Assembly (NCBI GenBank): GCA_021845905.1
Contig: JAJZVA010000006.1
Coordinates: 74,264 to 138,263 of the forward strand
Length of the DNA stretch: 64,000 nucleotides
Direction of reading: 5' to 3'
Origin: Pseudomonadota bacterium
GTDB lineage: Bacteria > Pseudomonadota > Alphaproteobacteria > Micavibrionales > UBA2020
In this document: piece after piece, positions 1-64,000 of the stretch
Position numbering within the stretch: position 1 is the stretch's first letter
Layout: each line of letters begins with the position of its first letter
Translations under genes and position numbers: made by a program
Notes under the pieces: model-generated
Seen by the model: the letters and a program-made list of their open reading frames with translations, nothing else
Told to the model about the DNA's origin: nothing
The model's database searches: none

Positions 1-464
1 GAAATGGCCAGCGCGCCGCCGAAACCCGCGCTCCAGTTCACGTCGTCCGGCCCGTGCGCCTTGGTGTTGGACGGCATGACGCCCGTGCCGACCCAGATCT
101 GGCTGTGCTGTTGCGACAGCGTCCAGAAATATTCAATGGTCGAGAACTTGTCGCCGTTGACGGAGGCGGAATTGGTGAAACCCGCCGCGACCTTGTTTTT
201 CCACGCTTGTGTGAACCACGGCTTCGACGAGGCGTCGGCGAATTTCTTGAACTGCCACGCGGGGCCGCCCATGTAGGTCGGACTGCCGTAGATGATCGCG
301 TCGGCCTTGCCGATGGCATCCATCGCGCCGTCGGGCAGGTTGCCTTCCTTGTCGATGGCATAGAGCGTGGCGGTGGCTTTTCTCGCCGCGCCTTCGCGCA
401 CCGCTTCCGCCTGTTTCGCCGTGTGGCCGTAGCCGCTGAAATATACGATAGCAACGTTTGTCAT
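1..464 (-). CDS. WrbA-like flavodoxin-fold NAD(P)H:quinone oxidoreductase, 3' end beyond window
   Basis: Own translation of minus strand from ATG 464-462: MTNVAIVYFSGYGHTAKQAEAVREGA...IIYGSPTYMGGPAWQFKKFADAS; open to window edge so absent from ORF track. Confidence 0.7.
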   Translation of the reverse strand, partial: MTNVAIVYFSGYGHTAKQAEAVREGAARKATATLYAIDKEGNLPDGAMDAIGKADAIIYGSPTYMGGPAWQFKKFADASSKPWFTQAWKNKVAAGFTNSASVNGDKFSTIEYFWTLSQQHSQIWVGTGVMPSNTKAHGPDDVNWSAGFGGALAI

Positions 465-495
465 GATGTTTTTCCTTTTCTGGTTGTTAAATTGT

Positions 496-1374
496 TCAGG
501 CCGCGCGGGATTCCTTCAACCCCGCCGCGTCAAGCGCTTTGAAGTCCGCATCGGAGAGGACGATCCCCGCAGCGGCCGTATTTTCCTCAAGGTGCTTCAC
601 CTTGCCCGTGCCGGGGATCGGCAGCATGACGGGGCTGCGCTTCAACACCCAGGCCAGCGCGATTTGCGACGGCGTGGCTCCCGTTTTCTTCGCCAAGGCG
701 TCCAGAACGGTGCCGGGTTTGGTCAGGTCGCCCGCCGCGAGCGGGAACCACGGCATGAAGCCGATGTTGTGCTTTTCGCAATAATCAAGCACGTCTTCAT
801 GCACGCGGTCGACAAGGTTGTAGCGATTCTGCACCGTGGCGACGGAGAAGAACTTTTGCGCGGCCTCGATCTCATCGATACTCACTTCGCTCAAACCCAC
901 GTGACGGATCAGCCCTTCTTTTTGCATGTCGCGGATGACGGCGAACTGCTCGTCGCGCGGCGTCTTCGTGTCGATGCGGTGGAGCTGCCAGAGGTCGATC
1001 GTTTCGACCTTCAACCGGCGCAAGCTCATCAACACCGCCTGACGCAGATATTCCGGACGGCCCAGCGGCGTCCAGACGCCGGGGCCGCCGCGCACAAGTC
1101 CGCCCTTGGTGGCGATCAGCATGTTCTTGAAAGGATGCAATGCCTCGGTCAGCAGGTTTTCGCTGGTCTCGGGGCCGTAGGCATCCGACGTGTCGATGAA
1201 ATTGACGCCCAGTTCCGGCAAACGTTTCAGCGTGCGAAGCGCTTCCGCGCGGTCTTCCGGCTCGCCCCACACGCCCGCGCCGGTGACGCGCATCGCGCCG
1301 AAACCCAAACGGTTGATCTCGATGTCGCCGCCGATTTTGAAAGCGCCGGATGAGGATGCGTCGATATTTGTCAT
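496..1374 (-). CDS. aldo/keto reductase
   Basis: ORF 496..1446; internal ATG at 1374 gives [32 protein letters not shown]..., typical AKR N-terminus and length. Confidence 0.85.
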
Positions 1375-1387
1375 GATCTTCTCCTTT

Positions 1388-2371
1388 TTAAACGTGACCC
1401 GCAACATTGTGCGGAATGTAGAGTTCCTCCAGATAAGCGACCTCATCCGCGGACAGCTTCACATCAAGCGCGGCGACGGCATCGTCGAGATGCTTCATCT
1501 TGGTCGCGCCGATGATCGGCGATGTCACGACCGGTTTGGTCAGCATCCATGCCAGCGCGATTTGCGCCTGAGGCACGCCGTGTTTCTTGGCCAGTTCCCC
1601 GACGCGGCCGATGATTTGATTGTCGGCCTCCGCCGTTTTGTCGTACACGGTATGACCGATCTTGTCGCCCTTGCGGCGCTTGGTGTCTTCCGCACCGACG
1701 GGACGCGCCAGCAATCCCCGCGCCAGCGGGCTCCACGGAATGACGCCCACGCCCTGATCGGCGCACAGCTTCAACATCTCGCGCTCTTCCTCGCGGTACA
1801 TCAGGTTGTAGTGCGGTTGCATGGAGACGAAGCGCGTCCAGCCGTTGAGATCGGCGAGATATTGCGCTTTTGAAAACTGCCACGCATGCATCGAGCTCGC
1901 GCCGATATACCTTGCCTTGCCCGCCTTGACGACGTCGTGCAGCGCTTCCATCGTTTCCTCGATCGGCACGTTGTAATCCCAGCGGTGGATCTGATAGAGA
2001 TCGACATAATCCATTTGCAGGCGTTTCAGGCTGTTGTCGATTTCGGTCATGATCGCCTTGCGCGAAAGGCCGCCGCCATTCGGCACGTCGCGCATCTGGC
2101 CGTTGACCTTGGTGGCGATGACGAGGTCTTCACGTTTGGCGAAATCCTTGATCGCGCGGCCGAGAATCTCCTCGCTCGCGCCGAGGGAATAGATATTGGC
2201 GGTATCGAAGAAGTTGATACCCTTGTCGAGCGCCGCCTTGATGAACGGACGGCCCTCCTCTTCGGTCAGCACCCAGTTGTGCAGCCACTTCGCGGGATCT
2301 CCGTAGGTCATGCACCCAAGGCAGATGCGCGAGACTTTGAGGCCGGTTTTTCCGAGATTGACGTATTCCAT
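1388..2371 (-). CDS. aldo/keto reductase
   Basis: ORF 1388..2389; [24 protein letters not shown]... AKR signature; start at 2371 preferred. Confidence 0.85.
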
Positions 2372-2508
2372 GGCGGGATCCTTTTGCAAAATGGACGGCG
2401 GAACTTTTTGGTAGTTCGTAATAACAGAACTTAAGAACCTGTGTCAAGCCCCGTTCCGCGTTATTGTGGACGATTGAACCTTTCCTGAAAATGCTCTATA
2501 TTGGTAAT

Positions 2509-2874
2509 ATGAAACCTTTGTCGCACCCGAAAATGGAAGACGTCACGGTCGAGGGCATTCTTTATGCTTTCTCGAACCCCATCCGCATACGCATCTATGC
2601 GGAGCTTGCGTCCGCCGAGTGCACGCAGATCTGCTCGGCCTACCGCGACATCACCGGCGCAAAACTGCCCAAATCAACGCTCTCGCAACATTTCGCCATT
2701 CTGCGCGAAACCGGCCTGATTTTGAGCGAACGCAAAGGCACGGAACTGCACAACAAAACCCGCTGCGCAGAATTAAAGAAACGCTTCGGCCCGATGATCG
2801 AATCCATTATCGGCGCCTATATCGAGCAAAACGCGCGCAATAAAAAATCTGCTAAAAAAAAGAAGCGTATCTGA
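2509..2874 (+). CDS. ArsR-type winged-helix transcriptional regulator
   Basis: MKPLSHPKMEDVTVEGILYAFSNPIRIRIYAEL...LPKSTLSQHFAILRETGLI; divergent from the AKR genes. Confidence 0.7.
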   Translation: MKPLSHPKMEDVTVEGILYAFSNPIRIRIYAELASAECTQICSAYRDITGAKLPKSTLSQHFAILRETGLILSERKGTELHNKTRCAELKKRFGPMIESIIGAYIEQNARNKKSAKKKKRI

Positions 2875-2937
2875 CTTTTAATTTTTATAATAAAATCAAA
2901 TATTTAAATATAAATACCTCTTTTCTCGAGTTTATTA

Positions 2938-2966
2938 TTGACATAACATAAACAACTTGCTATATT
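2938..2966 (+). promoter_or_regulatory. sigma70-like promoter in an AT-rich spacer
   Basis: TTGACA (2938-2943), 17-nt spacer, TATATT (2961-2966), ~50 nt upstream of ORF 3017. Confidence 0.45.
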
Positions 2967-3016
2967 ATTATAAAATACGTATACAGTTATAAAAAACAAA
3001 CTCGGGGAAATGAAAA

Positions 3017-3631
3017 ATGCAAAACAGCAAAACTCAAAAAGGATACCTCTCACACGCCTGGCAAAAAGCGATGGCGGGATTTGCAGCCGCAGTAACAATT
3101 TCATCCGTTCTCGCCCCCACGGCGGCGGAAGCGCAAACATATGCCCAATCCACTCAAGAGCAAGTGCAACTGGATCAGTGTCGAAATCAGTACCTCGCAA
3201 ATGAAAGAAATCTGAACCAAAGCACCTACTATAACTGGCAGCAAGTCCAGTCTTTCGATCAAACGTATAGAGATACTTATAACGCCTGCGTCGCCCGCAC
3301 GCAGAGCTACTACGGCAACACGCCATCCTACACGCAGCCTTACACGCCTTACTCGCAGTCGCAAACATATCAGGCGCCGCAGTCTTCCTACTATCCGCAG
3401 ACTTTCCCGCAGCAACCGGTATACCAGCCGCCGGCATATCAGCCGCCTGCCGTCGTGTACGCTCCCGCGCCGCCTGTCTATCAGTCCTATAACAGCGCTC
3501 CCTCGATCATCCCGGAAATTATCGGTGGCGTTATCCTCGGCGGCATCATCCATCACGCCATAGAAGACGGACATCATGATCGTGGCGGATATCGTGGCGG
3601 CGACCGCGGCGGATATCGCTTCAGACGTTAA
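3017..3631 (+). CDS. secreted low-complexity Q/Y/P-rich protein with Gly/Arg-rich C-terminus
   Basis: ORF with signal-peptide-like MAGFAAAVTISSVLAPTAAEA, then Q/Y/P-rich repeats, hydrophobic GGVILGGII and GGYRGGDRGGYRFRR tail; no family recognised. Confidence 0.55.
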   Translation: MQNSKTQKGYLSHAWQKAMAGFAAAVTISSVLAPTAAEAQTYAQSTQEQVQLDQCRNQYLANERNLNQSTYYNWQQVQSFDQTYRDTYNACVARTQSYYGNTPSYTQPYTPYSQSQTYQAPQSSYYPQTFPQQPVYQPPAYQPPAVVYAPAPPVYQSYNSAPSIIPEIIGGVILGGIIHHAIEDGHHDRGGYRGGDRGGYRFRR

Positions 3632-3692
3632 ACCAGCCTCTCAACTCATCCTTAACGATTATACATTCGTGTATAACCCCGCAATATAAGTG

Positions 3693-3764
3693 TGGTAGCG
3701 CTGACCGGAATCGACCGAGGCTCCGCCGCTGAATTTTAATTGGCTCCGCTGCTGAATTTTAATT
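3693..3764 (-). repeat. decayed copy of the tRNA-Leu 3' end plus two tandem 23-nt att-like repeats
   Basis: tggtagcgctgaccggaatcgaccg resembles tggtggccctgaccggaatcgaaccg at 3806; ggctccgc(c/t)gctgaattttaatt occurs at 3719-3741 and 3742-3764. Confidence 0.5.
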
Positions 3765-3805
3765 CGAGGTTCGATCCGGTGAGAGTATTGCTCTCAAAAT
3801 TCGGA

Positions 3806-3860
3806 TGGTGGCCCTGACCGGAATCGAACCGGTACGCCCGAAGGCTCACGATTTTAAGTC
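3806..3860 (-). tRNA. displaced 3' part of the resident tRNA-Leu(UAA) (anticodon loop to CCA)
   Basis: Minus strand reads GACTTAAAATCGTG-AGCCTTCGGGCGT-ACCGGTTCGATTCCGGT-CAGGGCC-A-CCA; TCGTG and CAGGGCC are complementary to CACGA and GGCCCTG of the 5' part at 51164-51204. Confidence 0.85.
3850..3860. repeat. att core copy 1 (gattttaagtc)
   Basis: Identical 11-mer at 3850-3860, 8341-8351 and 51164-51174; equals anticodon loop CTTAAAA plus flanking bases. Confidence 0.85.
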
Positions 3861-3918
3861 CTCTCATGATAGTCCTTACACATTGAATTTATTATACAAT
3901 TCACCATCAAAAAGTCAA

Positions 3919-3939
3919 CCGTGTAAGAACCCGTGTAAG
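3919..3939 (+). repeat. arm-type repeat CCGTGTAAG x2 (small element, distal end)
   Basis: ccgtgtaag at 3919-3927 and 3931-3939; third copy at 8235-8243 upstream of the integrase. Confidence 0.6.
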
Positions 3940-3992
3940 TTTTGAGAAGATTTTGAGGCGAGAATCCATCCTTTTTGCTCCCATAAAATGGC

Positions 3993-4030
3993 TTTGCGCC
4001 GCAACTGTAGAGTTGCGGCGCAAATTTTTT
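3993..4030 (+). terminator. rho-independent terminator-like hairpin
   Basis: 14-bp perfect stem tttgcgccgcaact/agttgcggcgcaaa, loop gtag, followed by TTTTTT (4025-4030). Confidence 0.55.
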
Positions 4031-4243
4031 AGCCTCTGGCTTATGAACACCTGTAAACCAGCCGCGTTCCGGCGATTTCTGCGGTGCTGTAGTCGGCCTC
4101 AAGGTCGCGGGCGATAAGGTCATAGTCCAGATAATAGCGGAGGGACTCCGGTATGAGCGCAACCTGAAAAAGCGGGATGCCCGCGACGGTAGCGGTTCGC
4201 GCTACCTGCTGGGGTCGCTGTATTTGCTGCTGGACGACAAGCC

Positions 4244-4684
4244 TTGTTGAACCAGTATATCCGCCAGTATGCGGAATTGCAGGTCAGGCAGGAAGAGGAA
4301 GCCCGCAAAATCGAAGCCAACAGGCAGTTCTATTCCATCATCATGAATATGAGCTACGCCCTCAACGGCGTTCCGCTCTGGCCTGTCACCGTCATGTCGC
4401 CACCGCCGGAAAAACGCCTTGACGAAAAGGCGTTCACAGCGACATTGCGCCAGAGAAGCAACAGCGAATTGCTTTCCACCGTCACGCGGCGATACGTCAG
4501 GCCGAAAATCGACCCGCCGATGGCGACGGTCAACCTGCGCACAAGCGTCCTTGAGGTCAAAGAAATCCTCCGCCGTGCGGGGTTACAGCCCGATGGAGGG
4601 AAATCCACCTTCGACCCGAAACAGAAAATCAAGGTAACGACGCCACCACCCAAGGCGTCTGCACGGTTCAACGCGAGGAGATAG
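4244..4684 (+). CDS. hypothetical protein, paralog of 36777..37130
   Basis: Shared block FTATLRQRSNSELL...ATVNLRTSVLEVKEILRR vs FTEAAYESRLQKKSNVELL...ATVALRQDVLQVKEPLRR; start uncertain (TTG 4244 or ATG 4343). Confidence 0.55.
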   Translation: MLNQYIRQYAELQVRQEEEARKIEANRQFYSIIMNMSYALNGVPLWPVTVMSPPPEKRLDEKAFTATLRQRSNSELLSTVTRRYVRPKIDPPMATVNLRTSVLEVKEILRRAGLQPDGGKSTFDPKQKIKVTTPPPKASARFNARR

Positions 4685-4687
4685 CGC

Positions 4688-5020
4688 ATGGCATGGACAC
4701 AATCAGGCGAATTCGTGGAATCCGACGTTGTGGAATGGACGGAAGCCATATGGCCTCCCAACCGTTCCCGCCGCCGGAAGAAATCCCGCCCGTGGGGAAA
4801 ACAAAAGGTCACGGCGCAAATTACAGCCATAGACGGCGATTTTGTGAAACTCACCGTCTTGCGCTCCGCTATCGTCGAAAACACTATCGGCTCGGCATTA
4901 AAACTCCACAAGGTCGGCACAACCATTACCAAGAAACGCCAAACCCTCCTGCGCGGCGAACCGGAAAGGCTCTTGTGGTCGGAAGAGGATGTACGAAAGG
5001 TACTTCTCCATCCCCAATAA
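4688..5020 (+). CDS. hypothetical protein, paralog of 41041..41520
   Basis: GAGGAG RBS; shares VVEWTE/VIRWTE, ...TITKKRQTLLRGEPERLLWSEEDVR vs TTITRGGAERLLWSDESAR with the large-element protein. Confidence 0.6.
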   Translation: MAWTQSGEFVESDVVEWTEAIWPPNRSRRRKKSRPWGKQKVTAQITAIDGDFVKLTVLRSAIVENTIGSALKLHKVGTTITKKRQTLLRGEPERLLWSEEDVRKVLLHPQ

Positions 5021-5123
5021 TAAGACAAGCATATGATAAATATAATGTTTTCTGCTATATTGCATGAATTTTAGTCTAAAAAATTGACATTTCTATATGG
5101 GTAAGCTATGATTAAGTTAAAGG

Positions 5124-5711
5124 ATGGAAACAATGGCAAGCGTCAACGAACTCAAAAAATATCTTCACTCCGGCAGGGTCTACCGCCGCGCTGATTTGGC
5201 GCGGTGGTCGAAGTCGGTTGACCGCCATTTGCAAGCACTGGTCAGGGACGGCACAGTTAAAAAGCTTTCCGGCGGCATCTACTACTGCCCAGAAAAATCG
5301 CGCTTCGGCGATTTACCCCCGCACGATGCCGACCTTATCCGCGCTTTTTTGAAGGACGACCATTTTTACATGGCCTCTCTCAACGCCTATAATTCCTTAG
5401 GCGTTGGCGCAACTCAGCTTTACAATGAAACGCTGGTTTATAACAACAAGCGGGATGGACGTATGCGCTTGAACGGGCGTCCCTACTACTTCATAAAACG
5501 ACGCTTTCCCAAAAAAGGAAGTCGGGAATTTTTAATGGTTGACCTTGTGAACAACTTGCATCTGATGGCGGAGGACACGGAAGAAGTCCTCAAACATGCC
5601 GCAAGAAACGCGCTTGAAATGGACAGGGATAAACTGATGCACGCCGTTCATGAATACGGCGGCGCACGAGCAAGAAAATTCTATGAAGGCGTATTCAGCC
5701 ATGCCAGCTAA
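5124..5711 (+). CDS. AbiEi-family antitoxin-like protein
   Basis: Immediately upstream of and overlapping an AbiEii-type nucleotidyltransferase; N-terminal wHTH-like region; family assignment from memory. Confidence 0.65.
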   Translation: METMASVNELKKYLHSGRVYRRADLARWSKSVDRHLQALVRDGTVKKLSGGIYYCPEKSRFGDLPPHDADLIRAFLKDDHFYMASLNAYNSLGVGATQLYNETLVYNNKRDGRMRLNGRPYYFIKRRFPKKGSREFLMVDLVNNLHLMAEDTEEVLKHAARNALEMDRDKLMHAVHEYGGARARKFYEGVFSHAS

Positions 5712-6660
5712 AATATATCTTCACCAGCATCCGGAATTTTCCGACCTTATCCGCGTCGTCGCGGGCGAGAAGAATATAGACCCTTACCTTGCCGAAAAAG
5801 ACTATTGGCTCATGCACTGTCTTTACGGACTGAAAAAGGCCGGATACGATTTTCAGCTTAAAGGCGGTACGTCGTTATCCAAGGGATACGGCATTATCCA
5901 CCGCTTTTCCGAAGACATCGACATTCAAATCACTCCGCTGGAAAGCTTGAATGTCAGAACGTCCAGAAACCACGACAAGGACAAAGACCGCCAAGGCCGC
6001 AAGGATTATTACGATTATCTTGCGGCGCATATTCGCATCGACGGCATTGTGAAAGTCGTGCGGGATACTGATTTTGACTCCCTGCCAAAATACTATAGCG
6101 GTGGAATCCGCCTTCACTATGAAGCAAAATTTTCTTCGGACGGTAGTGTGAAGGAAGGTATTTTACTGGAAGTCGGTTTCGATGCCATGACGCCGAACCA
6201 ACCGCTTAACATCGGATCATGGGCTTTGCGGCGAGCATTGGAGGCAAAGCTGGATGTGACGGACAACACGGCCTTGCAAATTCCCTGCTACGACCCTGCC
6301 TATACGCTGGTCGAAAAATTGCAGGCCGTCGTCACCAAACACCGCAACCTGCAAGAAAAGGGCGGTGCGTTCCCAACCAATTTTATGCGGCATTATTACG
6401 ATATTTACTGCCTGTTGCAGAATGACCATGTGCAAAGCTTCATTGGTTCGCCGGAATACCTCGCGCACAAGAAACGCCGTTTTCCGGCGGCTGACCAGCA
6501 AGCGCCGTTAAGCGAAAACGAAGCATTCTTATTGCATGATGAAGGCAAGAAGGCGCTTTACAAGAAAGAGTATGAGCGTCGCGCTTCGCTCTACTATCAA
6601 GGCCAACCGCCGTTTGAGGAAGTATTGACGGTTATCCAAAAGAATTTAAGGCGATTGTAA
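5701..6660 (+). CDS. AbiEii/AbiGii-family nucleotidyltransferase toxin
   Basis: LKGGTSLSKGYGIIHRFSEDIDIQI nucleotidyltransferase motif; 11-nt overlap with upstream gene. Confidence 0.8.
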   Translation: MPAKIYLHQHPEFSDLIRVVAGEKNIDPYLAEKDYWLMHCLYGLKKAGYDFQLKGGTSLSKGYGIIHRFSEDIDIQITPLESLNVRTSRNHDKDKDRQGRKDYYDYLAAHIRIDGIVKVVRDTDFDSLPKYYSGGIRLHYEAKFSSDGSVKEGILLEVGFDAMTPNQPLNIGSWALRRALEAKLDVTDNTALQIPCYDPAYTLVEKLQAVVTKHRNLQEKGGAFPTNFMRHYYDIYCLLQNDHVQSFIGSPEYLAHKKRRFPAADQQAPLSENEAFLLHDEGKKALYKKEYERRASLYYQGQPPFEEVLTVIQKNLRRL

Positions 6661-6662
6661 TT

Positions 6663-6979
6663 TGGTGCAGGCGGGGGGACTTGAACCCCCACGGGATTGC
6701 TCCCCACGGATTTTCATACCACTTCGGCTTTCGCCGCCACCGTCCGGTGTTCGTGGTCTGGACTATACCTTCGCCATACGGTTTGGATTTCGGCGTTCGC
6801 CTCATCTTCCGCTTAGACGCTGCCCGTCTAGTCTCTACACCTTCCCCTGTTCAGGGGCTTGGCTCGGGATTGCCATGTGAAAGGTTTCCCCGAGTTTGGG
6901 CAGTTCTGCTCCTCGGGTTTCCCACGGGGGCACTCAATTTCGTTCAAGTCCGTTGCGTATACCGTTCCGCCACGCCTGC
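6663..6979 (-). tRNA. tRNA-Leu(UAA) interrupted by a group I intron (exons 6979-6946 and 6714-6663)
   Basis: 5' exon GCAGGCG-TG-GCGGAACGGTATACGC-A-ACGGA-CTT; 3' exon AAAA-TCCGT-GGGGAGCAATCCCGT-GGGGGTTCAAGTCCCCC-CGCCTGC-A-CCA; all stems complementary; spliced length 86 nt. Confidence 0.85.
6715..6945 (-). ncRNA. group I intron (231 nt, no ORF) between U34 and A35
   Basis: Core blocks GGGGAAACC, GGCAATCCCGAGCCAAGCC, GGAAGGTGTAGAGACTAGACGGGCAGC, AAGGTATAGTCCAG, terminal G before AAAATCCGT; resembles cyanobacterial/plastid tRNA-Leu intron (from memory). Confidence 0.8.
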
Positions 6980-7004
6980 TTAATGAACTGGAATTGATTA
7001 TACT

Positions 7005-8207
7005 CTACAAATCTTCATCTTCAAGAAGCGGTTTTTTGGCCTTTTTGCCCTTTTTCTTGCGCCGCGTATTGATGGCGGCGGCATCAAGGCTGGTTTTGAT
7101 GTGCGAGGCGTAGTAATTTTCAATCATTTCCACGCTCGTCCGGCAGTTTTTGGCGATTTGATAAATATCCGCCCCTTCCATGAGGCGTAGGCAGATATAG
7201 GTATGGCGCAGACTGTAGGCCGTGCGCCTGCTCCCTTCCCTGTCGAATTTGAAATCCAACTCATTCAGGATGCGGTTGAACATTTCCCGATGTCCTTTGG
7301 GGAAAAGCCTGTCGGTCGGCTTGGGCTTTGCGTTCATTCTCAGCCTGTCCCTCAGGCGTTTGAAAGGAATGACCGCGCCTGCGGTGCTTTTACAATAACC
7401 GACACCACGCTTGCCGCGTACTTCGATTTCAAGGATTGTCTCGCCCGAGTCCTCGTCCTCGACAATGGTTACGTCCCGAAACTCAAGCCGTGAGGCTTCA
7501 TCGGGACGCAGGCCAGTATTGGCCATGAACAGCACATAGTCGTGCAACTGTGCTGACTCCCAAACCCAGCGTTTGCGCTTGGGTTTTTCCGCGCGTTCGC
7601 GCGTCGCCTGATAAAGGGTTTTATATTCCTCTGGTGAAAACCATGCGCGATGCGAGAGTTTTCCAGTTGTTTTATACGGTTCTGAAAGGTCAGGCAGGTG
7701 TTTCAACCAATCATGGCGCAAGGCTGTTTTCAGCACTTGCCGCAAGGTGACGATTTCTTGGTGCATCGTATTCCGCGCAGGCGGCTTGCCGTTGCGCTCC
7801 ATGCCTGTTTTACGTCGATGGATGCGGTATTCCTGCAAGCGTCCTGCGGTGATTTGAGAAAGCCCCATATCTCCGAAGAAAGGCAACAGGTGGACGGCCA
7901 GACGTTGTTCGTGTCCCTTCACGTATACCTTGTTCCGGTTACCCTCGGTGATAATGGGATATTCTTTCAGGAATTGCTCGGCGGCCTCGTTGAAAGTCTT
8001 CTCCTCGACAAGCTCGCCGCGCTTGTGCTTGCCCCGCAGTTCCAGATACCAGTCCTCGGCAAAGTCCTTGGCTTTGCCAAGGCTCTCCTCATGGGTCGTA
8101 ATGCGGAAGTTTTTCTCATTAAGGAAAGCGGAACACTGCCAATAGCGGCTGTCGTCGCGCTTGTAAACGTGGATACGTCCGTCAAAAATCGTGTGGCTCT
8201 CGGTCAT
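7005..8207 (-). CDS. tyrosine recombinase/integrase
   Basis: FMANTGLRPDEA (Arg box), AYSLRHTYICLRL (HxxR), NCRTSVEMIENYY (Tyr); stop is 25 nt from the tRNA 5' end. Confidence 0.9.
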   Translation of the reverse strand: MTESHTIFDGRIHVYKRDDSRYWQCSAFLNEKNFRITTHEESLGKAKDFAEDWYLELRGKHKRGELVEEKTFNEAAEQFLKEYPIITEGNRNKVYVKGHEQRLAVHLLPFFGDMGLSQITAGRLQEYRIHRRKTGMERNGKPPARNTMHQEIVTLRQVLKTALRHDWLKHLPDLSEPYKTTGKLSHRAWFSPEEYKTLYQATRERAEKPKRKRWVWESAQLHDYVLFMANTGLRPDEASRLEFRDVTIVEDEDSGETILEIEVRGKRGVGYCKSTAGAVIPFKRLRDRLRMNAKPKPTDRLFPKGHREMFNRILNELDFKFDREGSRRTAYSLRHTYICLRLMEGADIYQIAKNCRTSVEMIENYYASHIKTSLDAAAINTRRKKKGKKAKKPLLEDEDL

Positions 8208-8234
8208 AGCACCTCCGGTAATAAAGTTTCAAAA

Positions 8235-8243
8235 CCGTGTAAG
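8235..8243 (+). repeat. arm-type repeat CCGTGTAAG (small element, integrase end)
   Basis: Same 9-mer and orientation as 3919 and 3931. Confidence 0.55.
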
Positions 8244-8340
8244 TACTGTGAAAGTGAAAATTCGTGGTTTATGTCATCTTCAATTATACTAACTAATTGA
8301 AAATAAAGTCTTAATTTCCGCTAAGACCTTATAATATCAC

Positions 8341-8402
8341 GATTTTAAGTCCTGTATATGATTTTATAAGCTATTGATTTTATTGACTATTATAGGATTT
8401 TA
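8341..8402. repeat. att core copy 2 followed by a GATTTTA ladder
   Basis: gattttaagtc at 8341-8351; GATTTTA recurs at 8341, 8360, 8376, 8396; 8392-8407 ataggattttaccgtg resembles junction ataggattttaagtcgtg at 51161. Confidence 0.6.
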
Positions 8403-8403
8403 C

Positions 8404-8430
8404 CGTGCTAATGTGTTAGCCAATGTGCTA
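8404..8430 (+). repeat. arm-type repeats (C/T)GTGCTA (large element, distal end)
   Basis: cgtgcta 8404-8410, tgtgtta 8412-8418, tgtgcta 8424-8430; matching tgtgcta at 51093 and 51104. Confidence 0.55.
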
Positions 8431-8740
8431 ATTGCTATGTTTCCGCTCTCCCAAGGAGCTTGCCCAACGGGTGAAAAAGCACCGGATGCGGCGTCCGCGA
8501 TGTGTAAGAGTAAGCTACTGTAATAGCTACATAATTCTAATAATCGGAGAGCGCCGTGTTAGCCCTGTGCTGATTTTTGCGCTAGCAATCCAAAAACTGC
8601 GGCTAGGTACCTATCGAATGGGGTTACTGACGCCGGTCCGCCTGGCCCATGGGGAGCATCATTCCGCTAGTCGCCACTTGCCCCACCCCCGCCGATCTTC
8701 TGCGCGGCACCGTTGACACGCTAAGGATATCTATTTTGCA

Positions 8741-8787
8741 TTTTGATGCACAAAACTAGGCAATATCCCTTGTTTTGATGCATAAAC
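8741..8787. promoter_or_regulatory. two operator-like palindromes sharing TTTTGATGCA
   Basis: TTTTGATGCACAAAA (8741-8755) and GTTTTGATGCATAAAC (8772-8787). Confidence 0.3.
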
Positions 8788-8794
8788 TGTTGCG

Positions 8795-8878
8795 GACGGC
8801 CAAGCCAAGCAGAACCTGCGCGTCAGCGTCACGCGAGGCAAGCGTCTTACAACCATTTTGAGGCCGTCGTCACGGTAG
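8795..8878 (+). pseudogene. orphan 3' fragment of a UvrD-like helicase gene (inverted duplicate of the gajB-like 3' end)
   Basis: 8800-8861 is a perfect reverse complement of 14137-14198; translates DGQAKQNLRVSVTRGKRLTTIL vs DDQAKQNLRVSVTRGKRLTTIL in ORF 14093..15910. Confidence 0.8.
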
Positions 8879-8893
8879 TTGAACACGCCTCCG

Positions 8894-10135
8894 TCACGCA
8901 ATCAGGGACGCGGCTGCCTCGGCTTGTTCGGTCAGGTAGTGACGGAGTTCGGCGAGCAATGCGCGTTCCGTGGGACTTACACCTGCGAGTAGATCGTCAG
9001 CCTCTTCGATCGCCTTAGGAAGGGTCAGCCAGGGCACGGTCCCGTCCCCAACCATGAGACGGCGGGCAATGGCGATCTCGTAATCACGGCGGGCGGCATG
9101 GGGCATGACATACGCCGCCTCGACGAATACGAGACGCTGGCCGAGCGCCCGCAGGCGCCCATCGCCGAGCCGGCCGATCAGCGGCGGGCGGTGGTGCCAT
9201 TCCAGATCGTGAAACCGGTCAAGCAGCGCCTGATCGTCATTGCCGGTGAAGCCGTCATAAATCTGCTCCTCGACATGGGGCGACGGCTCTTTTTCTTCGC
9301 GCGTCCGGCCAAAGGCGGCGATAAGGCGCGCGGCCAGATTATCATCGGACAGCGCGGCGAAATCGTCCGGGTCCTGCGAGAGGTCGAAGACCAGCATTTC
9401 AGAGCCGTTGTCCGGGTTCATGCCGATGCCGGTGACGAACCACGAGTATCCCTTGCCGTAGAAAAAATCTGTGAGCACGAAGACGTCCTCGTCGAGCGCG
9501 AAATCCGCGACCGCCGCCTTCTGGGCAAAGCGCACGAAATTCGACCAGTGCTCCGGCACGCGCTCGGCGATCAGGCGACACATATGGATGGTCGCCTCCA
9601 CATCGCCCATCGCATCGTGCGCGGCGCTGTGATCGAAGCCGTTGGCAGGCGCGAGCCGGTCGAGCTTGAAGACGGGCCTGCCGCGATCATCGAGCGGGAT
9701 GCTCAGGGTGTTTGGCGCGAACCGTGCGACTGCCTGAATCATCCGCAGGCTGTCGGTGCGGCAATTTCCGTTCGTATTGGTCAGGTAGGGTGCGTGCAGG
9801 GTCTTATACAGCGCCTGGCGCAACAGGTGCTCGTCAAAGCCGAGCGAGTTATGCCCGATGAATATCGCGGGCGACCATTCGGCCATCTTCGCCCTGATCG
9901 CGCGCACCATCCGGTAGTGGCTCGGCAGCGCGGGATCGGTAAGCCGGCCGATGCCGATTCCCGTGACGCGCACCGCGCCAGGCGACGGCACGACGTAAGG
10001 TAAAAGGCGGGAGCGGATTTCAAAGCGGTCCAGCTCGTTCAGGTCGTGATCCGTCCTGATTGCGCCGAACTGGAGTATCTGGTCGAAGGCGGTGTTGGTG
10101 CCGGTCGTCTCGGTATCATAAAACACGAAACTCAT
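8894..10135 (-). CDS. exodeoxyribonuclease I (SbcB)-like DEDDh exonuclease
   Basis: FYDTETTG, GHNSLGFDEHLL, HDAMGDVEAT DEDDh motifs; colinear with E. coli ExoI as recalled, somewhat shorter. Confidence 0.8.
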   Translation of the reverse strand: MSFVFYDTETTGTNTAFDQILQFGAIRTDHDLNELDRFEIRSRLLPYVVPSPGAVRVTGIGIGRLTDPALPSHYRMVRAIRAKMAEWSPAIFIGHNSLGFDEHLLRQALYKTLHAPYLTNTNGNCRTDSLRMIQAVARFAPNTLSIPLDDRGRPVFKLDRLAPANGFDHSAAHDAMGDVEATIHMCRLIAERVPEHWSNFVRFAQKAAVADFALDEDVFVLTDFFYGKGYSWFVTGIGMNPDNGSEMLVFDLSQDPDDFAALSDDNLAARLIAAFGRTREEKEPSPHVEEQIYDGFTGNDDQALLDRFHDLEWHHRPPLIGRLGDGRLRALGQRLVFVEAAYVMPHAARRDYEIAIARRLMVGDGTVPWLTLPKAIEEADDLLAGVSPTERALLAELRHYLTEQAEAAASLIA

Positions 10136-10158
10136 CGCTGGCCCTCCGCCGGCTGGAA

Positions 10159-10686
10159 TTAGGCAAACAGATTTCCGAGCCTGAAGCGCATCGCCGCCGT
10201 GCTGACCTTGTATTCCTTGGCGAGCGCGCTGACGGCGCCCTCGTCGTCAATGTCGAATGACTGCCCCTGCAATGAACGCGCAAGAAATTCTTCGGGCATC
10301 AGAAGTTCGGCGGCGAAGAAATTGGCCTCGATCTCCATTTCATCGATTCCGGCCGAAGACACCGAGTCGCGCATCAGCATCGGGAAGCCCTTATCGACGT
10401 GGATTTGCTTTGTGATCTCGGCGCGGTGAAGCACGAGATGCCCGACTTCGTGGGCGAGCGTAAATCTTTGTCGGTTGGGATGATGAAGGGCGTTGACGCC
10501 GATTATCGGCGTGCCGTCCTTGACATAGACCATGCCCGAGAGTTCGTCGTCGAGCGGGGAAAACCGCAACTGCGCCTCAAGCCCCTTGGCGATACGCTCG
10601 ACCGGAACCGGGGCCGCCATGATGCCCTGCTCGTCCCGTAATTCCTTTACGCGCTTCTGGATCGCGCTGCGCCGTTTCGTATTCAT
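10159..10686 (-). CDS. ImmA/IrrE-family zinc metallopeptidase (CapP-like)
   Basis: HEVGHLVLH motif; 4-nt overlap with upstream XRE gene. Confidence 0.8.
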   Translation of the reverse strand: MNTKRRSAIQKRVKELRDEQGIMAAPVPVERIAKGLEAQLRFSPLDDELSGMVYVKDGTPIIGVNALHHPNRQRFTLAHEVGHLVLHRAEITKQIHVDKGFPMLMRDSVSSAGIDEMEIEANFFAAELLMPEEFLARSLQGQSFDIDDEGAVSALAKEYKVSTAAMRFRLGNLFA

Positions 10687-11060
10687 GCGTTCTCCCTCCC
10701 GTTGTTGGCGCCCTGCTGCATGGCATCGCCCATCAGGCTCAGGACCTCGCGGCGCTGTTTTTCGGTCAGCCCGTCTTCGGCAAGCGGCAGCGGTGACGAG
10801 GCGCCTGCCTTCGGTGCGCGCGCCTGCGGCGCGAGCAGGAGCTGCGCCGGCGAATCGAGTTGCAGAGCCGACGCCAGCGCAAACAGGTGGTGGACAAGCA
10901 CCTGCTGCCGCCCCGCCTCAATATTGGCGAGCGAGGCGCGGGATATGCCGATCTGCTTTGCGAGCTGGTCCTGGGTCTGGCGCAGACTTTTGCGCAAGTC
11001 CCTGATTCGCGCTCCTAAACTTTGATAGATGTGGCCGGCTTCCATAGGTTTTTCTACCAT
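10683..11060 (-). CDS. XRE-family HTH regulator (CapH-like)
   Basis: LRQTQDQLAKQIGISRASLANIEAGRQ HTH; divergent from the Ubl operon. Confidence 0.8.
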   Translation of the reverse strand: MVEKPMEAGHIYQSLGARIRDLRKSLRQTQDQLAKQIGISRASLANIEAGRQQVLVHHLFALASALQLDSPAQLLLAPQARAPKAGASSPLPLAEDGLTEKQRREVLSLMGDAMQQGANNGRENA

Positions 11061-11092
11061 GCAAACGGAAGCGGCGTCAAGATCGCAAACAT

Positions 11093-11159
11093 AGACGTTT
11101 GCATTATAAACTTATTAAACGATTGCATTTTTGACATTTCCGGCGCGCTGTGGCATAAA
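11093..11159 (+). promoter_or_regulatory. promoter of the Ubl operon with adjacent direct-repeat operators
   Basis: TTGACA 11131-11136, 17-nt spacer, CATAAA 11154-11159; ACG(T/A)TTGCATT at 11095-11105 and 11119-11129. Confidence 0.5.
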
Positions 11160-11219
11160 GGAAGGGTCTGCGGGGCCGTCGGCGCCGCGCTTTCTGAAGT
11201 ACGGTGTAAGGAGATTCCG

Positions 11220-11519
11220 ATGGCGCACGAGCATCAACACGAGCATCAACACGAGCATGGACATGGTGGGCATGGCGGGGACGAAGTCACGCTTGAGGTT
11301 GGCACGCCCAAGGGGCTGTTCACTGGCACCTTCCCGAAAACAGCCAAGATTGAGGACGTGATCGCGGCGGCTGTCGAAGCCAAGGGCATCGACAGCGGCG
11401 AATCGCTAGAGCTTGTCTATAACGGCGATGTGCTGCAGCCGGTGCAGCGCACGCTCGTCAGTTTCGGCCTCGCCGGTACAGTGAAGCTCGAACTGGTTGC
11501 GACCGGCTCCGGGGTGTGA
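11220..11519 (+). CDS. bilA: ubiquitin-like beta-grasp protein with His-rich N-terminal tail
   Basis: AAGGAG RBS; MAHEHQHEHQHEHGHGGHGG then ~80-aa Ubl-sized domain ending LELVATGSGV; first gene of Ubl-E2-JAB-E1 operon. Confidence 0.7.
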   Translation: MAHEHQHEHQHEHGHGGHGGDEVTLEVGTPKGLFTGTFPKTAKIEDVIAAAVEAKGIDSGESLELVYNGDVLQPVQRTLVSFGLAGTVKLELVATGSGV

Positions 11520-11522
11520 GCG

Positions 11523-11966
11523 ATGGCCACCGCAGGCGAGCTGGTTTTCGAAGAGCAATTCGGTCACCTGCGGGAGAACGCGCAATCCCGCGGGTGGCCG
11601 CTGGAGCGGGCCTTCATCCTCGGCATGAAAGCCCGCGATGATTCGCAATACTGGCTGCTCGCCGATTGCAGCGACTACCCGGCCCTGCCGCCGGCATGGC
11701 ACTGGTACAACCCAGCGACGAGGCTGCTCGACCAGCCGGCCGATACGCCGAAGGGAGGGACGTTCTTTCACCCCTCCGGCCGAATTTGCGCGCCTTGGAA
11801 CCGTCTTGCCTATACCAAGGTCGATCCCAAGGGGCCTCATGGCGAGTGGGATCTCGCGAACTGGATCACGAATCCCAAGACCGGCAACTGCACCACGCTG
11901 TCGGCGATGGCGCTGCGAATTCATGTCGAGATGAAAAGCGCTCACTACCAGGGCCGGATGGGGTGA
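11523..11966 (+). CDS. bilB: E2-like (UBC-fold) conjugating enzyme
   Basis: FFHPSGRICAPWN resembles the HPN...C active-site loop of E2 enzymes; operon context. Confidence 0.7.
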   Translation: MATAGELVFEEQFGHLRENAQSRGWPLERAFILGMKARDDSQYWLLADCSDYPALPPAWHWYNPATRLLDQPADTPKGGTFFHPSGRICAPWNRLAYTKVDPKGPHGEWDLANWITNPKTGNCTTLSAMALRIHVEMKSAHYQGRMG

Positions 11967-11970
11967 GACG

Positions 11971-12492
11971 ATGCTGAATGCCCTCAAACGCCTGTTTGCA
12001 AAGAAGCCGCGCTACAAGCCGGGGCCGCCGCCCCCGCCGCGGCTCGTGATATCGCAAGGCTGCATCGATGCGCTTGCCGCGTGCCTTGCCCCGGAGATTC
12101 GCGACGGACAGGAAGGGATCGCCTACCTGCTCGGGCAAAGCGACGGTACGACCACGGTGGCGCTCGCCTCGATCCGCCCCGAGGCGCAGGTCACGCGCAG
12201 CAGCTTTGTCGTGAGCGCGTCGGCGATGGCGAAGGTCGTGCGCGCCGCCGTCGATCGCGGCCTGCAGGTGGTCGGACAGATTCACACCCATCCCGGCGAT
12301 GCCTATCACAGCGGCGGCGATGATGACGGCGCGCGGATTGCCTTCACCGGTTATGTATCGATCGTACTGCCCGATTACGGGCGTCACCTCCCCGCGCTGA
12401 CGCGCTCCGCCACCTATGTCTTTCAGGCGGGCAAGGGATTCGTGCCGCTCGGCGCCTCGAACATCGTTATCGTTCCGGGGAGGGTCGCGTGA
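11971..12492 (+). CDS. bilC: JAB/MPN+ metallopeptidase
   Basis: JAMM motif QIHTHPGDAYHSGGD with upstream Glu (EGIAYLLG). Confidence 0.8.
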   Translation: MLNALKRLFAKKPRYKPGPPPPPRLVISQGCIDALAACLAPEIRDGQEGIAYLLGQSDGTTTVALASIRPEAQVTRSSFVVSASAMAKVVRAAVDRGLQVVGQIHTHPGDAYHSGGDDDGARIAFTGYVSIVLPDYGRHLPALTRSATYVFQAGKGFVPLGASNIVIVPGRVA

Positions 12493-13820
12493 AGGATGAG
12501 GATTATTATGACGTGCGCGATGACCGGTTGTTTCGCTATCCCGACGCGCGGCGGCTTGACCAGTCGCGCTGGATTGCGATCCGCGCAGCTCCCGATTACC
12601 TGCGCAGCTATGCCGGCCAGGTCGCCCTGCTGACAGCGGCCAACCTGCTCGGCCGCATGGCGCGGCGGGTTGCGCTCGACATCCTGCCGACGGACATGGT
12701 CCAGCCCCTGCCCTGGGCGGGCGAAGACATCGTCGGCTTTGCTCTCGCGCAGATGCAGGCCGCCGATCCGCGCGGCGAATATCTGATCCGCCCCGCGCAT
12801 GATTCCGATCACATCGTGTTTCTTGGCGCGTCCGGCGCCCCGGTCGTGACGCATGGCGCCGGCTGGCTCGCCTATACCGGCCCTGCCCCGTCACCGCTTC
12901 CCGCCGACGACGCGGCGAACCCCATCGGCGCGGCGCTCGCGGTCATTGCCATGGCGGCGCAGCTTGCTGCACACGGTTTCGACGGGCCGCCGGCTGCGGT
13001 CATGCTCAACAGCTTTGACTGGACTCACGAGTTCGGCGCGCCATTGCCGGCGCTGCCCCTTGGCGCCGATCTCGGCGCGCTATGGGCGGTCGGCGCCGGT
13101 TCCGTCGGCACGGCGATCCTTTATTTCCTGACGCTGGCGACGCGCAATTTTTCCGCGCTGCTGTTCGATCGCGACAAGGTGAAACGCGAGAACATCACGC
13201 GCTCGCCGGTATTCGCCGATGAAGATATCAAAAGCGATAAGGCGCAAGTGCTGGAAGCCTATCTGAGACGCTGCGGGATAACGGACATGGCGCACGAGCC
13301 GGTGATGCTGCATGAATCGCGCAAATGGACCGACCGCGCGAGCGGAACGCCGGACCTCGTGATCGCGGCAGCCAACGAGCACAATGTCCGCCACCTGATA
13401 GAGTCCCTGTTGCCGCCGGTGCAGATTTACGGCACCACAGGCCGCAACTGGCAAGCTTCGGTCATCCGGCATGTGCCGATGGTCGATCCGTGCTCATGCT
13501 GCCTGTTCCCGGAAACCTCCTATACGCCGACCGGCTGCGCAACCGATCCCGAGGCAGCGCCTGCCGACGGTCAGCAGGTCGATGCCGCGCTGCCGCACCT
13601 TTCATTCGCCGCGGGCCTGATGGCCGCCGCGGAAATCCTCAAGCTGAGCCTGCCGGGCTACACAATGACGCCGAACCGCTCCCTGCTCTATACGAAGCCG
13701 GAGCTGCGGCTGGCGCGGGCCGGCGTGAAGCTGCGGCAGGGTTGCGTGTGCGGCGCGCGTAGCCGCGCCGTCCATGAGAAGATGATCGCGGGCAGCCGGT
13801 ACGCAGCGCTGTCGGGTTAG
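12489..13820 (+). CDS. bilD: E1-like ThiF/MoeB-family adenylating enzyme
   Basis: Rossmann GAGSVGTAILYFL...FDRDKV; Cys clusters DPCSCCLFPE and GCVCG; GTGA start/stop overlap with JAB gene. Confidence 0.75.
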   Translation: MKDEDYYDVRDDRLFRYPDARRLDQSRWIAIRAAPDYLRSYAGQVALLTAANLLGRMARRVALDILPTDMVQPLPWAGEDIVGFALAQMQAADPRGEYLIRPAHDSDHIVFLGASGAPVVTHGAGWLAYTGPAPSPLPADDAANPIGAALAVIAMAAQLAAHGFDGPPAAVMLNSFDWTHEFGAPLPALPLGADLGALWAVGAGSVGTAILYFLTLATRNFSALLFDRDKVKRENITRSPVFADEDIKSDKAQVLEAYLRRCGITDMAHEPVMLHESRKWTDRASGTPDLVIAAANEHNVRHLIESLLPPVQIYGTTGRNWQASVIRHVPMVDPCSCCLFPETSYTPTGCATDPEAAPADGQQVDAALPHLSFAAGLMAAAEILKLSLPGYTMTPNRSLLYTKPELRLARAGVKLRQGCVCGARSRAVHEKMIAGSRYAALSG

Positions 13821-13857
13821 CGGTCCGATAGGCTGGCATTGGCGCTAGGCCCCGATT

Positions 13858-13894
13858 CCTTGCAATTCCGGCGGCTAGCGCCGGAATTGCAAGG
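13858..13894. other. perfect 16-bp hairpin (5-nt loop)
   Basis: ccttgcaattccggcg-gctag-cgccggaattgcaagg; no flanking T-run on either strand. Confidence 0.7.
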
Positions 13895-13999
13895 ATGATA
13901 CCGCGCCAGAAAACTGAAGTAGTTCTTGCCCGCCTTGGCCAGTTTCCGACCGTGGCGCTGCTCGGGCCGCGGCAGGAGGGCAAAACCACGCTCGCCGAA
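13895..13999 (+). pseudogene. truncated 5' end of an AAA ATPase gene (DUF4143-associated type)
   Basis: MIPRQKTEVVLARLGQFPTVALLGPRQEGKTTLAE matches the usual N-terminus and Walker A of this family (memory); similarity ends after ~35 codons. Confidence 0.6.
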
Positions 14000-14092
14000 G
14001 GGCGAAGGAGTCGAGGTTATCGGTCTCAAGGAAATGGCGTCGCTTGTCGCGGGCTCCTAGAGCGGCCCATGGCGTCAGCGATGAAGTCGGTT

Positions 14093-15910
14093 TCAATTGT
14101 TTCCAGGAAGAAGGACGCAAGGGTCATTCTTCGGCGTCAAAATGGTTGTAAGACGCTTGCCTCGCGTGACGCTGACGCGCAGGTTCTGCTTGGCTTGGTC
14201 GTCTGCATGATCCCGTGAATTGAAGCGCACAATGCGGTCCGCGTTGTAGGGTGGCTGGCCCTTCCGTTTGATCGGCCAGCCCTCGAAAATAATAACTTCG
14301 TCGAATTGCTTACCTTTCGCTTTGTGCATGTTCATCACGATAACGCCGGACTCCGGCTTGACGTTTGTCGAAAAGTGCTCCCGGACGAAAGCCTGTCGCG
14401 TGATCGCCAGCGCATTGGAATAGCCGCCGTTGTCACGCCAATCCCGGGAAAGCTCCTGACGAAGTTGGGTCCCGCGCTCCAGGATACGGACGTTGCGAAC
14501 CTCATTCGCAATCTCATTCAATCTTTTGCAAGCTCCGTCCTGGAGGATGTGCCGCATGGCCAGCCAGTCGTTATCGGGGTCGCCCACAAGCACGAGCGCA
14601 CGTGTCTGGTCGTACACGGCGAGCATGCTGACGATGATGCTGTTCTTCCGCACGGCTTTGCCTGACGCATGACAAGTCAAAAGCTCTTCGTAGGCTTTTC
14701 GGATGCCCGCCGCCTCTTTCAGTGCTCCTTGCGTGGGTTCATCGCCGCCTTTGCCATGGAAGTAGTTGCACATGAGTTCGATGAACTGTTCAAAGTGATG
14801 GCGATCCACGGCAGGCTGCAACAGATGTGCGATAACTTCCGCCCCAAGGATTGCCGCCTCCATTTCGATGACCGCGGAATGCGGCACCTCAATCATCCCT
14901 GCCGGAGGTTGACGCAAGGCATCTGACACCAGGCGCGTCATCTTCTTTGTCGGGACGAGAATGGCCAGGGACCAGTCGGTGACGCCTTGGCTGACCAAGC
15001 GCCCGCGCGCGGCATAGGTCGTCGTAACTAGCTTTGTCATCGCTGGATCGGGAAAGGGGTCAAAGACATCGAACGCGATGCCCTTATACGTGTTCTGACG
15101 GAATTTCCCCGTAAGCAGGTCGTTGCCGAACATGCCGATCTCTGTCCCGGCGCTTCGGTGATTGTCTGTGCTCAGGTCTATCTCTGTTGGGGTGAACGTC
15201 TCTCGGAAATGGTGGAGACGCGCCGGGTCGGCACCAATCCAGTCATAAATGCGCTGTTCCGGGTCGGCGAGAGCAATCAGCCGGCAGAACGCGCCCAGCG
15301 CCTGAACGACCCGCCATTGCTGCGCATTCGTGTCCTGAAACTCGTCGAGGATGATGATCGGGTACATGGTCCCAATCAATCTGCGAATGCGATCGCTGCC
15401 GTGAAGGATTTCGCCGACATGGGGGGCATAGAGATCGAAGCACACAAGCCCCTCCGCGTTTGCGAGGCGGATGCGCTCTGTCTGCTCAGCGGCCTTCTTG
15501 GCCACCTTCTGCTCGTCGGAGAGGTTTCTGGCCGGGAAACCGGATCGCACCGCGGAGAGGGCGATCGCCTCGCCGGACGGCGTGAGGATACTGAGCCGCC
15601 GCGGCAGCCCGATGAGATAACCATGAGCCTTGAGGATACGCCAAAAGAAGGAATGGTAGGTCTCGACATCGATGAGCTGCTTCTGGGCACGCGGGATTTT
15701 CTGCTCATATTCGATAGCTTCTACCACACGCGAGACGGTGGCGCGTGCGAAGCTCAGAAACAGTATCTTCTGGCCGGGCCGAAGTTGATGCTCTGCCAAG
15801 TGGGCCGCCTTAAGAATGGAAACGGTTGTCTTTCCGGAACCCGGCCCTCCCGTGACAAGAAGGTGGCCATCGGCGTCCATCGCCTCAAGCTGCTTTTCAG
15901 TCAATTTCAT
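14093..15910 (-). CDS. gajB: UvrD/PcrA-like superfamily 1 helicase (GajB-like)
   Basis: LVTGGPGSGKTT Walker A, IILDEFQDT motif II; 14-nt overlap with upstream OLD-family gene. Confidence 0.8.
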   Translation of the reverse strand: MKLTEKQLEAMDADGHLLVTGGPGSGKTTVSILKAAHLAEHQLRPGQKILFLSFARATVSRVVEAIEYEQKIPRAQKQLIDVETYHSFFWRILKAHGYLIGLPRRLSILTPSGEAIALSAVRSGFPARNLSDEQKVAKKAAEQTERIRLANAEGLVCFDLYAPHVGEILHGSDRIRRLIGTMYPIIILDEFQDTNAQQWRVVQALGAFCRLIALADPEQRIYDWIGADPARLHHFRETFTPTEIDLSTDNHRSAGTEIGMFGNDLLTGKFRQNTYKGIAFDVFDPFPDPAMTKLVTTTYAARGRLVSQGVTDWSLAILVPTKKMTRLVSDALRQPPAGMIEVPHSAVIEMEAAILGAEVIAHLLQPAVDRHHFEQFIELMCNYFHGKGGDEPTQGALKEAAGIRKAYEELLTCHASGKAVRKNSIIVSMLAVYDQTRALVLVGDPDNDWLAMRHILQDGACKRLNEIANEVRNVRILERGTQLRQELSRDWRDNGGYSNALAITRQAFVREHFSTNVKPESGVIVMNMHKAKGKQFDEVIIFEGWPIKRKGQPPYNADRIVRFNSRDHADDQAKQNLRVSVTRGKRLTTILTPKNDPCVLLPGNN

Positions 15911-17768
15911 TTACACCGGCTCCCGGATCAGCGCCCGCAGCGACGGGTTCGACCGCCGCATTGATGGCGGCTGGGGCGGGTGTGCAGGCATCTTTCAACT
16001 GGACACACGCATTCCGAAGCCATTCGGGAATCTCGGACTCACTACATTGAGCCAGAAAGTCAGCGATAGCCCAATTTCCTTTGGCCCCTGCAAAATACTC
16101 CGAAAGCGCAACCGTGGCCTGCGCTCCAGGATCAGGGTACTTGGCCTTGAGGTGCGGAGGCCACGTGATGAGGTTCACGAACCGTTTTAGAGCCGCCTCG
16201 GTGGTGCCTTTCAGCACCATGGCCTCGAATCCTTTTTCCTCGTGCATCAACGACAACTCGACGTGGGCTTCAATCAGGGCCTTGTTCCCGTCCTCCTGCT
16301 TGTCGCAAATCGCAAAGGTGCGTTTTCCGAGGGCGCTATAAAACTGCGCCATGCCGGGGATGTTACTTTCGCTGCCGGCATCGACCGTGCAGATACCGAG
16401 TGCTTCAAGGGAGGAATAAACCTCCGGCTTTATCTCTGAAAGGCGACGGCATACCACCGGAAAGGCCGACGCCTCCGTAGCTCCTTCAGCAATGAGGATA
16501 CGGCGGGCGAGCAAACCTTCGCAGAAGCGGGTGCGGAATTCCTGCCGGTAGCGCTTGAGCTTCACGTTGTCGGGCAGCGCTATGATCTTGCGGGCGAGCA
16601 TCCCTTCTGTGTCACGCCCCAGAACGACGGTCTCCTCAAGGGCGAACTCCTCAAGCACGTATGGCGAATGCGACGTGAAGAGGGTTTGCGATGCCAGCTT
16701 CCGAACCTCGTGAACGATGCGCTTTTGGGCATAGGGCGGGATGGCCGTCTCCGGCTCTTCCATGGCAAAGATGACATTCTGCTTGTCTTCAGCGATTTGT
16801 GAGAGCATCGCCAGGACCAGCATGTTGATGGTGCCCGTCCCTTGTCGATAGAAGGGTGCGGCGTGATCGCCGTCTCCTGTGGCGATGAACGCCGTGATCA
16901 CCTTCCGCAAGTGCTCACGCGTTAAATTGGACACCTTAAGATGGGGCTTTACGCCCCATTCCTTTGGCACGTACTTCTTGAGCGCGACGCTGATGCTATC
17001 AAGTATCGGGGAAATACCAAGTTTCGGATCACTCGCAACCGAGATTCCAGACAGCGTTCCAAGTGTGTCCTCCCACATCTGCGGCCTGACTTCTTTGAGC
17101 CGCAGAATGATATCAAGCAGGCTGCCACGCTCTAAACTCAATGCGCGGGTGCCTGTCCGGAGGGAGCGGAGGTAAAGGAAGCCACATACCTGCTTGTGCC
17201 TCTTTGAGAACAGCTCTGGCGTGTCACCTTCCGTGAGACTGCGGGTAAAGAAGGTCCTGCCCTCGAAATCGTCCTCTTCCTCTTCGTACCAACCGTGGAA
17301 TGTGACGCGCAGCGCTTCGGTGATGGCGGCGCCGTCGACTCCCGCCGGGTTTGGTTCGTTGTAGAACTGGTCTGTCGCCGCGTCCCAAAACTCCGTGTAG
17401 TCGCCAAACTTTCCCTTCTGCTCGTCGGTAAGGTCCGCAACTGTCACCTCAATCTCGATTCTGGGAGCATCGGCCGCTACCTTGGTATCGTTGGCGGCGG
17501 GTTCGCCGTTATCATCAGCAGCGGGTTCAGCCGCTCCATCAGCCGGGGCCGCAACGGGCTTGACGGTATAATCACCTCTGAAAAAATCGTGCTCGTCGAT
17601 GGGTGGTTGGCGGTTGAGACGATCAGGCCCGAGCACCAGATCGAGTGCTTCGAGAATGGTCGTTTTGCCGGTGTTGTTATCGCCGATCAGTACCCCGTGC
17701 TTTGGTAACAACAGTGTTGTTGCCTTCACACCCCTGAAATTCTTGATGATGAGGCGACACGCTCTCAC
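15897..17768 (-). CDS. gajA: OLD-family ABC ATPase + TOPRIM nuclease (GajA-like)
   Basis: IIKNFRGVK...LIGDNNTGKTTILEAL N-terminus; C-terminal ILIAEGATEASAF TOPRIM-like; paired with UvrD helicase. Confidence 0.8.
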   Translation of the reverse strand: MRACRLIIKNFRGVKATTLLLPKHGVLIGDNNTGKTTILEALDLVLGPDRLNRQPPIDEHDFFRGDYTVKPVAAPADGAAEPAADDNGEPAANDTKVAADAPRIEIEVTVADLTDEQKGKFGDYTEFWDAATDQFYNEPNPAGVDGAAITEALRVTFHGWYEEEEDDFEGRTFFTRSLTEGDTPELFSKRHKQVCGFLYLRSLRTGTRALSLERGSLLDIILRLKEVRPQMWEDTLGTLSGISVASDPKLGISPILDSISVALKKYVPKEWGVKPHLKVSNLTREHLRKVITAFIATGDGDHAAPFYRQGTGTINMLVLAMLSQIAEDKQNVIFAMEEPETAIPPYAQKRIVHEVRKLASQTLFTSHSPYVLEEFALEETVVLGRDTEGMLARKIIALPDNVKLKRYRQEFRTRFCEGLLARRILIAEGATEASAFPVVCRRLSEIKPEVYSSLEALGICTVDAGSESNIPGMAQFYSALGKRTFAICDKQEDGNKALIEAHVELSLMHEEKGFEAMVLKGTTEAALKRFVNLITWPPHLKAKYPDPGAQATVALSEYFAGAKGNWAIADFLAQCSESEIPEWLRNACVQLKDACTPAPAAINAAVEPVAAGADPGAGVNEID

Positions 17769-17806
17769 ACTAAACTCCTTCTAATTGTTATGCTTACGGA
17801 GCGCCG

Positions 17807-20800
17807 TCACTCCTCCTCAAATCCTACCTTGCCGGTATCCAGCTTCAGGTCGCGCACATTCGCCCGCACGACATCGACAACATCGTCGGGATAGCCGGCG
17901 GGCGATGAGGCGTCGATCTCTAACGTCAGCTTTACCGTGGCTCCGTCGGCGCGGCTCAGCTCGAACAGGATTTCCTCGGCGATCTTGGCAACCTGGAGGC
18001 CCGCCTTATCAGGGTCCAGTGGAATCGAACCGTAGAAACGCCGCGGCTTCCCGGTTGTCGTTGCGGTTTTACCGGACTGATCGCCTACTCCCGTTGCCGT
18101 CGGACCGCCAGTGCGAGCGGAGGTTCCAGCACCTTCTGTCTTGCCAGTGGCTTCGCGTTCAGGCAATGCGCTGCGCCAGACCAGAATGCCGGTAGCGATA
18201 TTGCTGCCCAGACCGGCGGACCAGAGGGAAACGCGTTGGTATTCGCCGGACGCCTCGTCGAAGCCTTGGGCGAACGCCACGGGCGCCTCAATCTTGGCGA
18301 CAAGTTTTTCAATCGCCAGGGTGAGCGTGGCATCGTCCCGCAGGCGCGGCAGGTAGACATAAGAGGCGAACCAGTCGAGCAAAGTCGCAACCTCGATGTG
18401 CGGCTTGCTCTCTTCCCAGACCTTGCGCAACTCGGCCATGAGCGTGTCCGGCCCCAACTCATCGACGATGACGCTGTTGGCCTTGAGCTTGTCGTAAACG
18501 ACCTGGGCAATCGGCTTTCCCGGTGCCCGGTTGACAACCGAGGTATGCTCCAACTCGAAACCGCTGGCCGGACCTGTACCGTTGCCACCGTCCTGCGTGG
18601 GCACCGGATAGAGCACATGAGACCAGGTGCTGCGAATGCGCTGCGCGAGTCCTTCCGCGGATTGACGCATGCGGGCGTTGGCGTCTTCGATCTGCGCCTC
18701 GGTGAGGCCCTTCCTCATCTCCCTGTCTTCGACGATCGATTTCCAGGCAAGATACTTCCGGGCGATCTCGCGGCAGGTATCGAGTCCGCTCTCATCGGGG
18801 GCAACGAAAACCAGCGCGTTGCGAAACTTGCGCTGTCCGGTGCCGCGCCGTTGCAGCGTATCCGAAACGATGCGCTGCGCCGGGGTCCGTTCGGGACTCT
18901 TCAGGGCGTGTGGATATGTAGGCGGAACAATGAGAAGCGCGATGGCGCGCGCATCCTCCACGTCGATCAAGCTGTCGGGCGCGGCATGTACGCGGTGGAA
19001 ACTGCCCCTGTGGCTCTGCTCTTTGCGAAGAATAGAGATGATCTCAGCATCGGCGTCATCGGCGGCAACGTCGTTGGCGCGCTCGTCGGCAATCCGGTTA
19101 AGCGTCGGCTGCGTTGAAAACCAATAGCGGTCTCCTTCGCGGTAAAGATAGGCGGAGCGCTCCGACAGCTCGCGCAACGCATCGCCGAATATCGAAATCT
19201 GATCGCCGGGCTGCGCACAAGCGAGACGGAGCGAAGGCCCGGTCAAGCCGCCGCGCGACGATCCGCGATGGGGCGCGGTCGCAAGGAACACGGCCCGCGC
19301 GGCCCGCGTCACAGCGATGACATCGCCAAAGCGCTTACGCGAAGCCTCGATCTTGACCGGCAGGGCGAGTTCGCCATCGACCTCGCCCTGAAGGATTGGT
19401 CCATAAGAGCGGTCGAGCGGTTCCAAAATGGCCGTGCGCACCTTGTCTTCGGCCAGGGGTATCAGCCCGAGGTTAATCAAGGGCGCGGTGCTCTGCCCGC
19501 GCCATAGCGCATAGATGACGTTGGCCATGATCTTGAGAATACCGCGGGTGCGCTGAAATTTTTCCAGCGTGGACCAGTCCTCGGAAAAGCGCTTCAGCAG
19601 CTCCGGGTGGATCGGATAAGCGCGCTTCATCTCCTCACGATAGGCGGGCTCCTTCACTTCCGCGGGGAAGTCGGAAGCGTTGTCACGATAGAGCTTGCTG
19701 AAGGCTTGTATGGTCGCATCGCATGCTTTCTCGCCTTCCTCGTCGAGGGGCTGGAAGAGACGCCGTCGCACAATCTCGAAGGTCTCCATACCGCTCGCCG
19801 GGGTCCACGCGGATTGCACGCGGCCGAACAGTTTTTCGAGGCGGTGGAGAGCGGCAACGCCGCGTTCGTCGCCGACTTCCATGCCGGATTCCGGGAGCGA
19901 ACCAACGACCATGGCGCCAGGCACGGCCGCCGCGGCTTCCGTCAGCGATTGAATGAAAGCGTGGAAAGACTCGTTTTCCTCACCCCGGAGCTGCTTGGCG
20001 AAGGCAACCACTTCGTCAAGCAAAATGAGACAGGGCGAAGCGAGTTCCAGAATCTGGATGAGCTTCTCGGAGCCCGGATTGGTTCGACTGGCTTCGGAAT
20101 CGGCAATGTGGTCCACCGCGTCCCAACCACCGAGCTTGTAGGCGATGTAACCCCAGGGAGTGCGGATTTCCCGGCCATCGCTCGCATGCATGACCTCGCT
20201 CGGGCCTTTGTGCGTGCCGACGAAGACAGCGCGCTGGATCGTCGGCAGCGTCGAAACCCCGGCGGCGTCGAAGATGCTTTTCATGCCGTGCAGGATTTCA
20301 GGCTTGTATCCGGCTTGCGCCGCTCCCGCCAAGTGATAGAGGGCAAGCATGGTGTGGGTTTTGCCCCCGCCGAAATTGGTTTGCAGGCCAACCACGGGAT
20401 CGCCGCCTTTCTTCGCAAAGCGTTCAATCGCATCGCGCAGAACGCGGCTCAAGCCCTCGGTCAGATAGGTGATGCGGAAGAAGGCAAGCGGGTCGGTGTA
20501 TTCTTCCGAGCCGACGCCTTGGTCCACATGGGCGAGGTTCGCTGCAAATTCGGCGTCCGTAAAGCGCGCCTCCAGAACATCGGGATGGGGCTGGGCGACC
20601 TCGCGCCAGGGGCGGAGCTTCGCCGGCGGTGGCGGTTCGTCGAGCTGCCTCGCCCCCGCCGTCGCTTCGGCTGCCGCCTCAGGGCTTGCGCGTTTCTGGC
20701 CTTCGTACAATTTATCCACGATGGCGACCTGCTCTTTGGCGCCGATGGCATCGAGCAACTCGCGGATGGCGTCGAGATAACGAAGCGCCTCGCGATCCTG

Positions 20801-21103
20801 CATCATTCCGTCGAAATGCGAGGTCGCGTTGCGGGCATCCAGTGCGAGGGAGACATAGCTGCGCGCCTTGCGCATCCGGGCGTCATGCCGGAACACCTCG
20901 CTATAGTTATCGAGGATTGTCTTGAGTAAGCCGTAGCCATCCAGCTCCGAACCGGTATCGCCGCCGGTCGCACGGCTTACATATTGACGCCAGTGATTGC
21001 CATGGCGCTGTTTCATGCGCTCGGCCACATAGGGAGACAGGCCGACGCGCAGCGCCTCAAGGGCCTGATCGACTTTCTGCTTCGCGCCGTATGCATCGCT
21101 CAT
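17807..21103 (-). CDS. HEPN-DUF499 ATPase
   Basis: N-terminal Rx4H (ARNATSH) HEPN-like motif; FGGGKTHTMLALYHL Walker A; 1098 aa; 4-nt overlap with upstream gene. Confidence 0.75.
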   Translation of the reverse strand: MSDAYGAKQKVDQALEALRVGLSPYVAERMKQRHGNHWRQYVSRATGGDTGSELDGYGLLKTILDNYSEVFRHDARMRKARSYVSLALDARNATSHFDGMMQDREALRYLDAIRELLDAIGAKEQVAIVDKLYEGQKRASPEAAAEATAGARQLDEPPPPAKLRPWREVAQPHPDVLEARFTDAEFAANLAHVDQGVGSEEYTDPLAFFRITYLTEGLSRVLRDAIERFAKKGGDPVVGLQTNFGGGKTHTMLALYHLAGAAQAGYKPEILHGMKSIFDAAGVSTLPTIQRAVFVGTHKGPSEVMHASDGREIRTPWGYIAYKLGGWDAVDHIADSEASRTNPGSEKLIQILELASPCLILLDEVVAFAKQLRGEENESFHAFIQSLTEAAAAVPGAMVVGSLPESGMEVGDERGVAALHRLEKLFGRVQSAWTPASGMETFEIVRRRLFQPLDEEGEKACDATIQAFSKLYRDNASDFPAEVKEPAYREEMKRAYPIHPELLKRFSEDWSTLEKFQRTRGILKIMANVIYALWRGQSTAPLINLGLIPLAEDKVRTAILEPLDRSYGPILQGEVDGELALPVKIEASRKRFGDVIAVTRAARAVFLATAPHRGSSRGGLTGPSLRLACAQPGDQISIFGDALRELSERSAYLYREGDRYWFSTQPTLNRIADERANDVAADDADAEIISILRKEQSHRGSFHRVHAAPDSLIDVEDARAIALLIVPPTYPHALKSPERTPAQRIVSDTLQRRGTGQRKFRNALVFVAPDESGLDTCREIARKYLAWKSIVEDREMRKGLTEAQIEDANARMRQSAEGLAQRIRSTWSHVLYPVPTQDGGNGTGPASGFELEHTSVVNRAPGKPIAQVVYDKLKANSVIVDELGPDTLMAELRKVWEESKPHIEVATLLDWFASYVYLPRLRDDATLTLAIEKLVAKIEAPVAFAQGFDEASGEYQRVSLWSAGLGSNIATGILVWRSALPEREATGKTEGAGTSARTGGPTATGVGDQSGKTATTTGKPRRFYGSIPLDPDKAGLQVAKIAEEILFELSRADGATVKLTLEIDASSPAGYPDDVVDVVRANVRDLKLDTGKVGFEEE

Positions 21104-24057
21104 GACCGCGCCTCCCCAAGATCGAACGTGCCTTGCGCTGGCCCGATCTTGCCCTGAAAATCAAGCGCCGCCTGTTCGAGGTGGGGGAATTCCTCCGCCA
21201 GAAGATTGTAGACTTGTGCCTCCTGCGCCCATCCCTTCTTTTCGCAGATGTCGTAAAGGCGGTAAGCGAGCGCCCGCGCCGCCTCGGCGTCTTCGGAACT
21301 CATTTCGGCGATCAGCGCGGCGGCGGCGGCGGTGCTGCCATCCGCTGCCTCCAGTACGCGTATCAAATGCTGCGTGCATTCCCAATGCGTAAGAGTGCGG
21401 TCCGTGCTCGGCCGCCAGCCCTCCTGCATCTCAGCACGCTTCAGAAGGCGCGCCACACCTCCCTTAGCATAGAACACGCCGGCATGTTCCAAATCGCCAA
21501 GACCAAGATTGTAAGCGTTCGCCATGCCGATGGCGTCGCCGGACTTGCCCTGCTCCACGCCGAATGCCTGAAACCAGTCGATACAGAAACGTGTCGCTGG
21601 ATCATAATGCGCATCTTCTTCGCCGAGGATTTCCTCTCGCACTTCGTTGATAAGTGCGATGGCTGTGCGCACGGTCATCTCGGAATCATCAGGCTCCAAG
21701 ACCTTCGCGTAGCTGGTGAAAATGCCCATCCCCGGCCCAAGCGCCGACTGCGCCATATCGACCGGCCCGACACCGGCCTCCTTGATCTTCTGGAGAGCAT
21801 TTGGCAGGTCTTGTTTTAAGCGCGCGGCAAATTCCCGACGGGTACTGACCGCAGCGGTCACTGGGCGCTTAGTACAAACAAGGACAATTGATGAGGCCAA
21901 AGCATTTGAGGCTTGTCCTACCATGCGACTCGCGTTTTCCGTTCGCACCGGCCAAGTCCCATCGATTATGTATCCAGCATTAACGACACCCTGTAGAAAA
22001 GAAGCCCATCCAGCCGACGTGAGTCCGTCATCAGCGATCTCGGACTGCTTGAACGCGTAGTAGATGGCAACCGGCACCTCATCTGTCGCCGCCTTGTGTA
22101 TGTTCTTCAGTGCCTTCGAAATGCCCTCCATGAAAAACTGTTCGGCTTTTTCCACAGAGCCGTGGAGGTGACGCGTTGCTACGAGTTCTTCTTCCTTCGG
22201 CGTAAGAGTTCGTCTAAATAAGTCAGGCCAAATCTGTCTTAGTGACGGCCGCAGCCAGTTATAGAAGAAATCGGCGAGAACTGCGTAGCCAATATTATCA
22301 AAATATGGAGGATCAGTACAAAATACGGAATCTGGGTCGAATGTATTTTCCTGCGCGGCCTTATTGGTAATCACTCCCTGAAGGCGATTTGACTGCCAAC
22401 ACAGCGTAGAGGCGAGCGCCTTGCACTGGCCATCCAACACGGTAAGGAAGCTGCCGGACCTTTCTCCTAGAATATTCGACTCTGCAAAGTCCCATACCAT
22501 CGCCATACCCTGTCGCGCAAAGAGCTGACGTGGACATTGAGCAATTGGCTCCCATCTACAAAGGTTGTTGTTGAGGTCAGCAGACTTGTCTATGGCAAAC
22601 GCTACATAGGTAGCGACTGCATCAGCATATGCTTCGGCGCCACGTCCACCGCTTGCCAGCGAAACGTCGTCAGGGGTCAGACCATTTCGTTGAGCGGCGT
22701 TAAGTACATTTGTCCGTAGCTCCTGGATTAAGCCTGATAACGTTGCAAGTGCGATAGTCTGCCGATCTGTGAATAGGTGCCCCCAAGTGCGTAGACCATA
22801 GGCGGAACAAACGCCTCCTGTAATCATCGCTCTGGTTGGTGTTGCTCCAGATAAAAACCGCTCTCTCGCATCGGCGACGACATCTTTCCACTCATCGGCC
22901 AGTGTGGCTCGCTCATGTAGGTTATCCGGTGCGATGTATTGTCTTCCTCCAGGTCCATCTGCAACGACTGCCATTAGTCGAACCGACAGCCTATCTGCTT
23001 TGCCTTCTGTCTGGATGTAACTTCTTGGGATCGGCGCTCCCGAGAGCAAGCAGAGGAAATCTTGTGCTTTACCGGCCTTGGTGCCTAGTTTCTTGTTCTC
23101 CTCTACCTCCTTCGTCAGGTGCCCAGATTTGATCTCAAAACGCCAGCCGTCTTGTGCAGCGGCGTCCCGCACCACCTCGACCCATGCTTGCTTGCCTTTC
23201 TTCGCCGAGAGCATGAATGAAGAAACAAGCGGCACATGCGCACCCTTTGCCATGGGGTCGGGCGAGGCAACCGTGCGCGCCCACAACCATGCGATGACAG
23301 TCGCCTCGCTGCCGTCCGGCAGTGTCGCTTTGGGATAGAGATGCCCGATGCGTTTCTCGGCCTCGCCGCGCATCCATTGGCCGTAATAGCGCATGTCCTC
23401 GGCGAGTCCCTCCGCGCCCTTCCAGGCGCGGTGGGGATCGCGGTCGGGATTTACCGGCGGGCGGCCGGCAAACTTCGGCGGGATTTCCACCAGCGCCTTC
23501 GATATCAGCACTGCCACCGGGTTGAGGTCGGAGCCGTAGGCGCGAAGCCCGAGCCGTTGCGCTTCGAGCGGGATTGAGCCGCCGCCGCAGAACGGGTCAT
23601 AGACCGGCGGAGCTTTCTCTTGCAGATATGCGACAACGGCATCGGCGTCGGATTTCGCCGGCGGTTCCTCGCCCAACCCCCAGGCGACGGAGCGCGCGAT
23701 CTCCCACCGGGCATTGTTGAGAATGTGCGCGTTGGTCGAGGATTCCCACTGCACAAGCCCACCCTCATACCGACCGGTTTTCGGGTTCTTGTGACCTGCG
23801 ATCAGGTCGTGAAGACGCTTTCTTTCCACGTTCTGCGCTTCTTCTGTCGGGAAGCGGTCCGGCCAGGATGACGGGTCATCGACAAGCTGGGCGAACAGGA
23901 CGGCACGACACGCCGCGAGCGGTCGCCGTGCCCACCAGAGATGAAGCGTGGAAGGGTGCCCATGCCGAATGGACTTCTCCCGCGCGCTCGCCTCGTTGAT
24001 GGCTTCGAGCGGGATCGAGACTTCGATGAGCTTTTTTCTTCTTACGGGTCCGCTCAT
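21100..24057 (-). CDS. DUF1156-type DNA methyltransferase
   Basis: N-terminal IEVSIPLEAINEASAREKSIRHGHPSTLHLWWARRP; DPFCGGGSIPLEA (motif I) and TDPPYFDNIGY (motif IV). Confidence 0.8.
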   Translation of the reverse strand: MSGPVRRKKLIEVSIPLEAINEASAREKSIRHGHPSTLHLWWARRPLAACRAVLFAQLVDDPSSWPDRFPTEEAQNVERKRLHDLIAGHKNPKTGRYEGGLVQWESSTNAHILNNARWEIARSVAWGLGEEPPAKSDADAVVAYLQEKAPPVYDPFCGGGSIPLEAQRLGLRAYGSDLNPVAVLISKALVEIPPKFAGRPPVNPDRDPHRAWKGAEGLAEDMRYYGQWMRGEAEKRIGHLYPKATLPDGSEATVIAWLWARTVASPDPMAKGAHVPLVSSFMLSAKKGKQAWVEVVRDAAAQDGWRFEIKSGHLTKEVEENKKLGTKAGKAQDFLCLLSGAPIPRSYIQTEGKADRLSVRLMAVVADGPGGRQYIAPDNLHERATLADEWKDVVADARERFLSGATPTRAMITGGVCSAYGLRTWGHLFTDRQTIALATLSGLIQELRTNVLNAAQRNGLTPDDVSLASGGRGAEAYADAVATYVAFAIDKSADLNNNLCRWEPIAQCPRQLFARQGMAMVWDFAESNILGERSGSFLTVLDGQCKALASTLCWQSNRLQGVITNKAAQENTFDPDSVFCTDPPYFDNIGYAVLADFFYNWLRPSLRQIWPDLFRRTLTPKEEELVATRHLHGSVEKAEQFFMEGISKALKNIHKAATDEVPVAIYYAFKQSEIADDGLTSAGWASFLQGVVNAGYIIDGTWPVRTENASRMVGQASNALASSIVLVCTKRPVTAAVSTRREFAARLKQDLPNALQKIKEAGVGPVDMAQSALGPGMGIFTSYAKVLEPDDSEMTVRTAIALINEVREEILGEEDAHYDPATRFCIDWFQAFGVEQGKSGDAIGMANAYNLGLGDLEHAGVFYAKGGVARLLKRAEMQEGWRPSTDRTLTHWECTQHLIRVLEAADGSTAAAAALIAEMSSEDAEAARALAYRLYDICEKKGWAQEAQVYNLLAEEFPHLEQAALDFQGKIGPAQGTFDLGEARS

Positions 24058-27000
24058 GCCGGCGGCCCCCCTACGGTCAGAATTTTTGTCAGGTTCAAAT
24101 TTCGTGAGACCTCCATGAATCCGGGTTCAGCACCGAAAACGCCGGTGGGGCTTCGCACATAAATGGGCGGCCGGGCGAATCCGGCTTCGACCTGCACGAC
24201 GGCAAGGATGTAGGAAAGCTCGGAGTCTTCGGTGTTGAAAGCCGTCAGCATCTCGTTGCGGGTGACGGTGATGGTATCGGCGGCCTCCGCGCGTCCCTTC
24301 ACCTCAATGAAGATCAGGTCGCCGGTCTTCGCATCGCGGCTTTCGATGTCATAGCCGCGATTTTCGGCGGACACATCGCGCGGGTCGCGCCCAAGTGCGC
24401 GCTCCGCGGCCATGACGGCTTCCATCGCGAGCTGTTCGATTTCTGCGCGGTCTTTTGCGAGTCTGGTTGCCGGACCGGACGGCTCGGAATATTTGGCGAA
24501 CCAGCCGATCGGAACCACCAGCGCCGCGCCCTGTATCTCCGGTGGCAAGGGCGCGATCTGCCGTTCCTTGGCAAGCTCGGAAAGGCGCTTGTCGAGCCGG
24601 TCGGTCAGCATCTCAACATAGCGCCGCGCATTCTGGGAATTAAGGCGTTGCTGCTTGCCGGCTTTCTCCTGCCGTTCGAGTTCGAGCGCCCGATGCTGCC
24701 AATGCAGAATTTCGCGGCGCAGGCGTTCCTTTACGGCCGTCTCGATCTTCTGAATTTCTTGCAGCCGCCGGGACTTAACCTCTTCCAGGTGGTGCGGAAC
24801 GAGTTCCGTGATGGCATATGAACGAACCGCGTCCTCGATGTTGCCGGCGAGCCAATCCTCATGCAGGAGCGGCTCAATCTGCTGTTTCTCGTCTTCCTTA
24901 ACCGGCCGGCAATCGAGATAAGGCGCTGCGCCGCCGTCCATGGCGCTGCCATTGCGGTCGAGATAAACGAATTGAAGGCGCTGCGAGATTACGCGCGGGC
25001 GTCCGTTACGCCCGACACGGCCATCACGAATACCATGTTCCAAATACACGAGGACACGGGGCTGTTCACCGCTATCGTTCTCATCAACCAGGACTGCACC
25101 CTGGCCTAACAGATTGCGATAACGATCCAGCGTCAAATCAACAGTGGCATCCAAGAGCGGGTGGCCGGGCGCGACCAGCATGGCCTGGTGCTTGCCGGGG
25201 ATATCCCCCTTGTCAAAACAGATTCGTTCATAGCGCGGGAGTACAGGATCGCCGCGACCGATGAGCCGGTCGCGGTCCCGGAGGATGGCGGGCACGCGCC
25301 TGACTTCATAGCGACCCTTTTCCCGCGGGCGCATAACGCCGCCGACTAGCGCGAACGCCTCCTCGAAAAACGAGCGGATGTAGCGCGGCTGCAAACGGCG
25401 TGCCTCTGCGCGCTCCATCTCCTCTTTGAGAGTGGTGATGGTGGCGGGATCGAGTCCTTCTTTGGTGAGCTTGCTGCGCGTAACAATCTCGTCGATATGC
25501 TTGCGGTCGATGGCGCCGTCAATCGCTGTGAAAAGTCGCTCGCGCACTTCGGGGCTTTCGCCATAGCGGATTGCTTCCATGAACATGTCGCGGAGCGCGC
25601 GCGCCTCGAACAGCTCGCCGAGCACGTCGTAGACTTTGCCGCCGAGGGTCTCGCGCGCAGTCTCCAGCTTTTCAAGCAGACGGGCATAAACTTCGCCTTC
25701 GCGGGTTTCGCCCGCGATAAGGTTCCAAAGGTGGCATACTTCAGTCTGGCCGATCCTGTGGATACGCCCAAAGCGCTGCTCCAGGCGGTTCGGATTCCAA
25801 GGCAGGTCGTAATTGACCATAAGGTGCGCACCACGTTGCAGATTCACACCTTCGCCAGCGGCGTCATTGGCGATCAGAAAGCGGACCCTCGGATCGTCGT
25901 TGAAAGCGGCGATCGCGGCGCGACGGCGATCGCGCGGCACACCGCCGTGAATGATCGCAACGGCCTCCGCCTCGCCAATTCGCCCGCGAATACGTGTGGC
26001 GAGATATTCCAGGGTATCGCGGGATTCAGTGAAGACGACGATCTTCCGGTGTACATCGTTCGCAGGGTCGTAGACGATGGGATCGTCCAGAATGCGGTCC
26101 AGCTCGCGCCACTTGGTATCTTCCCCCGAACGGCGCAGCACGCGGGCCAGCCCCTCAAGCTCTTTCAGGGACTCAATCTCAGCTTCGAGTTCGGCGATGG
26201 TGCGCGCGGCTGTCGCCTGATCGACAACCTGATCTTCGAGGTTCTCCAATTCGTCCTCGGGGGCCTCATCAACGTCTTCGTCGTCCCAGGTTGGAATGTC
26301 TGTCTTCGTTGACAAAACACCTGCCGCCTCATGGCCGCGCTTGAGCAAGCGCTCCTCCTCAAGGCGGGCTTCGAGCCGCGCAAGGCGCCGCTTCAAGGAT
26401 TCATGGATGGCGGCCGGAGACGATGCGAGCCGTCTTTGGAGAATTTGCAAGGCGAAGCCGACATTATTGCGCCGGCGGTCGCCGCCGTCCTGTATCTGGT
26501 CGGCGCGGTTCATTTCGTCGCGCACGTAACGGGTCACCGCTTCATAGAGCACGGCCTCCCGGTCCGAGAGCTTGTAGGAAACTGTGTAAGCCTTGCGCTC
26601 GGGAAAGAGCGGCGTGCCATCGAAGCGTTTGAGTTCTTCCTTGGTCAGGCGGCGGATCATGTCCGAGATATCGACCTTGTGCGCTCCCTCGCGGAAGCGG
26701 CCCTCAAAGCGGTCGGAGTCCAAGAGCCCCATGAAAAGCTGAAAATCCTCCTCCTTGCCGTTGTGGGGCGTGGCTGTCATGAGGAGAAAGTGGCGCGCAA
26801 GGGAGCCAAGAAGCTGTCCGAGCTGATAGCGCTTGGTGTATTTGACCTCACCGCCGAAGAAGTTGGCGGACATGCGATGGGCTTCGTCGCAGATGATAAG
26901 GTCCCAACCAGGCGCAGCCTTCAGTCGGTCCTGAAGGTCCTGTGCTCGGGACAGCATGTCGAGGCGGGCAATGACTCTCTGGTGTTCGGCGAAGAAATTT

Positions 27001-27575
27001 CCGCTTGCAGAAGCTTCAACCTGATCGCGCGTCAGGATGTCGAAGTCGGTCGAGAACTTATCACGCAGTTCATCTTGCCACTGTTCGACCAGACTTCCAG
27101 GGGCGACGATCAGGCAGCGCTCAAGATCGCCCCTGATGAGAAGCTCCTTGATGAGCAAACCGGCCATGATTGTCTTGCCCGCGCCGGGATCGTCGGCGAG
27201 GAGAAATCGTAGGGGTTGGCGTGGCAGCATGTCCTCGTAGACGGCTGTCAACTGGTGGGGTAATGCCTCGATTTGGGACGAGCGGACCGCGAGGAACGGA
27301 TCGAAAAGGTAAGCGAGCCGAATGCGCAAAGCTTCCGAAGTGAGACGTAACAGATGACCATCACCATCAAAGGCGAAACGGCGCGAAGGGGATGCTAGTT
27401 CCAGCTCCGTCTCGGAAGACCGAAATAGAACGGTCTGTTCGACGCCGCCGGTGGATTTGTAAGTGACCTCGACCGCATCAGGACCGAAGGAGCGCGCGGC
27501 GATAACATCGACGAACTCGCCGCCGGCGATCCCACGTATCCTGCTTCCTGCTACGATCTCTTCCAGCCGCATCAT
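24054..27575 (-). CDS. SNF2-type helicase with C-terminal PD-(D/E)xK (DUF3883-like) nuclease domain
   Basis: DDPGAGKTIMAG, ICDEAHRMS, QRFGRIHRIGQT; C-terminus NRGYDIES...LIFIEVKGR. Confidence 0.8.
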   Translation of the reverse strand: MMRLEEIVAGSRIRGIAGGEFVDVIAARSFGPDAVEVTYKSTGGVEQTVLFRSSETELELASPSRRFAFDGDGHLLRLTSEALRIRLAYLFDPFLAVRSSQIEALPHQLTAVYEDMLPRQPLRFLLADDPGAGKTIMAGLLIKELLIRGDLERCLIVAPGSLVEQWQDELRDKFSTDFDILTRDQVEASASGNFFAEHQRVIARLDMLSRAQDLQDRLKAAPGWDLIICDEAHRMSANFFGGEVKYTKRYQLGQLLGSLARHFLLMTATPHNGKEEDFQLFMGLLDSDRFEGRFREGAHKVDISDMIRRLTKEELKRFDGTPLFPERKAYTVSYKLSDREAVLYEAVTRYVRDEMNRADQIQDGGDRRRNNVGFALQILQRRLASSPAAIHESLKRRLARLEARLEEERLLKRGHEAAGVLSTKTDIPTWDDEDVDEAPEDELENLEDQVVDQATAARTIAELEAEIESLKELEGLARVLRRSGEDTKWRELDRILDDPIVYDPANDVHRKIVVFTESRDTLEYLATRIRGRIGEAEAVAIIHGGVPRDRRRAAIAAFNDDPRVRFLIANDAAGEGVNLQRGAHLMVNYDLPWNPNRLEQRFGRIHRIGQTEVCHLWNLIAGETREGEVYARLLEKLETARETLGGKVYDVLGELFEARALRDMFMEAIRYGESPEVRERLFTAIDGAIDRKHIDEIVTRSKLTKEGLDPATITTLKEEMERAEARRLQPRYIRSFFEEAFALVGGVMRPREKGRYEVRRVPAILRDRDRLIGRGDPVLPRYERICFDKGDIPGKHQAMLVAPGHPLLDATVDLTLDRYRNLLGQGAVLVDENDSGEQPRVLVYLEHGIRDGRVGRNGRPRVISQRLQFVYLDRNGSAMDGGAAPYLDCRPVKEDEKQQIEPLLHEDWLAGNIEDAVRSYAITELVPHHLEEVKSRRLQEIQKIETAVKERLRREILHWQHRALELERQEKAGKQQRLNSQNARRYVEMLTDRLDKRLSELAKERQIAPLPPEIQGAALVVPIGWFAKYSEPSGPATRLAKDRAEIEQLAMEAVMAAERALGRDPRDVSAENRGYDIESRDAKTGDLIFIEVKGRAEAADTITVTRNEMLTAFNTEDSELSYILAVVQVEAGFARPPIYVRSPTGVFGAEPGFMEVSRNLNLTKILTVGGPPA

Positions 27576-27808
27576 GCCTTCTTTCTCTCTGGCCAGATTT
27601 CGACACCCGCGGCAGGCCCCTTTGCCTGAAGCCGTTGCGACGAACCGCGTTCTTCGGCCGCGTCTTTGTATTCCGGCACGTAATCCCGCATGAACTCTCG
27701 GGTGACCTGCGCGTCGAGCAGCGTACCAGCCAGCTTCGCGGCATCCGCCACGGAATGCAGCCGGCTCAGCTCATGTGCAAATAGCTTGGCGTGGTATTCG
27801 GTTATCAA
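27572..27808 (-). CDS. small ORF; first ~35 codons look like the N-terminus of a different SNF2 helicase family
   Basis: MITEYHAKLFAHELSRLHSVADAAKLAGTLLDAQV then unrelated sequence; ATGA overlaps with both neighbours. Confidence 0.4.
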   Translation of the reverse strand: MITEYHAKLFAHELSRLHSVADAAKLAGTLLDAQVTREFMRDYVPEYKDAAEERGSSQRLQAKGPAAGVEIWPERKKA

Positions 27809-27999
27809 GCCTTGCCGTCCCTTCTTTGCTCCTCGACTTTGCGCTTCATCCAGTTGGCGATCTCCTGCCGTTCAAACCGCCAAGACCCGCCAACCTTGAA
27901 ACCGGGAAGTTTGCCTTCTGCGGCAAGCTTGTAGGCCGTCTTCTCGTTGATCTTGAGAAGCTCCGCCACTTCCCGGATCGTGAGAATCTCGTCGGTCAT
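27805..27999 (-). CDS. excisionase-family (MerR-like) HTH DNA-binding protein
   Basis: LTIREVAELLKINEKTAYKLAAEGKLPGFKVGGSWRFERQEIANWM. Confidence 0.8.
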   Translation of the reverse strand: MTDEILTIREVAELLKINEKTAYKLAAEGKLPGFKVGGSWRFERQEIANWMKRKVEEQRRDGKA

Positions 28000-28193
28000 A
28001 TGCCACCCGGAATTGCCAACCGGGACAGTATAGGAAAAAAACTGGAAAATCCGAGAAAAAACTTACTTGAGTTCTGGGTCAGGCACGGACGCTTGAGGCA
28101 TGTTCGGGAATTGGACGTGCTTCGGGGAAACAAAGGAGTTATGGTATTCACTAATCAATTGCGTAAAGTATCAAAAAATGATACCTTGCGCAC

Positions 28194-28997
28194 ATGAGTA
28201 AGGATTCTCCTCCCCTGCACGCCAGGGGTTATATAGAGGCCCTCGCCTCCCGCGGACGCTATCAGTTCGGCTCTGAAGAGGCCCGCAAGGCACTCGGGGT
28301 TTCGGAGGCTGCGGCCAAGCTGGCGCTGAACCGGCTCGCCCGACGGGGCCTGATCGCCAGCCCGGCCCGCGGCTTTTACGTCATCGTGCCGCCGGAATAC
28401 CGCCGTCTCGGCTGCCTCCCGGCCGACCAGTTCATTCCGTCCCTGATGCAGCGGCAGGGCCTTGCCTATTATGCCGGACTGCTTTCAGCAGCCCAGTTTC
28501 ATGGCGCCGCCCATCACAGGCCACAGGAATTCCAGGTAATGCTCGCCAAGGCGCGCCGCCCCATTCGCTGCGGGCAGATGCGCGTCACCTTCCATATGCG
28601 CAAACGCCTCAAGGAAGTGCCGGTGCAGACCTTCAACACGCCGCGCGGCACGGTCCTCGTCTCCACGCCCGAAGCGACGGCTCTCGACCTTGTCGGCTAT
28701 CAAGAACAGGCAGGCGGACTTGACGTAGTTGCGACCGTGCTTGCGGAGCTTGCCGAAAAAATCGATCCGGAAAAACTGGCGGCGGCGGCGCAGACGGCGC
28801 CGCTGCCGTGGGCACAGAGGCTGGGCTATCTCCTGCACAAGATCGGCGCCGCGGACAAAGCAGCCGTATTGAAAGATTACGTCAGGCGGCATGCGCGGCA
28901 GAGCGCCGCGCTGCTGCCGGGAGCGCCTGCCAAAGATGCGCCGCGCGATGCGGCGTGGAAGGTGATCGTCAATGCCGATGTGGAGGCGGAACTGTGA
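28194..28997 (+). CDS. abiEi: AbiEi-family antitoxin
   Basis: N-terminal wHTH (AAAKLALNRLARRGLIASPARGFYVIVPPEY); overlaps downstream AbiEii gene. Confidence 0.8.
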   Translation: MSKDSPPLHARGYIEALASRGRYQFGSEEARKALGVSEAAAKLALNRLARRGLIASPARGFYVIVPPEYRRLGCLPADQFIPSLMQRQGLAYYAGLLSAAQFHGAAHHRPQEFQVMLAKARRPIRCGQMRVTFHMRKRLKEVPVQTFNTPRGTVLVSTPEATALDLVGYQEQAGGLDVVATVLAELAEKIDPEKLAAAAQTAPLPWAQRLGYLLHKIGAADKAAVLKDYVRRHARQSAALLPGAPAKDAPRDAAWKVIVNADVEAEL

Positions 28998-29815
28998 TTC
29001 CGCGCGACTACATCACGGAGTGGCGGGCGCAGGCGCCCTGGGTGCAGGACTTGCAGGTCGAGCAGGACCTTGTCATCAGCCGGGCGCTCGTGGCGATCTT
29101 CACCCATCCTCTGCTTGCACGCGCGCTCGCCTTCCGCGGCGGGACGGCACTTTACAAGCTGCACCTGAAGCCGCCGGCGCGGTACTCCGAGGATATTGAT
29201 CTCGTACAGGTCAACGCCGAACCCGCGGGTCCGATCATGGACGCGCTCCATGAGGCGCTCGATGACTGGCTTGGCAAGCCGCGGTACAAGCAAAGCGAAG
29301 GCCGGGTGACATTTTTCTATCGCTTTGACTCGGAAGACATGCCGCCGATCCCGCTCAGGCTCAAGGTCGAAATCAATTCGCGGGAGCATTTTGCGGTTTA
29401 CGGTTTCGCGCGCCTCCCGTTCGCCGTGTCCTCGCGCTGGTTTGAAGGCGCCTGCGAGATCGCGACCTATGCGCTTGATGAGCTGCTCGGCACGAAGCTG
29501 CGCGCCCTTTATCAGCGCAAGAAAGGCCGCGACCTTTTCGATCTGTCCGTCGCGCTCAAAGAACCGTCTGCCCATCCTGATCGCGTGATCGATGCGTTTT
29601 CTCGATACATGGCGCATGGTGGCCACCAGGTGTCGCGCGCCGAGTTCGAAGAGAATTTTGATGCGAAACTGCGCGACCGGCAATTCACCGCTGATATCGG
29701 CGCGCTACTTGCTACGGGTTACGCATGGGACATTGACGCCGCCGCCGAAATCGTATCCTCGCGTCTGATTGCGCACCTGCCGGGCGAGCCGTGGAAGGGC
29801 GAAGGAAAAAAATGA
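28994..29815 (+). CDS. abiEii: AbiEii-family nucleotidyltransferase toxin
   Basis: GTG start overlapping upstream TGA; FRGGTALYKLHL...RYSEDIDLVQ motif. Confidence 0.8.
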   Translation: MIPRDYITEWRAQAPWVQDLQVEQDLVISRALVAIFTHPLLARALAFRGGTALYKLHLKPPARYSEDIDLVQVNAEPAGPIMDALHEALDDWLGKPRYKQSEGRVTFFYRFDSEDMPPIPLRLKVEINSREHFAVYGFARLPFAVSSRWFEGACEIATYALDELLGTKLRALYQRKKGRDLFDLSVALKEPSAHPDRVIDAFSRYMAHGGHQVSRAEFEENFDAKLRDRQFTADIGALLATGYAWDIDAAAEIVSSRLIAHLPGEPWKGEGKK

Positions 29816-29948
29816 CGCGGTGCGAGGATCGGCCAGTAGACCGCCGTTCCGATGACGACGATGATCATGATGATAACAACACGAAAGGTCACCATCATGT
29901 TGGCGGGCAGGCCGAGCACACAACGGCTACTGCAAAAGAAAGGCCGTC

Positions 29949-30869
29949 TTAAGCGGCGGCCCTCTCCTCGGCTTGGGATTCTGCGGTCTCCGCCTTCGGC
30001 TGCAAGCTGTGCAAGAAGGCGGCGGCGCGTTCGGCGTGGGCGGCGGCGGTGAAGACAGCCCGCTTGTCGTTCTTCAGTACGCGCAACCAGTTCTCAACGT
30101 AGCTGGCATGATCAGCGCGGGGTTCCGGTGTCAGAGCGAGGTCGGCACAGAGAAACGCACTGCCGAGTTCCGCCACCAGTTCCTCGGCGGCGTAAGCTTC
30201 ATCTCCCCAGCGTTTGCGGCCAAACTCGCGGGCAAGGCGCTTTTCGTGTTTCGTGGCGTGCGTGCATTCGTGCGCCAAAGTGGCGTAATAGCTTTCCGCA
30301 TCCCTGAACGTCTCGAACGGCGGCATCTGCACAACGTCGCGGCCTTCGGCGTAGAAAGCCCGGTCTCCACCATGCCGGATGTCGATTCCGGTCGCGGCAA
30401 AGAAGGCTTCCGCGTGGGCGATGCGCTGCACGGGATCGATCGTCGGCGCGGCGGGTGCCGTGAAGTGCGGCGGCAGATTGTCGATCTGCTCCGCGTTAAA
30501 CACGGTGTAGCCTTTGAGGAAGGGGATTTCGCGCTCGGTATCTTCTCCGTTCTCGGTCGTCTCGGTGCGCGTGATCTTGCTTGCGAACACGACAAGCTCG
30601 CCATGCTCTCCCTTGCGCACCTGCGCCCCGAGTTCCCGCGCTTGTTTATAGGTCAACCAAGTCGGCGAGACGTAACCGGATGCGGTAGCCGTCATCCAAA
30701 GCGTAATGACGTTGATTCCGCGATAGGGGATTCCGTTGTGGCGTAACGGGCGGGTGATGCGTCCTGCGGCATGTTCTGCGTTCCAAGGTTTCACCCAAGG
30801 ACGGGTGCCCGTCTCCAGTTCCGCCACGATGCGGTTGGTGATTCGCGTGTAGATGTCTTGCTTTTCCAT
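29949..30869 (-). CDS. ardC: ArdC-like antirestriction protein (ssDNA-binding N-domain + zincin peptidase)
   Basis: MEKQDIYTRITNRIVAELETGTRPWVKPWN; C-terminal HECTHAT; start at 30869, the track's upstream extension is not credible. Confidence 0.8.
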   Translation of the reverse strand: MEKQDIYTRITNRIVAELETGTRPWVKPWNAEHAAGRITRPLRHNGIPYRGINVITLWMTATASGYVSPTWLTYKQARELGAQVRKGEHGELVVFASKITRTETTENGEDTEREIPFLKGYTVFNAEQIDNLPPHFTAPAAPTIDPVQRIAHAEAFFAATGIDIRHGGDRAFYAEGRDVVQMPPFETFRDAESYYATLAHECTHATKHEKRLAREFGRKRWGDEAYAAEELVAELGSAFLCADLALTPEPRADHASYVENWLRVLKNDKRAVFTAAAHAERAAAFLHSLQPKAETAESQAEERAAA

Positions 30870-31239
30870 GATCTGCCTTCCTTTCCGGGCTTGGGGTTCA
30901 GCGCGCGTCTGAACCCTTGCCCGTCGGCGAGACCGGGGTGTGCAAGCGGAAAGGGGCTTCGCGGGGAACCGGCTGCACGGAGCCGGCGCCGCTTCGCGCG
31001 GGCGGAGGAAGCTGGGCGGAAGCCCCTTGCAGCGCGCTGAGGGGCAGCGCCCCTTCCATGTCCTTTTGCAAGTAATATTTCGTGCGTCAGCACACCGCAT
31101 AAAAATGCCGTGCTGAAATGGGGTTTTTGTGTTTCTGTTGGGTCGGAAGCAGGGCGGCGATGGCGACGGTCGATCAAACTTCCATACGCGGGTCAAAAAC
31201 CGCATGAATGCGTGTCGTCTTGGGCCTACCTCGGACTAA

Positions 31240-32640
31240 GTGCGAGCATCGGCATTGTGCCTGCTCATAGGGGCCTCGAGGATTGCCTGAACCGTCCGCC
31301 CTGCCCCCGGCCAAACAGGCCAGGAGTCGAAGATGCCTATGGCATCACCGGTTTCACTTCCTGGCCAATCGCCCATATGAATCCGGATAGTTCTCGCGCG
31401 ATAGCGGTAACCACCACTGTTGGCTTCTTGTTTTTGGCCGTCAGTTTCCGGTAGCGGTCGCAGAGACGAGTCTGAGCCTTCCAGGCGATATCTCGTACCA
31501 CCTTGGGCAACTCCATGATGATTGCGACCTTGCCTGTAGCGACGCGGGCTGGATAGCGATAGCTCCACGACGCTTCAACAAGCATCCGTCTGGCTTCAAG
31601 GTTTCCCGTTTTTGTGATGCCGCTGCGATGGATGCGCGCACCGCTGGAATGTTCCGAAGGGACGAGACCAAGATAAGCCATGAGCTGGCGGGGATTCTCG
31701 AAACGGGTCAGGTCGCCGGTCGCGGCCACGAAAGTGACGGCGGAGATAAGATCAATCCCGCGCAAGCCTCGGAGAGCTTCGACAAGTGGCGCGAGAGACC
31801 AGCCCGAAGTCAACGCAACAATCCGTTCGACGAGTCGATCCCGCCGCTCCTGACCTGCAGCGACAGCTTCGACGTAATCCTGAAAAACGATTTGATGCGC
31901 CGGCTGATCAAACGTCTGGCTGGCAAGCCAGAGATAGTGTTTTTTTGTCCAGTGCTTGAGCCCCTGCTGATACGTTCGGCCATGCCGAAGCAAAAATGCA
32001 AGAAGCTGTTGCCTGGCACGCGTCAGGTGCACGACAGCATCCATTCGTGCACGGACGAGATCGCGCATTGCCTCATGCACCTCGTCCGGCACCCAGACCC
32101 GCGTGAGATCGCCTGAGCGATGCAAGATCGCGAGCCGTTGGGAATCTCTCCGGTCAGTCTTGATCTTGTCTCCCGCCATGGTTGGGATTTTTGAAGGCGC
32201 TACCACCATGCAACCATGGCCGAGATCGGTGAGTTGGCGGTAGATAATGTAACCGCAGCACCCGGCTTCGTAACAGAACTCAAGGCGACCGCCGTCTTTT
32301 GAAAGTTGCTTGGTGAGCTTCTCGATGTCATTGGGGGTGTTTGGGATAGCACCGATGAATCTGATCGGGCCGTCTCGACCGTCCTCGGCAACGGTTACCG
32401 AAATGCTTGCCTTGTGAACATCCAACCCAACATAAAACGTCTTTTTCATATACTCTCCATCCATTGAATATTTTTGCGTGCTCTCGGCACGATCACTTCA
32501 ACAGTAGAGAACTGAAGGCAAACGTCTACGGCGCACCCCTTAAGGACATACAGACTAAGCTGCGCGCCATGCGCGCTGAAGGCCGCGTCTGCGGCCGAAA
32601 AACTCACCTTGCCCGAAGGATCGTCACCTCTGGCCGAGAC
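31240..32640 (-). mobile_element. IS110-family insertion sequence (ends approximate)
   Basis: Contains the IS110-type transposase; ~190 nt non-coding upstream of the ATG; no terminal repeats identified, boundaries are guesses. Confidence 0.35.
31337..32449 (-). CDS. IS110-family DEDD transposase
   Basis: MKKTFYVGLDVHKASISVTV... N-terminus, C-terminal SGITKTGN region. Confidence 0.9.
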   Translation of the reverse strand: MKKTFYVGLDVHKASISVTVAEDGRDGPIRFIGAIPNTPNDIEKLTKQLSKDGGRLEFCYEAGCCGYIIYRQLTDLGHGCMVVAPSKIPTMAGDKIKTDRRDSQRLAILHRSGDLTRVWVPDEVHEAMRDLVRARMDAVVHLTRARQQLLAFLLRHGRTYQQGLKHWTKKHYLWLASQTFDQPAHQIVFQDYVEAVAAGQERRDRLVERIVALTSGWSLAPLVEALRGLRGIDLISAVTFVAATGDLTRFENPRQLMAYLGLVPSEHSSGARIHRSGITKTGNLEARRMLVEASWSYRYPARVATGKVAIIMELPKVVRDIAWKAQTRLCDRYRKLTAKNKKPTVVVTAIARELSGFIWAIGQEVKPVMP

Positions 32641-33464
32641 GCGCATGTCGCGGCTGGGGGAGGGCGTCTTCGCCCGAGTAGAGCGTGGTCCTGCCGGTGG
32701 CAGGACGGGCCATTATTTTGGCTGTGGTTTTCGTGCGGTCTATGCGTCGTTAACGCCGTCAGATCGTTTATCCCACCGTGCAAGTTGCCATTGTCCGCCT
32801 TGATCCGACTGCGCAGGTTGTCGTTCTCTGCTTTGAGACGATCAATCTCGGCTTGCTGCGTGGCGCAATCGCACCCCCGAGTCGGAATCCGTTGCGATTC
32901 AGTTTTCACACGGTCTGTCTGAGTCTTTCATTGGAGATTTTGGCTGCATGCGGGAATGTGGGCTACCGGAAGGGGGCTCGGCTGCGCCGCCACTACAGTG
33001 TGACTCCGGACGCCCCGCCGACCGCCGTACAAAGTATCGCAAAACCGGCTTGAGGGTAGCGCCACAGCCCTGTTCTGGCTGATCGCCGGCATCTACCTTG
33101 CATGCTGGATGATCGTCCCGACCTTTGCCATCGCCAGCGTGCCAATCGACACGCTTGAAGCCTCACCACTTTCATCGCCATTAGCACGACTGATGTCATC
33201 CGCAACATGTGGGCGACACCAGACTGGAACGTTATCGGCCTTTGGGCGGTGTTCAGCTTCACTCCGGCGTTTTCCGCCTCCAATCTGCACCGTTTTGGCA
33301 AGGTATGGACGTTCCTTTTCCTCATCGGGCTGATCGGCTTTATCTATAGTCGAAGCGCTCGCACCTGGCGTCACGCACAAAGTCAAAAGAAATACTTTTT
33401 CCATAAACTTATTTACATACAAATAATTCTCCGGAAAAAACTACAAACAGCATCGCTAGAGATC

Positions 33465-34430
33465 ATGATTCCAAAAATCCATGTGGCGGGGTGGACACTC
33501 TACATATACTCTGAAACGATGAATGCTTCTCTTTTCTATACACAACGGATACACGCGCTTTACGGATTCAGAAAGGCTTCTTACTTTCTATTACAAACGC
33601 GGCTCAGGCCAAACCTGTTCGCTCGCTGGTTCGAGTTTGTGGACGCGGCCCTGCCGCCTGACGTAACGGAGATTTATAAAATCAGGCTGGCGATGCGACC
33701 GGCCTTCCGTTTCATGAACCCGCGGTTTGATGCCGTTGACCGGGTGAACGCCCTCACCCATCACTTCACGGTGCTGCGGGAAAAATTCCCCGCTCCCGTC
33801 CGCCTCACCATGACACAGGAAAGAACCGGTTACAGGCTGGCGGAGGTGACCGGGAAAAGCGGGAAAAAATACGCGTTCGAAACGCGCGGCGAAGTCACCA
33901 AGGAAGGAGGGATCAGGATCGTCTTCTTCGATGCCGAAAAAGAAGACGGGCTGGCTTTGCTGGCGGGCATTCTTGCAACGGACAAACATGGCAAACAGAT
34001 TTTCAACATCGGCATGCTGCGCGGACCGAACAAGAACAACAAGGAAATCATTATCAAGGCCACAAAGGACCTGAACGGCCTCCGGCCCAAACAGGCGGTT
34101 TTGCATGCAGCCGCCGCGCTGGCGGCATGGCTAGGCGCGGAAGAAATCGTCGCACCCTCCTCGGAAAAAGAAATCGCCATGAAGAACCTGTTCAAGGGGC
34201 ACAAGGTTCTCGCCAACCACGACCCCTTCTGGCGGGAGTTCGCGCAATCGCCCGCAGCCGACGGCATTTATCACCTGCCGCTGCCCCTGCCGCGCCGTGA
34301 CGAGTCCGAAGTGCAGCAAAAGCGTCGCAAGGACTGGCGCGCGCGCTACGAGCATATCGACGCATTTTCGACAGACATCAAAAACGCGCTGGATGCGCTT
34401 TCGGGAGAAGAAAATGGCAATACGTATTAA
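33465..34430 (+). CDS. VirK/YbjX (DUF535) family protein
   Basis: Family recognised from overall pattern incl. KDLNGLRPKQAVLHAAAALAAWLGAEEIVAPS; start uncertain (33465 or 33519). Confidence 0.6.
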   Translation: MIPKIHVAGWTLYIYSETMNASLFYTQRIHALYGFRKASYFLLQTRLRPNLFARWFEFVDAALPPDVTEIYKIRLAMRPAFRFMNPRFDAVDRVNALTHHFTVLREKFPAPVRLTMTQERTGYRLAEVTGKSGKKYAFETRGEVTKEGGIRIVFFDAEKEDGLALLAGILATDKHGKQIFNIGMLRGPNKNNKEIIIKATKDLNGLRPKQAVLHAAAALAAWLGAEEIVAPSSEKEIAMKNLFKGHKVLANHDPFWREFAQSPAADGIYHLPLPLPRRDESEVQQKRRKDWRARYEHIDAFSTDIKNALDALSGEENGNTY

Positions 34431-35295
34431 AAAAACAATCTACAGGGAATGGCACCGGGCGCTGTTCCGCCTGCAGGAAACCTGCGGAGCCGCTTCCGTG
34501 AAGCATTGTCCCGCGCAAACGGTTTTCCTCCATGTGCCAAAGTCGGCGGGATCTTCAGTCACGGAATATTTCGCCTGTTTCATCGGCAAAAGCGGGTCGG
34601 ACAGGTTCGTGAAGATGGAAAAATTCAGGGGCGGCGACCCGCACGCGGATGTCAGCGCGGAAGGCGTGCAAAAAGCCCGCAACGGCAGGTTCGTGACGGG
34701 GCATTTCGACTGGCATACGCTCGAAGCCGTCCGTCAGCCGCACGCCTTCGTGTTCACGTTCCTGCGCGATCCCGCCGCGCGCCTCCTGTCGCTCTACCAT
34801 TATCTGCATCATATCGACGAGAACACGCAGCCGGAAGAAAGCATGAAGGAATGGTTCCGGCATATGAAATCTCTGACTCTTGAAGAATTTTTTTCCAGCA
34901 ATGACTCCAGAGCTCTGTACGAAACGAATAATTTCATGGTGCGGCAGTTCTCCGGACAGTTAAACGGCGGCGCGGGGGTGGATGCGCCCTTTGAAACAAT
35001 GCTTGAACAGGCTCTGAGAAACCTTGAAACATTGAACTATGTAGGTTTTCAGGAAACATTCACGGACGACTTTGCCGCCCTCGTGAAAAAAACCGGTTTC
35101 CCGCAGCGCCTCATGCCGGCTGAAAACATGACGCATAAAAAGGCCGCCTATCCCGGCGCGCGCTATGCCGCGAAAGCGAAGAAGGAGGACGTCCTCGCCC
35201 TCGCCGGCGCGCGCATCAAGTGCGATGCCGAGTTCTACCGGCGGGCGCGGGCGCGGGCGCCGGAAATCAACAGCCGCCCGTACGCGCACGGCTAA
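34414..35295 (+). CDS. sulfotransferase family protein
   Basis: FLHVPKSAGSSV PAPS-binding loop; 17-nt overlap with upstream gene. Confidence 0.7.
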   Translation: MAIRIKKTIYREWHRALFRLQETCGAASVKHCPAQTVFLHVPKSAGSSVTEYFACFIGKSGSDRFVKMEKFRGGDPHADVSAEGVQKARNGRFVTGHFDWHTLEAVRQPHAFVFTFLRDPAARLLSLYHYLHHIDENTQPEESMKEWFRHMKSLTLEEFFSSNDSRALYETNNFMVRQFSGQLNGGAGVDAPFETMLEQALRNLETLNYVGFQETFTDDFAALVKKTGFPQRLMPAENMTHKKAAYPGARYAAKAKKEDVLALAGARIKCDAEFYRRARARAPEINSRPYAHG

Positions 35296-35308
35296 GGAGG
35301 AAGTTGCG

Positions 35309-36580
35309 TTGAAGATCAGCATCGTCGTCCCGTCGCGCAACGGCGCGCCCTATCTGCGCCACTGCCTGGAGACCTGCCTCGCTTCGCCCGACCGCGATCT
35401 CGAGGTCGTCGTCAGCGACAACGACAGCGCCGACGACACGCGGGAAATGGTCGCGACCTTTTCCGACGGCCGGCTCCATTATTACAATACCGGCGAAAGC
35501 CTGAGCATGAGGCGGAACTTCGAGTTCGCGCTCGGCAAGGCCACGGGCGACTACATCATCTTTATCGGCGACGACGACGGCGTTTTGAAAGACGGCCTTG
35601 CTACTCTCCGCCGCGTTCTTGAGAAGTACCGCCCCGACGTCGTCAACTGGCGGCATATCACCTATAAATGGCCGCATGTCGATTATCCGGACAGTCCAAG
35701 CGTGCTCAAGTTCCGCCCGCAGGACTTTTTCGGCCCGCTCTACAAAAGGAACGCGCGGAAAATGCTGGACGCGTTCTTCGCGGGCGCGCGGACAAGCTAC
35801 CGCGACGCGGCGCACATCTACCACGGCGCCGTTTCCCGGCAACTGATCGAGAAAACGCGCGCCAGGACCGGAGATTATTTCATGGGGCAAAGCCCCGACA
35901 TCTATACGGGGTTCGCCAACCTGACGCAGATGGACGATTTCATCTGGATCAGAAACCCCGTCACCATCGGCGGCGAAAGCCCGAAAAGCAACGGCGCGGC
36001 GTGCCTGAAAGACGGAAAGCGGTCGTCGGCGCAAGCGCAAATCAATAAAAGCTTCATCGATCTCGCCGGGCAGGACGACGTCGTTCCCGAGACGGACTTA
36101 AGCCTGCGCTGCCTTGCGGCGCACGTCTACGCCAACCTGATCCGCGTGAACGAAACGATCCTGAACGGCGCGGGCGAAATAAACCACCGGAAATGGCGCG
36201 AAACCGTTCTGGCCGCCAACGACAGGCAGGAACCGGCGGTGCGGCAAAGGCAGAAAGACATCCTTCACGCGTTTTTCGCCAAGGCCGACCCGCTTTACGT
36301 CCCGCCGCCGCCGCAACCCGCCGCGGAGATCGCGCCGCAACCCGATGAAGGCGCGGCGACATCCGCGCCGCCTGCAAAAAACAAAGCGCAGCGGCCCGAC
36401 CTGCTCACCGTCGAGGACGCCCGCAGGTGGATCGACGCCGTGACGGAGGAGGGATACCTGCCCCAAAAGTTTCTGCCGCTGGCCTTGCCCGCGCAGGCCC
36501 TTCACGCTTTTCGCCTGCGCGGCAGCATGCGGAAGAACAGCTATCAATTGAGAAAAAGAAGAAAGGCAGAACAAAAATAA
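35309..36580 (+). CDS. family 2 glycosyltransferase
   Basis: AAGGAGG RBS then TTG; KISIVVPSRNGAPYLRHCLETCL...VVVSDNDSADDT...FIGDDDG. Confidence 0.75.
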   Translation: MKISIVVPSRNGAPYLRHCLETCLASPDRDLEVVVSDNDSADDTREMVATFSDGRLHYYNTGESLSMRRNFEFALGKATGDYIIFIGDDDGVLKDGLATLRRVLEKYRPDVVNWRHITYKWPHVDYPDSPSVLKFRPQDFFGPLYKRNARKMLDAFFAGARTSYRDAAHIYHGAVSRQLIEKTRARTGDYFMGQSPDIYTGFANLTQMDDFIWIRNPVTIGGESPKSNGAACLKDGKRSSAQAQINKSFIDLAGQDDVVPETDLSLRCLAAHVYANLIRVNETILNGAGEINHRKWRETVLAANDRQEPAVRQRQKDILHAFFAKADPLYVPPPPQPAAEIAPQPDEGAATSAPPAKNKAQRPDLLTVEDARRWIDAVTEEGYLPQKFLPLALPAQALHAFRLRGSMRKNSYQLRKRRKAEQK

Positions 36581-36780
36581 TGGCTGATATTGAGCAACAA
36601 ATGTACGACTGGCCAGATAGAGTGACCTTTACTTCTCGGTCGGCGACAGGCAAAAATTTTATGAGCAAGAACGGGTATAGCGACCCACATACTTTTAATC
36701 TCCCTTCGGAAGCCTACTACGTTAGAGAATTTTTAGATAACACCGAACGAGAAGATTTGACTTTTAGCTATGTTCCCTAA
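36580..36780 (+). CDS. small hypothetical protein (66 aa)
   Basis: ATG overlaps the GT2 stop (TAATG); MADIEQQMYDWPDRVTFTSR...; lower GC than surroundings. Confidence 0.45.
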   Translation: MADIEQQMYDWPDRVTFTSRSATGKNFMSKNGYSDPHTFNLPSEAYYVREFLDNTEREDLTFSYVP

Positions 36781-37130
36781 GAAGAAGAAAAACGGTAGGT
36801 CACTTGCGCCGCGCCGCGCGTGAATCTCTGCTCTATCGATGCGCTGCCCCTGCCCTGCGCTGGCGGCTTCGAGCGGCGGAGCGGCTCTTTCACCTGTAGC
36901 ACGTCCTGACGCAGGGCGACGGTTGCCAGTTCAGGCCGCCGCGCCACGGTCGGCGGCGCGAGAACATGGCGCAATAACTCGACGTTGCTTTTCTTCTGGA
37001 GTCTGCTCTCGTAGGCGGCCTCGGTGAACTTCGCCGCCACGGCGATTTGCAGGGTGATCTTATAGGGCGGGATGCCTTTAAGCCGCGTCGTCATACTCTG
37101 CACAGCGGTGATCAGCTCCCACGCCTTCAC
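36777..37130 (-). CDS. hypothetical protein, paralog of 4244..4684
   Basis: ATGA overlap with upstream small gene; shared blocks with the small-element protein. Confidence 0.6.
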   Translation of the reverse strand: MKAWELITAVQSMTTRLKGIPPYKITLQIAVAAKFTEAAYESRLQKKSNVELLRHVLAPPTVARRPELATVALRQDVLQVKEPLRRSKPPAQGRGSASIEQRFTRGAAQVTYRFSSS

Positions 37131-37270
37131 CGCGGCTTCCTGCTGCTCGCCGCGTCCATGGCGCGTAAGCCGGAGCCAAAGCCCTCAACGCGGACTTGCT
37201 CATCAAAAGCGCAAAGGGCGGACTCTGCCCACATGGCGCGGTTAAGGTTGGTTATTTTTGGAGAGGTCAT
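37127..37270 (-). CDS. small hypothetical protein (47 aa)
   Basis: MTSPKITNLNRAMWAESALCAFDEQ...; ATGA overlaps at both ends indicate translational coupling. Confidence 0.5.
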   Translation of the reverse strand: MTSPKITNLNRAMWAESALCAFDEQVRVEGFGSGLRAMDAASSRKPR

Positions 37271-37659
37271 TTGGACCTCCTTGCCGCCAGAGTGGCGGCG
37301 GCCTGCAAGAGGGCGGGCCGATCTTCGGTGATGCATTCGGTCCAGCGGGCGGCTTCGGCGTAAACCGACATGGGATGACCGGCAGTGAACGACAGGTCGC
37401 GTTCAACGGGCAACCCGAGCTTGCCGCGAAGGGAACGGAGTTCGTCGAGGCTGACGCAGCCGAGTTCGGGGAAACGAAGGCCGAGGTCGCAGAGACCGAA
37501 GGCGATGTCCGGCTCTTCCGGATCGATCTCAGAGAGAAGCCAGGTACAGCCGGCGTCCGGCGTAAAGAGTTTCACGACCGGCGGATGGTCCTGATCGCGA
37601 TTTCGTCCATTGGCGAGCAACTGCTCGAACTGCGCTTTGGTGAAAAGGTTCATGTTCAT
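37267..37659 (-). CDS. DUF2958 domain protein
   Basis: KLFTPDAGCTWLLSEIDPEEPDIAFGLCDLGLRFPELGCVSLDEL. Confidence 0.8.
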   Translation of the reverse strand: MNMNLFTKAQFEQLLANGRNRDQDHPPVVKLFTPDAGCTWLLSEIDPEEPDIAFGLCDLGLRFPELGCVSLDELRSLRGKLGLPVERDLSFTAGHPMSVYAEAARWTECITEDRPALLQAAATLAARRSK

Positions 37660-37713
37660 TCTCCTTGTGTTTGCTTACGCCCCGAAGGGACAGCGCAGCC
37701 AAGGCCGGGCGCG

Positions 37714-37790
37714 AGACGCAGCGTCACACAGGAAAATTGGGGGCGACCTTCAGGGGGAACCAAGGCTTCCTGTTGACGCGGGAAGCGTCT
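37714..37790. promoter_or_regulatory. conserved structured leader element, copy A
   Basis: AGACGC-A-GCGTCA-C-ACAGGAA...CCTTCAGGGGGAACC...TTCCTGT-TGACGC-GGGAA-GCGTCT; homologous copies at 46295 and 48655. Confidence 0.65.
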
Positions 37791-38186
37791 GCGGCTGGCA
37801 CGGTCGCTAGACACTGCCGTTCGGGGGACGGCAAGCACGGAGAGAAGTTGAACCGCCAAAGCGAAGACAGTGCTACACGCTATCGCACGATCAAAACGGC
37901 CTGAAATGCCTCCGCAGCTTTCGCCGTGGCGGCGCGCGACGCAGGAACATTGACCGAAGCTGCGGCGCGCCCGGCGGCGCCGGCGATGGCGGGGGCGGCG
38001 CTGGCGGCGGAGGAGGTTTCGCGAGAAGGCGCTCGATTGCTGCAATCGCCACGGCGATCCTGCGCTGCGCCAATGCCAGCATGCGCAGCATGGTTCCGGT
38101 CAAAAACCGGGAACCCCAATTGGAAAGCGCGGCAACCTTTCTGGTGAGGAAGCGGCTCGGCTTTGATTGCAGGAAGCGCGAACCGC

Positions 38187-39701
38187 TTAGCGTACACGTG
38201 GTGGCGGATCGGGTCCGTCCCTGCTTCGCCCATGTTCGTCCTTGAGCTGTTGTTCGAGGCGACGGCGCTCCTCGATCTCGGCGAGGAGTCTTACGGCGGC
38301 TTCGTGCTCGCGCAAATACCGGTCGCGTTCCTGCTCGTATTTGGCGTCGTGTTCGCGGCGCTGTTGTTCGTGGCGTTCGGTCAGCTCGGCGAGGTCACTT
38401 GCCCGTTCGGCCTTGAGGCGCGCGACCCGGTCAGCGCGTTCCTCTTTCTGTCGGCGCAAGAAGGCGTCCTTCGCGTCTTTGCGGTCGCGGGCTTTGTCGG
38501 CCATTAGTTGCGGATTGAGTCTTTCTTTGATCGCTTCGATGAAAGCGGCGATGCCGGTCTTTGCCCGATAGGTGTCCCGGAAAAACTGCTCCCTCGCCGC
38601 CTGTTGCAGGGCGTCGAAGTGACCGAGCTTCTCCCGGGCTTCCTCTGTGAGGACCCGCGCCGTCTGTTTGTATTCAGCCTCTTGCCGGAGGCGCATCTGG
38701 CGGCCTTCCTCCGCATGGCGCTCCTTCAACGCGGTTTCAAGGGCGGCGATTTCTTCCTTGGTGGGGTCTTGCTTGGCGGGGCTGTCCGGCGCGGGGCTTT
38801 CCGACGGTGACGGTGGCGGTTGGGGCGCGGGCTGTTGGTGAGCTTCAGGGCTCTCTGGCGGGGCTTTCTCCGGCTCCGGTTTCCGGGCGCGCTCGTCCTG
38901 AAGCGCCTTGGCCTGATCGATGGTCGGGATCACGTTCCGGTCGATGTCGGCCATGAATTCCCGCAGCTCTTTGGCGTTCACGCCTTTGATCTGCCGGGCG
39001 AGGCTATAGACCTGGTGATGTTCGTCCACGATCACGTAATCGCGGCGGTCGCCCCTGGCGAGGACGTAGCCCTTTTCTTCAAGGGCCGCCTTGAAAGCCT
39101 GTCCATTGTCGGATTGCTCATAGAGCGCGGTGATGGCGGCTTTGAATTCCCGCGGGTCGATGCCGGTGCGTTCGCCCTGCTGCCATTCGGCGTGGTTGAA
39201 TTCCTGCCGCGGGAACTCCGGCTGCTTCTCCCGATCGCGTTTGGCGTGCTTGCCGGGAACGTGCTCGTGCCCGAATTCCTTTTCGAGGGCCATGCTCGCC
39301 CGCTCGTGGGCAAGGTAGTTCCAACTGTCGGAGCGCAGCGTCATCGTGTCGATGTCGGTGCGCTGCCAGACGACGTGGATGTGCTCGCGCCCGTGCTTTT
39401 CATGGAGGACGACGGCGCGGGGCTGGTCTTCCAGGCCAAGCTCTTTTTCGAGGACTTCGACGGAGCGCTGCCACTGCTCGGGCGTCATGGCGTAGTCGCC
39501 GTGCGGGTCGATGTTGGCGTGATAGAGCCCCCGGCTCCCCAGAGTGCCTTCGGTCAGAAACTGCCAGTCGCGAAAGCTCTCCTTGAGGCTGTCGTGCGGG
39601 GACTGGATTTCGAGGATTTTGACGCGCTCATTGGTGTCGGTGCGGAGAAGATGGCGGGCGAGCTGGTCAGGGCTGCCGCGGCTGCTACCCTTGATGATCA
39701 T
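38187..39701 (-). CDS. relaxase/mobilization nuclease (MobA/VirD2 family)
   Basis: MIIKGSSRGSPDQLARHLL..., HGREHIHVVW His motif; long coiled-coil C-terminus. Confidence 0.85.
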   Translation of the reverse strand: MIIKGSSRGSPDQLARHLLRTDTNERVKILEIQSPHDSLKESFRDWQFLTEGTLGSRGLYHANIDPHGDYAMTPEQWQRSVEVLEKELGLEDQPRAVVLHEKHGREHIHVVWQRTDIDTMTLRSDSWNYLAHERASMALEKEFGHEHVPGKHAKRDREKQPEFPRQEFNHAEWQQGERTGIDPREFKAAITALYEQSDNGQAFKAALEEKGYVLARGDRRDYVIVDEHHQVYSLARQIKGVNAKELREFMADIDRNVIPTIDQAKALQDERARKPEPEKAPPESPEAHQQPAPQPPPSPSESPAPDSPAKQDPTKEEIAALETALKERHAEEGRQMRLRQEAEYKQTARVLTEEAREKLGHFDALQQAAREQFFRDTYRAKTGIAAFIEAIKERLNPQLMADKARDRKDAKDAFLRRQKEERADRVARLKAERASDLAELTERHEQQRREHDAKYEQERDRYLREHEAAVRLLAEIEERRRLEQQLKDEHGRSRDGPDPPPRVR

Positions 39702-40071
39702 CAGACCCCTCCCCGGCGGGTTTCATGCCGAGGGCGGTGAAGATGGCGTCGCGGATCATGCGATAGGCGGCCAGTGCCTCCTTGATTTCAGGGAGGGGGA
39801 CGGTTTCGCCCTGGTTCAGCCGGCGGGCGATCTGGTTGATGTTGTTGCCGATGCGCCCGCACTCGCCGAGGAGCTGCCGCAGGGTCCGATGGTCGGCGGT
39901 GGGCCGGCGCCTGGCGCGGGGGCCGGCATCGCCGAAGGCGGCGGCCCGCATGAAAGCGCCCGCGGCCATGCCGCTGCGGGAGGACAGGGTTTCAAGGGCG
40001 GCGCGCTCGTCTTTGGTCAGACGGACGGTGACAGTCTCGCCCCGCTGTCGTTTGTCGCTCCCGCTCGTCAT
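39685..40071 (-). CDS. mobC: MobC-family relaxosome accessory protein
   Basis: VRLTKDERAALETLSSRSGM... and GRIGNNINQIARRLN. Confidence 0.85.
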   Translation of the reverse strand: MTSGSDKRQRGETVTVRLTKDERAALETLSSRSGMAAGAFMRAAAFGDAGPRARRRPTADHRTLRQLLGECGRIGNNINQIARRLNQGETVPLPEIKEALAAYRMIRDAIFTALGMKPAGEGSDDHQG

Positions 40072-40180
40072 TCCACCCCTCTTGCGTGCGTCGGCACGCG
40101 GGTTTCAAGGGGCCTGTCTTGGCGGGGCCGGCGCGGTGGGACCGGCTCTCCCGGGCGGTTCTTGTCTGCCGCCCCGCAGC

Positions 40181-40572
40181 CAAGGGCGCAAAATGCCCCT
40201 GGTCGTCGCCGGGGCCGAAATCCCCGGTCATGGGTTCCATAGGGAGCACGAAGGCTCCCTTGGTCGGTGCCGGGGCCGAAACCCCGGTCAGAGTGCAGGG
40301 GCTCGAAGGCCGCCTGCTCGTGGGTGCCGGGACGCGAAAGTCCTGGCGAGTGGTCAAGGGCGCGATAGCCCTTGTCAGGGTCCAGGGCGGAACGCCCCGG
40401 CCATGGGTTCCTTAAGGGAGCACGGAGGCTCCCTTGGTCGGGTCCAGGGCGGAAGCCCGGTCTGGTCCAGGACGAAGTGCCTGGTCTGGGTCCACGGGGC
40501 GAAGCGCCCTGGTCCTGGGGATGCAACGGGGGTGGACAACCCCCTTGCCAAGCCGCGCGGTGTGACCGCGCA
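40181..40572. repeat. ladder of at least 10 short GC-rich hairpins punctuated by (T)GGTC, upstream of mobC
   Basis: e.g. CCGGGG-CCGAAAT-CCCCGG, AGGGAGC-ACGAAG-GCTCCCT, CAAGGGC-GCGATA-GCCCTTG, AAGGGAGC-ACGGAG-GCTCCCTT; ~39-nt direct repeat at 40229 and 40402. Confidence 0.7.
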
Positions 40573-41040
40573 TGGCTTGCACTTCACGATATCAGGATAT
40601 CACGAGTTTCCTTAATGTGGGATTAAGAAAGTCCGGTTTGCGGTGGGAGGCCTCGGCTAACGCCGATTCTCCCGATTCGATATGTAAATTATACCACGCA
40701 CGGCAGAGTTCGGGGACAATGCTTTGAGACGGAAGCTCATCGGGCTTCCGGCACGGCCCTATCGGGCCGTCCCGCAATCCTTGGCATAGGGCACATAGCA
40801 GGTTTGAAGCAGAGTGCCAGGCTTGAGACCTGTATGGCCGAGGTCGGAAATGACCTGTCTCCGATCGAGAACGGGGGCCACGTCGAGCCCGCCGCCGCCG
40901 GTTTCGAGAACCGACGGCGGCGTCATTGTTTTTTTCAGGAAAAACAATGAGTTATATGGATGACCTTTGAGAATTAACCGATAAATCAGTGGGTTATGAG
41001 ATAATCAAGAATAAGAGCAAAACCCGAGAATGGAGCGGGC

Positions 41041-41520
41041 ATGACGGTCTGGATGCCCGTTGGGGACGGGTTCATTGAAGCGGATGTAATCCGATGGACG
41101 GAGCCGGTGTATAGGGACCGGCTGCGTGGAAAACCTGTCCGGGTCGGTAAGCGGCTGGTGACGGCGGAGGTCCTGGAGGCGGACAAAGACGGCTGGACCC
41201 ATCTGCTGGTGCGTGGCGCCAAGGCGGTATCGGCGAACTTCGGCTGGAACCTCCGCGACGTTCTAGTCCCACCCAAAGACGAAGAAACAAAACGGAAACG
41301 GACGACCATTACCAGAGGCGGTGCCGAGCGGCTGCTGTGGAGCGATGAGAGCGCCCGCGCCCTCGTCGCCAGCCGGTTCCTGAACGAACGAGACACGGCC
41401 CCGCCAGTGTCCACCGCCAAGCTCCGTCGTCCATCCCGACCCGCCCGTCATTCCTCTTCCGGGAAACACAAGAGGCGCATTCGCGATACCGGATGGAAAC
41501 CGCCTCGCCCGCGATTTTGA
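41041..41520 (+). CDS. hypothetical protein, paralog of 4688..5020
   Basis: GGAG RBS; conserved N-terminal and RLLWS blocks shared with the small element; basic C-terminal tail. Confidence 0.6.
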   Translation: MTVWMPVGDGFIEADVIRWTEPVYRDRLRGKPVRVGKRLVTAEVLEADKDGWTHLLVRGAKAVSANFGWNLRDVLVPPKDEETKRKRTTITRGGAERLLWSDESARALVASRFLNERDTAPPVSTAKLRRPSRPARHSSSGKHKRRIRDTGWKPPRPRF

Positions 41521-41711
41521 AGGGGGCAGGAAAAGCTTCTCGCGAAAGGGGGCGCTACCTGAAAAGGCCGAGACGGCAACGCTGGCTCGGTGAGGCGCGG
41601 AGCCGCCGAATAGCACCCGGCCCGCCACTGGCCAGGCCTCGGGTTCGCCCGGAACAAATCCACACTCGTTCCACCGTCAACACTGGCCGTGTCTCACTGC
41701 CCTAAATTCGT

Positions 41712-44700
41712 TCACGTCCTGACCTCTTCCGGCCCGGGAATGTCGGCGGCGACGAGTTGCTTTAGGTCCTCTATTCCTACGTCATGCGCATCCGCCAGCC
41801 TCGTCGCCTGTCGTTCCATGCAGACTTCGAAGAGATTGCGCACCGCGCGACCGTTGCCGAACCCCTTGCCACGCCCTGTATAGAGCGCATGGATAGTTTT
41901 CTTGAGCTTCGGGGGCGCCTTTCCGGTCAGCTCCATGCCGTTCCGGGCACAAAGCCCCCGGAAAATCTCCATCAAGTCTGACGGTTCATAGTCGGGGAAA
42001 TCGATGAACGTCTTGAAGCGCGATTTGAGGCCGGGGTTGCTGTCCACGAAACCCTGCATTTCTTCGCGATAGCCCGCCGCGATGACCACGAGACGGTCCC
42101 GGTAATCCTCCATGAATTTGAGCAGCGCCGTAACGGCCTCGATCCCGAAATCGTTGTTCGAGTCTGACGAAATCAGGCTGTAGGCTTCGTCGATAAACAG
42201 CACGCCGTCCAGGGCCTGCTCCACGGCCTCCGCAACCTTGGGCGCGGTCTGGCCGATATATTCCGCCACCAGATCGCCCCGGCTTACCTCGATACAATGG
42301 CCTTTTTTCAGGACCCCAAGATCGCGATAAATCCGGCCGATGATGCGCGCGACCGTCGTCTTGCCCGTGCCGGGGTTGCCCGTAAAAACCAGATGGTTCG
42401 ACCTCTCGGGCACCGGCAAGCCTGCCTTCCGCCGTGCCTGGTTGACTTTCTCCAGATTGGCGACGGTTTCGACCTGCTTTTTGACGGGCGCGAGACCGGT
42501 CAGTCCGCGCAGGTCCGCGAAGGGGTCTTGCTTCGTCTCGACCGGAGCGGGCGCTGCCGGTTGCTTTTCTCGGGGCGGCTTCGGCGGAGGCGATGACGGT
42601 TGCGGTGGCGGTTGCGGCGGTTTCTGCTGCCCTTTGCTGAAATAAGGATTCTCGTCGTACTGAAGCGGCGGCGCCTTACCCATGTTGTACGGATACATAT
42701 GCTTGAGATGATCGTAGGCACGATCGAGATTCCAGTAGTCGATGGGTCTGAGATACTCCGGCAAACCGCGCGGGTTGAGCAGGATTGCCACGTCCCGCCC
42801 GAGATTGAGAATCTCGTCGGGCATCAGCAGCGGGCGTGCCATCTCGCCGAAGTTGGTGCTTTCCCCGGATGTGGCGCCGCCCTTGGTCTCGCCGGAGGAC
42901 ATGGATGTCGCCACGGTGCGCACGGTCGCCTTGCCGAGGCTCTCGCTGAGATATTTGGCGGTGTCGAGTTCGTTGACGAAACAGAACCACTTGAAGGCGC
43001 AATTGCTGAGGATCGTTCCGCTGGAATCGCCGTAGTGATCCTTGAGCTGGTCGAGCCCCTGCACGATCAGCGTGAAGTCGAGCCCGTAGCCGCTCATCAG
43101 CGCGATATCGCGCGGAATGTCGTCGATGCGCCCGATGGAGCCGAACTCGTCTATCAGGAACATGCAGCGACGGCGCGGCACGCTTGTGGCCTTGTGGCTT
43201 TTCATGCCCTGCATGGCGGAGGCGATGACCAGCCGGAGCCAGGTGGCGTGGGTTTGAATCCGGTCGTGCGGGATGACGAGATAGACGGTGGTCGCTTCCT
43301 CCCGGAGCTTCTTCATCGAAAACGAAGACGAGGCCGTCGATTGCTTGATCTGCGGGTCCGACAGGAACTTGGTGTTCTCTGCCAGGTTCGACATGATCCC
43401 GCTGTAGGTTTCCGGCGCGAGGTCGATGTACTGGCTGACCATCTCGCTGACCGCGCCGTGGTAAGCGGTTGAAGCCGTCATCTTGACCAGAATCTTGAGA
43501 AACTCGGCCCGGCTCATGGTCACGATCTGACGGGCGCGGGCGAGGGTCTTTTGTTCGCCCGGCGCGTCGGCGATCCAGAGAAAGACGCCCGCGAGCACGT
43601 TGGCCGCGCTCCCCTGCCAGAACGACTCCTTGCCTGTCGCGGGCGGGCAGATGATTGCCGCGAGCGATTGGGCGAAGGCGACGGCGTTGGGATCGTTGCG
43701 GTCGAGCGCGTCGAGCGGGTTGAAAGTCGCCCTGGCGAAGCCAAGGCTCCGGTAACGGCTCTCCATTTCTCCCCACGGGTTGACGATATGGACCGTCTGC
43801 TTATGCCGGTTGCGGCGCGTGCGCGCCGTGATCGCCGCGTTCTCGCCTTTGGGGTCGATGACCAGCATCGAGCCTGTGTAATTCAACAAGGTCGGCACGA
43901 TAACGCGGGTGCCCTTGCCCGCCCGCGTGCGGGCCACGATCAGCGTATGTGTTTCCGGCGATGACGTGACGGGGGCGCCGGGAGCATCGGCAGGGATGTC
44001 AGGTCTGCTGCTTTTACCGAAGTTGACGCCCTGGAACATATTCTCCCCGCGACGCTCCACGATCCGATGTTCGGCCCAGTCGGCGGTGCCGTAGTTGTCG
44101 CTCAGCGGCGGAAGGGAATCGTCCGGCTCTTCTTCACGTCTCAACATCAGCCACCCAAAAAACCCGATCACGAACGCGCCGCCACCGTAAACCAGAACGT
44201 AAGCGCTTGCGGTGATCCAGGGATTCGGCTTGACCGAAGACCCCGCGTTCGCGGAAGAAACGGGGTTCTGGCCCCGTCTTTGCGCCTCACTCTCCCAATT
44301 GACCTGCGCCGCCACGTATTCCGGCGCAAAGTAGCGCCCGAGCACGTCACGCATAAAATCCGTGTTGGCGCTGTAGGCGTATTCCTTCTCGAAAAACTGC
44401 GGCCGGATGCAGCTCTTGCCGGAACAATTCCCGTCGTTGAATTTGAGGCCATAGGGTTTCTCGCCGAAGGCGCGGGAGTATTCCCGAAACTTGGCGGCGG
44501 CGCGGGGCGGCATCGACCTGATGTCCAGGGCGCCGGTCCAAACCTGAATCGCGTTGCGGAGGATTTCGAAAGCTGCGGCCTGCCGTGCGGCCGTATCGAT
44601 TTCGTTCGAACCCCGGACGTCCCTGAACACTTGCGCGACCGTGGGAGCATGGGCGATCCATCCGTCGCTCATGGCTGCGGCGCGGCAGGTGGCCGGCACA

Positions 44701-44747
44701 GGAGCAAGCGCCAGAGCGAAAGACAGACAGAGCAGACGAAAGCGCAT
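41712..44747 (-). CDS. VirD4/TraG-type coupling protein fused to a C-terminal CbbX/SpoVK-like AAA+ module
   Basis: Signal-like MRFRLLCLSFALALAPVPATC (start 44747; track start 44855), TM segment, IVARTRAGKGTRVIVPTLL Walker A, Pro-rich linker, then VFTGNPGTGKTTVARIIGRIY...GVLFIDEAYSL. Confidence 0.8.
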   Translation of the reverse strand: MRFRLLCLSFALALAPVPATCRAAAMSDGWIAHAPTVAQVFRDVRGSNEIDTAARQAAAFEILRNAIQVWTGALDIRSMPPRAAAKFREYSRAFGEKPYGLKFNDGNCSGKSCIRPQFFEKEYAYSANTDFMRDVLGRYFAPEYVAAQVNWESEAQRRGQNPVSSANAGSSVKPNPWITASAYVLVYGGGAFVIGFFGWLMLRREEEPDDSLPPLSDNYGTADWAEHRIVERRGENMFQGVNFGKSSRPDIPADAPGAPVTSSPETHTLIVARTRAGKGTRVIVPTLLNYTGSMLVIDPKGENAAITARTRRNRHKQTVHIVNPWGEMESRYRSLGFARATFNPLDALDRNDPNAVAFAQSLAAIICPPATGKESFWQGSAANVLAGVFLWIADAPGEQKTLARARQIVTMSRAEFLKILVKMTASTAYHGAVSEMVSQYIDLAPETYSGIMSNLAENTKFLSDPQIKQSTASSSFSMKKLREEATTVYLVIPHDRIQTHATWLRLVIASAMQGMKSHKATSVPRRRCMFLIDEFGSIGRIDDIPRDIALMSGYGLDFTLIVQGLDQLKDHYGDSSGTILSNCAFKWFCFVNELDTAKYLSESLGKATVRTVATSMSSGETKGGATSGESTNFGEMARPLLMPDEILNLGRDVAILLNPRGLPEYLRPIDYWNLDRAYDHLKHMYPYNMGKAPPLQYDENPYFSKGQQKPPQPPPQPSSPPPKPPREKQPAAPAPVETKQDPFADLRGLTGLAPVKKQVETVANLEKVNQARRKAGLPVPERSNHLVFTGNPGTGKTTVARIIGRIYRDLGVLKKGHCIEVSRGDLVAEYIGQTAPKVAEAVEQALDGVLFIDEAYSLISSDSNNDFGIEAVTALLKFMEDYRDRLVVIAAGYREEMQGFVDSNPGLKSRFKTFIDFPDYEPSDLMEIFRGLCARNGMELTGKAPPKLKKTIHALYTGRGKGFGNGRAVRNLFEVCMERQATRLADAHDVGIEDLKQLVAADIPGPEEVRT

Positions 44748-45173
44748 CTGAATCAGTCCCCGGGGCATCGCCACAGGCGGCTCGATGGCAGACAAGGCCG
44801 AAAGCTCTGTAGTCCGTCCGACGCCAGAAGCGATAGTGCTGCGGAAGTATTGCATACGCCAGTCCCTGAACCTCTGAAAAAAGCGCGTTGGAGACCTGCC
44901 GCTTTGATTGTGTCCGCGCGGTAATGATTCAAATCCATGATCTCCCCCCCTTTTCAGGGAGCCCCGATTCCGGACTTCGATGGTGCAGCGTTAGCACCGG
45001 CGCGCCTTTGGGCGCTGCAAGCTTGTTGCCAAGCTCCTTCTCTTCGTTGCGGTCCACTCATGTTGCGCATGCACAGCATGGTGGATGCAGCTCAAGGCGG
45101 CCGTCGCTCTCCACGGCTGCGTGAAGTCCGCGATCGGCGCGGGCAGAAGAAAAGGAGAGACACCATGAGAGTC

Positions 45174-45356
45174 ATCACCGCAGCAGAACTGGCCAACAAA
45201 ACGAATTTCCAACTGAGCGCCCTTTACGCGAGGCTCAAGGAGGAACTGTCACGCACAGAACCGGGCAGCTACGAGCACGAAGTTTTATCCATCTCGCTCG
45301 AAAACGTCCGCCGCGCATACACGACGACTCCCAAGTTCAAGCCCCCGAGGATGTAA
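45174..45356 (+). CDS. small hypothetical protein (60 aa)
   Basis: AAGGAGAG RBS; MRVITAAELANKTNFQLSALYARLKEEL... Confidence 0.45.
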   Translation: MTAAELANKTNFQLSALYARLKEELSRTEPGSYEHEVLSISLENVRRAYTTTPKFKPPRM

Positions 45357-45443
45357 TTCCCGGCCTCCAAAACAAGGCGCCCCGACCGGCAATCGCCGGT
45401 CGGAGTTTCGGCGGAGCAGGTGGCACGGGCGAACCCCGCTCGC

Positions 45444-45950
45444 TCACGCGCAACGATAAACAAGCCGCGTTCCGGCAATGGTCGTTTCGCTGTAGTCCAT
45501 GCCGAGGTCACGGGCGATGGCGTCATAGTCGAGATAATTGCGGATGGGTTCGGGGATTTCTCCGAACAGTCCTTCATCGACAAATTGCTCGGCGAGTTCG
45601 CGCAGGCTGTCTATTTGATAAAGATCAACGTCGAAGTCGTCCGGATCGCCGGAAGCCAGGTCGAAGCGGTATCCGCATTCGCCGACGGCGATGATGACTT
45701 TCTGCTTCTGATTATCGTCCCACGCGTCGCAGGCGTCCAGAAATTGCGGGAAGTTGCCTTGGTTGACGCCGAGCGCCTCGAACAGCTTCGCGTCGATGCT
45801 TTCGCCGTCGATGAATTGCAGTTCAAATCCCTCCACGGGGCAGCCAGCGGAATTGCGTAGCTTCGCGGCTTTCTCCGCGTATTCGGACGCGGTTCGGAAG
45901 TAGAAGCCCGTGGCGCTGATGTCGTAAGGTTGTGCGAATAATTCGGTCAT
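45444..45950 (-). CDS. ardA: ArdA-family antirestriction protein
   Basis: Acidic 168-aa protein; family recognised from overall pattern incl. MTELFAQPYDISATGFYF N-terminus. Confidence 0.75.
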   Translation of the reverse strand: MTELFAQPYDISATGFYFRTASEYAEKAAKLRNSAGCPVEGFELQFIDGESIDAKLFEALGVNQGNFPQFLDACDAWDDNQKQKVIIAVGECGYRFDLASGDPDDFDVDLYQIDSLRELAEQFVDEGLFGEIPEPIRNYLDYDAIARDLGMDYSETTIAGTRLVYRCA

Positions 45951-45960
45951 GGCTGCCCCC

Positions 45961-46230
45961 TCACGCTGCCAGTAGGGTTTCGGCTTCGAGCATCACGTCG
46001 ATGTAATCGACGGGACCGCCGGCGGCGGTGATGATCGAACGCGGCAGGGCGTGCGCGTAAAGCCCGCTTGGCGCGATGGGAAGCGGTGCGTCGGTGGGAT
46101 AGATGCTCCGCACCTGAAGGTGCGCGAAGTCTTGTCCGGTGACGCTGGCCGGAAGCCAGTCGGGCTCATAGGTGATTTCCAGCAAGTGGCCCTTCCAGTC
46201 CATGCGGTGTATTTCGGTCGTGCGTTTCAT
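45961..46230 (-). CDS. hypothetical protein
   Basis: 89-aa ORF directly upstream of ardA and downstream of leader element copy B. Confidence 0.5.
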   Translation of the reverse strand: MKRTTEIHRMDWKGHLLEITYEPDWLPASVTGQDFAHLQVRSIYPTDAPLPIAPSGLYAHALPRSIITAAGGPVDYIDVMLEAETLLAA

Positions 46231-46294
46231 CGGCGTTTTCCTTTTTTCTGTTTGAACGATCCCCTTCGGGATTGAGTCCCCGCCTCACGCGCAA

Positions 46295-46396
46295 GGGCGC
46301 GGTGTCACACAAGAAAATCGGGGGGAACCTTCAGGGGGAACCGACCCCTGAACGAAGTTCGGGGCCTGTTTTCTTGTTGACGCCAGAAAGCGCCCG
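46295..46396. promoter_or_regulatory. conserved structured leader element, copy B
   Basis: GGGCGC-GGTGTCA-C-ACAAGAAAA...CCTTCAGGGGGAACC...TTTTCTTGT-TGACGCC...GCGCCC; compensatory changes relative to copies A and C. Confidence 0.65.
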
Positions 46397-46512
46397 CGCG
46401 TGATAAAAGGGGCCAGACCGACACTGAAGGGGCGTTCAAAACCTGAGAGAAAAAGGAAAACGCCGGTCGCGTGAACGACCGGCGTCATGGACGGCGATGC
46501 GTCCGTTGATGA

Positions 46513-48330
46513 TTACCGGAGGATGTCCGGCAACCAGCCCGTGCCGGCGATTTCACGCTCAGCAAGTGCGGCCAGCTCGGCCTTCTTGAGCTTGTCCCAT
46601 GCGGGCGCAACCGGCTGCTTGCGCGCGTCTGTCAGGGCATCGAGGATTTGCGGTTTGCTGATGCGGCTGAAATATCCCTCGGCCGTCGGGGTGAACCACG
46701 CCTTCATGTCGAGCTTGACCGCGACGGAGAGTTTACTGGCATGGTCCAGTCTCGGGCAGTCCGGACGATCCGTCTTGCGCTGCACGGCATTGACCATGCA
46801 GGCCGCGCAGAATGTCAGGAGATCGAGTAACACGGACTGATCCTGCTCCAGACACCAGTTCCAGAGATCATCCGGAGTACCGGGGATACGTTGGCCCCAG
46901 GATTCACGGGCTCGTTCAAGACGCTGGAAAGCAGTCGAGCCTTCGACAAGATTCAGCGGCTGCGTTTTGCCGGAAAGTTCAAGGGCCGTAGCGTGTCCTT
47001 GATCGAATGTGTCCAGCACAAGGGCGTACACGATCGTGGCAAGACCTTTGTCCGGTGCGTCCAGCAAGGTTGCGGCAAGCGCTGCCGACCTATGGGCGGT
47101 CAGGCTCTCGACCAGCGCCGCCGACAATCCGGGAGTCTCCGCTTCAACGGCTGCGGTATCCGCATCGCCGGGAACGCCAGAGACTTTTGCCTTTTTGGAC
47201 TGTTTCGGCATGTCCTCCGGCTTCACAAAACCGCGCTCGATCTTCACCTTGCCGGCGTGATCGAGGGATACCACGGTGCCCGCGATCGCAAGCTGTTCCG
47301 GCGTCCAGACGCCGTCGCGGTCTTCGATGTCGGCGATGAGCTTCTCCAGCTCGTCGAGACGTTCCGGCGCTTCGCCCGCGTCGGATGCGTACCACGCGTC
47401 ATTCAGGGCGGTGTATTCCGCCTGAAGGCTGTCGAACCGTTGCTGTTCGTCTTCGGTCAGGGGAACGGGCTCGGGATAGATACGCCTGTAAGCGGAACTT
47501 TGCGCGTATCCGAACTCGGGCATGACTTCGATCCATTTCCAGCCCTCGGCGCGGACCGGCTTGGCCTTCTTCTCAAGCTTCTCCGTCACAAGGCTGTCCA
47601 GCAGGGCGGCGTCTTCGATATAGACGCCGTTGTCGTCGTCGCTGAACAGGTCGCGCTTGAGATTGCCACCGGCCTTTTCGTACCCGTTCAGGGTCACGAA
47701 TTTCACGCGCTTGTCGGTTGCGGCGATGTCGTTCTCCGTCAGGGCGTCGCGGATGTCGCGGGCATCGTTGCGTTCGGGGTCGTAATCCGCCAGCACGCGT
47801 TCCTGCGCTTCGTGGTCGTCGGTCACGGCGAAGGCCATGACGCATTCCAGCGTCAGGTCGCCGTCCCGGTACGCCTTGATGATGCTCGGGCTGACACGGG
47901 CCAGTTTCAGGAGCTTCTGGACGTGGGCCTCGCTGCATCCGAAACGGGCGGCAATATCCGCAGCCGGCATACCGTCATCGGTCAGGGAACGGAACGCCTC
48001 GAACTGGTCGGCGGGGTGCATGTCTTCCCGCATGACGTTCTCGGCCAGGCTCAATTCCGTTGCGTTGTCGGCCGCCGTGATGCGGCATGGCACCGGAAAT
48101 GTCGCCTGTAGATCACCGGTCTTGGCGAGTTGCTGCAAGGCTTTCAGGCGTCTGCCGCCGGCGACGACGGCGAACTTCTTGCCGTCCTTGCGGACGACGA
48201 GATTTTGCTGAAGGCCGTGGGCTTTGATGCTGGCGGCCAGCGCGTCGATGCCGTCCTTGTTCCGGATTTTCCGAACGTTGCCGGACCAGACGGTCAGCTT
48301 GTTGAGCGGTACATTTATAATGTCGGTCAT
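46513..48330 (-). CDS. ParB/Srx N-terminal domain protein
   Basis: VPLNKLTVWSGNVRKIRNKDGIDALAASIKAHGLQQNLVV ParB-type N-domain; 605 aa. Confidence 0.75.
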   Translation of the reverse strand: MTDIINVPLNKLTVWSGNVRKIRNKDGIDALAASIKAHGLQQNLVVRKDGKKFAVVAGGRRLKALQQLAKTGDLQATFPVPCRITAADNATELSLAENVMREDMHPADQFEAFRSLTDDGMPAADIAARFGCSEAHVQKLLKLARVSPSIIKAYRDGDLTLECVMAFAVTDDHEAQERVLADYDPERNDARDIRDALTENDIAATDKRVKFVTLNGYEKAGGNLKRDLFSDDDNGVYIEDAALLDSLVTEKLEKKAKPVRAEGWKWIEVMPEFGYAQSSAYRRIYPEPVPLTEDEQQRFDSLQAEYTALNDAWYASDAGEAPERLDELEKLIADIEDRDGVWTPEQLAIAGTVVSLDHAGKVKIERGFVKPEDMPKQSKKAKVSGVPGDADTAAVEAETPGLSAALVESLTAHRSAALAATLLDAPDKGLATIVYALVLDTFDQGHATALELSGKTQPLNLVEGSTAFQRLERARESWGQRIPGTPDDLWNWCLEQDQSVLLDLLTFCAACMVNAVQRKTDRPDCPRLDHASKLSVAVKLDMKAWFTPTAEGYFSRISKPQILDALTDARKQPVAPAWDKLKKAELAALAEREIAGTGWLPDILR

Positions 48331-48365
48331 GATGGTTCTCCCTTCTGAAAAGAAGAAGAGCGCCG

Positions 48366-48596
48366 TTAAGCGCTCTTCCCTTCCGTTTCCTCGGGTTGCA
48401 CAGCGGCTTTTGCTTTGGGCGGAAATGCCGCGTAGCGTTTGCCGGCGATCAAGAGGGTGAAGCCGTTGCCCTTCTTGTGGGCGAAGCCTGCACCTGCGGG
48501 TTTGCCGGATTTTTCGCCGTTGGCTGCGTTCTCGAAGATGTAGAAGTCGGGAACCTGTTTGGTTTTGGCCGTTTGGTTTTCAGTGGTCGTTGTCAT
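48366..48596 (-). CDS. hypothetical protein
   Basis: GGAG RBS then ATG at 48596: MTTTTENQTAKTKQVPDFYIF...; first gene after leader element copy C. Confidence 0.5.
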   Translation of the reverse strand: MTTTTENQTAKTKQVPDFYIFENAANGEKSGKPAGAGFAHKKGNGFTLLIAGKRYAAFPPKAKAAVQPEETEGKSA

Positions 48597-48654
48597 TTTA
48601 GTCTCCTTCGTTTGCATTACCCTTTCGGGCGATGCCTCCGATCAGCCAGCAGCG

Positions 48655-48730
48655 GATGCAGCGTCACACAGGAAAATTGGGGGAGACCTTTAGGGGGAAC
48701 CGAGGCTTCCTGTTGACGCGGGAAGCGGCC
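48655..48730. promoter_or_regulatory. conserved structured leader element, copy C
   Basis: GCGTCA-C-ACAGGAA...CCTTTAGGGGGAACC...TTCCTGT-TGACGC; near-identical to copy A. Confidence 0.65.
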
Positions 48731-49244
48731 GCGCATGGCAGGGGGCTCGAACATGCACGAAGGGTGGATGCAAATAGCGGAAGGAGATGATGTGCTGACA
48801 ACGCCGGAGAACCACGGCTCGCAAACAGGAACGCGTCATCATTCCTGAGAAGAACGGACGCGCGGAAAAGACCGTTTGATCACCCGTTCGCTCCACCACG
48901 GCAGATTAGGTGAACCGATCCCGTAGATCGCATCCGTCAACGTTGCGGCCTCCGGCAAGCAGCCGCGCAACCTCGTTTGGATACGGAAGGGAATGTCGAT
49001 AACGGGTGTGCTCACACTTCCGAAAGGAAAGCTCGGCGGCGCCCCCACAGCGCAACGCCCGAGCTGCTGATTGTCAAATGAGGAAAATGTCGAACCCGGG
49101 AATCGTCCGATCCGTGTTCGACGCGGCACGCGCAACGGTCCCGTAGCTTTATCGTGCCTGTCGCCGTTAGGCCGTTCGGCCCGGCTCCGGAGCGCCGTCC
49201 AGCGCTCCCGACAACTTGAAGATTCTCAAGCAGGGAAAGGAAGA

Positions 49245-49558
49245 TGGTGCGGGCGGCCGGACTTGAACCGGCACAGGCCTTTCGGCCCTACGGATTTTCA
49301 TACCACTACGGCTTTCGCCGCGTTCGCCGCTGCGCCTCTCGGCACAGGACGCTTTGTGGTCTGGACTATCCCTTCACCATAGCCGTTGCTTTAGGTGCTG
49401 CCCGTCTAGTCTCTACACCTTCCCGTTTCCGGGCTTGGCTCGGGATTGCCATGTGAAAGGTTTCCCCGACTTTGAGCAGTTCTGCATCGCGGGTTTCCCC
49501 GCGCGCACTCAATTTTCTGGTTTAAGTCCGTTGCGTCTACCAATTTCGCCACGCCCGC
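49245..49558 (-). tRNA. tRNA-Leu(UAA) interrupted by a group I intron (exons 49558-49524 and 49298-49245)
   Basis: 5' exon GCGGGCG-TG-GCGAAATTGGTAGACGC-A-ACGGA-CTT; 3' exon AAAA-TCCGT-AGGGCCGAAAGGCCTGT-GCCGGTTCAAGTCCGGC-CGCCCGC-A-CCA. Confidence 0.85.
49299..49523 (-). ncRNA. group I intron (225 nt, no ORF) between U34 and A35
   Basis: Shares TCGGGGAAACCTTTCACATGGCAATCCCGAGCCAAGCCC and GGGAAGGTGTAGAGACTAGACGGGCAGC with the 6715-6945 intron; GAAGGGATAGTCCAG; ends ...GGTATG. Confidence 0.8.
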
Positions 49559-49746
49559 GTGGTACATCCACCTATAGCCGCAACCCACTTAACAACCAAG
49601 AAAAATCGAGCATTTCTGCGGATTCCGGCATTACGGAAAGGCAGGGTAGCAGCCTTCGCCGCCTGAGGTTTTGGCTAGCATAACACAATAGGAGTCGTAC
49701 CTGCTCGGCGCGCAGACGCCGATGCGGCACGCCTGTACGCGTCCGC

Positions 49747-51069
49747 CTATCTTGCCTTTGGGGGCGGAGTCCGCGGTCGCGGCTTGCGCACGTTTATGGC
49801 TCCGGCATCGATGCTGTCTTTGATGTGAGAGGCGTAATACTTCTCGATCATCTCGACACTGGTACGGCAGTTTTTCGCGATCTGATAGATGTCGGCGCCT
49901 TCCATGAGCCTCAAGCTGATATAGGTATGACGGAGGCTATAGGCGGTTCGCTCGTTGCCCTCCCGGTCTGTCTTGAGATCGAGTTCGTTCAAAATGTCTC
50001 TAAACAATTGCCTGTGCGTTTTCGGGAACACCAGGTCCGTCGGTTTCGGAAGGACGGTTGTTGTGTCCGGCTCCTCGTTCGATGCGCCTGACGAAGAAGA
50101 TGATCGAAGGCTTTCGCTCATCTTTGCCGGACGCCGGCGCTTCTCCAAGCGCCTGAAGGGCTCTACTGCGCCAGGCATGCTTTTGCAGTAGCCGACACCA
50201 CGCTTGCCGCGAACGGTGATGACAAGAATGTCGTCTTTGCCGTTTTTGGCGCTTCCGGACTCGATTTCCACGTCCCGAAACTGAAGCCGCAGCGCTTCGT
50301 CGGGCCGCAGTCCGGTGTTCGCCATGAACAGCACAAAGTCATGGAGTTGCTCGCACGACCACTTCCAGCGCGGCTTTGGAGGATTCTTGGCGCGCGTTCC
50401 CGTTGCCGTATAGAGCTGCCTGTACTCTTCCGCAGAGAACCAGGCGCGATGGGATACCTTGGATGAGGATTGGTATGGCGCGGATAGATTGGGAAGATGG
50501 TCAAGCCACCCCTGCCGATTTGCAGTTTTCAGTATCTGACGGAGGCAGACTATTTCCTGATGGAGGGCGCTGCGCGATGGAGGCTTTTGCCTTTCAAAGC
50601 CCTTGGACGAACCGTTCTTCTTGATATGCGCCGCAAGCTTGTGTTGGTCCGTACGGGACATTCCCGTCTTCATGCGGTGTATGCGGTAGTCCTGAACCTT
50701 GCCTGCCGTTATATCGCTGAGAACCAAATTGCCGAAGAACGGATTCAGATGGTTGTTGATCCTGTCCTTGTGGCAGGCGACATATACCTCGCTTCTCTGC
50801 CCTTCGGTAATGGTCTCGAATTCATCGATGAAGCGTTCGGCTGCTTCCCGGAAGGTCTTCCCTTCCTTCAACTCGCCGGCTCGATATTTTCCCAGGAGGC
50901 TTAGGTACCAGTCTCGGGCTACATCCTTTGCGCGGGCGAGGCTTTCTTCTCTCGTCGTGGTGCGCCGCTGGCGTCCGGCCACTGAACACGAGCACTGCCA
51001 ATGCGGACTGTTCTTCCGCATGTAGAGCTGGACGCGATTGTCCATAAGGGAGTGGCGGGTGGTGTCCAT
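49747..51069 (-). CDS. tyrosine recombinase/integrase
   Basis: Homologous over its length to 7005..8207 (FMANTGLRPDEA, AYSLRHTYISLRLMEGADIYQIAKNCRTSVEMIEKYY) with a Ser-rich insertion. Confidence 0.9.
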   Translation of the reverse strand: MDTTRHSLMDNRVQLYMRKNSPHWQCSCSVAGRQRRTTTREESLARAKDVARDWYLSLLGKYRAGELKEGKTFREAAERFIDEFETITEGQRSEVYVACHKDRINNHLNPFFGNLVLSDITAGKVQDYRIHRMKTGMSRTDQHKLAAHIKKNGSSKGFERQKPPSRSALHQEIVCLRQILKTANRQGWLDHLPNLSAPYQSSSKVSHRAWFSAEEYRQLYTATGTRAKNPPKPRWKWSCEQLHDFVLFMANTGLRPDEALRLQFRDVEIESGSAKNGKDDILVITVRGKRGVGYCKSMPGAVEPFRRLEKRRRPAKMSESLRSSSSSGASNEEPDTTTVLPKPTDLVFPKTHRQLFRDILNELDLKTDREGNERTAYSLRHTYISLRLMEGADIYQIAKNCRTSVEMIEKYYASHIKDSIDAGAINVRKPRPRTPPPKAR

Positions 51070-51092
51070 CGAAAGGCCTGTAGACGCTTGTT

Positions 51093-51110
51093 TGTGCTAG
51101 ATATGTGCTA
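51093..51110 (+). repeat. arm-type repeats TGTGCTA x2 (large element, integrase end)
   Basis: tgtgcta at 51093-51099 and 51104-51110. Confidence 0.55.
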
Positions 51111-51163
51111 AGTATCTATAGCGCCAAATGCCTGAATATACAAGGAAATATTATTTTACATAG

Positions 51164-51204
51164 GATTTTAAGTCGTGTGCGTCTACCAGTTCCGCCACAG
51201 GGCC
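51164..51204 (-). tRNA. 5' part of the resident tRNA-Leu(UAA), ending in att core copy 3
   Basis: Minus strand GGCCCTG-TG-GCGGAACTGGTAGACGC-A-CACGA-CTTAAAA-TC, then CTATGTAAAATAAT (no tRNA 3' half). Confidence 0.85.
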
Positions 51205-51326
51205 CTGCTTTATAAACCGTCTCCAGAAATTACGTGAACACCCAAAGATATTCAAGGTTTTAACGATATTTTCACCTTTCCTGCATATTATGGATACATA
51301 ACATTTGCACTTCAACACGGGAGAAA

Positions 51327-51701
51327 ATGATGTCTCTTTCCATGGATCAGCTTATGCCGCTGACCGAAGCCTCTCAACTCTTCGACAAGGTTGAAGAAGA
51401 ACTCCGCCGTAGCGGAAAAACCGCCATCGCTGATGATCTTTTAAAATTACAGCAAGATGCCGGCATAGAGCTGGAAAAAGCCTTTGGCATCTACGATCCC
51501 GCCGCGGGCGAGCAAACGGCAAAGCTTGACGCCGCTTATAAGGAAGTGACGCTGACGCGCGTAAGCAGCATTCTTCAAGACGCGCATAGCGCTCTTGGCG
51601 CGGGCGGCCTTAAGGAAGAACTTGGCCGGTTGAAAAACGTACTGGTGCCGGAAACGGCTCCCGCTCCGGTTGCGGTCAACCGGAAGAGGCCGCGCCTGTA
51701 A
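51327..51701 (+). CDS. hypothetical protein
   Basis: 124-aa ORF with normal composition; no family recognised. Confidence 0.45.
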   Translation: MMSLSMDQLMPLTEASQLFDKVEEELRRSGKTAIADDLLKLQQDAGIELEKAFGIYDPAAGEQTAKLDAAYKEVTLTRVSSILQDAHSALGAGGLKEELGRLKNVLVPETAPAPVAVNRKRPRL

Positions 51702-51745
51702 AACTTTCCTTACCCAAAACGGCTCATTGCTTATAAAATAGAGCC

Positions 51746-53608
51746 ATGAGCGAAAAATCGAAATTGCCAAAATCGAAACTGGCGGGCGCGCACGTCATTG
51801 AATCCTTCGTCAAAACCCTGCCCGGCAGCCCCGGCGTGTACCGGATGCTGGGCGCCAAGGGCGATATTTTGTACGTCGGCAAGGCCAAAAACCTCAAAAA
51901 GCGCGTCACCGCCTACACGCAGCCGTCGAAACACCCGATCCGTATCCAGCGCATGATCGCGCAGACGGAGACGATGGAATTCGCGCTCACGCACACCGAA
52001 GCCGAGGCGTTGCTCCTCGAAGCGAACCTTATCAAAAAACTCAAACCGCGCTACAACATCCTTTTGCGCGACGACAAATCCTTCCCCTACATCCTCATCA
52101 CCGGAGATCACGACTTCCCGCAAGTCTTGAAACATCGCGGCGCGAAGACGCGCAAGGGCGAATATTTCGGCCCCTTCGCGTCCGGCGCGGCGGTCAACGA
52201 GGCGATCGAGACGTTGCACAAAGTGTTTTTGCTGCGCAACTGCTCCGACTCCATTTTCAGCGCGCGCACCCGCCCCTGTCTGCAATACCAGATCAAGCGC
52301 TGCACCGCGCCGTGTGTGAGTAAAGTCACGCAAGAAGCTTACGCCAAACAGGTCGATATGGCGCGGCAGTTCCTCTCCGGCAAAAGCCGCAAGATACAGG
52401 ACGTCTTCGCCCGCGAGATGATGGCGGCGAGCGAGCGGCAGGAATTCGAAACCGCCGCGGCCTACCGCGACCGCATCAAGGCGCTCACCCACATTCAATC
52501 GCATCTCGTCAAAGGCGTCGACAATGCCGACATCCATGCGCTTTATCAGCAGGACGGCATGACGTGCATCGAGGTCTTTTTTTTCCGCGCGGGGCAAAAC
52601 TACGGCAACCGCGCCTATTTCCCGCGCCATGAAAAAGACGAAACGCCGGAAGACATTCTCGCCGCCTTCATCGCGCAGTTTTACGCCAGCCGCCCGGTGC
52701 CGAAGGAAATCCTCGTCAACATTCCCGTCAGCGACAAGGCCATGCTGGAGCAGGCGCTCAAGACGCATATCCTGAAACCCGCGCGCGGCAACAAGACGGC
52801 GCTTGTCGAGATGGCGTTCAAAAACGCCAAGGACGCTTATCAGCGCAAACGCGCCATCGACGCTTCGCAAACCGAATTGCTCGAAGGCCTCGCCGCGCGT
52901 CTCGGGCTGGAGGCGCCGCCGGAACGCGTCGAAGTCTACGACAACAGCCATATCGGCGGCACGCACGCCCTCGGCGCGATGATCGTCGCGGGGCCGGAAG
53001 GCTTTCGCAAAAACGCCTACCGCAAATTCAACATGGACCGCAAAGACGACGCGAACAAAATCACCCCCGGCGACGACTTCGCGATGATGAAGGCCATGCT
53101 CATCCGCCGGTTTAAATCGCTCACGAACGACGAGACCGCTATCCGCCCCGATCTCCTGCTCATCGACGGCGGCGCAGGGCAGCTCAAAGTCGCGCTGGAA
53201 GCGCTTTCCGATCTCGGCGTGTCGGACATCCCCGTCGTCGCCATCGCCAAAGGCACGGAAGCCTCGGGCGGCGGACGCAATGCCGGACGCGAGCGGTTTT
53301 TCCTGCCCGGCCGCGAGCCTTTCCGGCTTGAACCCAACGATCCCGTGCTCTATTTCCTGCAACGCCTGCGCGACGAGGCGCACCGCTTCGCCATCACCTC
53401 CCACCGGGCGCGGCGCACCCGGGCGATCACCTCCAGTCCGCTGGATGATATCGGCGGAATCGGTGAAAAGCGCAAAAAGGCCCTGCTCCTTCATTTCGGA
53501 TCAGCGAAGGCGGTTGCCGAAGCGGGGGTCGCCGATTTGCAAAAGGTAGAGACCATCAGCCGCGCCGTCGCGGAGAAAATCTATAATTTCTTTCACGAAC
53601 AGAGATAA
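51746..53608 (+). CDS. uvrC: excinuclease ABC subunit C
   Basis: GVYRMLGAKGDILYVGKAKNLKKRVTAY GIY-YIG N-terminus; 620 aa. Confidence 0.95.
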   Translation: MSEKSKLPKSKLAGAHVIESFVKTLPGSPGVYRMLGAKGDILYVGKAKNLKKRVTAYTQPSKHPIRIQRMIAQTETMEFALTHTEAEALLLEANLIKKLKPRYNILLRDDKSFPYILITGDHDFPQVLKHRGAKTRKGEYFGPFASGAAVNEAIETLHKVFLLRNCSDSIFSARTRPCLQYQIKRCTAPCVSKVTQEAYAKQVDMARQFLSGKSRKIQDVFAREMMAASERQEFETAAAYRDRIKALTHIQSHLVKGVDNADIHALYQQDGMTCIEVFFFRAGQNYGNRAYFPRHEKDETPEDILAAFIAQFYASRPVPKEILVNIPVSDKAMLEQALKTHILKPARGNKTALVEMAFKNAKDAYQRKRAIDASQTELLEGLAARLGLEAPPERVEVYDNSHIGGTHALGAMIVAGPEGFRKNAYRKFNMDRKDDANKITPGDDFAMMKAMLIRRFKSLTNDETAIRPDLLLIDGGAGQLKVALEALSDLGVSDIPVVAIAKGTEASGGGRNAGRERFFLPGREPFRLEPNDPVLYFLQRLRDEAHRFAITSHRARRTRAITSSPLDDIGGIGEKRKKALLLHFGSAKAVAEAGVADLQKVETISRAVAEKIYNFFHEQR

Positions 53609-53620
53609 AAATTCACGTTT

Positions 53621-54522
53621 CTAGAAAGTGATTTTGGCCATAGGCGCCCGCGGCGCGGTGTGCGGCGTTTTTGCGCCGCTTTCGTGCCTGTCGAGAAATG
53701 CGCGCGCAGGCGACGTGATGCGGCTATTGCCGTCCGCTGTCTCGATAAAGGCTTTTGCCATGATCCTGGCCGCCTGCGGATCTTTTTTCGCGAAGCTCTC
53801 CATCGATTTGGGCAACTGTTCCGCGGCAATCGCCTTCACCCCCTCGTCCAGACCTTTGATATCAAGCATGCTACGGCACATGCTTGCAACGGCATGCGGA
53901 TCGTATTTATCGAGCGTTGCGAGATTTTTCTTCAACCGCGTCATTTCCTCTTCCATCATGTTCGGGGCGACCGTACCGTCTATAAAGCCCTGTATCGACA
54001 TGCCGACCATGCCGCGCGAGGCGTGCGGCCGTGATCGACCCGAGAATGGTGGCTGCCACCGCCTCGGGAGAGGCGTTTTCCGCTGAAAAATGGGTTTCTA
54101 TCTGGTCAGGACGGATCGTCTGCTGCCCCGCCTTGCCCATGGGATAGCGGTCCTGATCGTCCGCGGCGAGCGACATGTCCTTCACCAGCATGAAATGCGA
54201 CGTACGCGTGTCCTTGAAACCGTCGTCCTGCATAGACGCTTTGACAAATTCCTCAATCTTTCGGCGAAAACGGTCCACCAGCTTGTCGGCATTTTTTTTC
54301 GATGACATCGTTTAAAAGCCATTTACTGCGCCCGGATGCTTTTTCGTCGTTGGTCAGAAGCGTGTCGAGACGGGAAACGGCGATCGCATCCCCGTGCAAC
54401 GGCCCCTCCAGATGCTTTTGCATGTGCTCCGTGCTGCTGACATGGCGCAAGCCGTAGCTGTTATTCATCAGGAACAGGATATCGTCTTTTGAAAACGCCC
54501 CGGCTGGAGATTTTTGATCCAT
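53621..54522 (-). pseudogene. hypothetical gene split into three overlapping reading frames
   Basis: ORFs 54522-54253, 54308-53907 and 54010-53621 overlap head to tail; first frame change coincides with an A8 run (T8 at 54292-54299). Confidence 0.4.
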
Positions 54523-54670
54523 GTTTGCAGTACCGCGCTTCCCATTATTATACTTGCATGATACATATTTTAATATGTAAATATTAATAATCCTTTAAAA
54601 CCTCTTTATACGGCAGCGTATCCATTGTATTTTCAAGAAAATTATCCTTTCCTGAACCTGCGAAGACACT

Positions 54671-55264
54671 ATGCCCAAGTCTTTATTCAACATACCCAAT
54701 CTGCTCTCCTTCTACCGCATCATGGTGGTGCCGTTGCTGACGATCTTCTTTTTCATCGGCGGCGAAACGGCGACGTGGATCGCGACGTTCCTCTTCTTCT
54801 GGGCCTGCATATCCGACTATCTCGACGGCGTCATCGCGCGGCGGACGGGTCAAAGCACCATCTTCGGCAAGTTCATCGATTCCACCTCGGATAAAATCCT
54901 CATCGGCAGCGTGATGATGCTGCTGGTGTCGTTCGGCCGCCTGACGGGTCCGTGGATCCTCTGCGCGCTGCTGATCTTCATCCGCGAAATCCTCGTCGCA
55001 GGCCTGCGCGAGTTTCTCGGCCAATACAACGTCGCCGTGCCCGTCACCTGGATGGGCAAATGGAAGACGGCCACGCAAATGTTCGCCAGCGGTTTCGTGA
55101 TGGCCGGCAATTACGGGCCGAAGCTCGTGCCGCATTCCTACGCCATCGGCAAAGGCGCCTTCATCATCGCCACGCTGATGACGCTGATCTCCGGATGGGA
55201 TTATTTGAGCGCCGGAATAAAAACGCTCCGCCGCCTGGAAAACGAAAAGGCCAGAGAAGTTTAA
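54671..55264 (+). CDS. pgsA: CDP-diacylglycerol--glycerol-3-phosphate 3-phosphatidyltransferase
   Basis: CDP-alcohol phosphatidyltransferase motif DYLDGVIARRTGQSTIFGKFIDSTSDK. Confidence 0.9.
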   Translation: MPKSLFNIPNLLSFYRIMVVPLLTIFFFIGGETATWIATFLFFWACISDYLDGVIARRTGQSTIFGKFIDSTSDKILIGSVMMLLVSFGRLTGPWILCALLIFIREILVAGLREFLGQYNVAVPVTWMGKWKTATQMFASGFVMAGNYGPKLVPHSYAIGKGAFIIATLMTLISGWDYLSAGIKTLRRLENEKAREV

Positions 55265-55268
55265 TCCT

Positions 55269-56180
55269 TCAAACGCCCGGCTTCAGCATCGTCCGCCGCG
55301 TTTCGTGGCGGATGAGATAGGCGCCGGAGGCGATCAGCAACGCCGCGCCGACCATCACCTGCATGCCGGGCACCTCGCTGAAAATGTAATATCCCAGCAG
55401 AGCGCCCCAGATGATCTGCGTGTAATGGCACGGGGCGATGGCGGCGGAGGACGTCGCGTGCTGGAACCCGTAGCCGATGCACAAAAGCCCGAGACCGTTA
55501 ACGATGCCAAGGCCGATGAAGATCAGCCATTCCGCGCCCGTCAGCGGCGCATAGTGTCCGCCGAGAAACGGCACGGCGACCACCACGTTCATCACCGCGC
55601 CGACATTGACCATCAGGAAGCGGCTCTCGTGCGGGCCGATGCGGCGGATGACCAGCAACTGGCAGGCGAAGGCCAGCGCGTTGAAAAGGATCAACCCCGA
55701 CCAGATGTTGAAAAGCCCGCTGCCCGGCCGGAAGATGAACAGCACCACGCAAAACCCGAAGATGATGACGCCGATGCGCCGCCTGTCCGCCGCCTCCTTG
55801 AGCACGACGATCGACAACAGCGCCACCCAGAAGGGCGACGTGAAAATCAGCGTGTAAAAAACCGTCAGATGGATATGCGGGAACGCGAACAGGCCGCACA
55901 GCGTGCTCACCTGCCCCAGCGCCGCGCGCGCCAGCATCAGTTTCGGCTTGTCGGTGCGGAAGGCCTTTTTGCCCTCCTTGATCGCGCCATACATCGTCAT
56001 GAAGACGATGCTGACGGCCGCCGACACCAGCATCACCTGCATTGAATAAAGATGATATTTCTCCAGCAGGGCCTTGGACCCCGCATCGCCAAGGTTGTAA
56101 AAAGCATAGCCGAGGCAGGCCATCAGGATCGGCACGACGACGCTTTTGAACGACGAAGGCGCCGAGTCCGATTGCGTCAT
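55269..56180 (-). CDS. DMT (EamA-like) family transporter
   Basis: 303-aa polytopic membrane protein with ~10 hydrophobic segments. Confidence 0.7.
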   Translation of the reverse strand: MTQSDSAPSSFKSVVVPILMACLGYAFYNLGDAGSKALLEKYHLYSMQVMLVSAAVSIVFMTMYGAIKEGKKAFRTDKPKLMLARAALGQVSTLCGLFAFPHIHLTVFYTLIFTSPFWVALLSIVVLKEAADRRRIGVIIFGFCVVLFIFRPGSGLFNIWSGLILFNALAFACQLLVIRRIGPHESRFLMVNVGAVMNVVVAVPFLGGHYAPLTGAEWLIFIGLGIVNGLGLLCIGYGFQHATSSAAIAPCHYTQIIWGALLGYYIFSEVPGMQVMVGAALLIASGAYLIRHETRRTMLKPGV

Positions 56181-57499
56181 GTAAAAACCCTTTTGCGGAT
56201 GAGTTCAGGCGGCGGCGCGGGCGCGTCCGTCATGGCATCAGACAAAACCTTCGCCATATGATTGAAATCCGTCTGCGTTTTCGCGTGGATCGTGGCGAGC
56301 GGTCTTGCGCCCCTGCCGACCTCCTCGCCGATCTGCGCCACGTTCGTCAGACCCACGGCATGGTTGACCGTATCCGTGGGCTTGGCGCGTCCGCCGCCGA
56401 TCTCGACGATGCCGATGCCGATCGCCCGTGCGTTGACGGCGGAAACGCGGAAATTGCGCGCGGGATAAAAATCCTTCACCACCGGCGCGGACGCGAGATG
56501 CCGCGCGGGCTTGTCCATGAAATCAGCAGGGCCTCCGAGCGTCGCCACCATGCGCGCGAAATGCTCCGCCGCCTGTCCGTTTTTCAACACCGTTTCTATT
56601 TTCATCCGCGCCGCGCCGGTATCCTTCGCCAGTTTGCCGATGACCAGCAGCTCCGCCGTCAGCGCCAGCGTCACCTCGTGCAGGCGCGGATCGATGTTTT
56701 TATGTTGCAGGTATTCCACGGCTTCGACAACCTCGACCGCGTTGCCCGCCGTGCGGCCCAGCACCTCGTTCATGTCGGTGAGCAATCCCACGGTCGGCAG
56801 TCCCGCGCCGTTCGCGACATGCACGATGCTCTCCGCGAGCGCCACGGCATCTTCGTATTTCTGCATGAAGGCGCCGGTGCCGAACTTCACGTCCATCACC
56901 AGCCCCTGCAATCCCGCGGCGAGCTTCTTCGACAAGATCGACGCCGTGATGAGATCGAGCGATTCGACCGTGCCCGTCACATCGCGGATGGCGTACATGA
57001 TGCGGTCGGCGGGCGCGAGATCCGGCGTCGCGCCGATGATCGCGCAGCCCGTCCCGCGCACGGTCTTTCTGAACAGCGCGATATCCGGCTGCGACACGTA
57101 CCCCGGGATCGCGTCCATTTTATCGAGCGTGCCGCCGGTGTGGCCAAGGCCGCGGCCCGAGAGCATCGGCACGAAACCGCCGCAGGCCGCGACGATCGGC
57201 GCGAGCATCAGCGACACTTTGTCTCCGACGCCGCCGGTGGAATGCTTGTCGAGCACGGGGCCGGGAAGATTTTCGGATGTCCACTCCATCACCGTGCCGG
57301 AACGCGCCATCGCCGCCGTGAGCGCGACGCGCTCGTCCATGTCCATTTTTTTCAGCAGCACCGCCATGCAAAACGCGGCGACCTGCCCCTCGCTCACCGT
57401 CTTCGCCGGAACGCCCTTGATGAACGCGGCGATCTCGTCGGCGGAGAGTTTCATCCCGTCGCGTTTTCTGCGAATGATTTCCTGTGGCAGCATGCTCAA
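56177..57499 (-). CDS. deoA: thymidine phosphorylase
   Basis: LPQEIIRRKRDGMKLSADEIAAFIKG...HSTGGVGDKVSL. Confidence 0.9.
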   Translation of the reverse strand: MSMLPQEIIRRKRDGMKLSADEIAAFIKGVPAKTVSEGQVAAFCMAVLLKKMDMDERVALTAAMARSGTVMEWTSENLPGPVLDKHSTGGVGDKVSLMLAPIVAACGGFVPMLSGRGLGHTGGTLDKMDAIPGYVSQPDIALFRKTVRGTGCAIIGATPDLAPADRIMYAIRDVTGTVESLDLITASILSKKLAAGLQGLVMDVKFGTGAFMQKYEDAVALAESIVHVANGAGLPTVGLLTDMNEVLGRTAGNAVEVVEAVEYLQHKNIDPRLHEVTLALTAELLVIGKLAKDTGAARMKIETVLKNGQAAEHFARMVATLGGPADFMDKPARHLASAPVVKDFYPARNFRVSAVNARAIGIGIVEIGGGRAKPTDTVNHAVGLTNVAQIGEEVGRGARPLATIHAKTQTDFNHMAKVLSDAMTDAPAPPPELIRKRVFT

Positions 57500-57684
57500 T
57501 TCGTCCTGTTTCCGCGGCGCGGCAAAATCGCCACATCAGCATACAGAAAATTCTTTAAAAAAATGAGTGGCTTCAATAAATTTTCGGATTTTTTATGTCT
57601 AACCAGCGCGTTCATTTTGCTTCATGCTTATGATATGCTAGTTTTCATGCCTGTTCCGGTTTCATTCCCTTTATAAAAGAAAAG

Positions 57685-59040
57685 GTGCATCCCATGTCCG
57701 CTTCGCAATCTTCCGCCGCGCAAAAACCCGCCGCCGGCAACCTCGAACCCTTCTGGATGCCTTTCTCTGCCAACCGCAACTTCAAGAAAAATCCGCGCCT
57801 GTTCGTCGCGGCGGAGGGCATGCATTACATCACCGACGACGGGCGCAAGGTGCTCGACGGCACCGCCGGTCTCTGGTGCAGCAACATCGGCCATTGCCAC
57901 CCGAACGTCGTCGCCGCCGTGCAAAAGCAGATCGCCACGCTCGACTACGCCTCCGCCTTCCAGATGGGCCACCCGAAAGCGTTCGAACTCGCCGGGCGCG
58001 TCGCCGACCTCATGCCCGGCACGCTCGACCACGTGTTCTTCACCAACTCCGGCTCGGAAGCCGTCGACACCGCCCTCAAAATCGCCCTCGCCTACCACGC
58101 CCACAAAGGACAGGGTAGCCGCACGCGCTTTATCGGGCGCGAGCGCGCCTATCACGGCGTCGGCTTCGGCGGCATCTCCGTCTGCGGACTGGTCAACAAC
58201 CGCAAGCTCTTCGGCCCGTTGCTGCCCGGCGTCGACCATCTGCCACACACCCACGGCCTCAAGGAAAACCTTTTCAGCCGCGGCCTGCCCAAACACGGCG
58301 CGCACCTCGCCGACGAGCTTGAACGTCTTGTCGGCCTGCACGGCGCGGAAACCATCGCCGCGGTGATCGTCGAGCCTGTCGCGGGCGCGACCGGCGTATT
58401 GCTGCCGCCGGAAAGCTATCTCAAGCGCCTGCGCGAGATTTGCACCAAACACGGCATCCTGATGATCATGGACGAAGTGGTGACCGCTTTCGGGCGCCTT
58501 GGCAACGCCGCGACGGCGTCGGAACTCTTCGGCATCCAGCCCGACATCGTCACCATCGCAAAAGGGCTGACCTCCGGCACCATCCCGATGGGCGGGGTCG
58601 TGGTCGACAAGAAAATATACGACGCCTTCATGCAAGGGCCGGAAAGCGCCATCGAGTTCTTCCACGGCTACACCTATTCCGGCCATCCGGTCGCCGCCGC
58701 CGCAGGGCTTGCGACGCTCGACGTCTACCGCGACGAAAAACTTTTCGCCCGCACGGCGGAGCTCGCGCCCCACTGGGAAAACGCGATGCACGCGCTCAAG
58801 GGACTGCCGCATGTCGCGGACATCCGCAACTTCGGGCTCATCGGCGCGGTCGAGCTGGAACCGGTCGCCGGAAAGCCCGGCGCGCGCGGCTTCGACACTT
58901 TCCTCCACTGCTTCGAAAAGAACGTGCTGATCCGCGCCGCGGGCGACATCATGGTGCTCTCGCCGCCGCTGATCATCTCCAAAGAACAGATCGACGAAAT
59001 TTTCGGCACGCTCGCCGACGCGCTCAAAAAGCTGGCCTGA
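57685..59040 (+). CDS. class-III (omega-amino acid:pyruvate type) aminotransferase
   Basis: FWMPFSANRNFKKNPRLFVAAEGMHYITDDGRKVLDGTAGLWCSNIGH. Confidence 0.85.
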   Translation: MHPMSASQSSAAQKPAAGNLEPFWMPFSANRNFKKNPRLFVAAEGMHYITDDGRKVLDGTAGLWCSNIGHCHPNVVAAVQKQIATLDYASAFQMGHPKAFELAGRVADLMPGTLDHVFFTNSGSEAVDTALKIALAYHAHKGQGSRTRFIGRERAYHGVGFGGISVCGLVNNRKLFGPLLPGVDHLPHTHGLKENLFSRGLPKHGAHLADELERLVGLHGAETIAAVIVEPVAGATGVLLPPESYLKRLREICTKHGILMIMDEVVTAFGRLGNAATASELFGIQPDIVTIAKGLTSGTIPMGGVVVDKKIYDAFMQGPESAIEFFHGYTYSGHPVAAAAGLATLDVYRDEKLFARTAELAPHWENAMHALKGLPHVADIRNFGLIGAVELEPVAGKPGARGFDTFLHCFEKNVLIRAAGDIMVLSPPLIISKEQIDEIFGTLADALKKLA

Positions 59041-59041
59041 C

Positions 59042-59440
59042 ATGACGGATGGAGAGATCAAGCCGAAAGTCCTGCTCATCGAGGACAACCCTTACGACGC
59101 AAAGCTCCTCAAAATCTACCTTGAGGGCGACGGCTTCGACATCATGCACGCGGAAAGCGGCCACAGGGGCATCGAGATCATGGCCAACACCCCGTACGCC
59201 TTCAACGCCGTCCTGCTCGACCGCGTTTTGCCGGACATGGACGGGCTTGAAACCCTGCGCGCGCTCAAGTTCGCGCCGCGGGGGTCGAACGTGCCGGTCA
59301 TCATGCTGACGGCGGCGATCTCTCCGCGACAGGCCGAGGAAGCGCTGCTGATCGGCGCGCATGCCTGCCTTGCGAAGCCTTACAACAAAGATGAAATCCT
59401 CGCGACGCTCAACGCCCTGCTGAAACGCAAAAGGCCGTAA
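59042..59440 (+). CDS. single-domain response regulator receiver
   Basis: KVLLIEDNPYDAKLL...VLLDRVLPDMDG...MLTA. Confidence 0.8.
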   Translation: MTDGEIKPKVLLIEDNPYDAKLLKIYLEGDGFDIMHAESGHRGIEIMANTPYAFNAVLLDRVLPDMDGLETLRALKFAPRGSNVPVIMLTAAISPRQAEEALLIGAHACLAKPYNKDEILATLNALLKRKRP

Positions 59441-59655
59441 AACCGTTTGCGCTCCGGTGAAAACCGGACTGAAACGATATCCTAAATTGCTATCCATATA
59501 TCACGCATTCTTCATAAATTTATGGCATCATGATGGAAGTGGAGGGGCATTATCCAAATCATGTATGCAGTTAAATCAATCATTTAGATCTGGCACGACT
59601 ATTGCTTCATGTCTTCGTGTAAGGCATTTGTGCCGCATTATCGCGTGGGGGTTGC

Positions 59656-60522
59656 ATGAAAAAGACACCGGATGATCCATTGACGAAACTTTCGTGGCCC
59701 GCCGCCTGGGGCGGACTTGCCGGTTTTCTTCTCATCGCCAGCGCGATCGCGCTCAGCACCAACCACCTCGTCGCCTTTTTCAGCATCGAAGGGGTGATGA
59801 TCGTTTTCGGCGGCGTGATGGCCGTCGCCTTCATGAGCTTCGGCGTGAAAGACGTCAACGCCGCGCTGCACGCCATCCACACCATGTTCCGCGAGTCTCC
59901 CGCCACTGACGACGAAATCCGCCACGACGTCGTCGACATCCTCAACTGGGCGCGCATCATCAAGGACAAAGGCACGCTCGGCCTCGAGCGCAGCATCAAC
60001 CAGACCAGCAACGCCGACCCGTTCGTCGCCTTCGGCCTGACGCTGGTGGTGAGCGATTACGCGCCGGAAGAAATCCACGCCATGATGGAGACCGCCGCCG
60101 ACGCGCGCTACGAGCGCGACAGCGGCCCCGTGCAGGTGCTGCACGCCATGGCCAGCCATGCGCCCGCCTTCGGCATGGTCGGCACGCTGATCGGCATGGT
60201 GACGATGCTTTATAATCTCAGCGGCAACCCGACCGGCATCGGCCCCGCGCTCGCCGTCTCGTTCCTTTCGACCTTTTACGGCGTCGTTTCCGCGCGGATG
60301 ATCTACATGCCCGCCGCCGCGCGCCTGACGCTCAAGCTCGACAGCCAGCGCTTCCGCAACCTTTTGCTCACCGAGGGCATGGTGCTGCTCGCCTCGAAAA
60401 AATCCTCCGTCTACGTGCAGGACAGGCTCAACAGCTTCCTTTCCCCCGAAATGCGCAACGGCCTCGTCGACATCCTGCACGAGCGCGCCCTCAAGAACAT
60501 GAAGAAGGCCGCCAGCGCATGA
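59656..60522 (+). CDS. motA: MotA/PomA-type stator channel protein
   Basis: MotA/TolQ/ExbB-like C-terminal TM pair (GMVGTLIGMV...ALAVSFLSTFYG); followed by OmpA-like partner. Confidence 0.7.
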   Translation: MKKTPDDPLTKLSWPAAWGGLAGFLLIASAIALSTNHLVAFFSIEGVMIVFGGVMAVAFMSFGVKDVNAALHAIHTMFRESPATDDEIRHDVVDILNWARIIKDKGTLGLERSINQTSNADPFVAFGLTLVVSDYAPEEIHAMMETAADARYERDSGPVQVLHAMASHAPAFGMVGTLIGMVTMLYNLSGNPTGIGPALAVSFLSTFYGVVSARMIYMPAAARLTLKLDSQRFRNLLLTEGMVLLASKKSSVYVQDRLNSFLSPEMRNGLVDILHERALKNMKKAASA

Positions 60523-61172
60523 AAAAAAGCTACCGCCATAAAACGCCCGCGCAGGACGCACACGTCAACGACTGGCTCCTCACTTATGCCGACATGATCA
60601 CGCTTTTGCTGTGCTTCTTCGCCGTGTTCCTCTCCGTCTCGGTGACGAAGCAGGATATGCTCCGCGTGCAGCAGCAGTCGCTCAACGGCTGGGGCGCGAC
60701 GGATTATTTCGGCAGCAGCCGGACGGCGGGAAAACAGCCCGTTATCGCGCCCGCCAGCGAAATGATCGGCGACCGCATCATCGCGCTCAAAATGAGCAGC
60801 CGCCTGTTCTTCGCAGCCGGCTCCGCGACGCTGACGCCGCAGGGCAAAACCATCCTCCGCAAGGAAGCCGCGATACTTCTGTCCCCGCAATACAACGGCT
60901 ATGAAATCACCGTCGAGGGCCACACCGACGACACGCCGATCCACACCGCCGAATTCCCCAACAACTGGGTGCTCTCGGCGGCGCGCGCGGGCGCAGTGGT
61001 GAGCTATTTCATCAGGCAGGGCGTCAATCCGCAAAACCTGCGCGCCGCGGGCTACGCCGACGCCTTCCCCGTCGCCCCTGACCGCGACGCGAACGGCAAA
61101 GCCATCCCCGCCAATCAGGCGAAAAACCGCCGCGTCGTCATCAAATTGCAGAAAATCGGATCGGCGGAGTAA
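60519..61172 (+). CDS. motB: MotB-type OmpA-domain stator protein
   Basis: N-terminal WLLTYADMITLLLCFF; C-terminal GHTDDTPIHTAEFPNNWVLSAARA. Confidence 0.75.
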   Translation: MKKSYRHKTPAQDAHVNDWLLTYADMITLLLCFFAVFLSVSVTKQDMLRVQQQSLNGWGATDYFGSSRTAGKQPVIAPASEMIGDRIIALKMSSRLFFAAGSATLTPQGKTILRKEAAILLSPQYNGYEITVEGHTDDTPIHTAEFPNNWVLSAARAGAVVSYFIRQGVNPQNLRAAGYADAFPVAPDRDANGKAIPANQAKNRRVVIKLQKIGSAE

Positions 61173-61176
61173 ACCG

Positions 61177-61596
61177 CTACTCCCGCTCCTTGCGCCGGAA
61201 GCCTTCAAGGCCGATCTCGTCGAGTTCCTTCGACTCTTTCAATGCGCGTTCGGCGGCTTCGAGGCGGTCGCGCTCGGCCTGCGTCATCTCGTATTTCTTG
61301 AGCTCGCTGAAGGTCTCCATCATGCTGTCTTTCGCCGCCTCGATCTGTTTTTCCAGCCCGGCTTTCTGCGCGTCCAGTTCCTCCTGCCGCTGTTTGACTT
61401 TCGCGGCATAGCCGGTGAAAGTGAAATTGACGTCGCCGCTCGCGCGCACCAGTTCCTTCTCGCGTTCGAAATCGCGGTCGAGGTCGCGCCGCCGTCGCTC
61501 CACATCCTCCACCGCCGTATAAAGGACGGCGAGCGCCTGACGCTTCTCGTCAAGTTCGTGCTTGTGCAGGCGGATCAATGTCGAAAGGTCGGCCAT
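61177..61596 (-). CDS. fliJ: flagellar export chaperone FliJ-like coiled-coil protein
   Basis: 139-aa coiled coil immediately downstream of fliI. Confidence 0.65.
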   Translation of the reverse strand: MADLSTLIRLHKHELDEKRQALAVLYTAVEDVERRRRDLDRDFEREKELVRASGDVNFTFTGYAAKVKQRQEELDAQKAGLEKQIEAAKDSMMETFSELKKYEMTQAERDRLEAAERALKESKELDEIGLEGFRRKERE

Positions 61597-61611
61597 GGCT
61601 GTTCGTTACCG

Positions 61612-62967
61612 CTATTGTTTCCGTGCGGCGTCGAGCACCTGCGCCAGCCTGTTGTAGCCCTCGTCGAGCGAGGTTTTCTCATCCGGCCGCTGGGCGAGGA
61701 ACGTGTCCAGCGCTGGATAAATCCTGATCGCCTCGTCGACCTTCGGATCCGAACCCTGACGGTACGCGCCGAGGCGGATCAGTTCCGCCATGTCTTCATA
61801 CGTCGACATGATCTCGCGCCCGCGCCGCACCAGATCGGCCTGCTCCTGCGTGAGACAGCGCGGCATGGAGCGCGAAATGCTGCGCAGGATATTGATCGCG
61901 GGATAGCGTCCGCGGTCGGCGATCGCGCGTTCCAAAACCACATGGCCGTCGATGATGCCGCGCACCGCGTCGGCGATCGGCTCGTTGTGATCGTCGCCTT
62001 CCACCAGCACGGAGAAGAACGCCGTGATGTCGCCGCTGTTGTTCACGCCCGGGCCAGCGCGCTCCAGCAGTTTCGCAAGTTCGGAAAACGTCGTCGGCGG
62101 ATAGCCCTTGCTGGTCGGCGGCTCGCCCGCCGAAAGGCCGATCTCGCGCTGCGCCATGGCGAAACGCGTCACGGAGTCCATCATGCATAAAACCTGCTTG
62201 CCCTGATTGCGGAAGTATTCCGAAATCGCCAGCGTCATGTACGCGCCCTGACGGCGCATCAGCGGCGCTTCGTCTCCCGTCGAGACGATGACCACGCTGC
62301 GCTTCAGACCTTCCGGCCCCAAATCTTCTTCTATAAATTCCTTCACTTCGCGGCCGCGCTCGCCGATCAGCCCGATGACGCTGACGTCCGCCGCCGTGTA
62401 GCGCGCCAGCATCGACATCATCACCGATTTGCCGACGCCCGAGCCCGCGAAGATCCCCATACGCTGTCCGCGGCAGGTGGAGAGAAAACTGTTGATGGCG
62501 CGGACGCCCAGATCCAGCTTGTCGCCGAGGCGTTTGCGGTCGTGCGCCGCGGGCGGCGGACTGCGCAGCGGCATCGCCACGCTGCCGGTCATCAGCGGCC
62601 CCTTGCCGTCGATCGGCTCGCCCATCGCGTTGATCACACGGCCCAGCCACGACGGATCCGGAAACACCGAAGCTTGCGACTCCGCCACTTCGGCGCGGCA
62701 GCCGAGCCCCACGTGGTCGAGCGGCTTGAACGGCATGACCAGCGCACGGCCCTGCCCGCCCTCGGCGCGAAAGCCGACGACTTCGCACGGCACCGGCGCG
62801 GCGCCACGCGGCGTGAGCGTGCAGCGGTCGCCGATGGAAAGCTCGCGCTCCACCCCGCCGACCTCGACCAGAAGCCCGAGAATTTTCGTCACGCGCCCGA
62901 AAAGCCGGTATTCCGCCAAGCCGTCGATCCGCGCCGCCAGACTGTCGATGAACTGCTGTCCCGCCAT
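61612..62967 (-). CDS. fliI: flagellum-specific ATPase
   Basis: [17 protein letters not shown] Walker A; F1-ATPase-beta-like architecture. Confidence 0.9.
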
Positions 62968-63046
62968 TTAAAATACCCCTGTCTTCCATTATATATCGGA
63001 ATGCGCGGGAAGGATAGTGGCCTGTTATGCCCTTATTTATGCGTTA

Positions 63047-63991
63047 TTAAGGTAGCGGACGGCATCGCCTGAAACTCACCACTTTCAATTTTCCGCTGTC
63101 GTCGCGCACCGTCACGCGCGACGCTTTCAAAAACGCCTTGCGCAGGACGGTGGTCAGCTTTTTCTGGTCGTCGTTCGCCGCGCCCCAGAAGGTATCGGCC
63201 AGAGACGGGCGCAAAATCTGTTTCAGCAGAATATCGGGAGACATCTTCGCCAGATAATTGCCCGTGCCGGAAAAGCTCCGTCCTAGGCTGAGGACGCTTT
63301 GCATGTCATCGACGTCAATGCCGGGCGTAAACCGTGAAACATAGGCCTGAAATTCGAAATTACGCCGCGGCAAGTCGCCCGCGTAAACGCCCCATGCACG
63401 TCCGAGCCTCTTGCTGCAAGCATCCCCATAGTAGACAGACGAGGTTTCAAACCATTTTTTGAATTCGGCTATCAATATGCCATTCGTATCGCGCAAAGAC
63501 TGCTCCTCGAACTCAAGCGACTCCCGACGCCGCATGCGTACGACTTCGCGTATGCGCTGGCGGTTTTCTCTTTCACGCGGGGATTTCAACGGCGGCTCTT
63601 TTGCTTCAGCCGCCTCGATTTCTTTTATAGCCTGCTTTCTAAAAGCCAAATTCATTTGCCGCCCCACCAGCCTGCCATAGGCCTTGGCATCGGCCTCGTA
63701 GAGTGCAACCTGCAAAAGTTCCCTGCTGAATTCACTGATGAGGATATTCCGTTTTATACCGATATACCCATGATAGTCCTGCCAGGCATGGCGTATCTCG
63801 TGCCCCATCACCTCGAACGCGAAATCCTCCATGGTCTCGGGAGACGCGTATTTCGCCGCGATCGCCACAACACCTGCGCCGGGCGTATAATATCCGCCGC
63901 AGTTGACAGCCGTGCGGTCGATAAAAAATTTGATGCCGTGCGCGCGCGCCCATTTTATTTCCTCGGCAAGCAGGGGGGATGCCGCAGCCAT
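63047..63991 (-). CDS. hypothetical protein with HExxH motif
   Basis: FEVMGHEIRHAWQDYHG; no family recognised. Confidence 0.5.
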   Translation of the reverse strand: MAAASPLLAEEIKWARAHGIKFFIDRTAVNCGGYYTPGAGVVAIAAKYASPETMEDFAFEVMGHEIRHAWQDYHGYIGIKRNILISEFSRELLQVALYEADAKAYGRLVGRQMNLAFRKQAIKEIEAAEAKEPPLKSPRERENRQRIREVVRMRRRESLEFEEQSLRDTNGILIAEFKKWFETSSVYYGDACSKRLGRAWGVYAGDLPRRNFEFQAYVSRFTPGIDVDDMQSVLSLGRSFSGTGNYLAKMSPDILLKQILRPSLADTFWGAANDDQKKLTTVLRKAFLKASRVTVRDDSGKLKVVSFRRCRPLP

Positions 63992-64000
63992 TCTAAAAAT

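What the first reader, a model, noticed from the sequence alone, without database searches (positions are those of the whole stretch)
8795..8878. 62-bp perfect inverted duplicate of the gajB-like 3' end brackets a 5.3-kb defence segment
Positions 8800-8861 are the exact reverse complement of 14137-14198, which are the last codons of the UvrD-like gene. The similarity extends a few more bases on each side. The orphan copy still reads DGQAKQNLRVSVTRGKRLTTIL in frame.

The inverted pair encloses the ExoI/ImmA/XRE genes, the Ubl operon and a truncated AAA gene start. It is either a scar of cassette exchange by recombination within helicase genes, or a substrate for inversion. Inversion would give the helicase an alternative C-terminus (RPSSR versus TPKNDPCVLLPGNN).
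Basis: seen in the sequence. Interest (0 to 1): 0.6.

Follow-up and report, generated by a model that had tools for sequence, protein, structure and literature searches.

The report
Orphan inverted scrap of Gabija helicase
A 76-base piece of a defence helicase gene (gajB) has been copied in reverse 5.3 kb away, next to a neighbouring defence cassette; it is real but looks like a one-off rearrangement scar, not a switch or a cassette-exchange site.

Summary
The repeat is real. Arms 8791-8866 and 14132-14207 are 76 nt and 96% complementary, with 62 nt perfect and none expected by chance.

The right arm lies inside an intact gajB (codons 568-593 of 605). The gene continues for 12 more codons, through a tail (TPKNDPCVLL) that is near-invariant, with occasional substitutions, in 120 homologues. 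The left arm is a non-coding internal fragment with no gajB-like sequence on either side. It sits 27 nt past the stop of an SbcB-like exonuclease.

The arms do not mark cassette ends. Homology to four related Bil-like cassettes runs from 8894 to 14060.

No support for inversion or exchange was found:
- Three assemblies cross the left arm and two cross both arms, always in one orientation.
- No RPSSR-tailed GajB was called anywhere.
- 82 related Gabija loci have no orphan and no Bil neighbour.
- The flanking integrase belongs to a different element.

Best reading is a neutral scar of illegitimate recombination or repair, in a block that also carries two microhomology deletions. Rare RecA-driven inversion is possible but would remove the conserved GajB tail.

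A more interesting aside: the host tRNA-Leu(UAA) is split in its anticodon loop by two tandem elements. Each element carries its own intron-containing tRNA-Leu(UAA).

The parts
8791..8866 (+). Orphan inverted copy of gajB codons 568-593. The perfect core is 8800-8861. There are 3 mismatches (8794, 8799, 8862), all in the outer 14 nt. It has no start codon and no gajB-like sequence on either side.
14132..14207 (-). Parent segment inside intact gajB. It encodes (H)ADDQAKQNLRVSVTRGKRLTTILTP. The gene continues natively on both sides.
14093..15910 (-). gajB (605 aa, UvrD-like). The PADLOC GajB match has E = 4.6e-235 over residues 1-601.
15897..17768 (-). gajA (623 aa; OLD-type ATPase/TOPRIM). The PADLOC GajA match has E = 2.6e-262.
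8894..10135 (-). SbcB/ExoI-like exonuclease (413 aa). Its C-terminus is intact, but it carries a unique in-frame 165-nt internal deletion compared with 468-aa homologues.
10159..11060 (-). capP (10159-10686, M78 peptidase) and capH (10683-11060, XRE HTH) regulator pair.
11220..13820 (+). Bil-like operon:
- 99-aa gene in the BilA position, with only a weak ubiquitin hit
- 147-aa gene in the BilB position, with no hit
- BilC, JAB domain (11971-12492)
- BilD, E1/ThiF domain (12489-13820)
13895..14060 (+). AAA_14/DUF4143 ATPase pseudogene. The first 35 codons are joined to the last ~20 codons in another frame. About 1 kb was deleted at the microhomology ACGCTnnCCGA. A perfect hairpin lies just upstream at 13857-13893.
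8867..8893 (.). 27-nt spacer between the orphan and the exonuclease stop codon. This is the left junction zone.
8354..8790 (.). Non-coding terminal segment of the 42.8-kb element E2, at its end distal to the integrase. It contains two perfect TTTTGATGCA copies at 8741 and 8773.
8337..8353 (.). 17-nt att core TCACGATTTTAAGTCCT (tRNA-Leu anticodon-loop sequence). It marks the E2/E1 boundary and repeats perfectly at 3846-3862. int1 (7005-8207) lies on the E1 side.

Best explanation
The left arm is a neutral, non-coding scar. It is a 62-76 nt stretch of the resident gajB gene that was copied in inverted orientation into the junction between the end of the mobile element and the 3' side of the Bil-like cassette.

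The most likely origin is a single illegitimate event. One candidate is a replication or repair template switch to the opposite strand 5.3 kb away. The other is end-joining repair of a break that captured a short gajB fragment.

It does nothing by design. The only consequence is that 62 perfect inverted bases now allow rare RecA-dependent inversion of 8862-14136. That inversion would damage GajB.

Shown: the anatomy, the identity of the source, the uniqueness of the orphan, and the single orientation. Inferred: the mechanism that created it.
For: The source is the resident gajB.
- The core is 62/62 identical.
- The same stretch in the two gajB relatives examined at the DNA level (about 81-82% aa identity, among the closest found) is only 74-77% identical at the DNA level.

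The right arm is not a junction.
- gajB is full length against the GajB model.
- The tail after the arm is near-invariant, with occasional substitutions, in 120 homologues.

The left arm is an internal fragment with foreign sequence on both sides.
- There is no further gajA or gajB similarity in 8208-8900.
- There is no ORF.

The orphan sits in a junction zone.
- Similarity to related cassettes stops at the exonuclease stop codon, 27 nt away.
- On the other side lies unrelated element-end DNA.

The same block carries two other microhomology-type deletions, in the exonuclease and in AAA_14. Sloppy rearrangement has therefore happened here repeatedly.

The three mismatches all lie in the outer 14 nt. 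That fits a 62-nt copy flanked by short chance homologies (GACG, GCCG). If three substitutions fell at random in a 76-nt copy, this clustering would have about 0.5% probability (my calculation).

The orphan is not a recurrent feature. There are 0 orphans in 82 related Gabija loci covering 836 kb of flank.

Capture of DNA fragments at breaks by bacterial NHEJ has been demonstrated (PMC6379672).
Against: - No sister sequence lacking the orphan was found, so the empty site and the order of events are inferred.
- The base next to the perfect core is a mismatch on both sides. This is awkward for simple microhomology priming.
- Whether this organism has Ku/LigD is unknown.
- A neutral scar and a rarely used recombination substrate cannot be told apart without reads.
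Confidence: 0.65

Rival explanations
1. The orphan is the product of a staggered-break inversion followed by re-inversion. In the first step, the cassette plus the gajB tail was inverted by breaks staggered across the 76-nt stretch. This duplicated that stretch in inverted orientation and truncated gajB. In the second step, homologous recombination between the two copies flipped the segment back. That restored gajB and left the orphan behind.
For: - Removing the orphan gives a clean arrangement.
- Inverting 8867-14131 on paper gives exactly the structure the staggered-break model predicts: each copy keeps one native flank (my derivation).
- Inverted duplications of 46 bp to 1.9 kb at inversion breakpoints are well documented (PMC1885836).
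- Selection for a working Gabija would favour the revertant.
Against: - It needs two events where one suffices.
- It predicts a 76-nt copy that is identical at first, so the three edge-only mismatches are unexpected (about 0.5% by chance).
- No inverted intermediate was seen in any assembly.
Confidence: 0.12
2. The pair is a working inversion switch (a partial intergenic inverton). Flipping 8862-14136 exchanges the GajB C-terminus (TPKNDPCVLLPGNN for RPSSR) and reorients the Bil cassette, giving phase-variable defence.
For: - The two arms are inverted repeats, one inside a gene 3' end and one outside it. This is the layout of gene-altering inversions (bioRxiv 10.1101/2023.03.11.532203).
- A tyrosine recombinase gene lies 580 nt from the left arm.
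- 62 perfect bases exceed the minimum for RecA recombination (established knowledge).
Against: - The recombinase belongs to the adjacent element E1. Its att core is the tRNA-Leu anticodon loop.
- The alternative tail is 5 unrelated residues and replaces a family-conserved motif.
- Only one orientation is seen in all spanning contigs, and only one GajB variant exists in the collection.
- The repeat is absent from 82 related loci.
- No promoter or alternative domain is swapped.
Confidence: 0.08
3. The orphan is the remnant of a second, inverted Gabija copy. That copy once lay left of the cassette and has been almost entirely deleted.
For: - Long inverted gene duplications are unstable and tend to be deleted (established knowledge).
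- The block shows other deletions.
Against: - The fragment lacks the last 12 codons and the stop, so two separate deletions ending inside the gene are needed.
- No other gajA or gajB trace exists in 8208-8900.
- No relative has two Gabija copies.
Confidence: 0.08
4. The orphan works as RNA. Read-through from the capH-capP-exonuclease operon would carry 76 nt antisense to the gajB mRNA. This would couple the expression of the two systems.
For: - The orphan lies 27 nt downstream of the exonuclease stop, on the strand where read-through RNA would be antisense to gajB.
- No terminator-like site lies between them. The first one on that strand is at 8493-8480.
Against: - There is no conservation in any relative.
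- The region has no special RNA structure (z = 0.05).
- There are no expression data.
Confidence: 0.04
5. The repeat is an assembly artefact, a chimeric join at a short repeat.
For: All available copies come from metagenome assemblies that may share one project.
Against: - Three assemblers agree.
- k141 contigs read through the 76-nt arms, which are shorter than a read.
- The Logan contigs break 30 nt into each arm, as expected if both copies exist in the reads.
Confidence: 0.03

Closest known systems
Filler or captured DNA at illegitimate-recombination and NHEJ junctions (for example capture of fragments in Sinorhizobium meliloti breaks, PMC6379672), and templated insertions from replication template switching
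   Same: A short stretch copied from elsewhere in the genome sits exactly between two unrelated sequence blocks. It has no coding role. Its ends show only a few bases of similarity to the source context.
   Different: - The event was not observed here, only its product.
- The copy comes from 5.3 kb away on the opposite strand.
- Whether the host has Ku/LigD is unknown.
Inverted duplications at inversion breakpoints (staggered-break model, Ranz et al. 2007, PMC1885836)
   Same: A short non-repetitive genic sequence is duplicated in inverted orientation at the two ends of a segment. The size (76 nt) is within the reported range (46 bp to 1.9 kb).
   Different: In that model each copy keeps one native flank. 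Here one copy keeps both native flanks and the other keeps none, so a second inversion must be assumed. That model was described in Drosophila, not in bacteria.
Gene-altering programmed inversions: partial intergenic invertons and shufflons (Milman et al. 2023 as cited in, and Chanin et al. 2023, bioRxiv 10.1101/2023.03.11.532203)
   Same: One inverted repeat is inside the 3' part of a gene and the other is outside it. Inversion would change the C-terminus.
   Different: - There is no dedicated invertase.
- There is no homologous alternative domain, only 5 codons.
- The repeat is not conserved.
- Only one orientation has been observed.
attL/attR duplications left by integrases that insert into gene 3' ends
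   Same: A gene's 3' region is duplicated next to an integrase-bearing element.
   Different: - att duplications are direct repeats, and this one is inverted.
- The integrases here use the tRNA-Leu anticodon loop, not gajB.

Membership tests
Programmed invertible segment (inverton / shufflon) | A pair of inverted repeats flanks the segment | tested here: met
   76-nt arms, 96% complementary, 62 nt perfect
Programmed invertible segment (inverton / shufflon) | A dedicated site-specific recombinase acts on the repeats | tested here: not met
   The only nearby recombinase, int1, belongs to element E1. The E1 boundary is the 17-nt tRNA-Leu anticodon-loop core at 8337-8353. Of 85 loci with a relative of int1, 36 have ACTTAAAATC about 145 nt upstream of the integrase gene, and none of the related Gabija loci has an int1 relative or an orphan. 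No serine invertase lies in 8-14 kb.
Programmed invertible segment (inverton / shufflon) | Both orientations are present in populations | tested here: inconclusive
   The NCBI MAG contig and one k141 contig span both arms, and a second k141 contig spans the left arm. All are in one orientation. There is one GajB variant in a 15-billion-protein collection.
Programmed invertible segment (inverton / shufflon) | Inversion yields an alternative functional product | tested here: not met
   The alternative tail RPSSR* replaces TPKNDPCVLL, a motif near-invariant, with occasional substitutions, in 120 homologues
Programmed invertible segment (inverton / shufflon) | The repeats are conserved in related loci | tested here: not met
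   0 of 82 related Gabija loci have any extra gajB piece
att-site duplication by site-specific integration | The duplicated target segment forms direct repeats at the element ends | tested here: not met
   The repeat is inverted. The true att repeats of the local elements are at 3846-3862, 8337-8353 and 51164-51178.
Staggered-break inversion duplication | Each copy keeps one native flank | tested here: not met
   The right copy has both native flanks and the left copy has none. The feature would be met only after a hypothetical second inversion.
Junction filler / templated insertion | A short copy of a nearby sequence lies between two unrelated blocks | tested here: met
   The orphan lies between the element-end DNA (8354-8790) and the cassette. 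Homology between the cassette and its relatives ends at 8894.
Junction filler / templated insertion | Microhomology at the switch points | tested here: inconclusive
   There are 4-nt matches (GACG, GCCG), each separated from the perfect core by one mismatch
Gabija (context of the parent copy) | Adjacent GajA (OLD-type ATPase/TOPRIM) and GajB (UvrD-like helicase) | tested here: met
   PADLOC GajA 2.6e-262 and GajB 4.6e-235. The two genes overlap by 14 nt.
Bil (ubiquitin-like conjugation defence; enclosed cassette) | Four genes: Ubl, E2, JAB and E1 | tested here: inconclusive
   BilC 1.2e-14 and BilD 5.1e-14, with Pfam Prok-JAB and ThiF matches. The two small upstream genes have no BilA/BilB model hit. 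The 99-aa gene gives only a weak ubiquitin match, E = 0.054.

The most novel reading that the evidence does not exclude
The 62-nt perfect inverted pair could be a used, RecA-dependent flip-flop. Inversion of 8862-14136 would remove the conserved GajB tail and so give a reversible OFF state of Gabija, while also turning the Bil cassette around. Alternatively, the orphan in the exonuclease operon's 3' UTR could act as an antisense RNA against gajB mRNA and link the CapH/CapP-controlled cassette to Gabija. Either would be cross-talk between neighbouring defence systems created by an accidental duplication.
Probability: 0.05. Interest if true: 0.6.

Novelty: new member of a known kind. Interest (0 to 1): 0.2.

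Why it matters
The finding itself matters little. It shows that a defence island was assembled by untidy, non-homologous events rather than by clean exchange. The evidence is a captured gene scrap and two microhomology deletions within one 5-kb block. It also cautions that a repeat pair 'bracketing' a cassette need not mark the cassette's ends.

If reads showed the segment flipping, it would be an example of a defence system toggled by an accidental repeat.

The surrounding architecture is more valuable. Integrases insert into the anticodon loop of tRNA-Leu(UAA) and bring a replacement tRNA-Leu(UAA) with a group I intron at the same position.

Tried and rejected
- Exonuclease truncation. I first suspected that the exonuclease was truncated at the orphan, because it is 413 aa against 468 aa in homologues. 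Alignment shows an intact C-terminus and an internal 55-aa deletion instead.
- UvrD_C gene in L009. In relative L009 a UvrD_C gene lies convergent to the exonuclease, which suggested an ancestral Gabija neighbour. It has no similarity to this GajB.
- int1 as the invertase or island integrase. I considered int1 for this role. The att cores and the split host tRNA-Leu show that int1 belongs to the adjacent 4.5-kb element.
- Exact-match scans for the core 32- or 44-mer found nothing in GTDB genomes, JGI metagenomes or IMG/VR. A 36-mer from 8354-8790 was scanned against IMG/VR only and also found nothing.
- A plasmid search matched only a 120-nt piece of the tRNA intron region.
- RNA folding of the exonuclease 3' region showed nothing unusual.
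- No sequence lacking the orphan (an empty site) could be found. All contigs with identical proteins share the arrangement.

Full report
**Observation**

The repeat exists as described. The repeat finder reports inverted arms 8791-8866 and 14132-14207: 76 nt, 96% complementary, 5265 nt apart. It is the only long inverted repeat in the whole window. A 67-nt pattern from the left arm matches the right arm with one mismatch, and none of 100 shuffles produced a match. The perfect core is 8800-8861 = rc 14137-14198. The three mismatches (8794, 8799, 8862) all lie in the outer 14 positions.

**What the two arms are**

The right arm lies inside gajB (14093-15910, minus strand).
- gajB matches the PADLOC GajB model end to end (E = 4.6e-235). 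It is preceded by gajA (E = 2.6e-262).
- The arm covers codons 568-593 of 605.
- After the arm the gene continues with TPKNDPCVLLPGNN. The motif ILTP..DPCVLL is near-invariant in the 120 best homologues, with occasional substitutions.
- The right arm is therefore ordinary, native gajB and not a junction.

The left arm reads ADGQAKQNLRVSVTRGKRLTTILRPSS* in the same frame.
- It has no start codon.
- It has no gajA- or gajB-like sequence on either side.
- It is an internal fragment with two foreign flanks.

In the two gajB relatives examined at the DNA level (about 81-82% amino-acid identity, among the closest found), this same stretch is only 74-77% identical at the DNA level. A 62/62 match therefore means the orphan was copied from the resident gene or from a near-identical allele.

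**What lies between the arms**

- SbcB/ExoI-like exonuclease (8894-10135, minus strand).
- CapP and CapH (10159-11060, minus strand).
- A four-gene Bil-like operon (11220-13820, plus strand). BilC and BilD have model hits. The two small genes in the BilA and BilB positions do not.
- An AAA_14/DUF4143 pseudogene (13895-14060).

Four related cassettes were fetched (L008, L009, L093, L094; exonuclease 73-78% identical).
- For L008 and L009, the two aligned at the DNA level, similarity to the window starts at the exonuclease stop codon (8894).
- In L008 it runs through BilD and the AAA_14 gene to that gene's stop at 14058-14060.
- The cassette block is therefore 8894-14060. The arms do not coincide with its ends.
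- The orphan lies 27 nt outside the left end.
- The right arm lies 72 nt beyond the right end, inside another gene.

The block has decayed in two further places.
- The exonuclease has a unique in-frame 165-nt deletion. All listed homologues with full query coverage are about 467-488 aa (most 468), against 413 aa in the window.
- AAA_14 has lost about 1 kb between two copies of ACGCTnnCCGA, with a frameshift.

**Wider context**

I first took the integrase 580 nt to the left (int1, 7005-8207) for the island's own. It is not.
- A 17-nt sequence, TCACGATTTTAAGTCCT, occurs perfectly at 3846-3862 and at 8337-8353.
- It occurs with 14 of 15 matches at 51164-51178.
- It is the anticodon loop of tRNA-Leu(UAA).
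- Joining the 5' half at about 51171-51204 to the 3' half at 3795-3862 reconstitutes a canonical intron-less tRNA-Leu(UAA).

The host gene has thus been split by two tandem elements.
- E2 (8354-51163) carries int2, a coupling protein, a relaxase, ArdC, AbiE, Hma, Gabija and the Bil cassette.
- E1 (3863-8336) carries int1.

The orphan lies 438-513 nt inside the integrase-distal end of E2. The DNA between it and the boundary (8354-8790) matches nothing I could fetch.

Exchange within helicase genes:
- None of the four cassette relatives sits next to Gabija.
- None of 82 related Gabija loci has a Bil, CapH/CapP or exonuclease neighbour, or any extra piece of its own gajB. These loci cover 836 kb of flank, and 59 of them have more than 1 kb downstream of gajB.

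Inversion:
- The NCBI MAG contig and one k141 contig span both arms, and a second k141 contig spans the left arm. All show the same orientation.
- The two Logan contigs simply break 30 nt into each arm, as a de Bruijn graph must at a repeat.
- The GajB 90% cluster has one member, so no RPSSR-tailed form was ever called.
- Inversion would delete a conserved tail and gain nothing recognisable.

Reads could not be examined, so low-level flipping is not excluded. 62 perfect bases are above the minimal length for RecA recombination (established knowledge).

**Most likely mechanism**

My preferred explanation (confidence about 0.65) is a single illegitimate event that deposited a short inverted copy of gajB at the cassette/element-end junction. 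It was either a template switch to the opposite strand during replication or repair, or capture of a gajB fragment during end joining. Bacterial NHEJ can capture DNA fragments in chromosomal breaks (PMC6379672). The all-peripheral mismatches fit a 62-nt copy bordered by short chance homologies. Three random substitutions in a 76-nt copy would cluster this way about 0.5% of the time.

A two-step alternative is a staggered-break inversion (PMC1885836) followed by homologous re-inversion that restored gajB. It reproduces the structure exactly on paper. It needs two events, and it predicts copies that are initially identical.

The other rivals are less likely still, and are scored separately:
- remnant of a second Gabija copy;
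- antisense 3' UTR;
- programmed inverton;
- assembly artefact.

**Comparison with known systems**

The layout resembles the partial intergenic invertons of gene-altering inversion systems. It fails four of their five defining features. It is best filed as one more example of a rearrangement scar.

**Verdict**

- Interest is low (0.2).
- The tRNA-Leu architecture noticed in passing deserves its own follow-up.

Noticed in passing
window 3795-3862 and ~51171-51204; elements 3863-8336 and 8354-51163: The host's intron-less tRNA-Leu(UAA) gene is split in its anticodon loop. Its two halves lie 47 kb apart, and joined in silico they give a canonical tRNA-Leu(taa). Two tandem integrative elements lie between the halves. 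The att cores are at 3846-3862, 8337-8353 and 51164-51178.
   Followed up: yes
window 6663-6985 (intron 6715-6945) and ~49250-49563 (intron 49299-49523), minus strand: Each element carries, directly after its integrase, its own complete tRNA-Leu(UAA). That gene is interrupted by a 225-231 nt group I intron at CUU/AAAA, exactly inside the sequence used as att core. ARAGORN misses both copies unspliced. Rfam calls only copy 2. One idea is that the intron keeps the replacement tRNA from being a target of the element's own integrase.
   Followed up: partly
loci L010-L089, L175-L179: 85 loci with relatives of int1 (64-92% identity) were surveyed. They come from Alphaproteobacteria, Acidobacteriota, Planctomycetota and others.
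- 44 have an intron-split tRNA-Leu(UAA) right after the integrase.
- 11 have a plain tRNA-Leu(CAA), and 2 have a plain tRNA-Leu(UAA).
- 36 have ACTTAAAATC upstream of the integrase start, in most cases about 145 nt upstream.
- In L175 and L176, core genes lie upstream of the integrase and island genes lie downstream of the tRNA.
   Followed up: partly
window 9323-9337 (deletion junction in 8894-10135): The SbcB-like exonuclease lacks 55 internal residues that are present in the listed homologues with full query coverage. The deletion is in frame and lies at a short direct repeat. The gene may be impaired.
   Followed up: partly
window 13857-14060: The AAA_14/DUF4143 gene is reduced to its first 35 and last ~20 codons by a ~1 kb microhomology deletion with a frameshift. 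A perfect 37-nt hairpin (13857-13893) abuts its start codon. The same hairpin motif occurs twice upstream of the intact gene in L008.
   Followed up: partly
window 8741-8750 and 8773-8782: Two perfect TTTTGATGCA copies lie 32 nt apart, immediately left of the orphan. No other perfect copy occurs in the window, and the match count at up to one mismatch is no higher than in shuffled sequence. Their function is unknown.
   Followed up: no
window 17807-27575: A complete Hma system (HmaC 17807-21103, HmaB 21100-24057, HmaA 24054-27575) lies directly upstream of Gabija. HmaC has an N-terminal Swt1-like HEPN domain. An AbiEi/AbiEii pair (28194-29815) and ArdC (29949-31205) follow.
   Followed up: partly
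window ~3682-3730: A further, degenerate tRNA 3'-end fragment lies about 110 nt from the host tRNA-Leu 3' half. It may be the remnant of an older integration.
   Followed up: no

What the first reader, a model, noticed from the sequence alone, without database searches (positions are those of the whole stretch)
8894..11159. XRE + ImmA/IrrE pair (CapH/CapP-like) co-operonic with an ExoI-like exonuclease, divergent from the Ubl operon
A 125-aa HTH protein and a 175-aa HEVGH metallopeptidase overlap by 4 nt and are transcribed divergently from the Ubl-E2-JAB-E1 operon. Repeated ACG(T/A)TTGCATT motifs abut the operon's TTGACA/CATAAA promoter. From memory, this matches the CapH/CapP repressor-protease pairs that switch on CBASS and other defence operons after DNA damage.

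The unusual part is that a full ExoI-like DEDDh 3'-5' ssDNA exonuclease follows 23 nt downstream in the same orientation. A nuclease that destroys or creates the ssDNA signal could tune such a switch. Alternatively, the three genes could be a separate effector module.
Basis: partly seen in the sequence, partly recalled or inferred. Interest (0 to 1): 0.65.

Follow-up and report, generated by a model that had tools for sequence, protein, structure and literature searches.

The report
Repressor–protease–exonuclease switch beside ubiquitin-like defence
Three tightly packed genes (a repressor, a small protease that probably cuts it, and a DNA-end-chewing enzyme) form a cassette that recurs across many bacterial phyla next to ubiquitin-like anti-phage operons; the exonuclease appears to be an undescribed third part of a known DNA-damage switch.

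Summary
The XRE repressor (10683-11060) and the HEVGH M78 peptidase (10159-10686) overlap by 4 nt. An ExoI-family gene (8894-10135) follows after 23 nt. All three lie divergent from a Ubl-E2-JAB-E1 operon.

There are two corrections:
- The exonuclease is not full length. It carries an in-frame 55-residue deletion relative to all 468-aa relatives.
- The peptidase is a short form (175 aa, no cysteine). It lacks the GAF domain that forms half of the ssDNA-binding groove of canonical CapP.

The three-gene arrangement is not a local accident:
- About 45 of 80 exonuclease relatives, from many phyla, have the same capH-capP pair directly upstream.
- Exonuclease and peptidase phylogenies track each other (r = 0.85).
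- A CAAAC-N4-6-GTTTG inverted repeat is conserved upstream of capH.
- In 36 of 48 cassettes the divergent partner is a ubiquitin-like conjugation operon (Bil, Bub, Multi_ubiq-E1 or 6A-MBL).

CapH/CapP next to Bil and Bub operons is published. I found no paper that mentions the exonuclease.

My best reading is a DNA-damage-responsive switch whose own ExoI trims 3' ssDNA, setting the threshold and resetting the switch. This is inferred, not shown. I class it as a new variant of a known kind.

The parts
10683..11060 (-). capH-like XRE/HTH repressor, 125 aa. M6 is an alternative start that would give 120 aa.
   Evidence: Pfam HTH_31 1.5e-10 and HTH_3 3e-10. PADLOC capH 6.4e-13. One contig's gene call uses the 120-aa start.
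10159..10686 (-). Short, GAF-less M78 (ImmA/IrrE/CapP-type) zinc peptidase, 175 aa, HEVGH motif, no cysteine.
   Evidence: Pfam Peptidase_M78 2.2e-25. PADLOC capP 4.3e-34 over profile positions 3-150 of 242. Aligns to residues 84-174 of the 291-aa solved CapP 7T5T. H79, E80, H83 and E118 are invariant in the family. The best 150 library representatives are nearly all 160-195 aa, apart from a few shorter fragments and two of 220 and 237 aa; none is long enough to be a GAF-bearing form or a fusion to the exonuclease.
8894..10135 (-). ExoI/SbcB-family DEDDh 3'-5' exonuclease, 413-aa allele with an internal deletion.
   Evidence: Pfam RNase_T and Exonuc_X-T_C. PADLOC RTasSbcB 2.8e-107. PDB ExoI 4e-35. 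The full-length homologue model matches E. coli ExoI at TM 0.81.
9320..9337 (-). Junction of the in-frame 55-codon deletion (LAARL|IAAF). An 'ARL' occurs at both ends of the lost segment in relatives.
   Evidence: Alignment A1; coordinates. In the P0003 model the lost segment (about residues 272-326) holds strands 278-282 and 288-291, helices 297-300 and 306-318, and part of helix 320-333.
10136..10158 (-). 23-nt capP-exo spacer with a GGAGGG ribosome-binding site. No promoter-like or terminator-like site.
   Evidence: The gap in 33 orthologous cassettes has a median of 20 nt and ranges from -4 to 95.
11061..11219 (.). Shared divergent control region between capH and the Ubl gene.
11085..11102 (.). 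Predicted CapH operator: perfect inverted repeat GCAAAC-ATAGAC-GTTTGC.
   Evidence: CAAAC-N(0-14)-GTTTG, mostly N4 or N6, is present upstream of capH in 26 of 99 related loci, against 0.3 expected from shuffles. In many of them it lies near -55 from the start codon.
11116..11129 (+). Second copy of the 14-nt direct repeat (TAAACGATTGCATT). It abuts the TTGACA hexamer of the Ubl-operon promoter.
11059..11067 (.). Third operator-like half site (ATGCAAACG), overlapping the annotated capH start codon.
11131..11159 (+). Candidate promoter of the Ubl operon: TTGACA-N17-CATAAA.
   Evidence: Read directly from the sequence. Not called by the consensus scanner. TTGACAT-containing 8-mers are the most widespread in the capH upstream regions, each present in 31 of 99.
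11220..11519 (+). Ubl (BilA-like), 99 aa, His-rich N-terminus, C-terminus ...GSGV.
   Evidence: Weak Rad60-SLD hit.
11523..11966 (+). E2-like protein (BilB-like), 147 aa, HPSGRIC motif.
   Evidence: PADLOC BilB 1.7e-3. Sequence.
11971..12492 (+). JAB/JAMM peptidase (BilC-like).
   Evidence: Pfam Prok-JAB 5.8e-8. PADLOC BilC 1.2e-14.
12489..13820 (+). E1 adenylyltransferase (BilD-like), 443 aa.
   Evidence: Pfam ThiF 3.9e-12. PADLOC BilD 5.1e-14.

Best explanation
This is a conserved three-gene regulatory cassette, capH-capP(short)-exo. It is transcribed as one operon, divergently from a ubiquitin-like (Ubl-E2-JAB-E1) anti-phage operon.

Proposed mechanism:
1. The XRE repressor binds the conserved GCAAAC-N6-GTTTGC inverted repeat and the flanking CGTTTGCAT repeats in the 159-nt shared control region. 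It holds both divergent promoters down.
2. After DNA damage or phage infection, the small M78 peptidase cleaves the repressor. Both the Ubl operon and the cassette itself are then induced.
3. The ExoI-family enzyme is made from the same transcript and degrades 3'-ended single-stranded DNA. It keeps the basal ssDNA or RecA-filament signal below threshold. After induction it removes the signal, so that newly made repressor can shut the system off again. This is negative feedback and threshold setting.

What is shown: the gene identities, the tight operon structure, the conservation and co-inheritance of the trio, the conserved operator-like repeat, and the modular pairing with Ubl-type defence operons.

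What is inferred: repressor binding, cleavage, the nature of the signal, and the direction in which the exonuclease acts.

In this particular window the exonuclease allele has lost 55 residues of its SH3-like domain and linker, so it may be impaired.
For: Gene identities.

Operon structure:
- 4-nt overlap and 23-nt gap with an RBS, with no promoter or terminator call in the gap.
- The capP-exo gap has a median of 20 nt in 33 cassettes.

Conservation:
- About 45 of 80 genome loci found with the exonuclease carry capH-capP directly upstream on the same strand. They come from Alpha-, Beta- and Gammaproteobacteria, Entotheonella, Nitrospinaceae, Binataceae, Flavobacteriaceae, Verrucomicrobiota and Gemmatimonadota.
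- In a peptidase-anchored metagenome scan, 18 of about 22 close relatives (at least about 48% identity) with room downstream carry the exonuclease.
- The trio is also annotated on conjugative plasmids of Rhizobium anhuiense and Mesorhizobium sp. AR02.

Co-inheritance:
- Pairwise distances of Exo against CapP give r = 0.85 (Mantel 0 of 2000). CapH against Exo gives 0.91.
- Partner operon types are mixed within the exonuclease clades.

Operator: CAAAC-N-GTTTG occurs in 26 of 99 capH upstream regions against 0.3 expected. The same layout is seen in L007.

Partners: 36 of 48 cassettes face Ubl-type operons and 8 face other conflict systems.

Catalytic residues are conserved in the exonuclease and in the peptidase.

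Precedents:
- CapH/CapP derepress immune operons on ssDNA or DNA damage and are reported next to Bil and Bub operons.
- Host ExoI continuously removes ssDNA to keep the DRT4, DRT6 and DRT10 systems silent.
- PADLOC holds a defence-associated SbcB model that this protein matches at 2.8e-107.

Accessory character: sister clades of the short peptidase lack the exonuclease but keep the same Ubl partners. The deleted allele persists here on 8 contigs.
Against: - No experiment bears on any step.
- The short peptidase lacks the GAF domain and cysteine switch through which CapP senses ssDNA. ssDNA as the signal is therefore an extrapolation.
- An attenuator role and an activator or sensor role for the exonuclease predict the same genomics, so the two cannot be told apart here.
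- Promoter assignments are weak. The scanner called no sigma-70 site in the control region.
- Co-phylogeny could reflect simple physical linkage rather than functional coupling.
- The partner categories were defined from clusters found in the same loci, so the 75% figure depends on my own gene calling.
Confidence: 0.45

Rival explanations
1. The exonuclease is the sensor or co-activator of a 'split IrrE'. The peptidase has no GAF domain, so the ExoI-like protein binds 3' ssDNA ends, or generates a nucleotide or oligonucleotide product. Through a physical complex it then switches on the peptidase to cleave the repressor.
For: - Canonical CapP and IrrE bind ssDNA in the peptidase/GAF groove. The window peptidase ends where the GAF domain would begin, and the best 150 representatives of this peptidase family in the library include no GAF-bearing form.
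- Exo-CapP co-phylogeny is strong, r = 0.85.
- Coding regions are translationally coupled or overlapping in several loci.
Against: - Sister clades of the same GAF-less peptidase have no exonuclease yet face the same Ubl operons.
- No Exo-peptidase fusion appears among the 150 best peptidase representatives or the 120 best exonuclease homologues.
- The window allele carries a large deletion yet is maintained.
- GAF-less ImmA of ICEBs1 works without a dedicated nuclease (my own knowledge).
Confidence: 0.25
2. The exonuclease is a co-induced effector. Once the repressor is cleaved, the nuclease is over-produced. It attacks phage ssDNA replication or packaging intermediates alongside the Ubl system. 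Alternatively, the three genes form a small stand-alone defence module.
For: - The exonuclease sits inside the operon predicted to be autorepressed.
- Its catalytic residues are conserved.
- In other members of the short-peptidase clade the same downstream slot holds a dGTPase-like HD protein or a DprA-like protein.
- Four cassettes have no recognisable divergent partner.
Against: - The cassette is nearly always paired with a separate multi-gene defence operon that changes type while the trio stays constant. This is the behaviour of a regulator, not of an effector.
- An ssDNA-specific exonuclease alone is a weak barrier to dsDNA phages (inference).
Confidence: 0.17
3. It is an ImmR/ImmA-type switch of an integrative mobile element, like immR-immA-int of ICEBs1. 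On this reading it controls the downstream integrase and element excision rather than the Ubl operon.
For: - The peptidase is short like ImmA.
- A tyrosine integrase (7005-8207) lies downstream on the same strand.
- Exonuclease relatives without capH-capP often sit next to serine recombinases or an integrase.
Against: - The integrase is 686 nt away, has its own promoter-like sites and lies in lower-GC DNA, 0.49-0.52 against 0.61-0.64.
- An integrase downstream of the trio is not conserved in other loci.
- The conserved neighbour is the divergent Ubl or defence operon.
Confidence: 0.05
4. The adjacency is incidental. The exonuclease is independent cargo that happens to lie next to a regulator pair.
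For: About 35 of 80 exonuclease relatives occur without capH-capP, in varied contexts.
Against: - The same order, strand and roughly 20-nt spacing recur in dozens of loci from many phyla.
- Co-phylogeny is significant.
Confidence: 0.03

Closest known systems
CapH/CapP (Lau et al. 2022, bioRxiv 10.1101/2022.04.27.489752; Calloji et al. 2026, PMC13228613)
   Same: - An XRE-HTH repressor and an M78 zinc peptidase are encoded as an overlapping pair.
- The pair is divergent from an immune operon and shares its promoter region.
- Both proteins hit the PADLOC capH and capP models.
- This arrangement is published next to Type II Bil (15%) and Bub (31%) operons.
   Different: - The peptidase is 175 aa, against about 290 aa for CapP.
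- It has no central HTH and GAF part, no cysteine switch and no cysteine at all.
- A third co-operonic gene, the ExoI-family exonuclease, is mentioned in none of the papers I could search.
IrrE(PprI)/DdrO of Deinococcus
   Same: An M78 peptidase cleaves an XRE repressor after DNA damage. ssDNA is the activating ligand.
   Different: IrrE has a GAF domain and regulates chromosomal repair genes. No nuclease partner is encoded with it.
ImmR/ImmA of ICEBs1 and prophages
   Same: A short, GAF-less M78 peptidase sits next to its XRE repressor. The operon is divergent from the genes it controls.
   Different: ImmR/ImmA control excision and transfer, with int in the same operon. Here the conserved target is a defence operon, and the integrase linkage is not conserved.
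Host ExoI (SbcB) as threshold-setter for DRT4, DRT6 and DRT10 reverse-transcriptase defence (PMC12783706; bioRxiv 10.64898/2026.04.29.721553), and PADLOC 'RTasSbcB'
   Same: An ExoI-type 3'-5' ssDNA exonuclease keeps an ssDNA-triggered immune response silent until infection. The window protein matches the PADLOC defence-associated SbcB model at 2.8e-107.
   Different: In those systems the nuclease is the chromosomal housekeeping gene, or one linked to a reverse transcriptase. Here it is encoded inside a transcriptional-regulator cassette, and no reverse transcriptase was recognised among the genes annotated around it (4.2-21.1 kb).
E. coli exonuclease I (PDB 1FXX, 4JS4)
   Same: DEDDh active site. 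In full-length family members the same three-domain fold is predicted (TM 0.81).
   Different: - About 23-25% identity to E. coli ExoI.
- Scores below NCBIfam's ExoI equivalog cut-off (185 against 260 bits).
- The window allele lacks 55 residues of the SH3-like domain and linker.

Membership tests
CapH/CapP regulator pair | Adjacent XRE-HTH repressor and M78 (HExxH) peptidase genes | tested here: met
   Pfam and PADLOC hits. 4-nt overlap.
CapH/CapP regulator pair | Encoded upstream of, and divergent from, an immune operon, sharing its promoter region | tested here: met
   A 159-nt shared region faces the Ubl-E2-JAB-E1 operon. The same arrangement holds in 44 of 48 related cassettes, which face recognisable conflict operons.
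CapH/CapP regulator pair | CapP architecture of peptidase + central HTH + C-terminal GAF, with the ssDNA groove between peptidase and GAF | tested here: not met
   The 175-aa protein aligns to residues 84-174 of the 291-aa CapP 7T5T and then ends. The best 150 family representatives include no GAF-length form. The architecture is described.
CapH/CapP regulator pair | Cysteine-switch loop (present in many CapPs, not all) | tested here: not met
   The window protein has no cysteine, and none is conserved in the family.
CapH/CapP regulator pair | ssDNA-stimulated cleavage of the repressor and derepression after DNA damage | not testable with these tools
   Needs biochemistry or reporter assays.
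ImmR/ImmA mobile-element switch | Short GAF-less M78 peptidase with a cognate XRE repressor | tested here: met
ImmR/ImmA mobile-element switch | Same operon carries int and controls excision or transfer genes | tested here: not met
   The integrase is 686 nt downstream with its own promoter-like sites and a different GC content. The linkage is not conserved in other loci.
Exonuclease I (SbcB) family | DEDDh catalytic residues | tested here: met
   D7, E9, D101, H173 and D178 align to the E. coli ExoI catalytic residues. They are invariant or at least 90% conserved.
Exonuclease I (SbcB) family | Three-domain fold: exonuclease, SH3-like and C-terminal helical domains | tested here: inconclusive
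   Full-length homologue P0003 has pLDDT 89 and TM 0.81 to 4JS4/1FXX. The window allele lacks two SH3-like strands and the linker helices. Its own model was uninformative, with pLDDT 51 from a 9-sequence alignment.
Exonuclease I (SbcB) family | NCBIfam equivalog score for exodeoxyribonuclease I | tested here: not met
   185.5 bits against a cut-off of 260.
PADLOC RTasSbcB (defence-RT-associated SbcB) | Match to the model and adjacency to a defence reverse transcriptase | tested here: inconclusive
   The model matches at 2.8e-107. No reverse transcriptase was recognised among the genes annotated around the cassette: about 4.2-21.1 kb of the window in the precomputed Pfam calls, and 10 to 8 proteins scanned directly. 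ORFs outside 4.2-21.1 kb were not scanned.
BilABCD-type ubiquitin-like defence operon | Gene order Ubl-E2-JAB-E1, Ubl ending in Gly plus a short tail, E2 with a cysteine | tested here: met
   Gene order. The Ubl ends ...GSGV. The E2-like protein has HPSGRIC.
BilABCD-type ubiquitin-like defence operon | Assignment to Type I or Type II | tested here: inconclusive
   PADLOC Bil models hit only weakly: BilB 1.7e-3, BilC 1e-14, BilD 5e-14. Against E. aridi Type II BilB, E = 0.037 over 20 residues. No CEHH pattern is evident.

The most novel reading that the evidence does not exclude
The ExoI-like protein is the missing DNA-sensing half of a split IrrE/CapP. It recognises free 3' ssDNA ends, or phage proteins that block them, and through direct contact licenses the GAF-less peptidase to cleave the repressor. 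That would make an exonuclease the primary infection sensor for ubiquitin-like immune operons. It would also give a general answer to how GAF-less ImmA-type proteases perceive DNA damage.
Probability: 0.25. Interest if true: 0.75.

Novelty: new variant of a known kind. Interest (0 to 1): 0.6.

Why it matters
CapH/CapP-type switches decide when costly or suicidal immune operons are turned on. Their link to bacterial ubiquitin-like systems (Bil, Bub) is already noted. How the many GAF-less versions sense infection is unknown.

A nuclease that is co-inherited with the switch across phyla points to ssDNA 3' ends as the controlled signal. It gives a concrete, genetically tractable handle for testing that idea. 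The handle consists of the exonuclease gene, its catalytic residues and a naturally deleted allele.

The finding also extends the recent discovery that ExoI sets the activation threshold of reverse-transcriptase defence systems. Here some immune cassettes appear to carry their own ExoI. Hosts that lack a chromosomal sbcB may need this, but that point is inferred and was not tested.

Tried and rejected
- **RNA genes.** An Rfam scan of the whole window found no RNA family in or near the region, only a group I intron at 49.3 kb. No tRNA or tmRNA was found, so no att-type tRNA target is evident.
- **Promoters and terminators.** The consensus scan called no site in the control region or in the capP-exo gap.
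- **Structure of the window allele.** The AF2 model was poor (pLDDT 51). That reflects the 9-sequence alignment and says nothing about foldability.
- **Literature.** Searches for CapH/CapP with exonuclease, for Peptidase_M78 with XRE and exonuclease, for JAB/ThiF/ImmA with exonuclease, and for 'SbcB-like' found nothing relevant. The supplementary tables of the Bil and Bub preprints are not held.
- **SSB-binding pocket.** From memory, the E. coli ExoI SSB-tail pocket residues R148 and Y207 align to Ala and Asn here. I could not verify those residue assignments in the library, so I draw no conclusion about SSB binding.
- **Phage records.** The only matches were host sbcB flanks of Stx prophages. 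There is no phage-borne relative.
- **Type II Bil assignment.** Comparison with E. aridi BilB failed, so the Bil subtype is left open.
- **ImmR-ImmA-int analogy.** Rejected on spacing, GC content and lack of conservation.
- **Natural fusions.** No peptidase-exonuclease fusion was seen.
Full report
**1. What is in the window**

The minus strand carries three tightly packed ORFs (translations):
- 10683-11060, 125 aa
- 10159-10686, 175 aa
- 8894-10135, 413 aa

The first two overlap by 4 nt (ATGA). The third starts 23 nt after the second, behind a GGAGGG ribosome-binding site.

Identities of the three proteins:
- The 125-aa protein is an XRE helix-turn-helix protein by Pfam. It hits the PADLOC capH model at 6e-13.
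- The 175-aa protein is a Peptidase_M78 protein by Pfam, with an HEVGH motif. It hits the PADLOC capP model at 4e-34.
- The 413-aa protein has an RNase_T exonuclease domain plus the ExoI C-terminal domain. It hits a defence-associated SbcB model, RTasSbcB, at 2.8e-107. It aligns to solved E. coli exonuclease I at 4e-35, with all five DEDDh residues in place.

On the plus strand, 159 nt away, lies a Ubl-E2-JAB-E1 operon at 11220-13820.

The surroundings form a defence island:
- AbiEii toxin
- a tyrosine integrase
- Gabija GajA/GajB
- a HEPN_Swt1-DUF499 protein

The window matches a metagenome-assembled genome, GCA_027431735.1.

**2. Two corrections to the observation**

The exonuclease is not full length.
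- Of the 120 best homologues, almost all are 467-473 aa.
- The window protein has an in-frame gap of 55 residues between LAARL and IAAF. An 'ARL' lies at both borders in the relatives, which suggests deletion between short direct repeats.
- A full-length relative, P0003, models confidently (pLDDT 89). Over its whole length it superposes on E. coli ExoI (TM 0.81).
- The lost segment removes the last two strands of the SH3-like domain and the helices that lead into the C-terminal domain.
- The deleted allele occurs on eight contigs from several samples, so it is real.

The peptidase is not a canonical CapP.
- Solved CapP (7T5T) is 291 aa. The window protein aligns to residues 84-174 and then stops.
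- It therefore lacks the GAF domain. In CapP and IrrE that domain forms the ssDNA-binding groove together with the peptidase domain.
- It has no cysteine, so it has no cysteine switch.
- This holds for the family. The 150 best representatives in a 1.8-billion-protein library are nearly all 160-195 aa; the exceptions are a few shorter fragments and two of 220 and 237 aa, none long enough to carry a GAF domain.

**3. The trio is a conserved cassette**

Exonuclease-anchored survey.
- A scan of one genome per species returned 80 loci.
- In about 45 of them, capH and the short capP sit directly upstream on the same strand.
- The hosts include Alpha-, Beta- and Gammaproteobacteria, Candidatus Entotheonella, Nitrospinaceae, Binataceae, Flavobacteriaceae, Verrucomicrobiota and Gemmatimonadota.

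Peptidase-anchored survey.
- A metagenome scan with the peptidase returned 80 further loci.
- Among close relatives (at least about 48% identity) with room downstream, 18 of about 22 carry the exonuclease.
- More distant relatives never carry it. They still pair with capH.

Linkage and co-inheritance.
- The capP-exo gap has a median of 20 nt in 33 cassettes.
- Pairwise distances of exonuclease and peptidase correlate at r = 0.85 (Mantel 0 of 2000). Repressor against exonuclease gives 0.91.
- The trio is annotated as HTH / ImmA-IrrE metallo-endopeptidase / exonuclease-domain protein on conjugative plasmids of Rhizobium anhuiense and Mesorhizobium sp. AR02. In both it faces a ThiF-containing operon.

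**4. What the cassette faces**

I clustered and annotated the divergent neighbours. Of 48 cassettes with at least 2.5 kb upstream, 36 face ubiquitin-like conjugation operons:

| Partner operon | Cassettes |
|---|---|
| Multi_ubiq-E2-JAB-ThiF sets | 16 |
| E1 + DUF6527 (Bub) | 8 |
| Type I BilABCD (strong PADLOC hits) | 8 |
| Window-type Bil-like | 2 |
| E2-E1-JAB fusion with patatin and MBL proteins (6A-MBL) | 2 |

Eight more face other conflict systems: SLOG-patatin, TIR, SMODS-SLATT and a double AAA ATPase. Four have no partner I could recognise.

Partner types are interleaved within the exonuclease tree. The trio therefore behaves as a portable unit that has been combined with different operons.

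The exonuclease-free sister clades of the short peptidase face the same kinds of Ubl operons.

**5. The control region**

Repeats in the window:
- a 14-nt direct repeat, TAGACGTTTGCATT at 11092-11105 and TAAACGATTGCATT at 11116-11129
- an inverted arm at 11059-11067
- a perfect inverted repeat, GCAAAC-N6-GTTTGC, at 11085-11102

The second direct repeat abuts TTGACA (11131-11136). This hexamer lies 17 nt from CATAAA (11154-11159).

Across 99 capH upstream regions, CAAAC-N-GTTTG (mostly N4 or N6) occurs in 26, against 0.3 expected from shuffles. In many of them it lies close to -55 from the start codon. L007 has the same layout.

This conserved palindrome persists whatever the partner operon is. 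That is the best available evidence that the repressor acts at the shared region. The promoter hexamers themselves are weak, and the scanner did not call them.

**6. Mechanism**

By homology, the repressor and peptidase work like CapH/CapP, IrrE/DdrO and ImmR/ImmA. The peptidase cleaves the repressor after DNA damage and derepresses the divergent operon. This step is inferred.

The role of the exonuclease cannot be read from sequence. I favour an attenuator or threshold role (about 0.35 of the total) for four reasons:
- Its catalytic residues are conserved.
- It lies inside the operon predicted to be autorepressed. Its level would therefore rise with induction, which gives negative feedback.
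- Sister clades do without it, and this window tolerates a crippling deletion. It therefore looks accessory rather than essential.
- Host ExoI has just been shown to play exactly this role for DRT4, DRT6 and DRT10. There it removes ssDNA to prevent auto-activation.

The main rival is the sensor model, at about 0.25. Here the exonuclease replaces the missing GAF domain as the ssDNA sensor. The domain loss and the co-phylogeny support it. The exonuclease-free sister clades and the absence of fusions weaken it.

A co-induced effector role is possible, at about 0.17.

An ImmR-ImmA-int mobile-element switch is unlikely. The integrase is 686 nt away, has its own promoter-like sites and lies in lower-GC DNA. 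The linkage is also not conserved.

**7. Comparison with what is known**

CapH+CapP next to Type II Bil operons (25 of 162) and Bub operons (168 of 544) is published. Neither those papers, nor the original CapH/CapP paper, nor the 2026 mechanism paper mentions an exonuclease or a GAF-less form. Four targeted full-text searches found nothing. The library is incomplete, so earlier comparative-genomics papers may have noted it.

The window's Ubl operon is Bil-like in order and content. I could not assign it to Type I or Type II.

**8. Verdict**

- The CapH/CapP-like reading is right in kind. The peptidase, however, fails the architectural definition of CapP.
- The exonuclease is a genuine, conserved and apparently undescribed third member of a sub-family of these switches. 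That sub-family is strongly tied to ubiquitin-like defence operons.
- I class it as a new variant of a known kind, with interest 0.6.

Noticed in passing
window 49342-49533 (-): Rfam group I catalytic intron match (RF00028). It scores 54.2 bits against a gathering score of 50, E = 5.7e-11, over the full model length. The host gene was not examined.
   Followed up: no
window 14093-17768 (-): A complete Gabija system immediately downstream of the Ubl operon. GajB is at 14093-15910 (PADLOC 4.6e-235) and GajA at 15897-17768 (2.6e-262).
   Followed up: partly
window 17807-21103 (-), plus the next ORF from 21100: A 1098-aa protein with an N-terminal Swt1-like HEPN domain and DUF499. It overlaps the next gene by 4 nt. 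This is probably another defence system in the island.
   Followed up: partly
window 5124-6660 (+): An AbiEii-family nucleotidyltransferase toxin (5650-6660, Pfam 5.5e-33), preceded by an overlapping 195-aa ORF that could be its AbiEi partner. The region from 2 to 9 kb has lower GC (0.47-0.56) than the cassette (0.59-0.68).
   Followed up: partly
window 8208-8893: The 686-nt AT-richer spacer between the exonuclease and the integrase holds several short repeats. These include TTTTGATGCA(C/T)AAA twice (8741-8754 and 8773-8786) and TGATTTTAT..CTAT in tandem (8359-8390). They could be integrase arm sites or a promoter. The 94-aa ORF at 8432-8716 has no Pfam hit.
   Followed up: partly
window 11220-11285 (+): The Ubl protein begins with a histidine-rich tract, MAHEHQHEHQHEHGHGGHGG, ahead of the beta-grasp domain. 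Variable N-terminal extensions are reported for Bil and Bub Ubls, but I did not look for this one in relatives.
   Followed up: no
L090 929-2350; L128 6094-6801; L107 2640-5723: In exonuclease-free members of the short-peptidase clade, other genes occupy the slot after capP. These are a dGTPase-like HD protein 13 nt downstream (L090), a DprA-like protein (L128) and, judged by eye from its sequence with no family search run, what looks like a large methyltransferase (L107). This suggests a variable third-gene position.
   Followed up: partly
L033, L050-L055, L038, L058, L044, L049: A clade of the same exonuclease family lacks capH-capP. Instead it sits directly after large or small serine recombinases, a tyrosine integrase, or an HNH-helicase. 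The family as a whole therefore looks mobile-element-borne rather than housekeeping.
   Followed up: partly
L006, L025, L066, L072, L074: Several other exonuclease copies are shortened or split (431, 435, 436, 257 and 266 aa). These are either frameshifts in metagenome assemblies or repeated decay of this gene, as in the window.
   Followed up: no

What the first reader, a model, noticed from the sequence alone, without database searches (positions are those of the whole stretch)
11220..13820. Complete Bil-type ubiquitin-like conjugation operon with an atypical Ubl
The gene order is Ubl, E2-like (HPSGRIC), JAB (HTHPxxxxHSxxD) and E1-like (GAGSVG Rossmann, Cys clusters). This matches the bacterial Ubl-conjugation defence operons (Bil) as I recall them.

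The Ubl has two odd features:
- It starts with HEHQHEHQHEHGHGGHGG, encoded by a direct 12-nt repeat (cacgagcatcaa) that could expand or contract.
- It ends ...ATGSGV rather than in Gly-Gly, so a residue may need trimming, possibly by the JAB protein, before adenylation.
Basis: partly seen in the sequence, partly recalled or inferred. Interest (0 to 1): 0.6.

Follow-up and report, generated by a model that had tools for sequence, protein, structure and literature searches.

The report
Bil-like bacterial ubiquitin-conjugation operon, third lineage
This is a real four-gene bacterial ubiquitin-like tagging operon, related to the known Bil anti-phage systems but belonging to neither described Bil type, and its two "odd" Ubl features are a normal trait of its family and a local repeat expansion.

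Summary
Positions 11220-13820 carry four co-oriented, tightly packed genes:
- a Ubl of 99 aa
- an E2-like protein of 147 aa
- a JAB peptidase of 173 aa
- an E1 of 443 aa

All catalytic motifs are present, and the cassette recurs in about 33 genomes from several phyla. Predicted structures give a beta-grasp Ubl and a UBC-like E2. The nearest solved structure to that E2 is the Bil E2. The best solved-structure sequence matches of the JAB and E1 are BilC and BilD.

The operon fits neither described Bil type. It lacks the Type II Pfam markers (Metal_CEHH, Prok-E2_C) and the E1 helical CYS insertion. It scores on Type I models only as weakly as a Type II control does. I therefore read it as a third, apparently uncatalogued Bil-like lineage.

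The C-terminal "GV" is not atypical. 119 of 120 family Ubls end in Val, and all four Val codons are used. JAB trimming after the Gly has a Type II precedent.

The His-rich tail is a lineage-specific in-frame repeat expansion of 0, 18, 33 or 51 nt among relatives.

A Gabija system lies next door.

The parts
11220..11519 (+). Ubl gene (BilA-like), 99 aa. It has a disordered N-terminal tail (residues 1-21) and a single beta-grasp domain (residues 22-94). The C-terminus is ...LVATGSGV.
   Evidence: ORF. AlphaFold2 model with mean pLDDT 83 and >=87 across the domain. Foldseek TM about 0.8 to ubiquitin, SUMO and NEDD8. 131 homologues found.
11226..11279 (+). His/Gly/Glu-rich tract HEHQHEHQHEHGHGGHGG (residues 3-20). 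It contains the perfect 12-nt tandem repeat CACGAGCATCAA x2.8 at 11226-11258.
   Evidence: TRF. The tract is 0, 18, 33 or 51 nt long in relatives whose E1 is 69, 78-83, 86 or 100% identical. Length variants occur within one cluster of >90% identity. The tail is predicted to be disordered.
11511..11516 (+). Gly98-Val99. Gly98 is the presumed conjugation residue. Val99 is a one-residue cap conserved across the family.
   Evidence: 119 of 120 database homologues end in V, mostly GSGV or GDGV. The Val uses GTC, GTG, GTT and GTA and all three stop codons occur, so the constraint is on the protein.
11523..11966 (+). E2-like (BilB-like) gene, 147 aa. The catalytic Cys89 is at 11787-11789, in FHxSGRIC. 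His106 is invariant, at 11838-11840.
   Evidence: Alignment A2. AlphaFold2 pLDDT 93.9. Top Foldseek PDB hits are 8tz0_C and 8tyz_C, the E. aridi BilB (prob 0.97, TM 0.55), followed by UBE2T.
11971..12492 (+). JAB/JAMM metallopeptidase (BilC-like), 173 aa. Catalytic residues are Glu48 (12112-12114) and the motif H105xH107...S114xxD117 (12283-12321).
   Evidence: Pfam Prok-JAB, 5.8e-08. Best PDB hit is 8tyx_B BilC, 3.8e-11. 26% identity to Collimonas BilC, E 6e-12. The motif is invariant in 36 sequences.
12489..13820 (+). E1 (BilD-like), 443 aa.
- The N-terminal half resembles an inactive adenylation domain (about residues 1-190).
- The C-terminal half is the active ThiF-type adenylation domain.
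- Conserved residues: GAGSVG at 13092-13109, N235/R238, K251.
- Zinc cysteines: C335, C338, C419 and C421.
- The presumed catalytic Cys350 (13536-13538) sits on a short crossover loop.
   Evidence: Pfam ThiF, 3.9e-12. Alignment A1 invariants. The best profile hit in the PDB is 8tyz_A BilD, 3.8e-09, over the N-terminal half. hhalign prob 96.8. Loop length is 30 residues against 92 in E. aridi BilD.
10683..11060 (-). capH-like HTH repressor gene, divergent from the Ubl gene. The likely start is the conserved ATG at 11045 (120 aa). The longest ORF starts at 11060 (125 aa).
   Evidence: PADLOC capH, 6.3e-13. Pfam HTH_3/HTH_31. The conserved start is shown.
10159..10686 (-). capP-like ImmA/IrrE (M78) metallopeptidase gene, 175 aa, with an HEVGH motif. 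It overlaps the capH stop.
   Evidence: PADLOC capP, 4.2e-34, matching profile positions 3-150 of 242. Pfam Peptidase_M78. A similar gene lies divergently upstream in at least 15 family loci.
11085..11102 (.). Conserved palindrome GCAAAC-N6-GTTTGC in the divergent intergenic region. It is a candidate CapH operator.
   Evidence: CAAAC-N6-GTTTG/A is kept in five related loci. A wider inverted repeat lies at 11059-11067 / 11096-11104. Binding was not tested.
11131..11159 (+). Candidate sigma-70-type promoter of the Ubl operon, TTGACA-17 nt-CATAAA. An AGGAGA ribosome-binding site follows at 11209-11214.
   Evidence: Both hexamers are conserved in the five-locus alignment. The strict consensus scan did not call this site, so it is inferred.
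13858..13894 (+). Perfect 15-bp stem-loop (CCTTGCAATTCCGGC...GCCGGAATTGCAAGG) 38 nt after the E1 stop. It may mark the end of the operon.
   Evidence: Read directly from the sequence. It has no T-run, so the terminator scan did not call it.
8894..10135 (-). SbcB/ExoI-like 3'-5' exonuclease gene directly downstream of capH-capP. It may be an accessory gene of this subclade only.
   Evidence: PADLOC RTasSbcB, 357 bits. It is adjacent in the same way in L046, L048, L032 and L033 but not in more distant loci.

Best explanation
The region is a Bil-like ubiquitin-like conjugation operon under a CapH/CapP-type switch, sitting in a defence island.

**Proposed mechanism, by analogy with the characterised Bil systems**
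1. CapH represses the divergent promoter. It is removed when the CapP peptidase is activated, which in known CapH/CapP pairs happens on DNA damage.
2. The Ubl is made as a pro-form ending in Gly98-Val99. The JAB peptidase removes Val99 and exposes Gly98.
3. The E1 adenylates Gly98 and takes it as a thioester on Cys350, which sits on a short crossover loop.
4. The Ubl passes to Cys89 of the compact UBC-like E2. The E2 attaches it to lysines of targets. In Type I Bil the target is a phage tail protein.
5. The JAB can probably also reverse conjugation.

**What is shown and what is inferred**
- Shown here: the folds, the catalytic residues, conservation of the cassette, homology to BilB, BilC and BilD, and the association with the regulators.
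- Inferred: every biochemical step, the target and the anti-phage role.

**Placement.** By sequence the cassette belongs to a small family (226 representatives at 50% identity among 1.84 billion proteins). That family is as far from Type I as from Type II Bil.

**The His-rich tail.** It is a disordered, slippage-prone insertion at codon 4/5 and is not a family feature.
For: **Conservation**
- Gene order and tight spacing.
- The cassette is conserved in about 33 loci across phyla.

**Ubl**
- Predicted beta-grasp with TM about 0.8 to ubiquitin, SUMO and NEDD8.

**E2**
- Confident model (pLDDT 93.9). The closest solved structure is E. aridi BilB, followed by canonical E2s.
- Cys89 and His106 are invariant, matching the Cys/His pair conserved in both Bil types.

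**JAB**
- JAMM residues E48, H105, H107, S114 and D117 are invariant.
- Best PDB hit is BilC. Identity to Collimonas BilC is 26%.

**E1**
- The glycine loop, N235/R238, K251, the four zinc cysteines and Cys350 are invariant.
- The N-terminal half is homologous to the inactive adenylation domain of BilD.

**C-terminal Val**
- Conserved at the protein level.
- E. aridi BilC trims one residue after the Gly.

**Regulation and context**
- capH and capP are identified by PADLOC and recur upstream in at least 15 family loci.
- 15% of Type II Bil operons carry CapH/CapP.
- Gabija is adjacent here. SIR2, DUF87 and Dnd-associated genes, an integrase or a relaxase flank the relatives. One copy lies on a conjugative Mesorhizobium plasmid.
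Against: - No experiment bears on this family.
- The Ubl and E2 show no significant sequence similarity to E. aridi BilA or BilB. The Foldseek E-value for the E2 is only 0.05.
- PADLOC finds no BilA and only a marginal BilB.
- At the position of the canonical Mg-binding Asp of E1 enzymes (ThiF D127 in the alignment) this family has an invariant Asn296-Glu297. Adenylation chemistry is therefore assumed, not assured.
- CapP here is short and matches only the peptidase part of the capP profile.
- The strictly conserved Val could mean something other than a disposable cap.
- The strict scan called no promoter.
Confidence: 0.75

Rival explanations
1. It is an ordinary member of Type I (Collimonas-like) or Type II (CEHH/6C, Ensifer-like) Bil, only somewhat diverged.
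For: - Same gene order and the same four protein kinds.
- The best PDB hits are BilC, BilD and BilB.
- A single beta-grasp Ubl with variable N-terminal tails, including coiled coils, and residues after the Gly all resemble Type II.
- E1 length (443 aa) is close to the Type I model length of 453.
Against: - Type II markers are absent. E. aridi BilB scores 336 bits on Metal_CEHH and BilD scores 256 bits on Prok-E2_C. The window proteins hit neither, even at E <= 1.
- The E1 lacks about 62 residues of the CYS-domain insertion.
- On the Type I (PADLOC) models, partial Collimonas BilC scores 185 bits and partial BilA scores 125 bits. The window scores 52 bits on BilC, nothing on BilA, 16 on BilB and 50 on BilD. 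The BilD score equals that of the Type II control, 51 bits.
- Type I Ubls overwhelmingly have two beta-grasp domains.
- None of six isolates carrying this family appear in the Type II Bil or Bub catalogues.
Confidence: 0.12
2. It is a Ubl-conjugation system for a DNA-damage or general stress response of the host or of a mobile element, not for anti-phage defence.
For: - CapH/CapP-type switches respond to DNA damage.
- In this subclade an ExoI-like exonuclease sits in the regulator operon.
- Related loci lie next to relaxase and ParA genes or an integrase and on a conjugative plasmid.
- Bub operons are discussed in the literature as possible stress responders.
Against: - Gabija is immediately adjacent, and other defence-type genes flank the relatives.
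- CapH/CapP is itself typical of immune operons.
Confidence: 0.15
3. It is a sulfur-carrier or cofactor-biosynthesis pair (ThiS/MoaD with ThiF/MoeB) or a peptide-modification system of the MccB type.
For: By single-sequence search the E1 adenylation domain is closest to ThiF and MccB. It also gives weak NCBIfam hits to ThiF, MoeB and UbaA.
Against: - All those NCBIfam scores are far below the curated cut-offs.
- An E2 with a catalytic Cys and a JAB are always present in the cassette.
- The Ubl is closer in structure to ubiquitin, SUMO and NEDD8.
- No biosynthetic genes are nearby.
- The N-terminal half of the E1 is BilD-like.
Confidence: 0.02
4. The His-rich tail is a selected metal-binding or oligomerisation module rather than a neutral slippage product.
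For: - Eight His in 21 residues, the most in the family.
- Shorter HG/HE tails persist across the close subclade.
- A second His-rich tail (NHHAHHHDEGSDH) occurs in a Ubl only 58% identical.
- Metal-driven (Ca2+) assembly of other bacterial Ubls is documented.
Against: - 92 of 128 family Ubls have essentially no tail, only 3-4 residues.
- The tract differs in length and sequence even between Ubls more than 90% identical.
- It is encoded partly by a perfect 12-nt repeat.
- It is predicted to be disordered.
Confidence: 0.3

Closest known systems
Type II Bil (BilABCD; CEHH/6C operons), e.g. Ensifer aridi TW10 (Chambers et al., bioRxiv 10.1101/2023.09.26.559546; PDB 8TYX, 8TYZ, 8TZ0)
   Same: - Gene order Ubl-E2-JAB-E1.
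- A single beta-grasp Ubl with a short Gly-rich tail, or in relatives a coiled-coil tail.
- A residue after the conjugating Gly, which in E. aridi is removed by the JAB.
- An E1 with an inactive plus an active adenylation domain and a four-cysteine zinc site.
- A Cys...His pair in the E2.
- Frequent CapH/CapP regulators.
- The best solved-structure matches for the JAB, E1 and E2.
   Different: - No Metal_CEHH and no Prok-E2_C domain signatures.
- E2 of 147 aa against 204 aa.
- The E1 lacks the helical CYS domain. The catalytic Cys sits on a 30-residue loop against a 92-residue insertion.
- The post-Gly residue is a single, almost invariant Val, rather than up to nine unconserved residues.
- The Ubl and E2 are not detectably similar in sequence.
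Type I Bil (bacterial ISG15-like), Collimonas sp. OK412 (Hör et al., bioRxiv 10.1101/2023.09.04.556158)
   Same: - The same four genes in the same order.
- The JAB is 26% identical and has the same JAMM motif. Collimonas D115 corresponds to D117 here.
- E2 and E1 sizes are similar to the Type I model lengths of 159 and 453.
- Cys-dependent E1 and E2.
   Different: - Type I Ubls have two beta-grasp domains and normally end in Gly. This one has a single domain and ends in Gly-Val.
- PADLOC Type I models match only weakly or not at all, at the level of a Type II control.
Type II CBASS Cap2/Cap3 and Bub (6E/DUF6527) operons
   Same: An E1/E2/JAB-type conjugation logic in bacterial conflict systems. 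The E1 gives weak PADLOC hits to Cap2-type E1-E2 models.
   Different: E1 and E2 are separate proteins here. There is no CD-NTase and no DUF6527/BubE serine protease, and none of the Ubl-E2 or JAB-E1 fusions that define Bub.
CapH/CapP regulators of bacterial immune operons
   Same: A divergent HTH repressor plus an M78 metallopeptidase upstream of the operon. Both are identified by PADLOC capH and capP models. A conserved palindrome lies in the intergenic region.
   Different: CapP here is only 175 aa and matches only positions 3-150 of the 242-position profile. The C-terminal part of typical CapP therefore appears to be missing.

Membership tests
Bil in the broad sense (Ubl + E2 + JAB + E1 operon) | Four separate genes in the order Ubl, E2, JAB/DUB, E1 | tested here: met
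   ORFs at 11220-13820. The same order is found in about 33 related loci.
Bil in the broad sense | Ubl with a beta-grasp fold and a conserved C-terminal Gly for conjugation | tested here: met
   AlphaFold2 and Foldseek. G98 is invariant and is followed by V99.
Bil in the broad sense | E2 with a catalytic Cys and the nearby conserved His (C138/H151 in E. aridi) | tested here: met
   C89 and H106 are invariant. The fold is closest to BilB. The equivalence of the His is inferred from the local motif (PAHSGDPW against GPHGEW).
Bil in the broad sense | JAMM peptidase with E...HxH...S..D | tested here: met
   E48, H105, H107, S114 and D117 are invariant. Best PDB hit is BilC.
Bil in the broad sense | E1 with an inactive plus an active adenylation domain, a catalytic Cys and a zinc site | tested here: met
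   One caveat: the canonical Mg-binding Asp position holds Asn296-Glu297 (alignment).
Bil in the broad sense | Ubl conjugation to targets and protection against phage | not testable with these tools
   Needs biochemistry and phage assays.
Type II Bil (CEHH/6C) | E2 is a Metal_CEHH (PF14455) protein | tested here: not met
   E. aridi BilB scores 336 bits. The window E2 gives no hit at E <= 1. hhalign prob 1.2.
Type II Bil (CEHH/6C) | The N-terminal domain of the E1 matches Prok-E2_C (PF14459) | tested here: not met
   E. aridi BilD scores 256 bits. The window E1 hits ThiF only. Remote homology of this region is still visible by profile methods.
Type II Bil (CEHH/6C) | Mobile alpha-helical CYS domain inserted in the E1 and carrying the catalytic Cys | tested here: not met
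   30 residues between CxxC and the following helix, against 92 in E. aridi. The E1 was not modelled in 3D.
Type I Bil (ISG15-like) | Proteins match the Type I family models (PADLOC BilA-D) | tested here: not met
   The window scores nothing on BilA, 16 bits on BilB, 52 on BilC and 50 on BilD. Type I controls score 125 and 185 bits on partial sequences. The Type II control scores 51 bits on BilD.
Type I Bil (ISG15-like) | Ubl with two tandem beta-grasp domains, usually ending in Gly | tested here: not met
   One beta-grasp domain and an ending in GV.
Bub (6E/DUF6527) | DUF6527/BubE protease and fused Ubl-E2, JAB-E1 or E2-E1 proteins | tested here: not met
   No such gene or fusion in the window or in related loci.
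CapH/CapP regulator pair | Divergent HTH plus M78 peptidase matching the capH and capP models | tested here: met
   capH 6.3e-13 and capP 4.2e-34. CapP matches the peptidase part only.

The most novel reading that the evidence does not exclude
This is the founding example of a third, so far uncatalogued lineage of Bil-type bacterial ubiquitination operons. The lineage would be defined by four features:
- a Ubl with a single, strictly conserved C-terminal Val cap after the conjugating Gly
- a compact 147-aa UBC-like E2 with an H-x-S/N...C motif
- an E1 that carries its catalytic Cys on a short crossover loop, has no helical CYS domain, and has Asn-Glu at the canonical Mg-binding Asp position
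- a frequent CapH/CapP switch

In one subclade the Ubl has also gained a hypervariable His-rich tail. That tail could make the tag metal-responsive.
Probability: 0.45. Interest if true: 0.55.

Novelty: new variant of a known kind. Interest (0 to 1): 0.42.

Why it matters
Bacterial ubiquitination-like systems are studied as the likely ancestors of eukaryotic ubiquitin signalling and as anti-phage defences. Only two Bil types are described in the literature I could search.

- **A simpler E1.** A third lineage with a ThiF-like crossover-loop cysteine would add an intermediate form between sulfur-carrier E1s and the domain-inserted E1s of Type II Bil and eukaryotes.
- **A testable cap.** The invariant one-residue Val cap lends itself to experiments on how pro-Ubl processing gates the pathway.
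- **Annotation.** RefSeq labels the Ubl and E2 of a homologous plasmid cassette as hypothetical proteins, and PADLOC 2.0 models barely detect the system. It is probably missed in defence-system censuses.
- **The His-rich tail.** It is a minor curiosity unless metal binding is shown.

Tried and rejected
- **Plasmid DNA search.** Megablast of the region against plasmids found nothing. A protein-level search found one Mesorhizobium plasmid copy.
- **Single-sequence PDB searches.** The E2 gave nothing. The Ubl gave only low-complexity His matches and a designed ubiquitin.
- **E2 profile against the PDB.** Only a chance hit.
- **hhalign against E. aridi.** Neither the E2 family against BilB nor the Ubl family against BilA was significant.
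- **NCBIfam.** Only sub-threshold ThiF, MoeB, UbaA and desampylase hits.
- **Full Collimonas BilB and BilD.** Not obtainable, because the supplementary insert sequences are cut at 400 nt. Only partial BilA and BilC served as Type I controls.
- **Distant relatives as a bridge to Type I.** The distant loci (L036-L042) and remote E2 relatives are not Type I either.
- **Consensus scans.** The strict promoter and terminator scan found nothing useful.
- **Rfam.** No match in 8500-14400.
- **Literature.** The search for a 'Type III Bil' found none.
- **Is the terminal Val a nucleotide-level constraint?** I considered that it might serve as the ribosome-binding site for the E2 gene. I rejected this because all four Val codons and all three stop codons occur.


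Full report
**1. What is in the sequence**

Positions 11220-13820 hold four co-oriented genes with gaps of 3 and 4 nt and one 4-nt overlap:
- a 99-aa protein at 11220-11519
- a 147-aa protein at 11523-11966
- a 173-aa protein at 11971-12492
- a 443-aa protein at 12489-13820, with a GTG start

Tandem Repeats Finder reports CACGAGCATCAA, period 12, 2.8 copies, 100% match, at 11226-11258. The exact proteins occur on a contig of NCBI assembly GCA_027431735.1 and in two sequencing-run assemblies.

**2. Identity of the four proteins**

*JAB and E1, by sequence*
- Pfam places the third protein in Prok-JAB (5.8e-08) and the fourth in ThiF (3.9e-12). It gives nothing above threshold for the first two.
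- Against solved structures, the JAB's best hit is the E. aridi deubiquitinase BilC (8tyx_B, 3.8e-11).
- A profile of the E1 family hits E. aridi BilD first (8tyz_A, 3.8e-09). The match runs over the N-terminal half plus the start of the Rossmann fold, and hhalign agrees (prob 96.8).
- The E1 therefore has the BilD layout of an inactive plus an active adenylation domain.

*Ubl and E2, by predicted structure*
- The first protein is predicted to have a disordered tail (residues 1-21) followed by a beta-grasp domain (residues 22-94). The domain superposes on ubiquitin, SUMO and NEDD8 at TM about 0.8.
- The second protein gives a confident model (pLDDT 93.9). Its top PDB matches are the three chains of E. 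aridi BilB (prob 0.96-0.97, TM 0.52-0.57), followed by UBE2T and other canonical E2s.

*Catalytic residues.* All of the following are invariant in the family alignments.
- E2: Cys89 and His106, with a nearly invariant His83 in FHxSGRIC.
- JAB: Glu48, His105, His107, Ser114 and Asp117.
- E1: G202xG204SVG207, D227, N235, R238, K251, C335xxC338, C350 and C419xC421.

**3. The cassette is a conserved unit**

- A scan of one genome per species found 42 loci that encode a relative of the E1.
- In about 33 of them, Ubl, E2 and JAB homologues sit directly upstream in the same order.
- The hosts include Alpha- and Gammaproteobacteria, Acidobacteriota, Nitrospirae, Cyanobacteria and Chloroflexi.
- The family is small. 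An E2 profile finds only 226 representatives at 50% identity among 1.84 billion proteins, and 11 at E <= 1e-30.

**4. Which Bil is it?**

The literature held here recognises two types. Type I is Collimonas-like, with a two-domain ISG15-like Ubl. Type II is the former CEHH/6C group. No 'Type III' turned up in the search.

*Type II test*
- E. aridi BilB scores 336 bits on Pfam Metal_CEHH, and BilD scores 256 bits on Prok-E2_C.
- The window proteins hit neither model.
- The E1 has 30 residues between its CxxC and the following helix. E. aridi BilD has 92 residues there, forming the helical CYS domain.

*Type I test*
- The PADLOC Bil models are Type I models. Partial Collimonas BilC scores 185 bits and partial BilA scores 125 bits.
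- The window proteins score 52 bits on BilC, 50 on BilD and 16 on BilB, and give no hit on BilA.
- The 50 bits on BilD is what the Type II control obtains (51 bits).
- Neither the more distant members of the family nor remote E2 relatives score better.
- The JAB is about equally distant from Collimonas BilC (26% identity, E 6e-12) and from E. aridi BilC.

None of six isolates that carry this family appear in the published Type II Bil or Bub catalogues. That is a weak negative.

I conclude that the operon is homologous to Bil and probably works like Bil, but it fails the membership tests for both described types. A full phylogeny is still needed.

**5. The 'atypical' C-terminus**

- Among 120 database homologues, 119 end in Val. 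The endings are GSGV in 94 and GDGV in 18.
- In 35 genomic loci the terminal codon is GTC in 17, GTG in 8, GTT in 5, GTA in 4 and GCT in 1. All three stop codons occur.
- The constraint is therefore on the amino acid. It is not on the ribosome-binding site of the next gene.
- Residues after the conjugating Gly are already known. Type II Ubls carry up to nine unconserved residues, and E. aridi BilC cleaves after Gly97 to remove Ala98. Without that cleavage the residue blocks ATP binding in the E1.
- Twelve Type I Ubls have overhangs of 2-9 residues.

What is distinctive here is that the cap is exactly one residue and almost always Val. Why it is Val is unexplained. Specificity of the JAB for the residue after the cut is the simplest guess.

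**6. The His-rich tail**

- Of 128 family Ubls examined, 92 have only 3-4 residues before the first strand.
- Tails of 8-21 residues rich in His, Gly, Glu or Asp are confined to the close subclade.
- Even inside one cluster of >90% identity the tail reads MNTDEV, MAHEHGHGEDEV, MAHEHGHGHGEDEV, MAHEHGDDGHGHGGDEV or, longest, the window's MAHEHQHEHQHEHGHGGHGGDEV.
- At the DNA level the tract between ATGGCGCACGAA and GAAGTCACGCT is 0, 18, 33 or 51 nt in loci whose E1 is 69, 78-83, 86 or 100% identical.

This is an in-frame expansion driven by slippage, in a segment predicted to be disordered. It changes length only and cannot switch the gene off. A metal-related role is possible but untested. Variable N-terminal extensions, whether disordered or coiled-coil, are a known feature of Bil and Bub Ubls. 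Coiled-coil tails occur in the Acidobacteriota members of this family.

**7. Surroundings and regulation**

*Regulator pair*
- An HTH gene (10683-11045/11060) and an M78 metallopeptidase gene (10159-10686) lie divergently upstream.
- PADLOC assigns them to capH (6.3e-13) and capP (4.2e-34). The capP match covers the peptidase part only.
- A capP-like gene sits in the same position in at least 15 family loci.
- 15% of Type II Bil operons have CapH/CapP.

*Intergenic region.* It is conserved in five related loci and contains:
- a palindrome GCAAAC-N6-GTTTGC at 11085-11102
- TTGACA-17 nt-CATAAA at 11131-11159
- AGGAGA at 11209-11214

These are candidate operator, promoter and ribosome-binding sites. 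The strict scan did not call the promoter.

*Neighbours*
- In the close subclade an ExoI/SbcB-like exonuclease gene follows capP.
- A Gabija pair lies downstream, with GajB at 778 bits and GajA at 867 bits.
- Relatives are flanked by SIR2, DUF87 and Dnd-associated genes, by a relaxase and ParA, or by an integrase.
- One copy lies on a conjugative Mesorhizobium huakuii plasmid. There RefSeq labels the Ubl and E2 as hypothetical proteins.
- No Rfam family matches the region.

**8. Mechanism**

*Shown here:* the folds, catalytic residues, conservation, homology and regulator association described above.

*Inferred by analogy with Bil:*
1. CapP removes CapH and the operon is derepressed.
2. The JAB removes Val99.
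3. The E1 adenylates Gly98 and forms a thioester on Cys350.
4. The Ubl passes to E2 Cys89.
5. The E2 conjugates it to target lysines, plausibly on a phage structural protein.
6. The JAB reverses conjugation.

*One caveat.* At the position of the canonical Mg-binding Asp (ThiF D127 in the alignment) this family has an invariant Asn296-Glu297. Glu297 may substitute for the Asp, but this is unverified.

**9. Verdict**

- The finding is a new variant of a known kind of system.
- It is of moderate interest, mainly as a probable third Bil lineage with a simpler E1 and a conserved one-residue Val cap.

Noticed in passing
window 14093-17768 (- strand): A complete Gabija system lies next to the operon. 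gajB is at 14093-15910 (PADLOC GajB, 778 bits) and gajA at 15897-17768 (GajA, 867 bits, with an OLD-type TOPRIM domain). The region is therefore a defence island.
   Followed up: partly
window 8791-8866 and 14132-14207: A 76-nt inverted repeat (96% complementary) brackets the 5.3-kb module of exonuclease, capP, capH, Ubl, E2, JAB and E1. The right arm is the 3' end of gajB. The left arm is an orphan inverted copy of that coding sequence with no gene attached. This suggests a past rearrangement or insertion.
   Followed up: partly
window 8894-10135 (- strand): The SbcB/ExoI-like exonuclease (PADLOC RTasSbcB, 357 bits) follows capH-capP. Compared with its 468-aa orthologues in related loci it has an in-frame internal deletion of 55 residues. 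The gene accompanies the cassette only in the close subclade. Its role is unknown.
   Followed up: partly
window 13895 to about 14000 (+ strand): The ORF that starts MIPRQKTEVVLARLGQFPTVALLGPRQEGKTTLAEG looks like the first 36 or so codons of an AAA_14/DUF4143 ATPase gene. I judged this from the Walker-A-like motif and did not align it. Such a gene is intact downstream of the E1 in related locus L046 (7460-8623). Here it appears to be a truncated remnant abutting gajB.
   Followed up: no
window 13374-13379 (E1 residues N296-E297): Across the whole family the E1 reads 'AANE' where ThiF, MoeB and E. aridi BilD have the Mg-binding Asp (ThiF D127). Asn296 and Glu297 are invariant. I cannot tell whether this changes the adenylation chemistry.
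   Followed up: partly
loci L009, L010, L016, L018 (Acidobacteriota), Ubl genes just upstream of position 5000 or 1300-2150: In these family members the Ubl carries an N-terminal extension of 40-60 residues that looks helical or coiled-coil. Each also has a capH/capP pair. This parallels the coiled-coil Ubls described for Type II Bil.
   Followed up: no
E1 and E2 homologues: Many E1 homologues carry a precomputed hit to Pfam PF27312, which is not in the local Pfam copy, and some E2 homologues hit PF24702 (DUF7665). The window E2 matches DUF7665 only below threshold (15 bits against a cut-off of 27). Pfam may already hold families built on this lineage without any functional name.
   Followed up: no
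L049 (Mesorhizobium huakuii plasmid p_2, NZ_CP050297.1, 255265-257901): A homologous cassette (E1 46% identical) lies on a conjugative plasmid with ImmA/IrrE and HTH genes upstream. Downstream is a metallophosphoesterase and ATP-binding protein pair. RefSeq annotates the Ubl and E2 as hypothetical proteins.
   Followed up: partly
window 8725-8790: An A/T-rich stretch just beyond the exonuclease gene holds TTTTGCATTTTGATGCACAAAA and TTGTTTTGATGCATAAAC. Both contain TTGCAT/ATGCA half-sites. Similar TTGCAT sequences occur in the capH-Ubl intergenic region (CGTTTGCAT at 11096-11104, GATTGCATTT at 11122). I did not test whether these are related binding sites.
   Followed up: no
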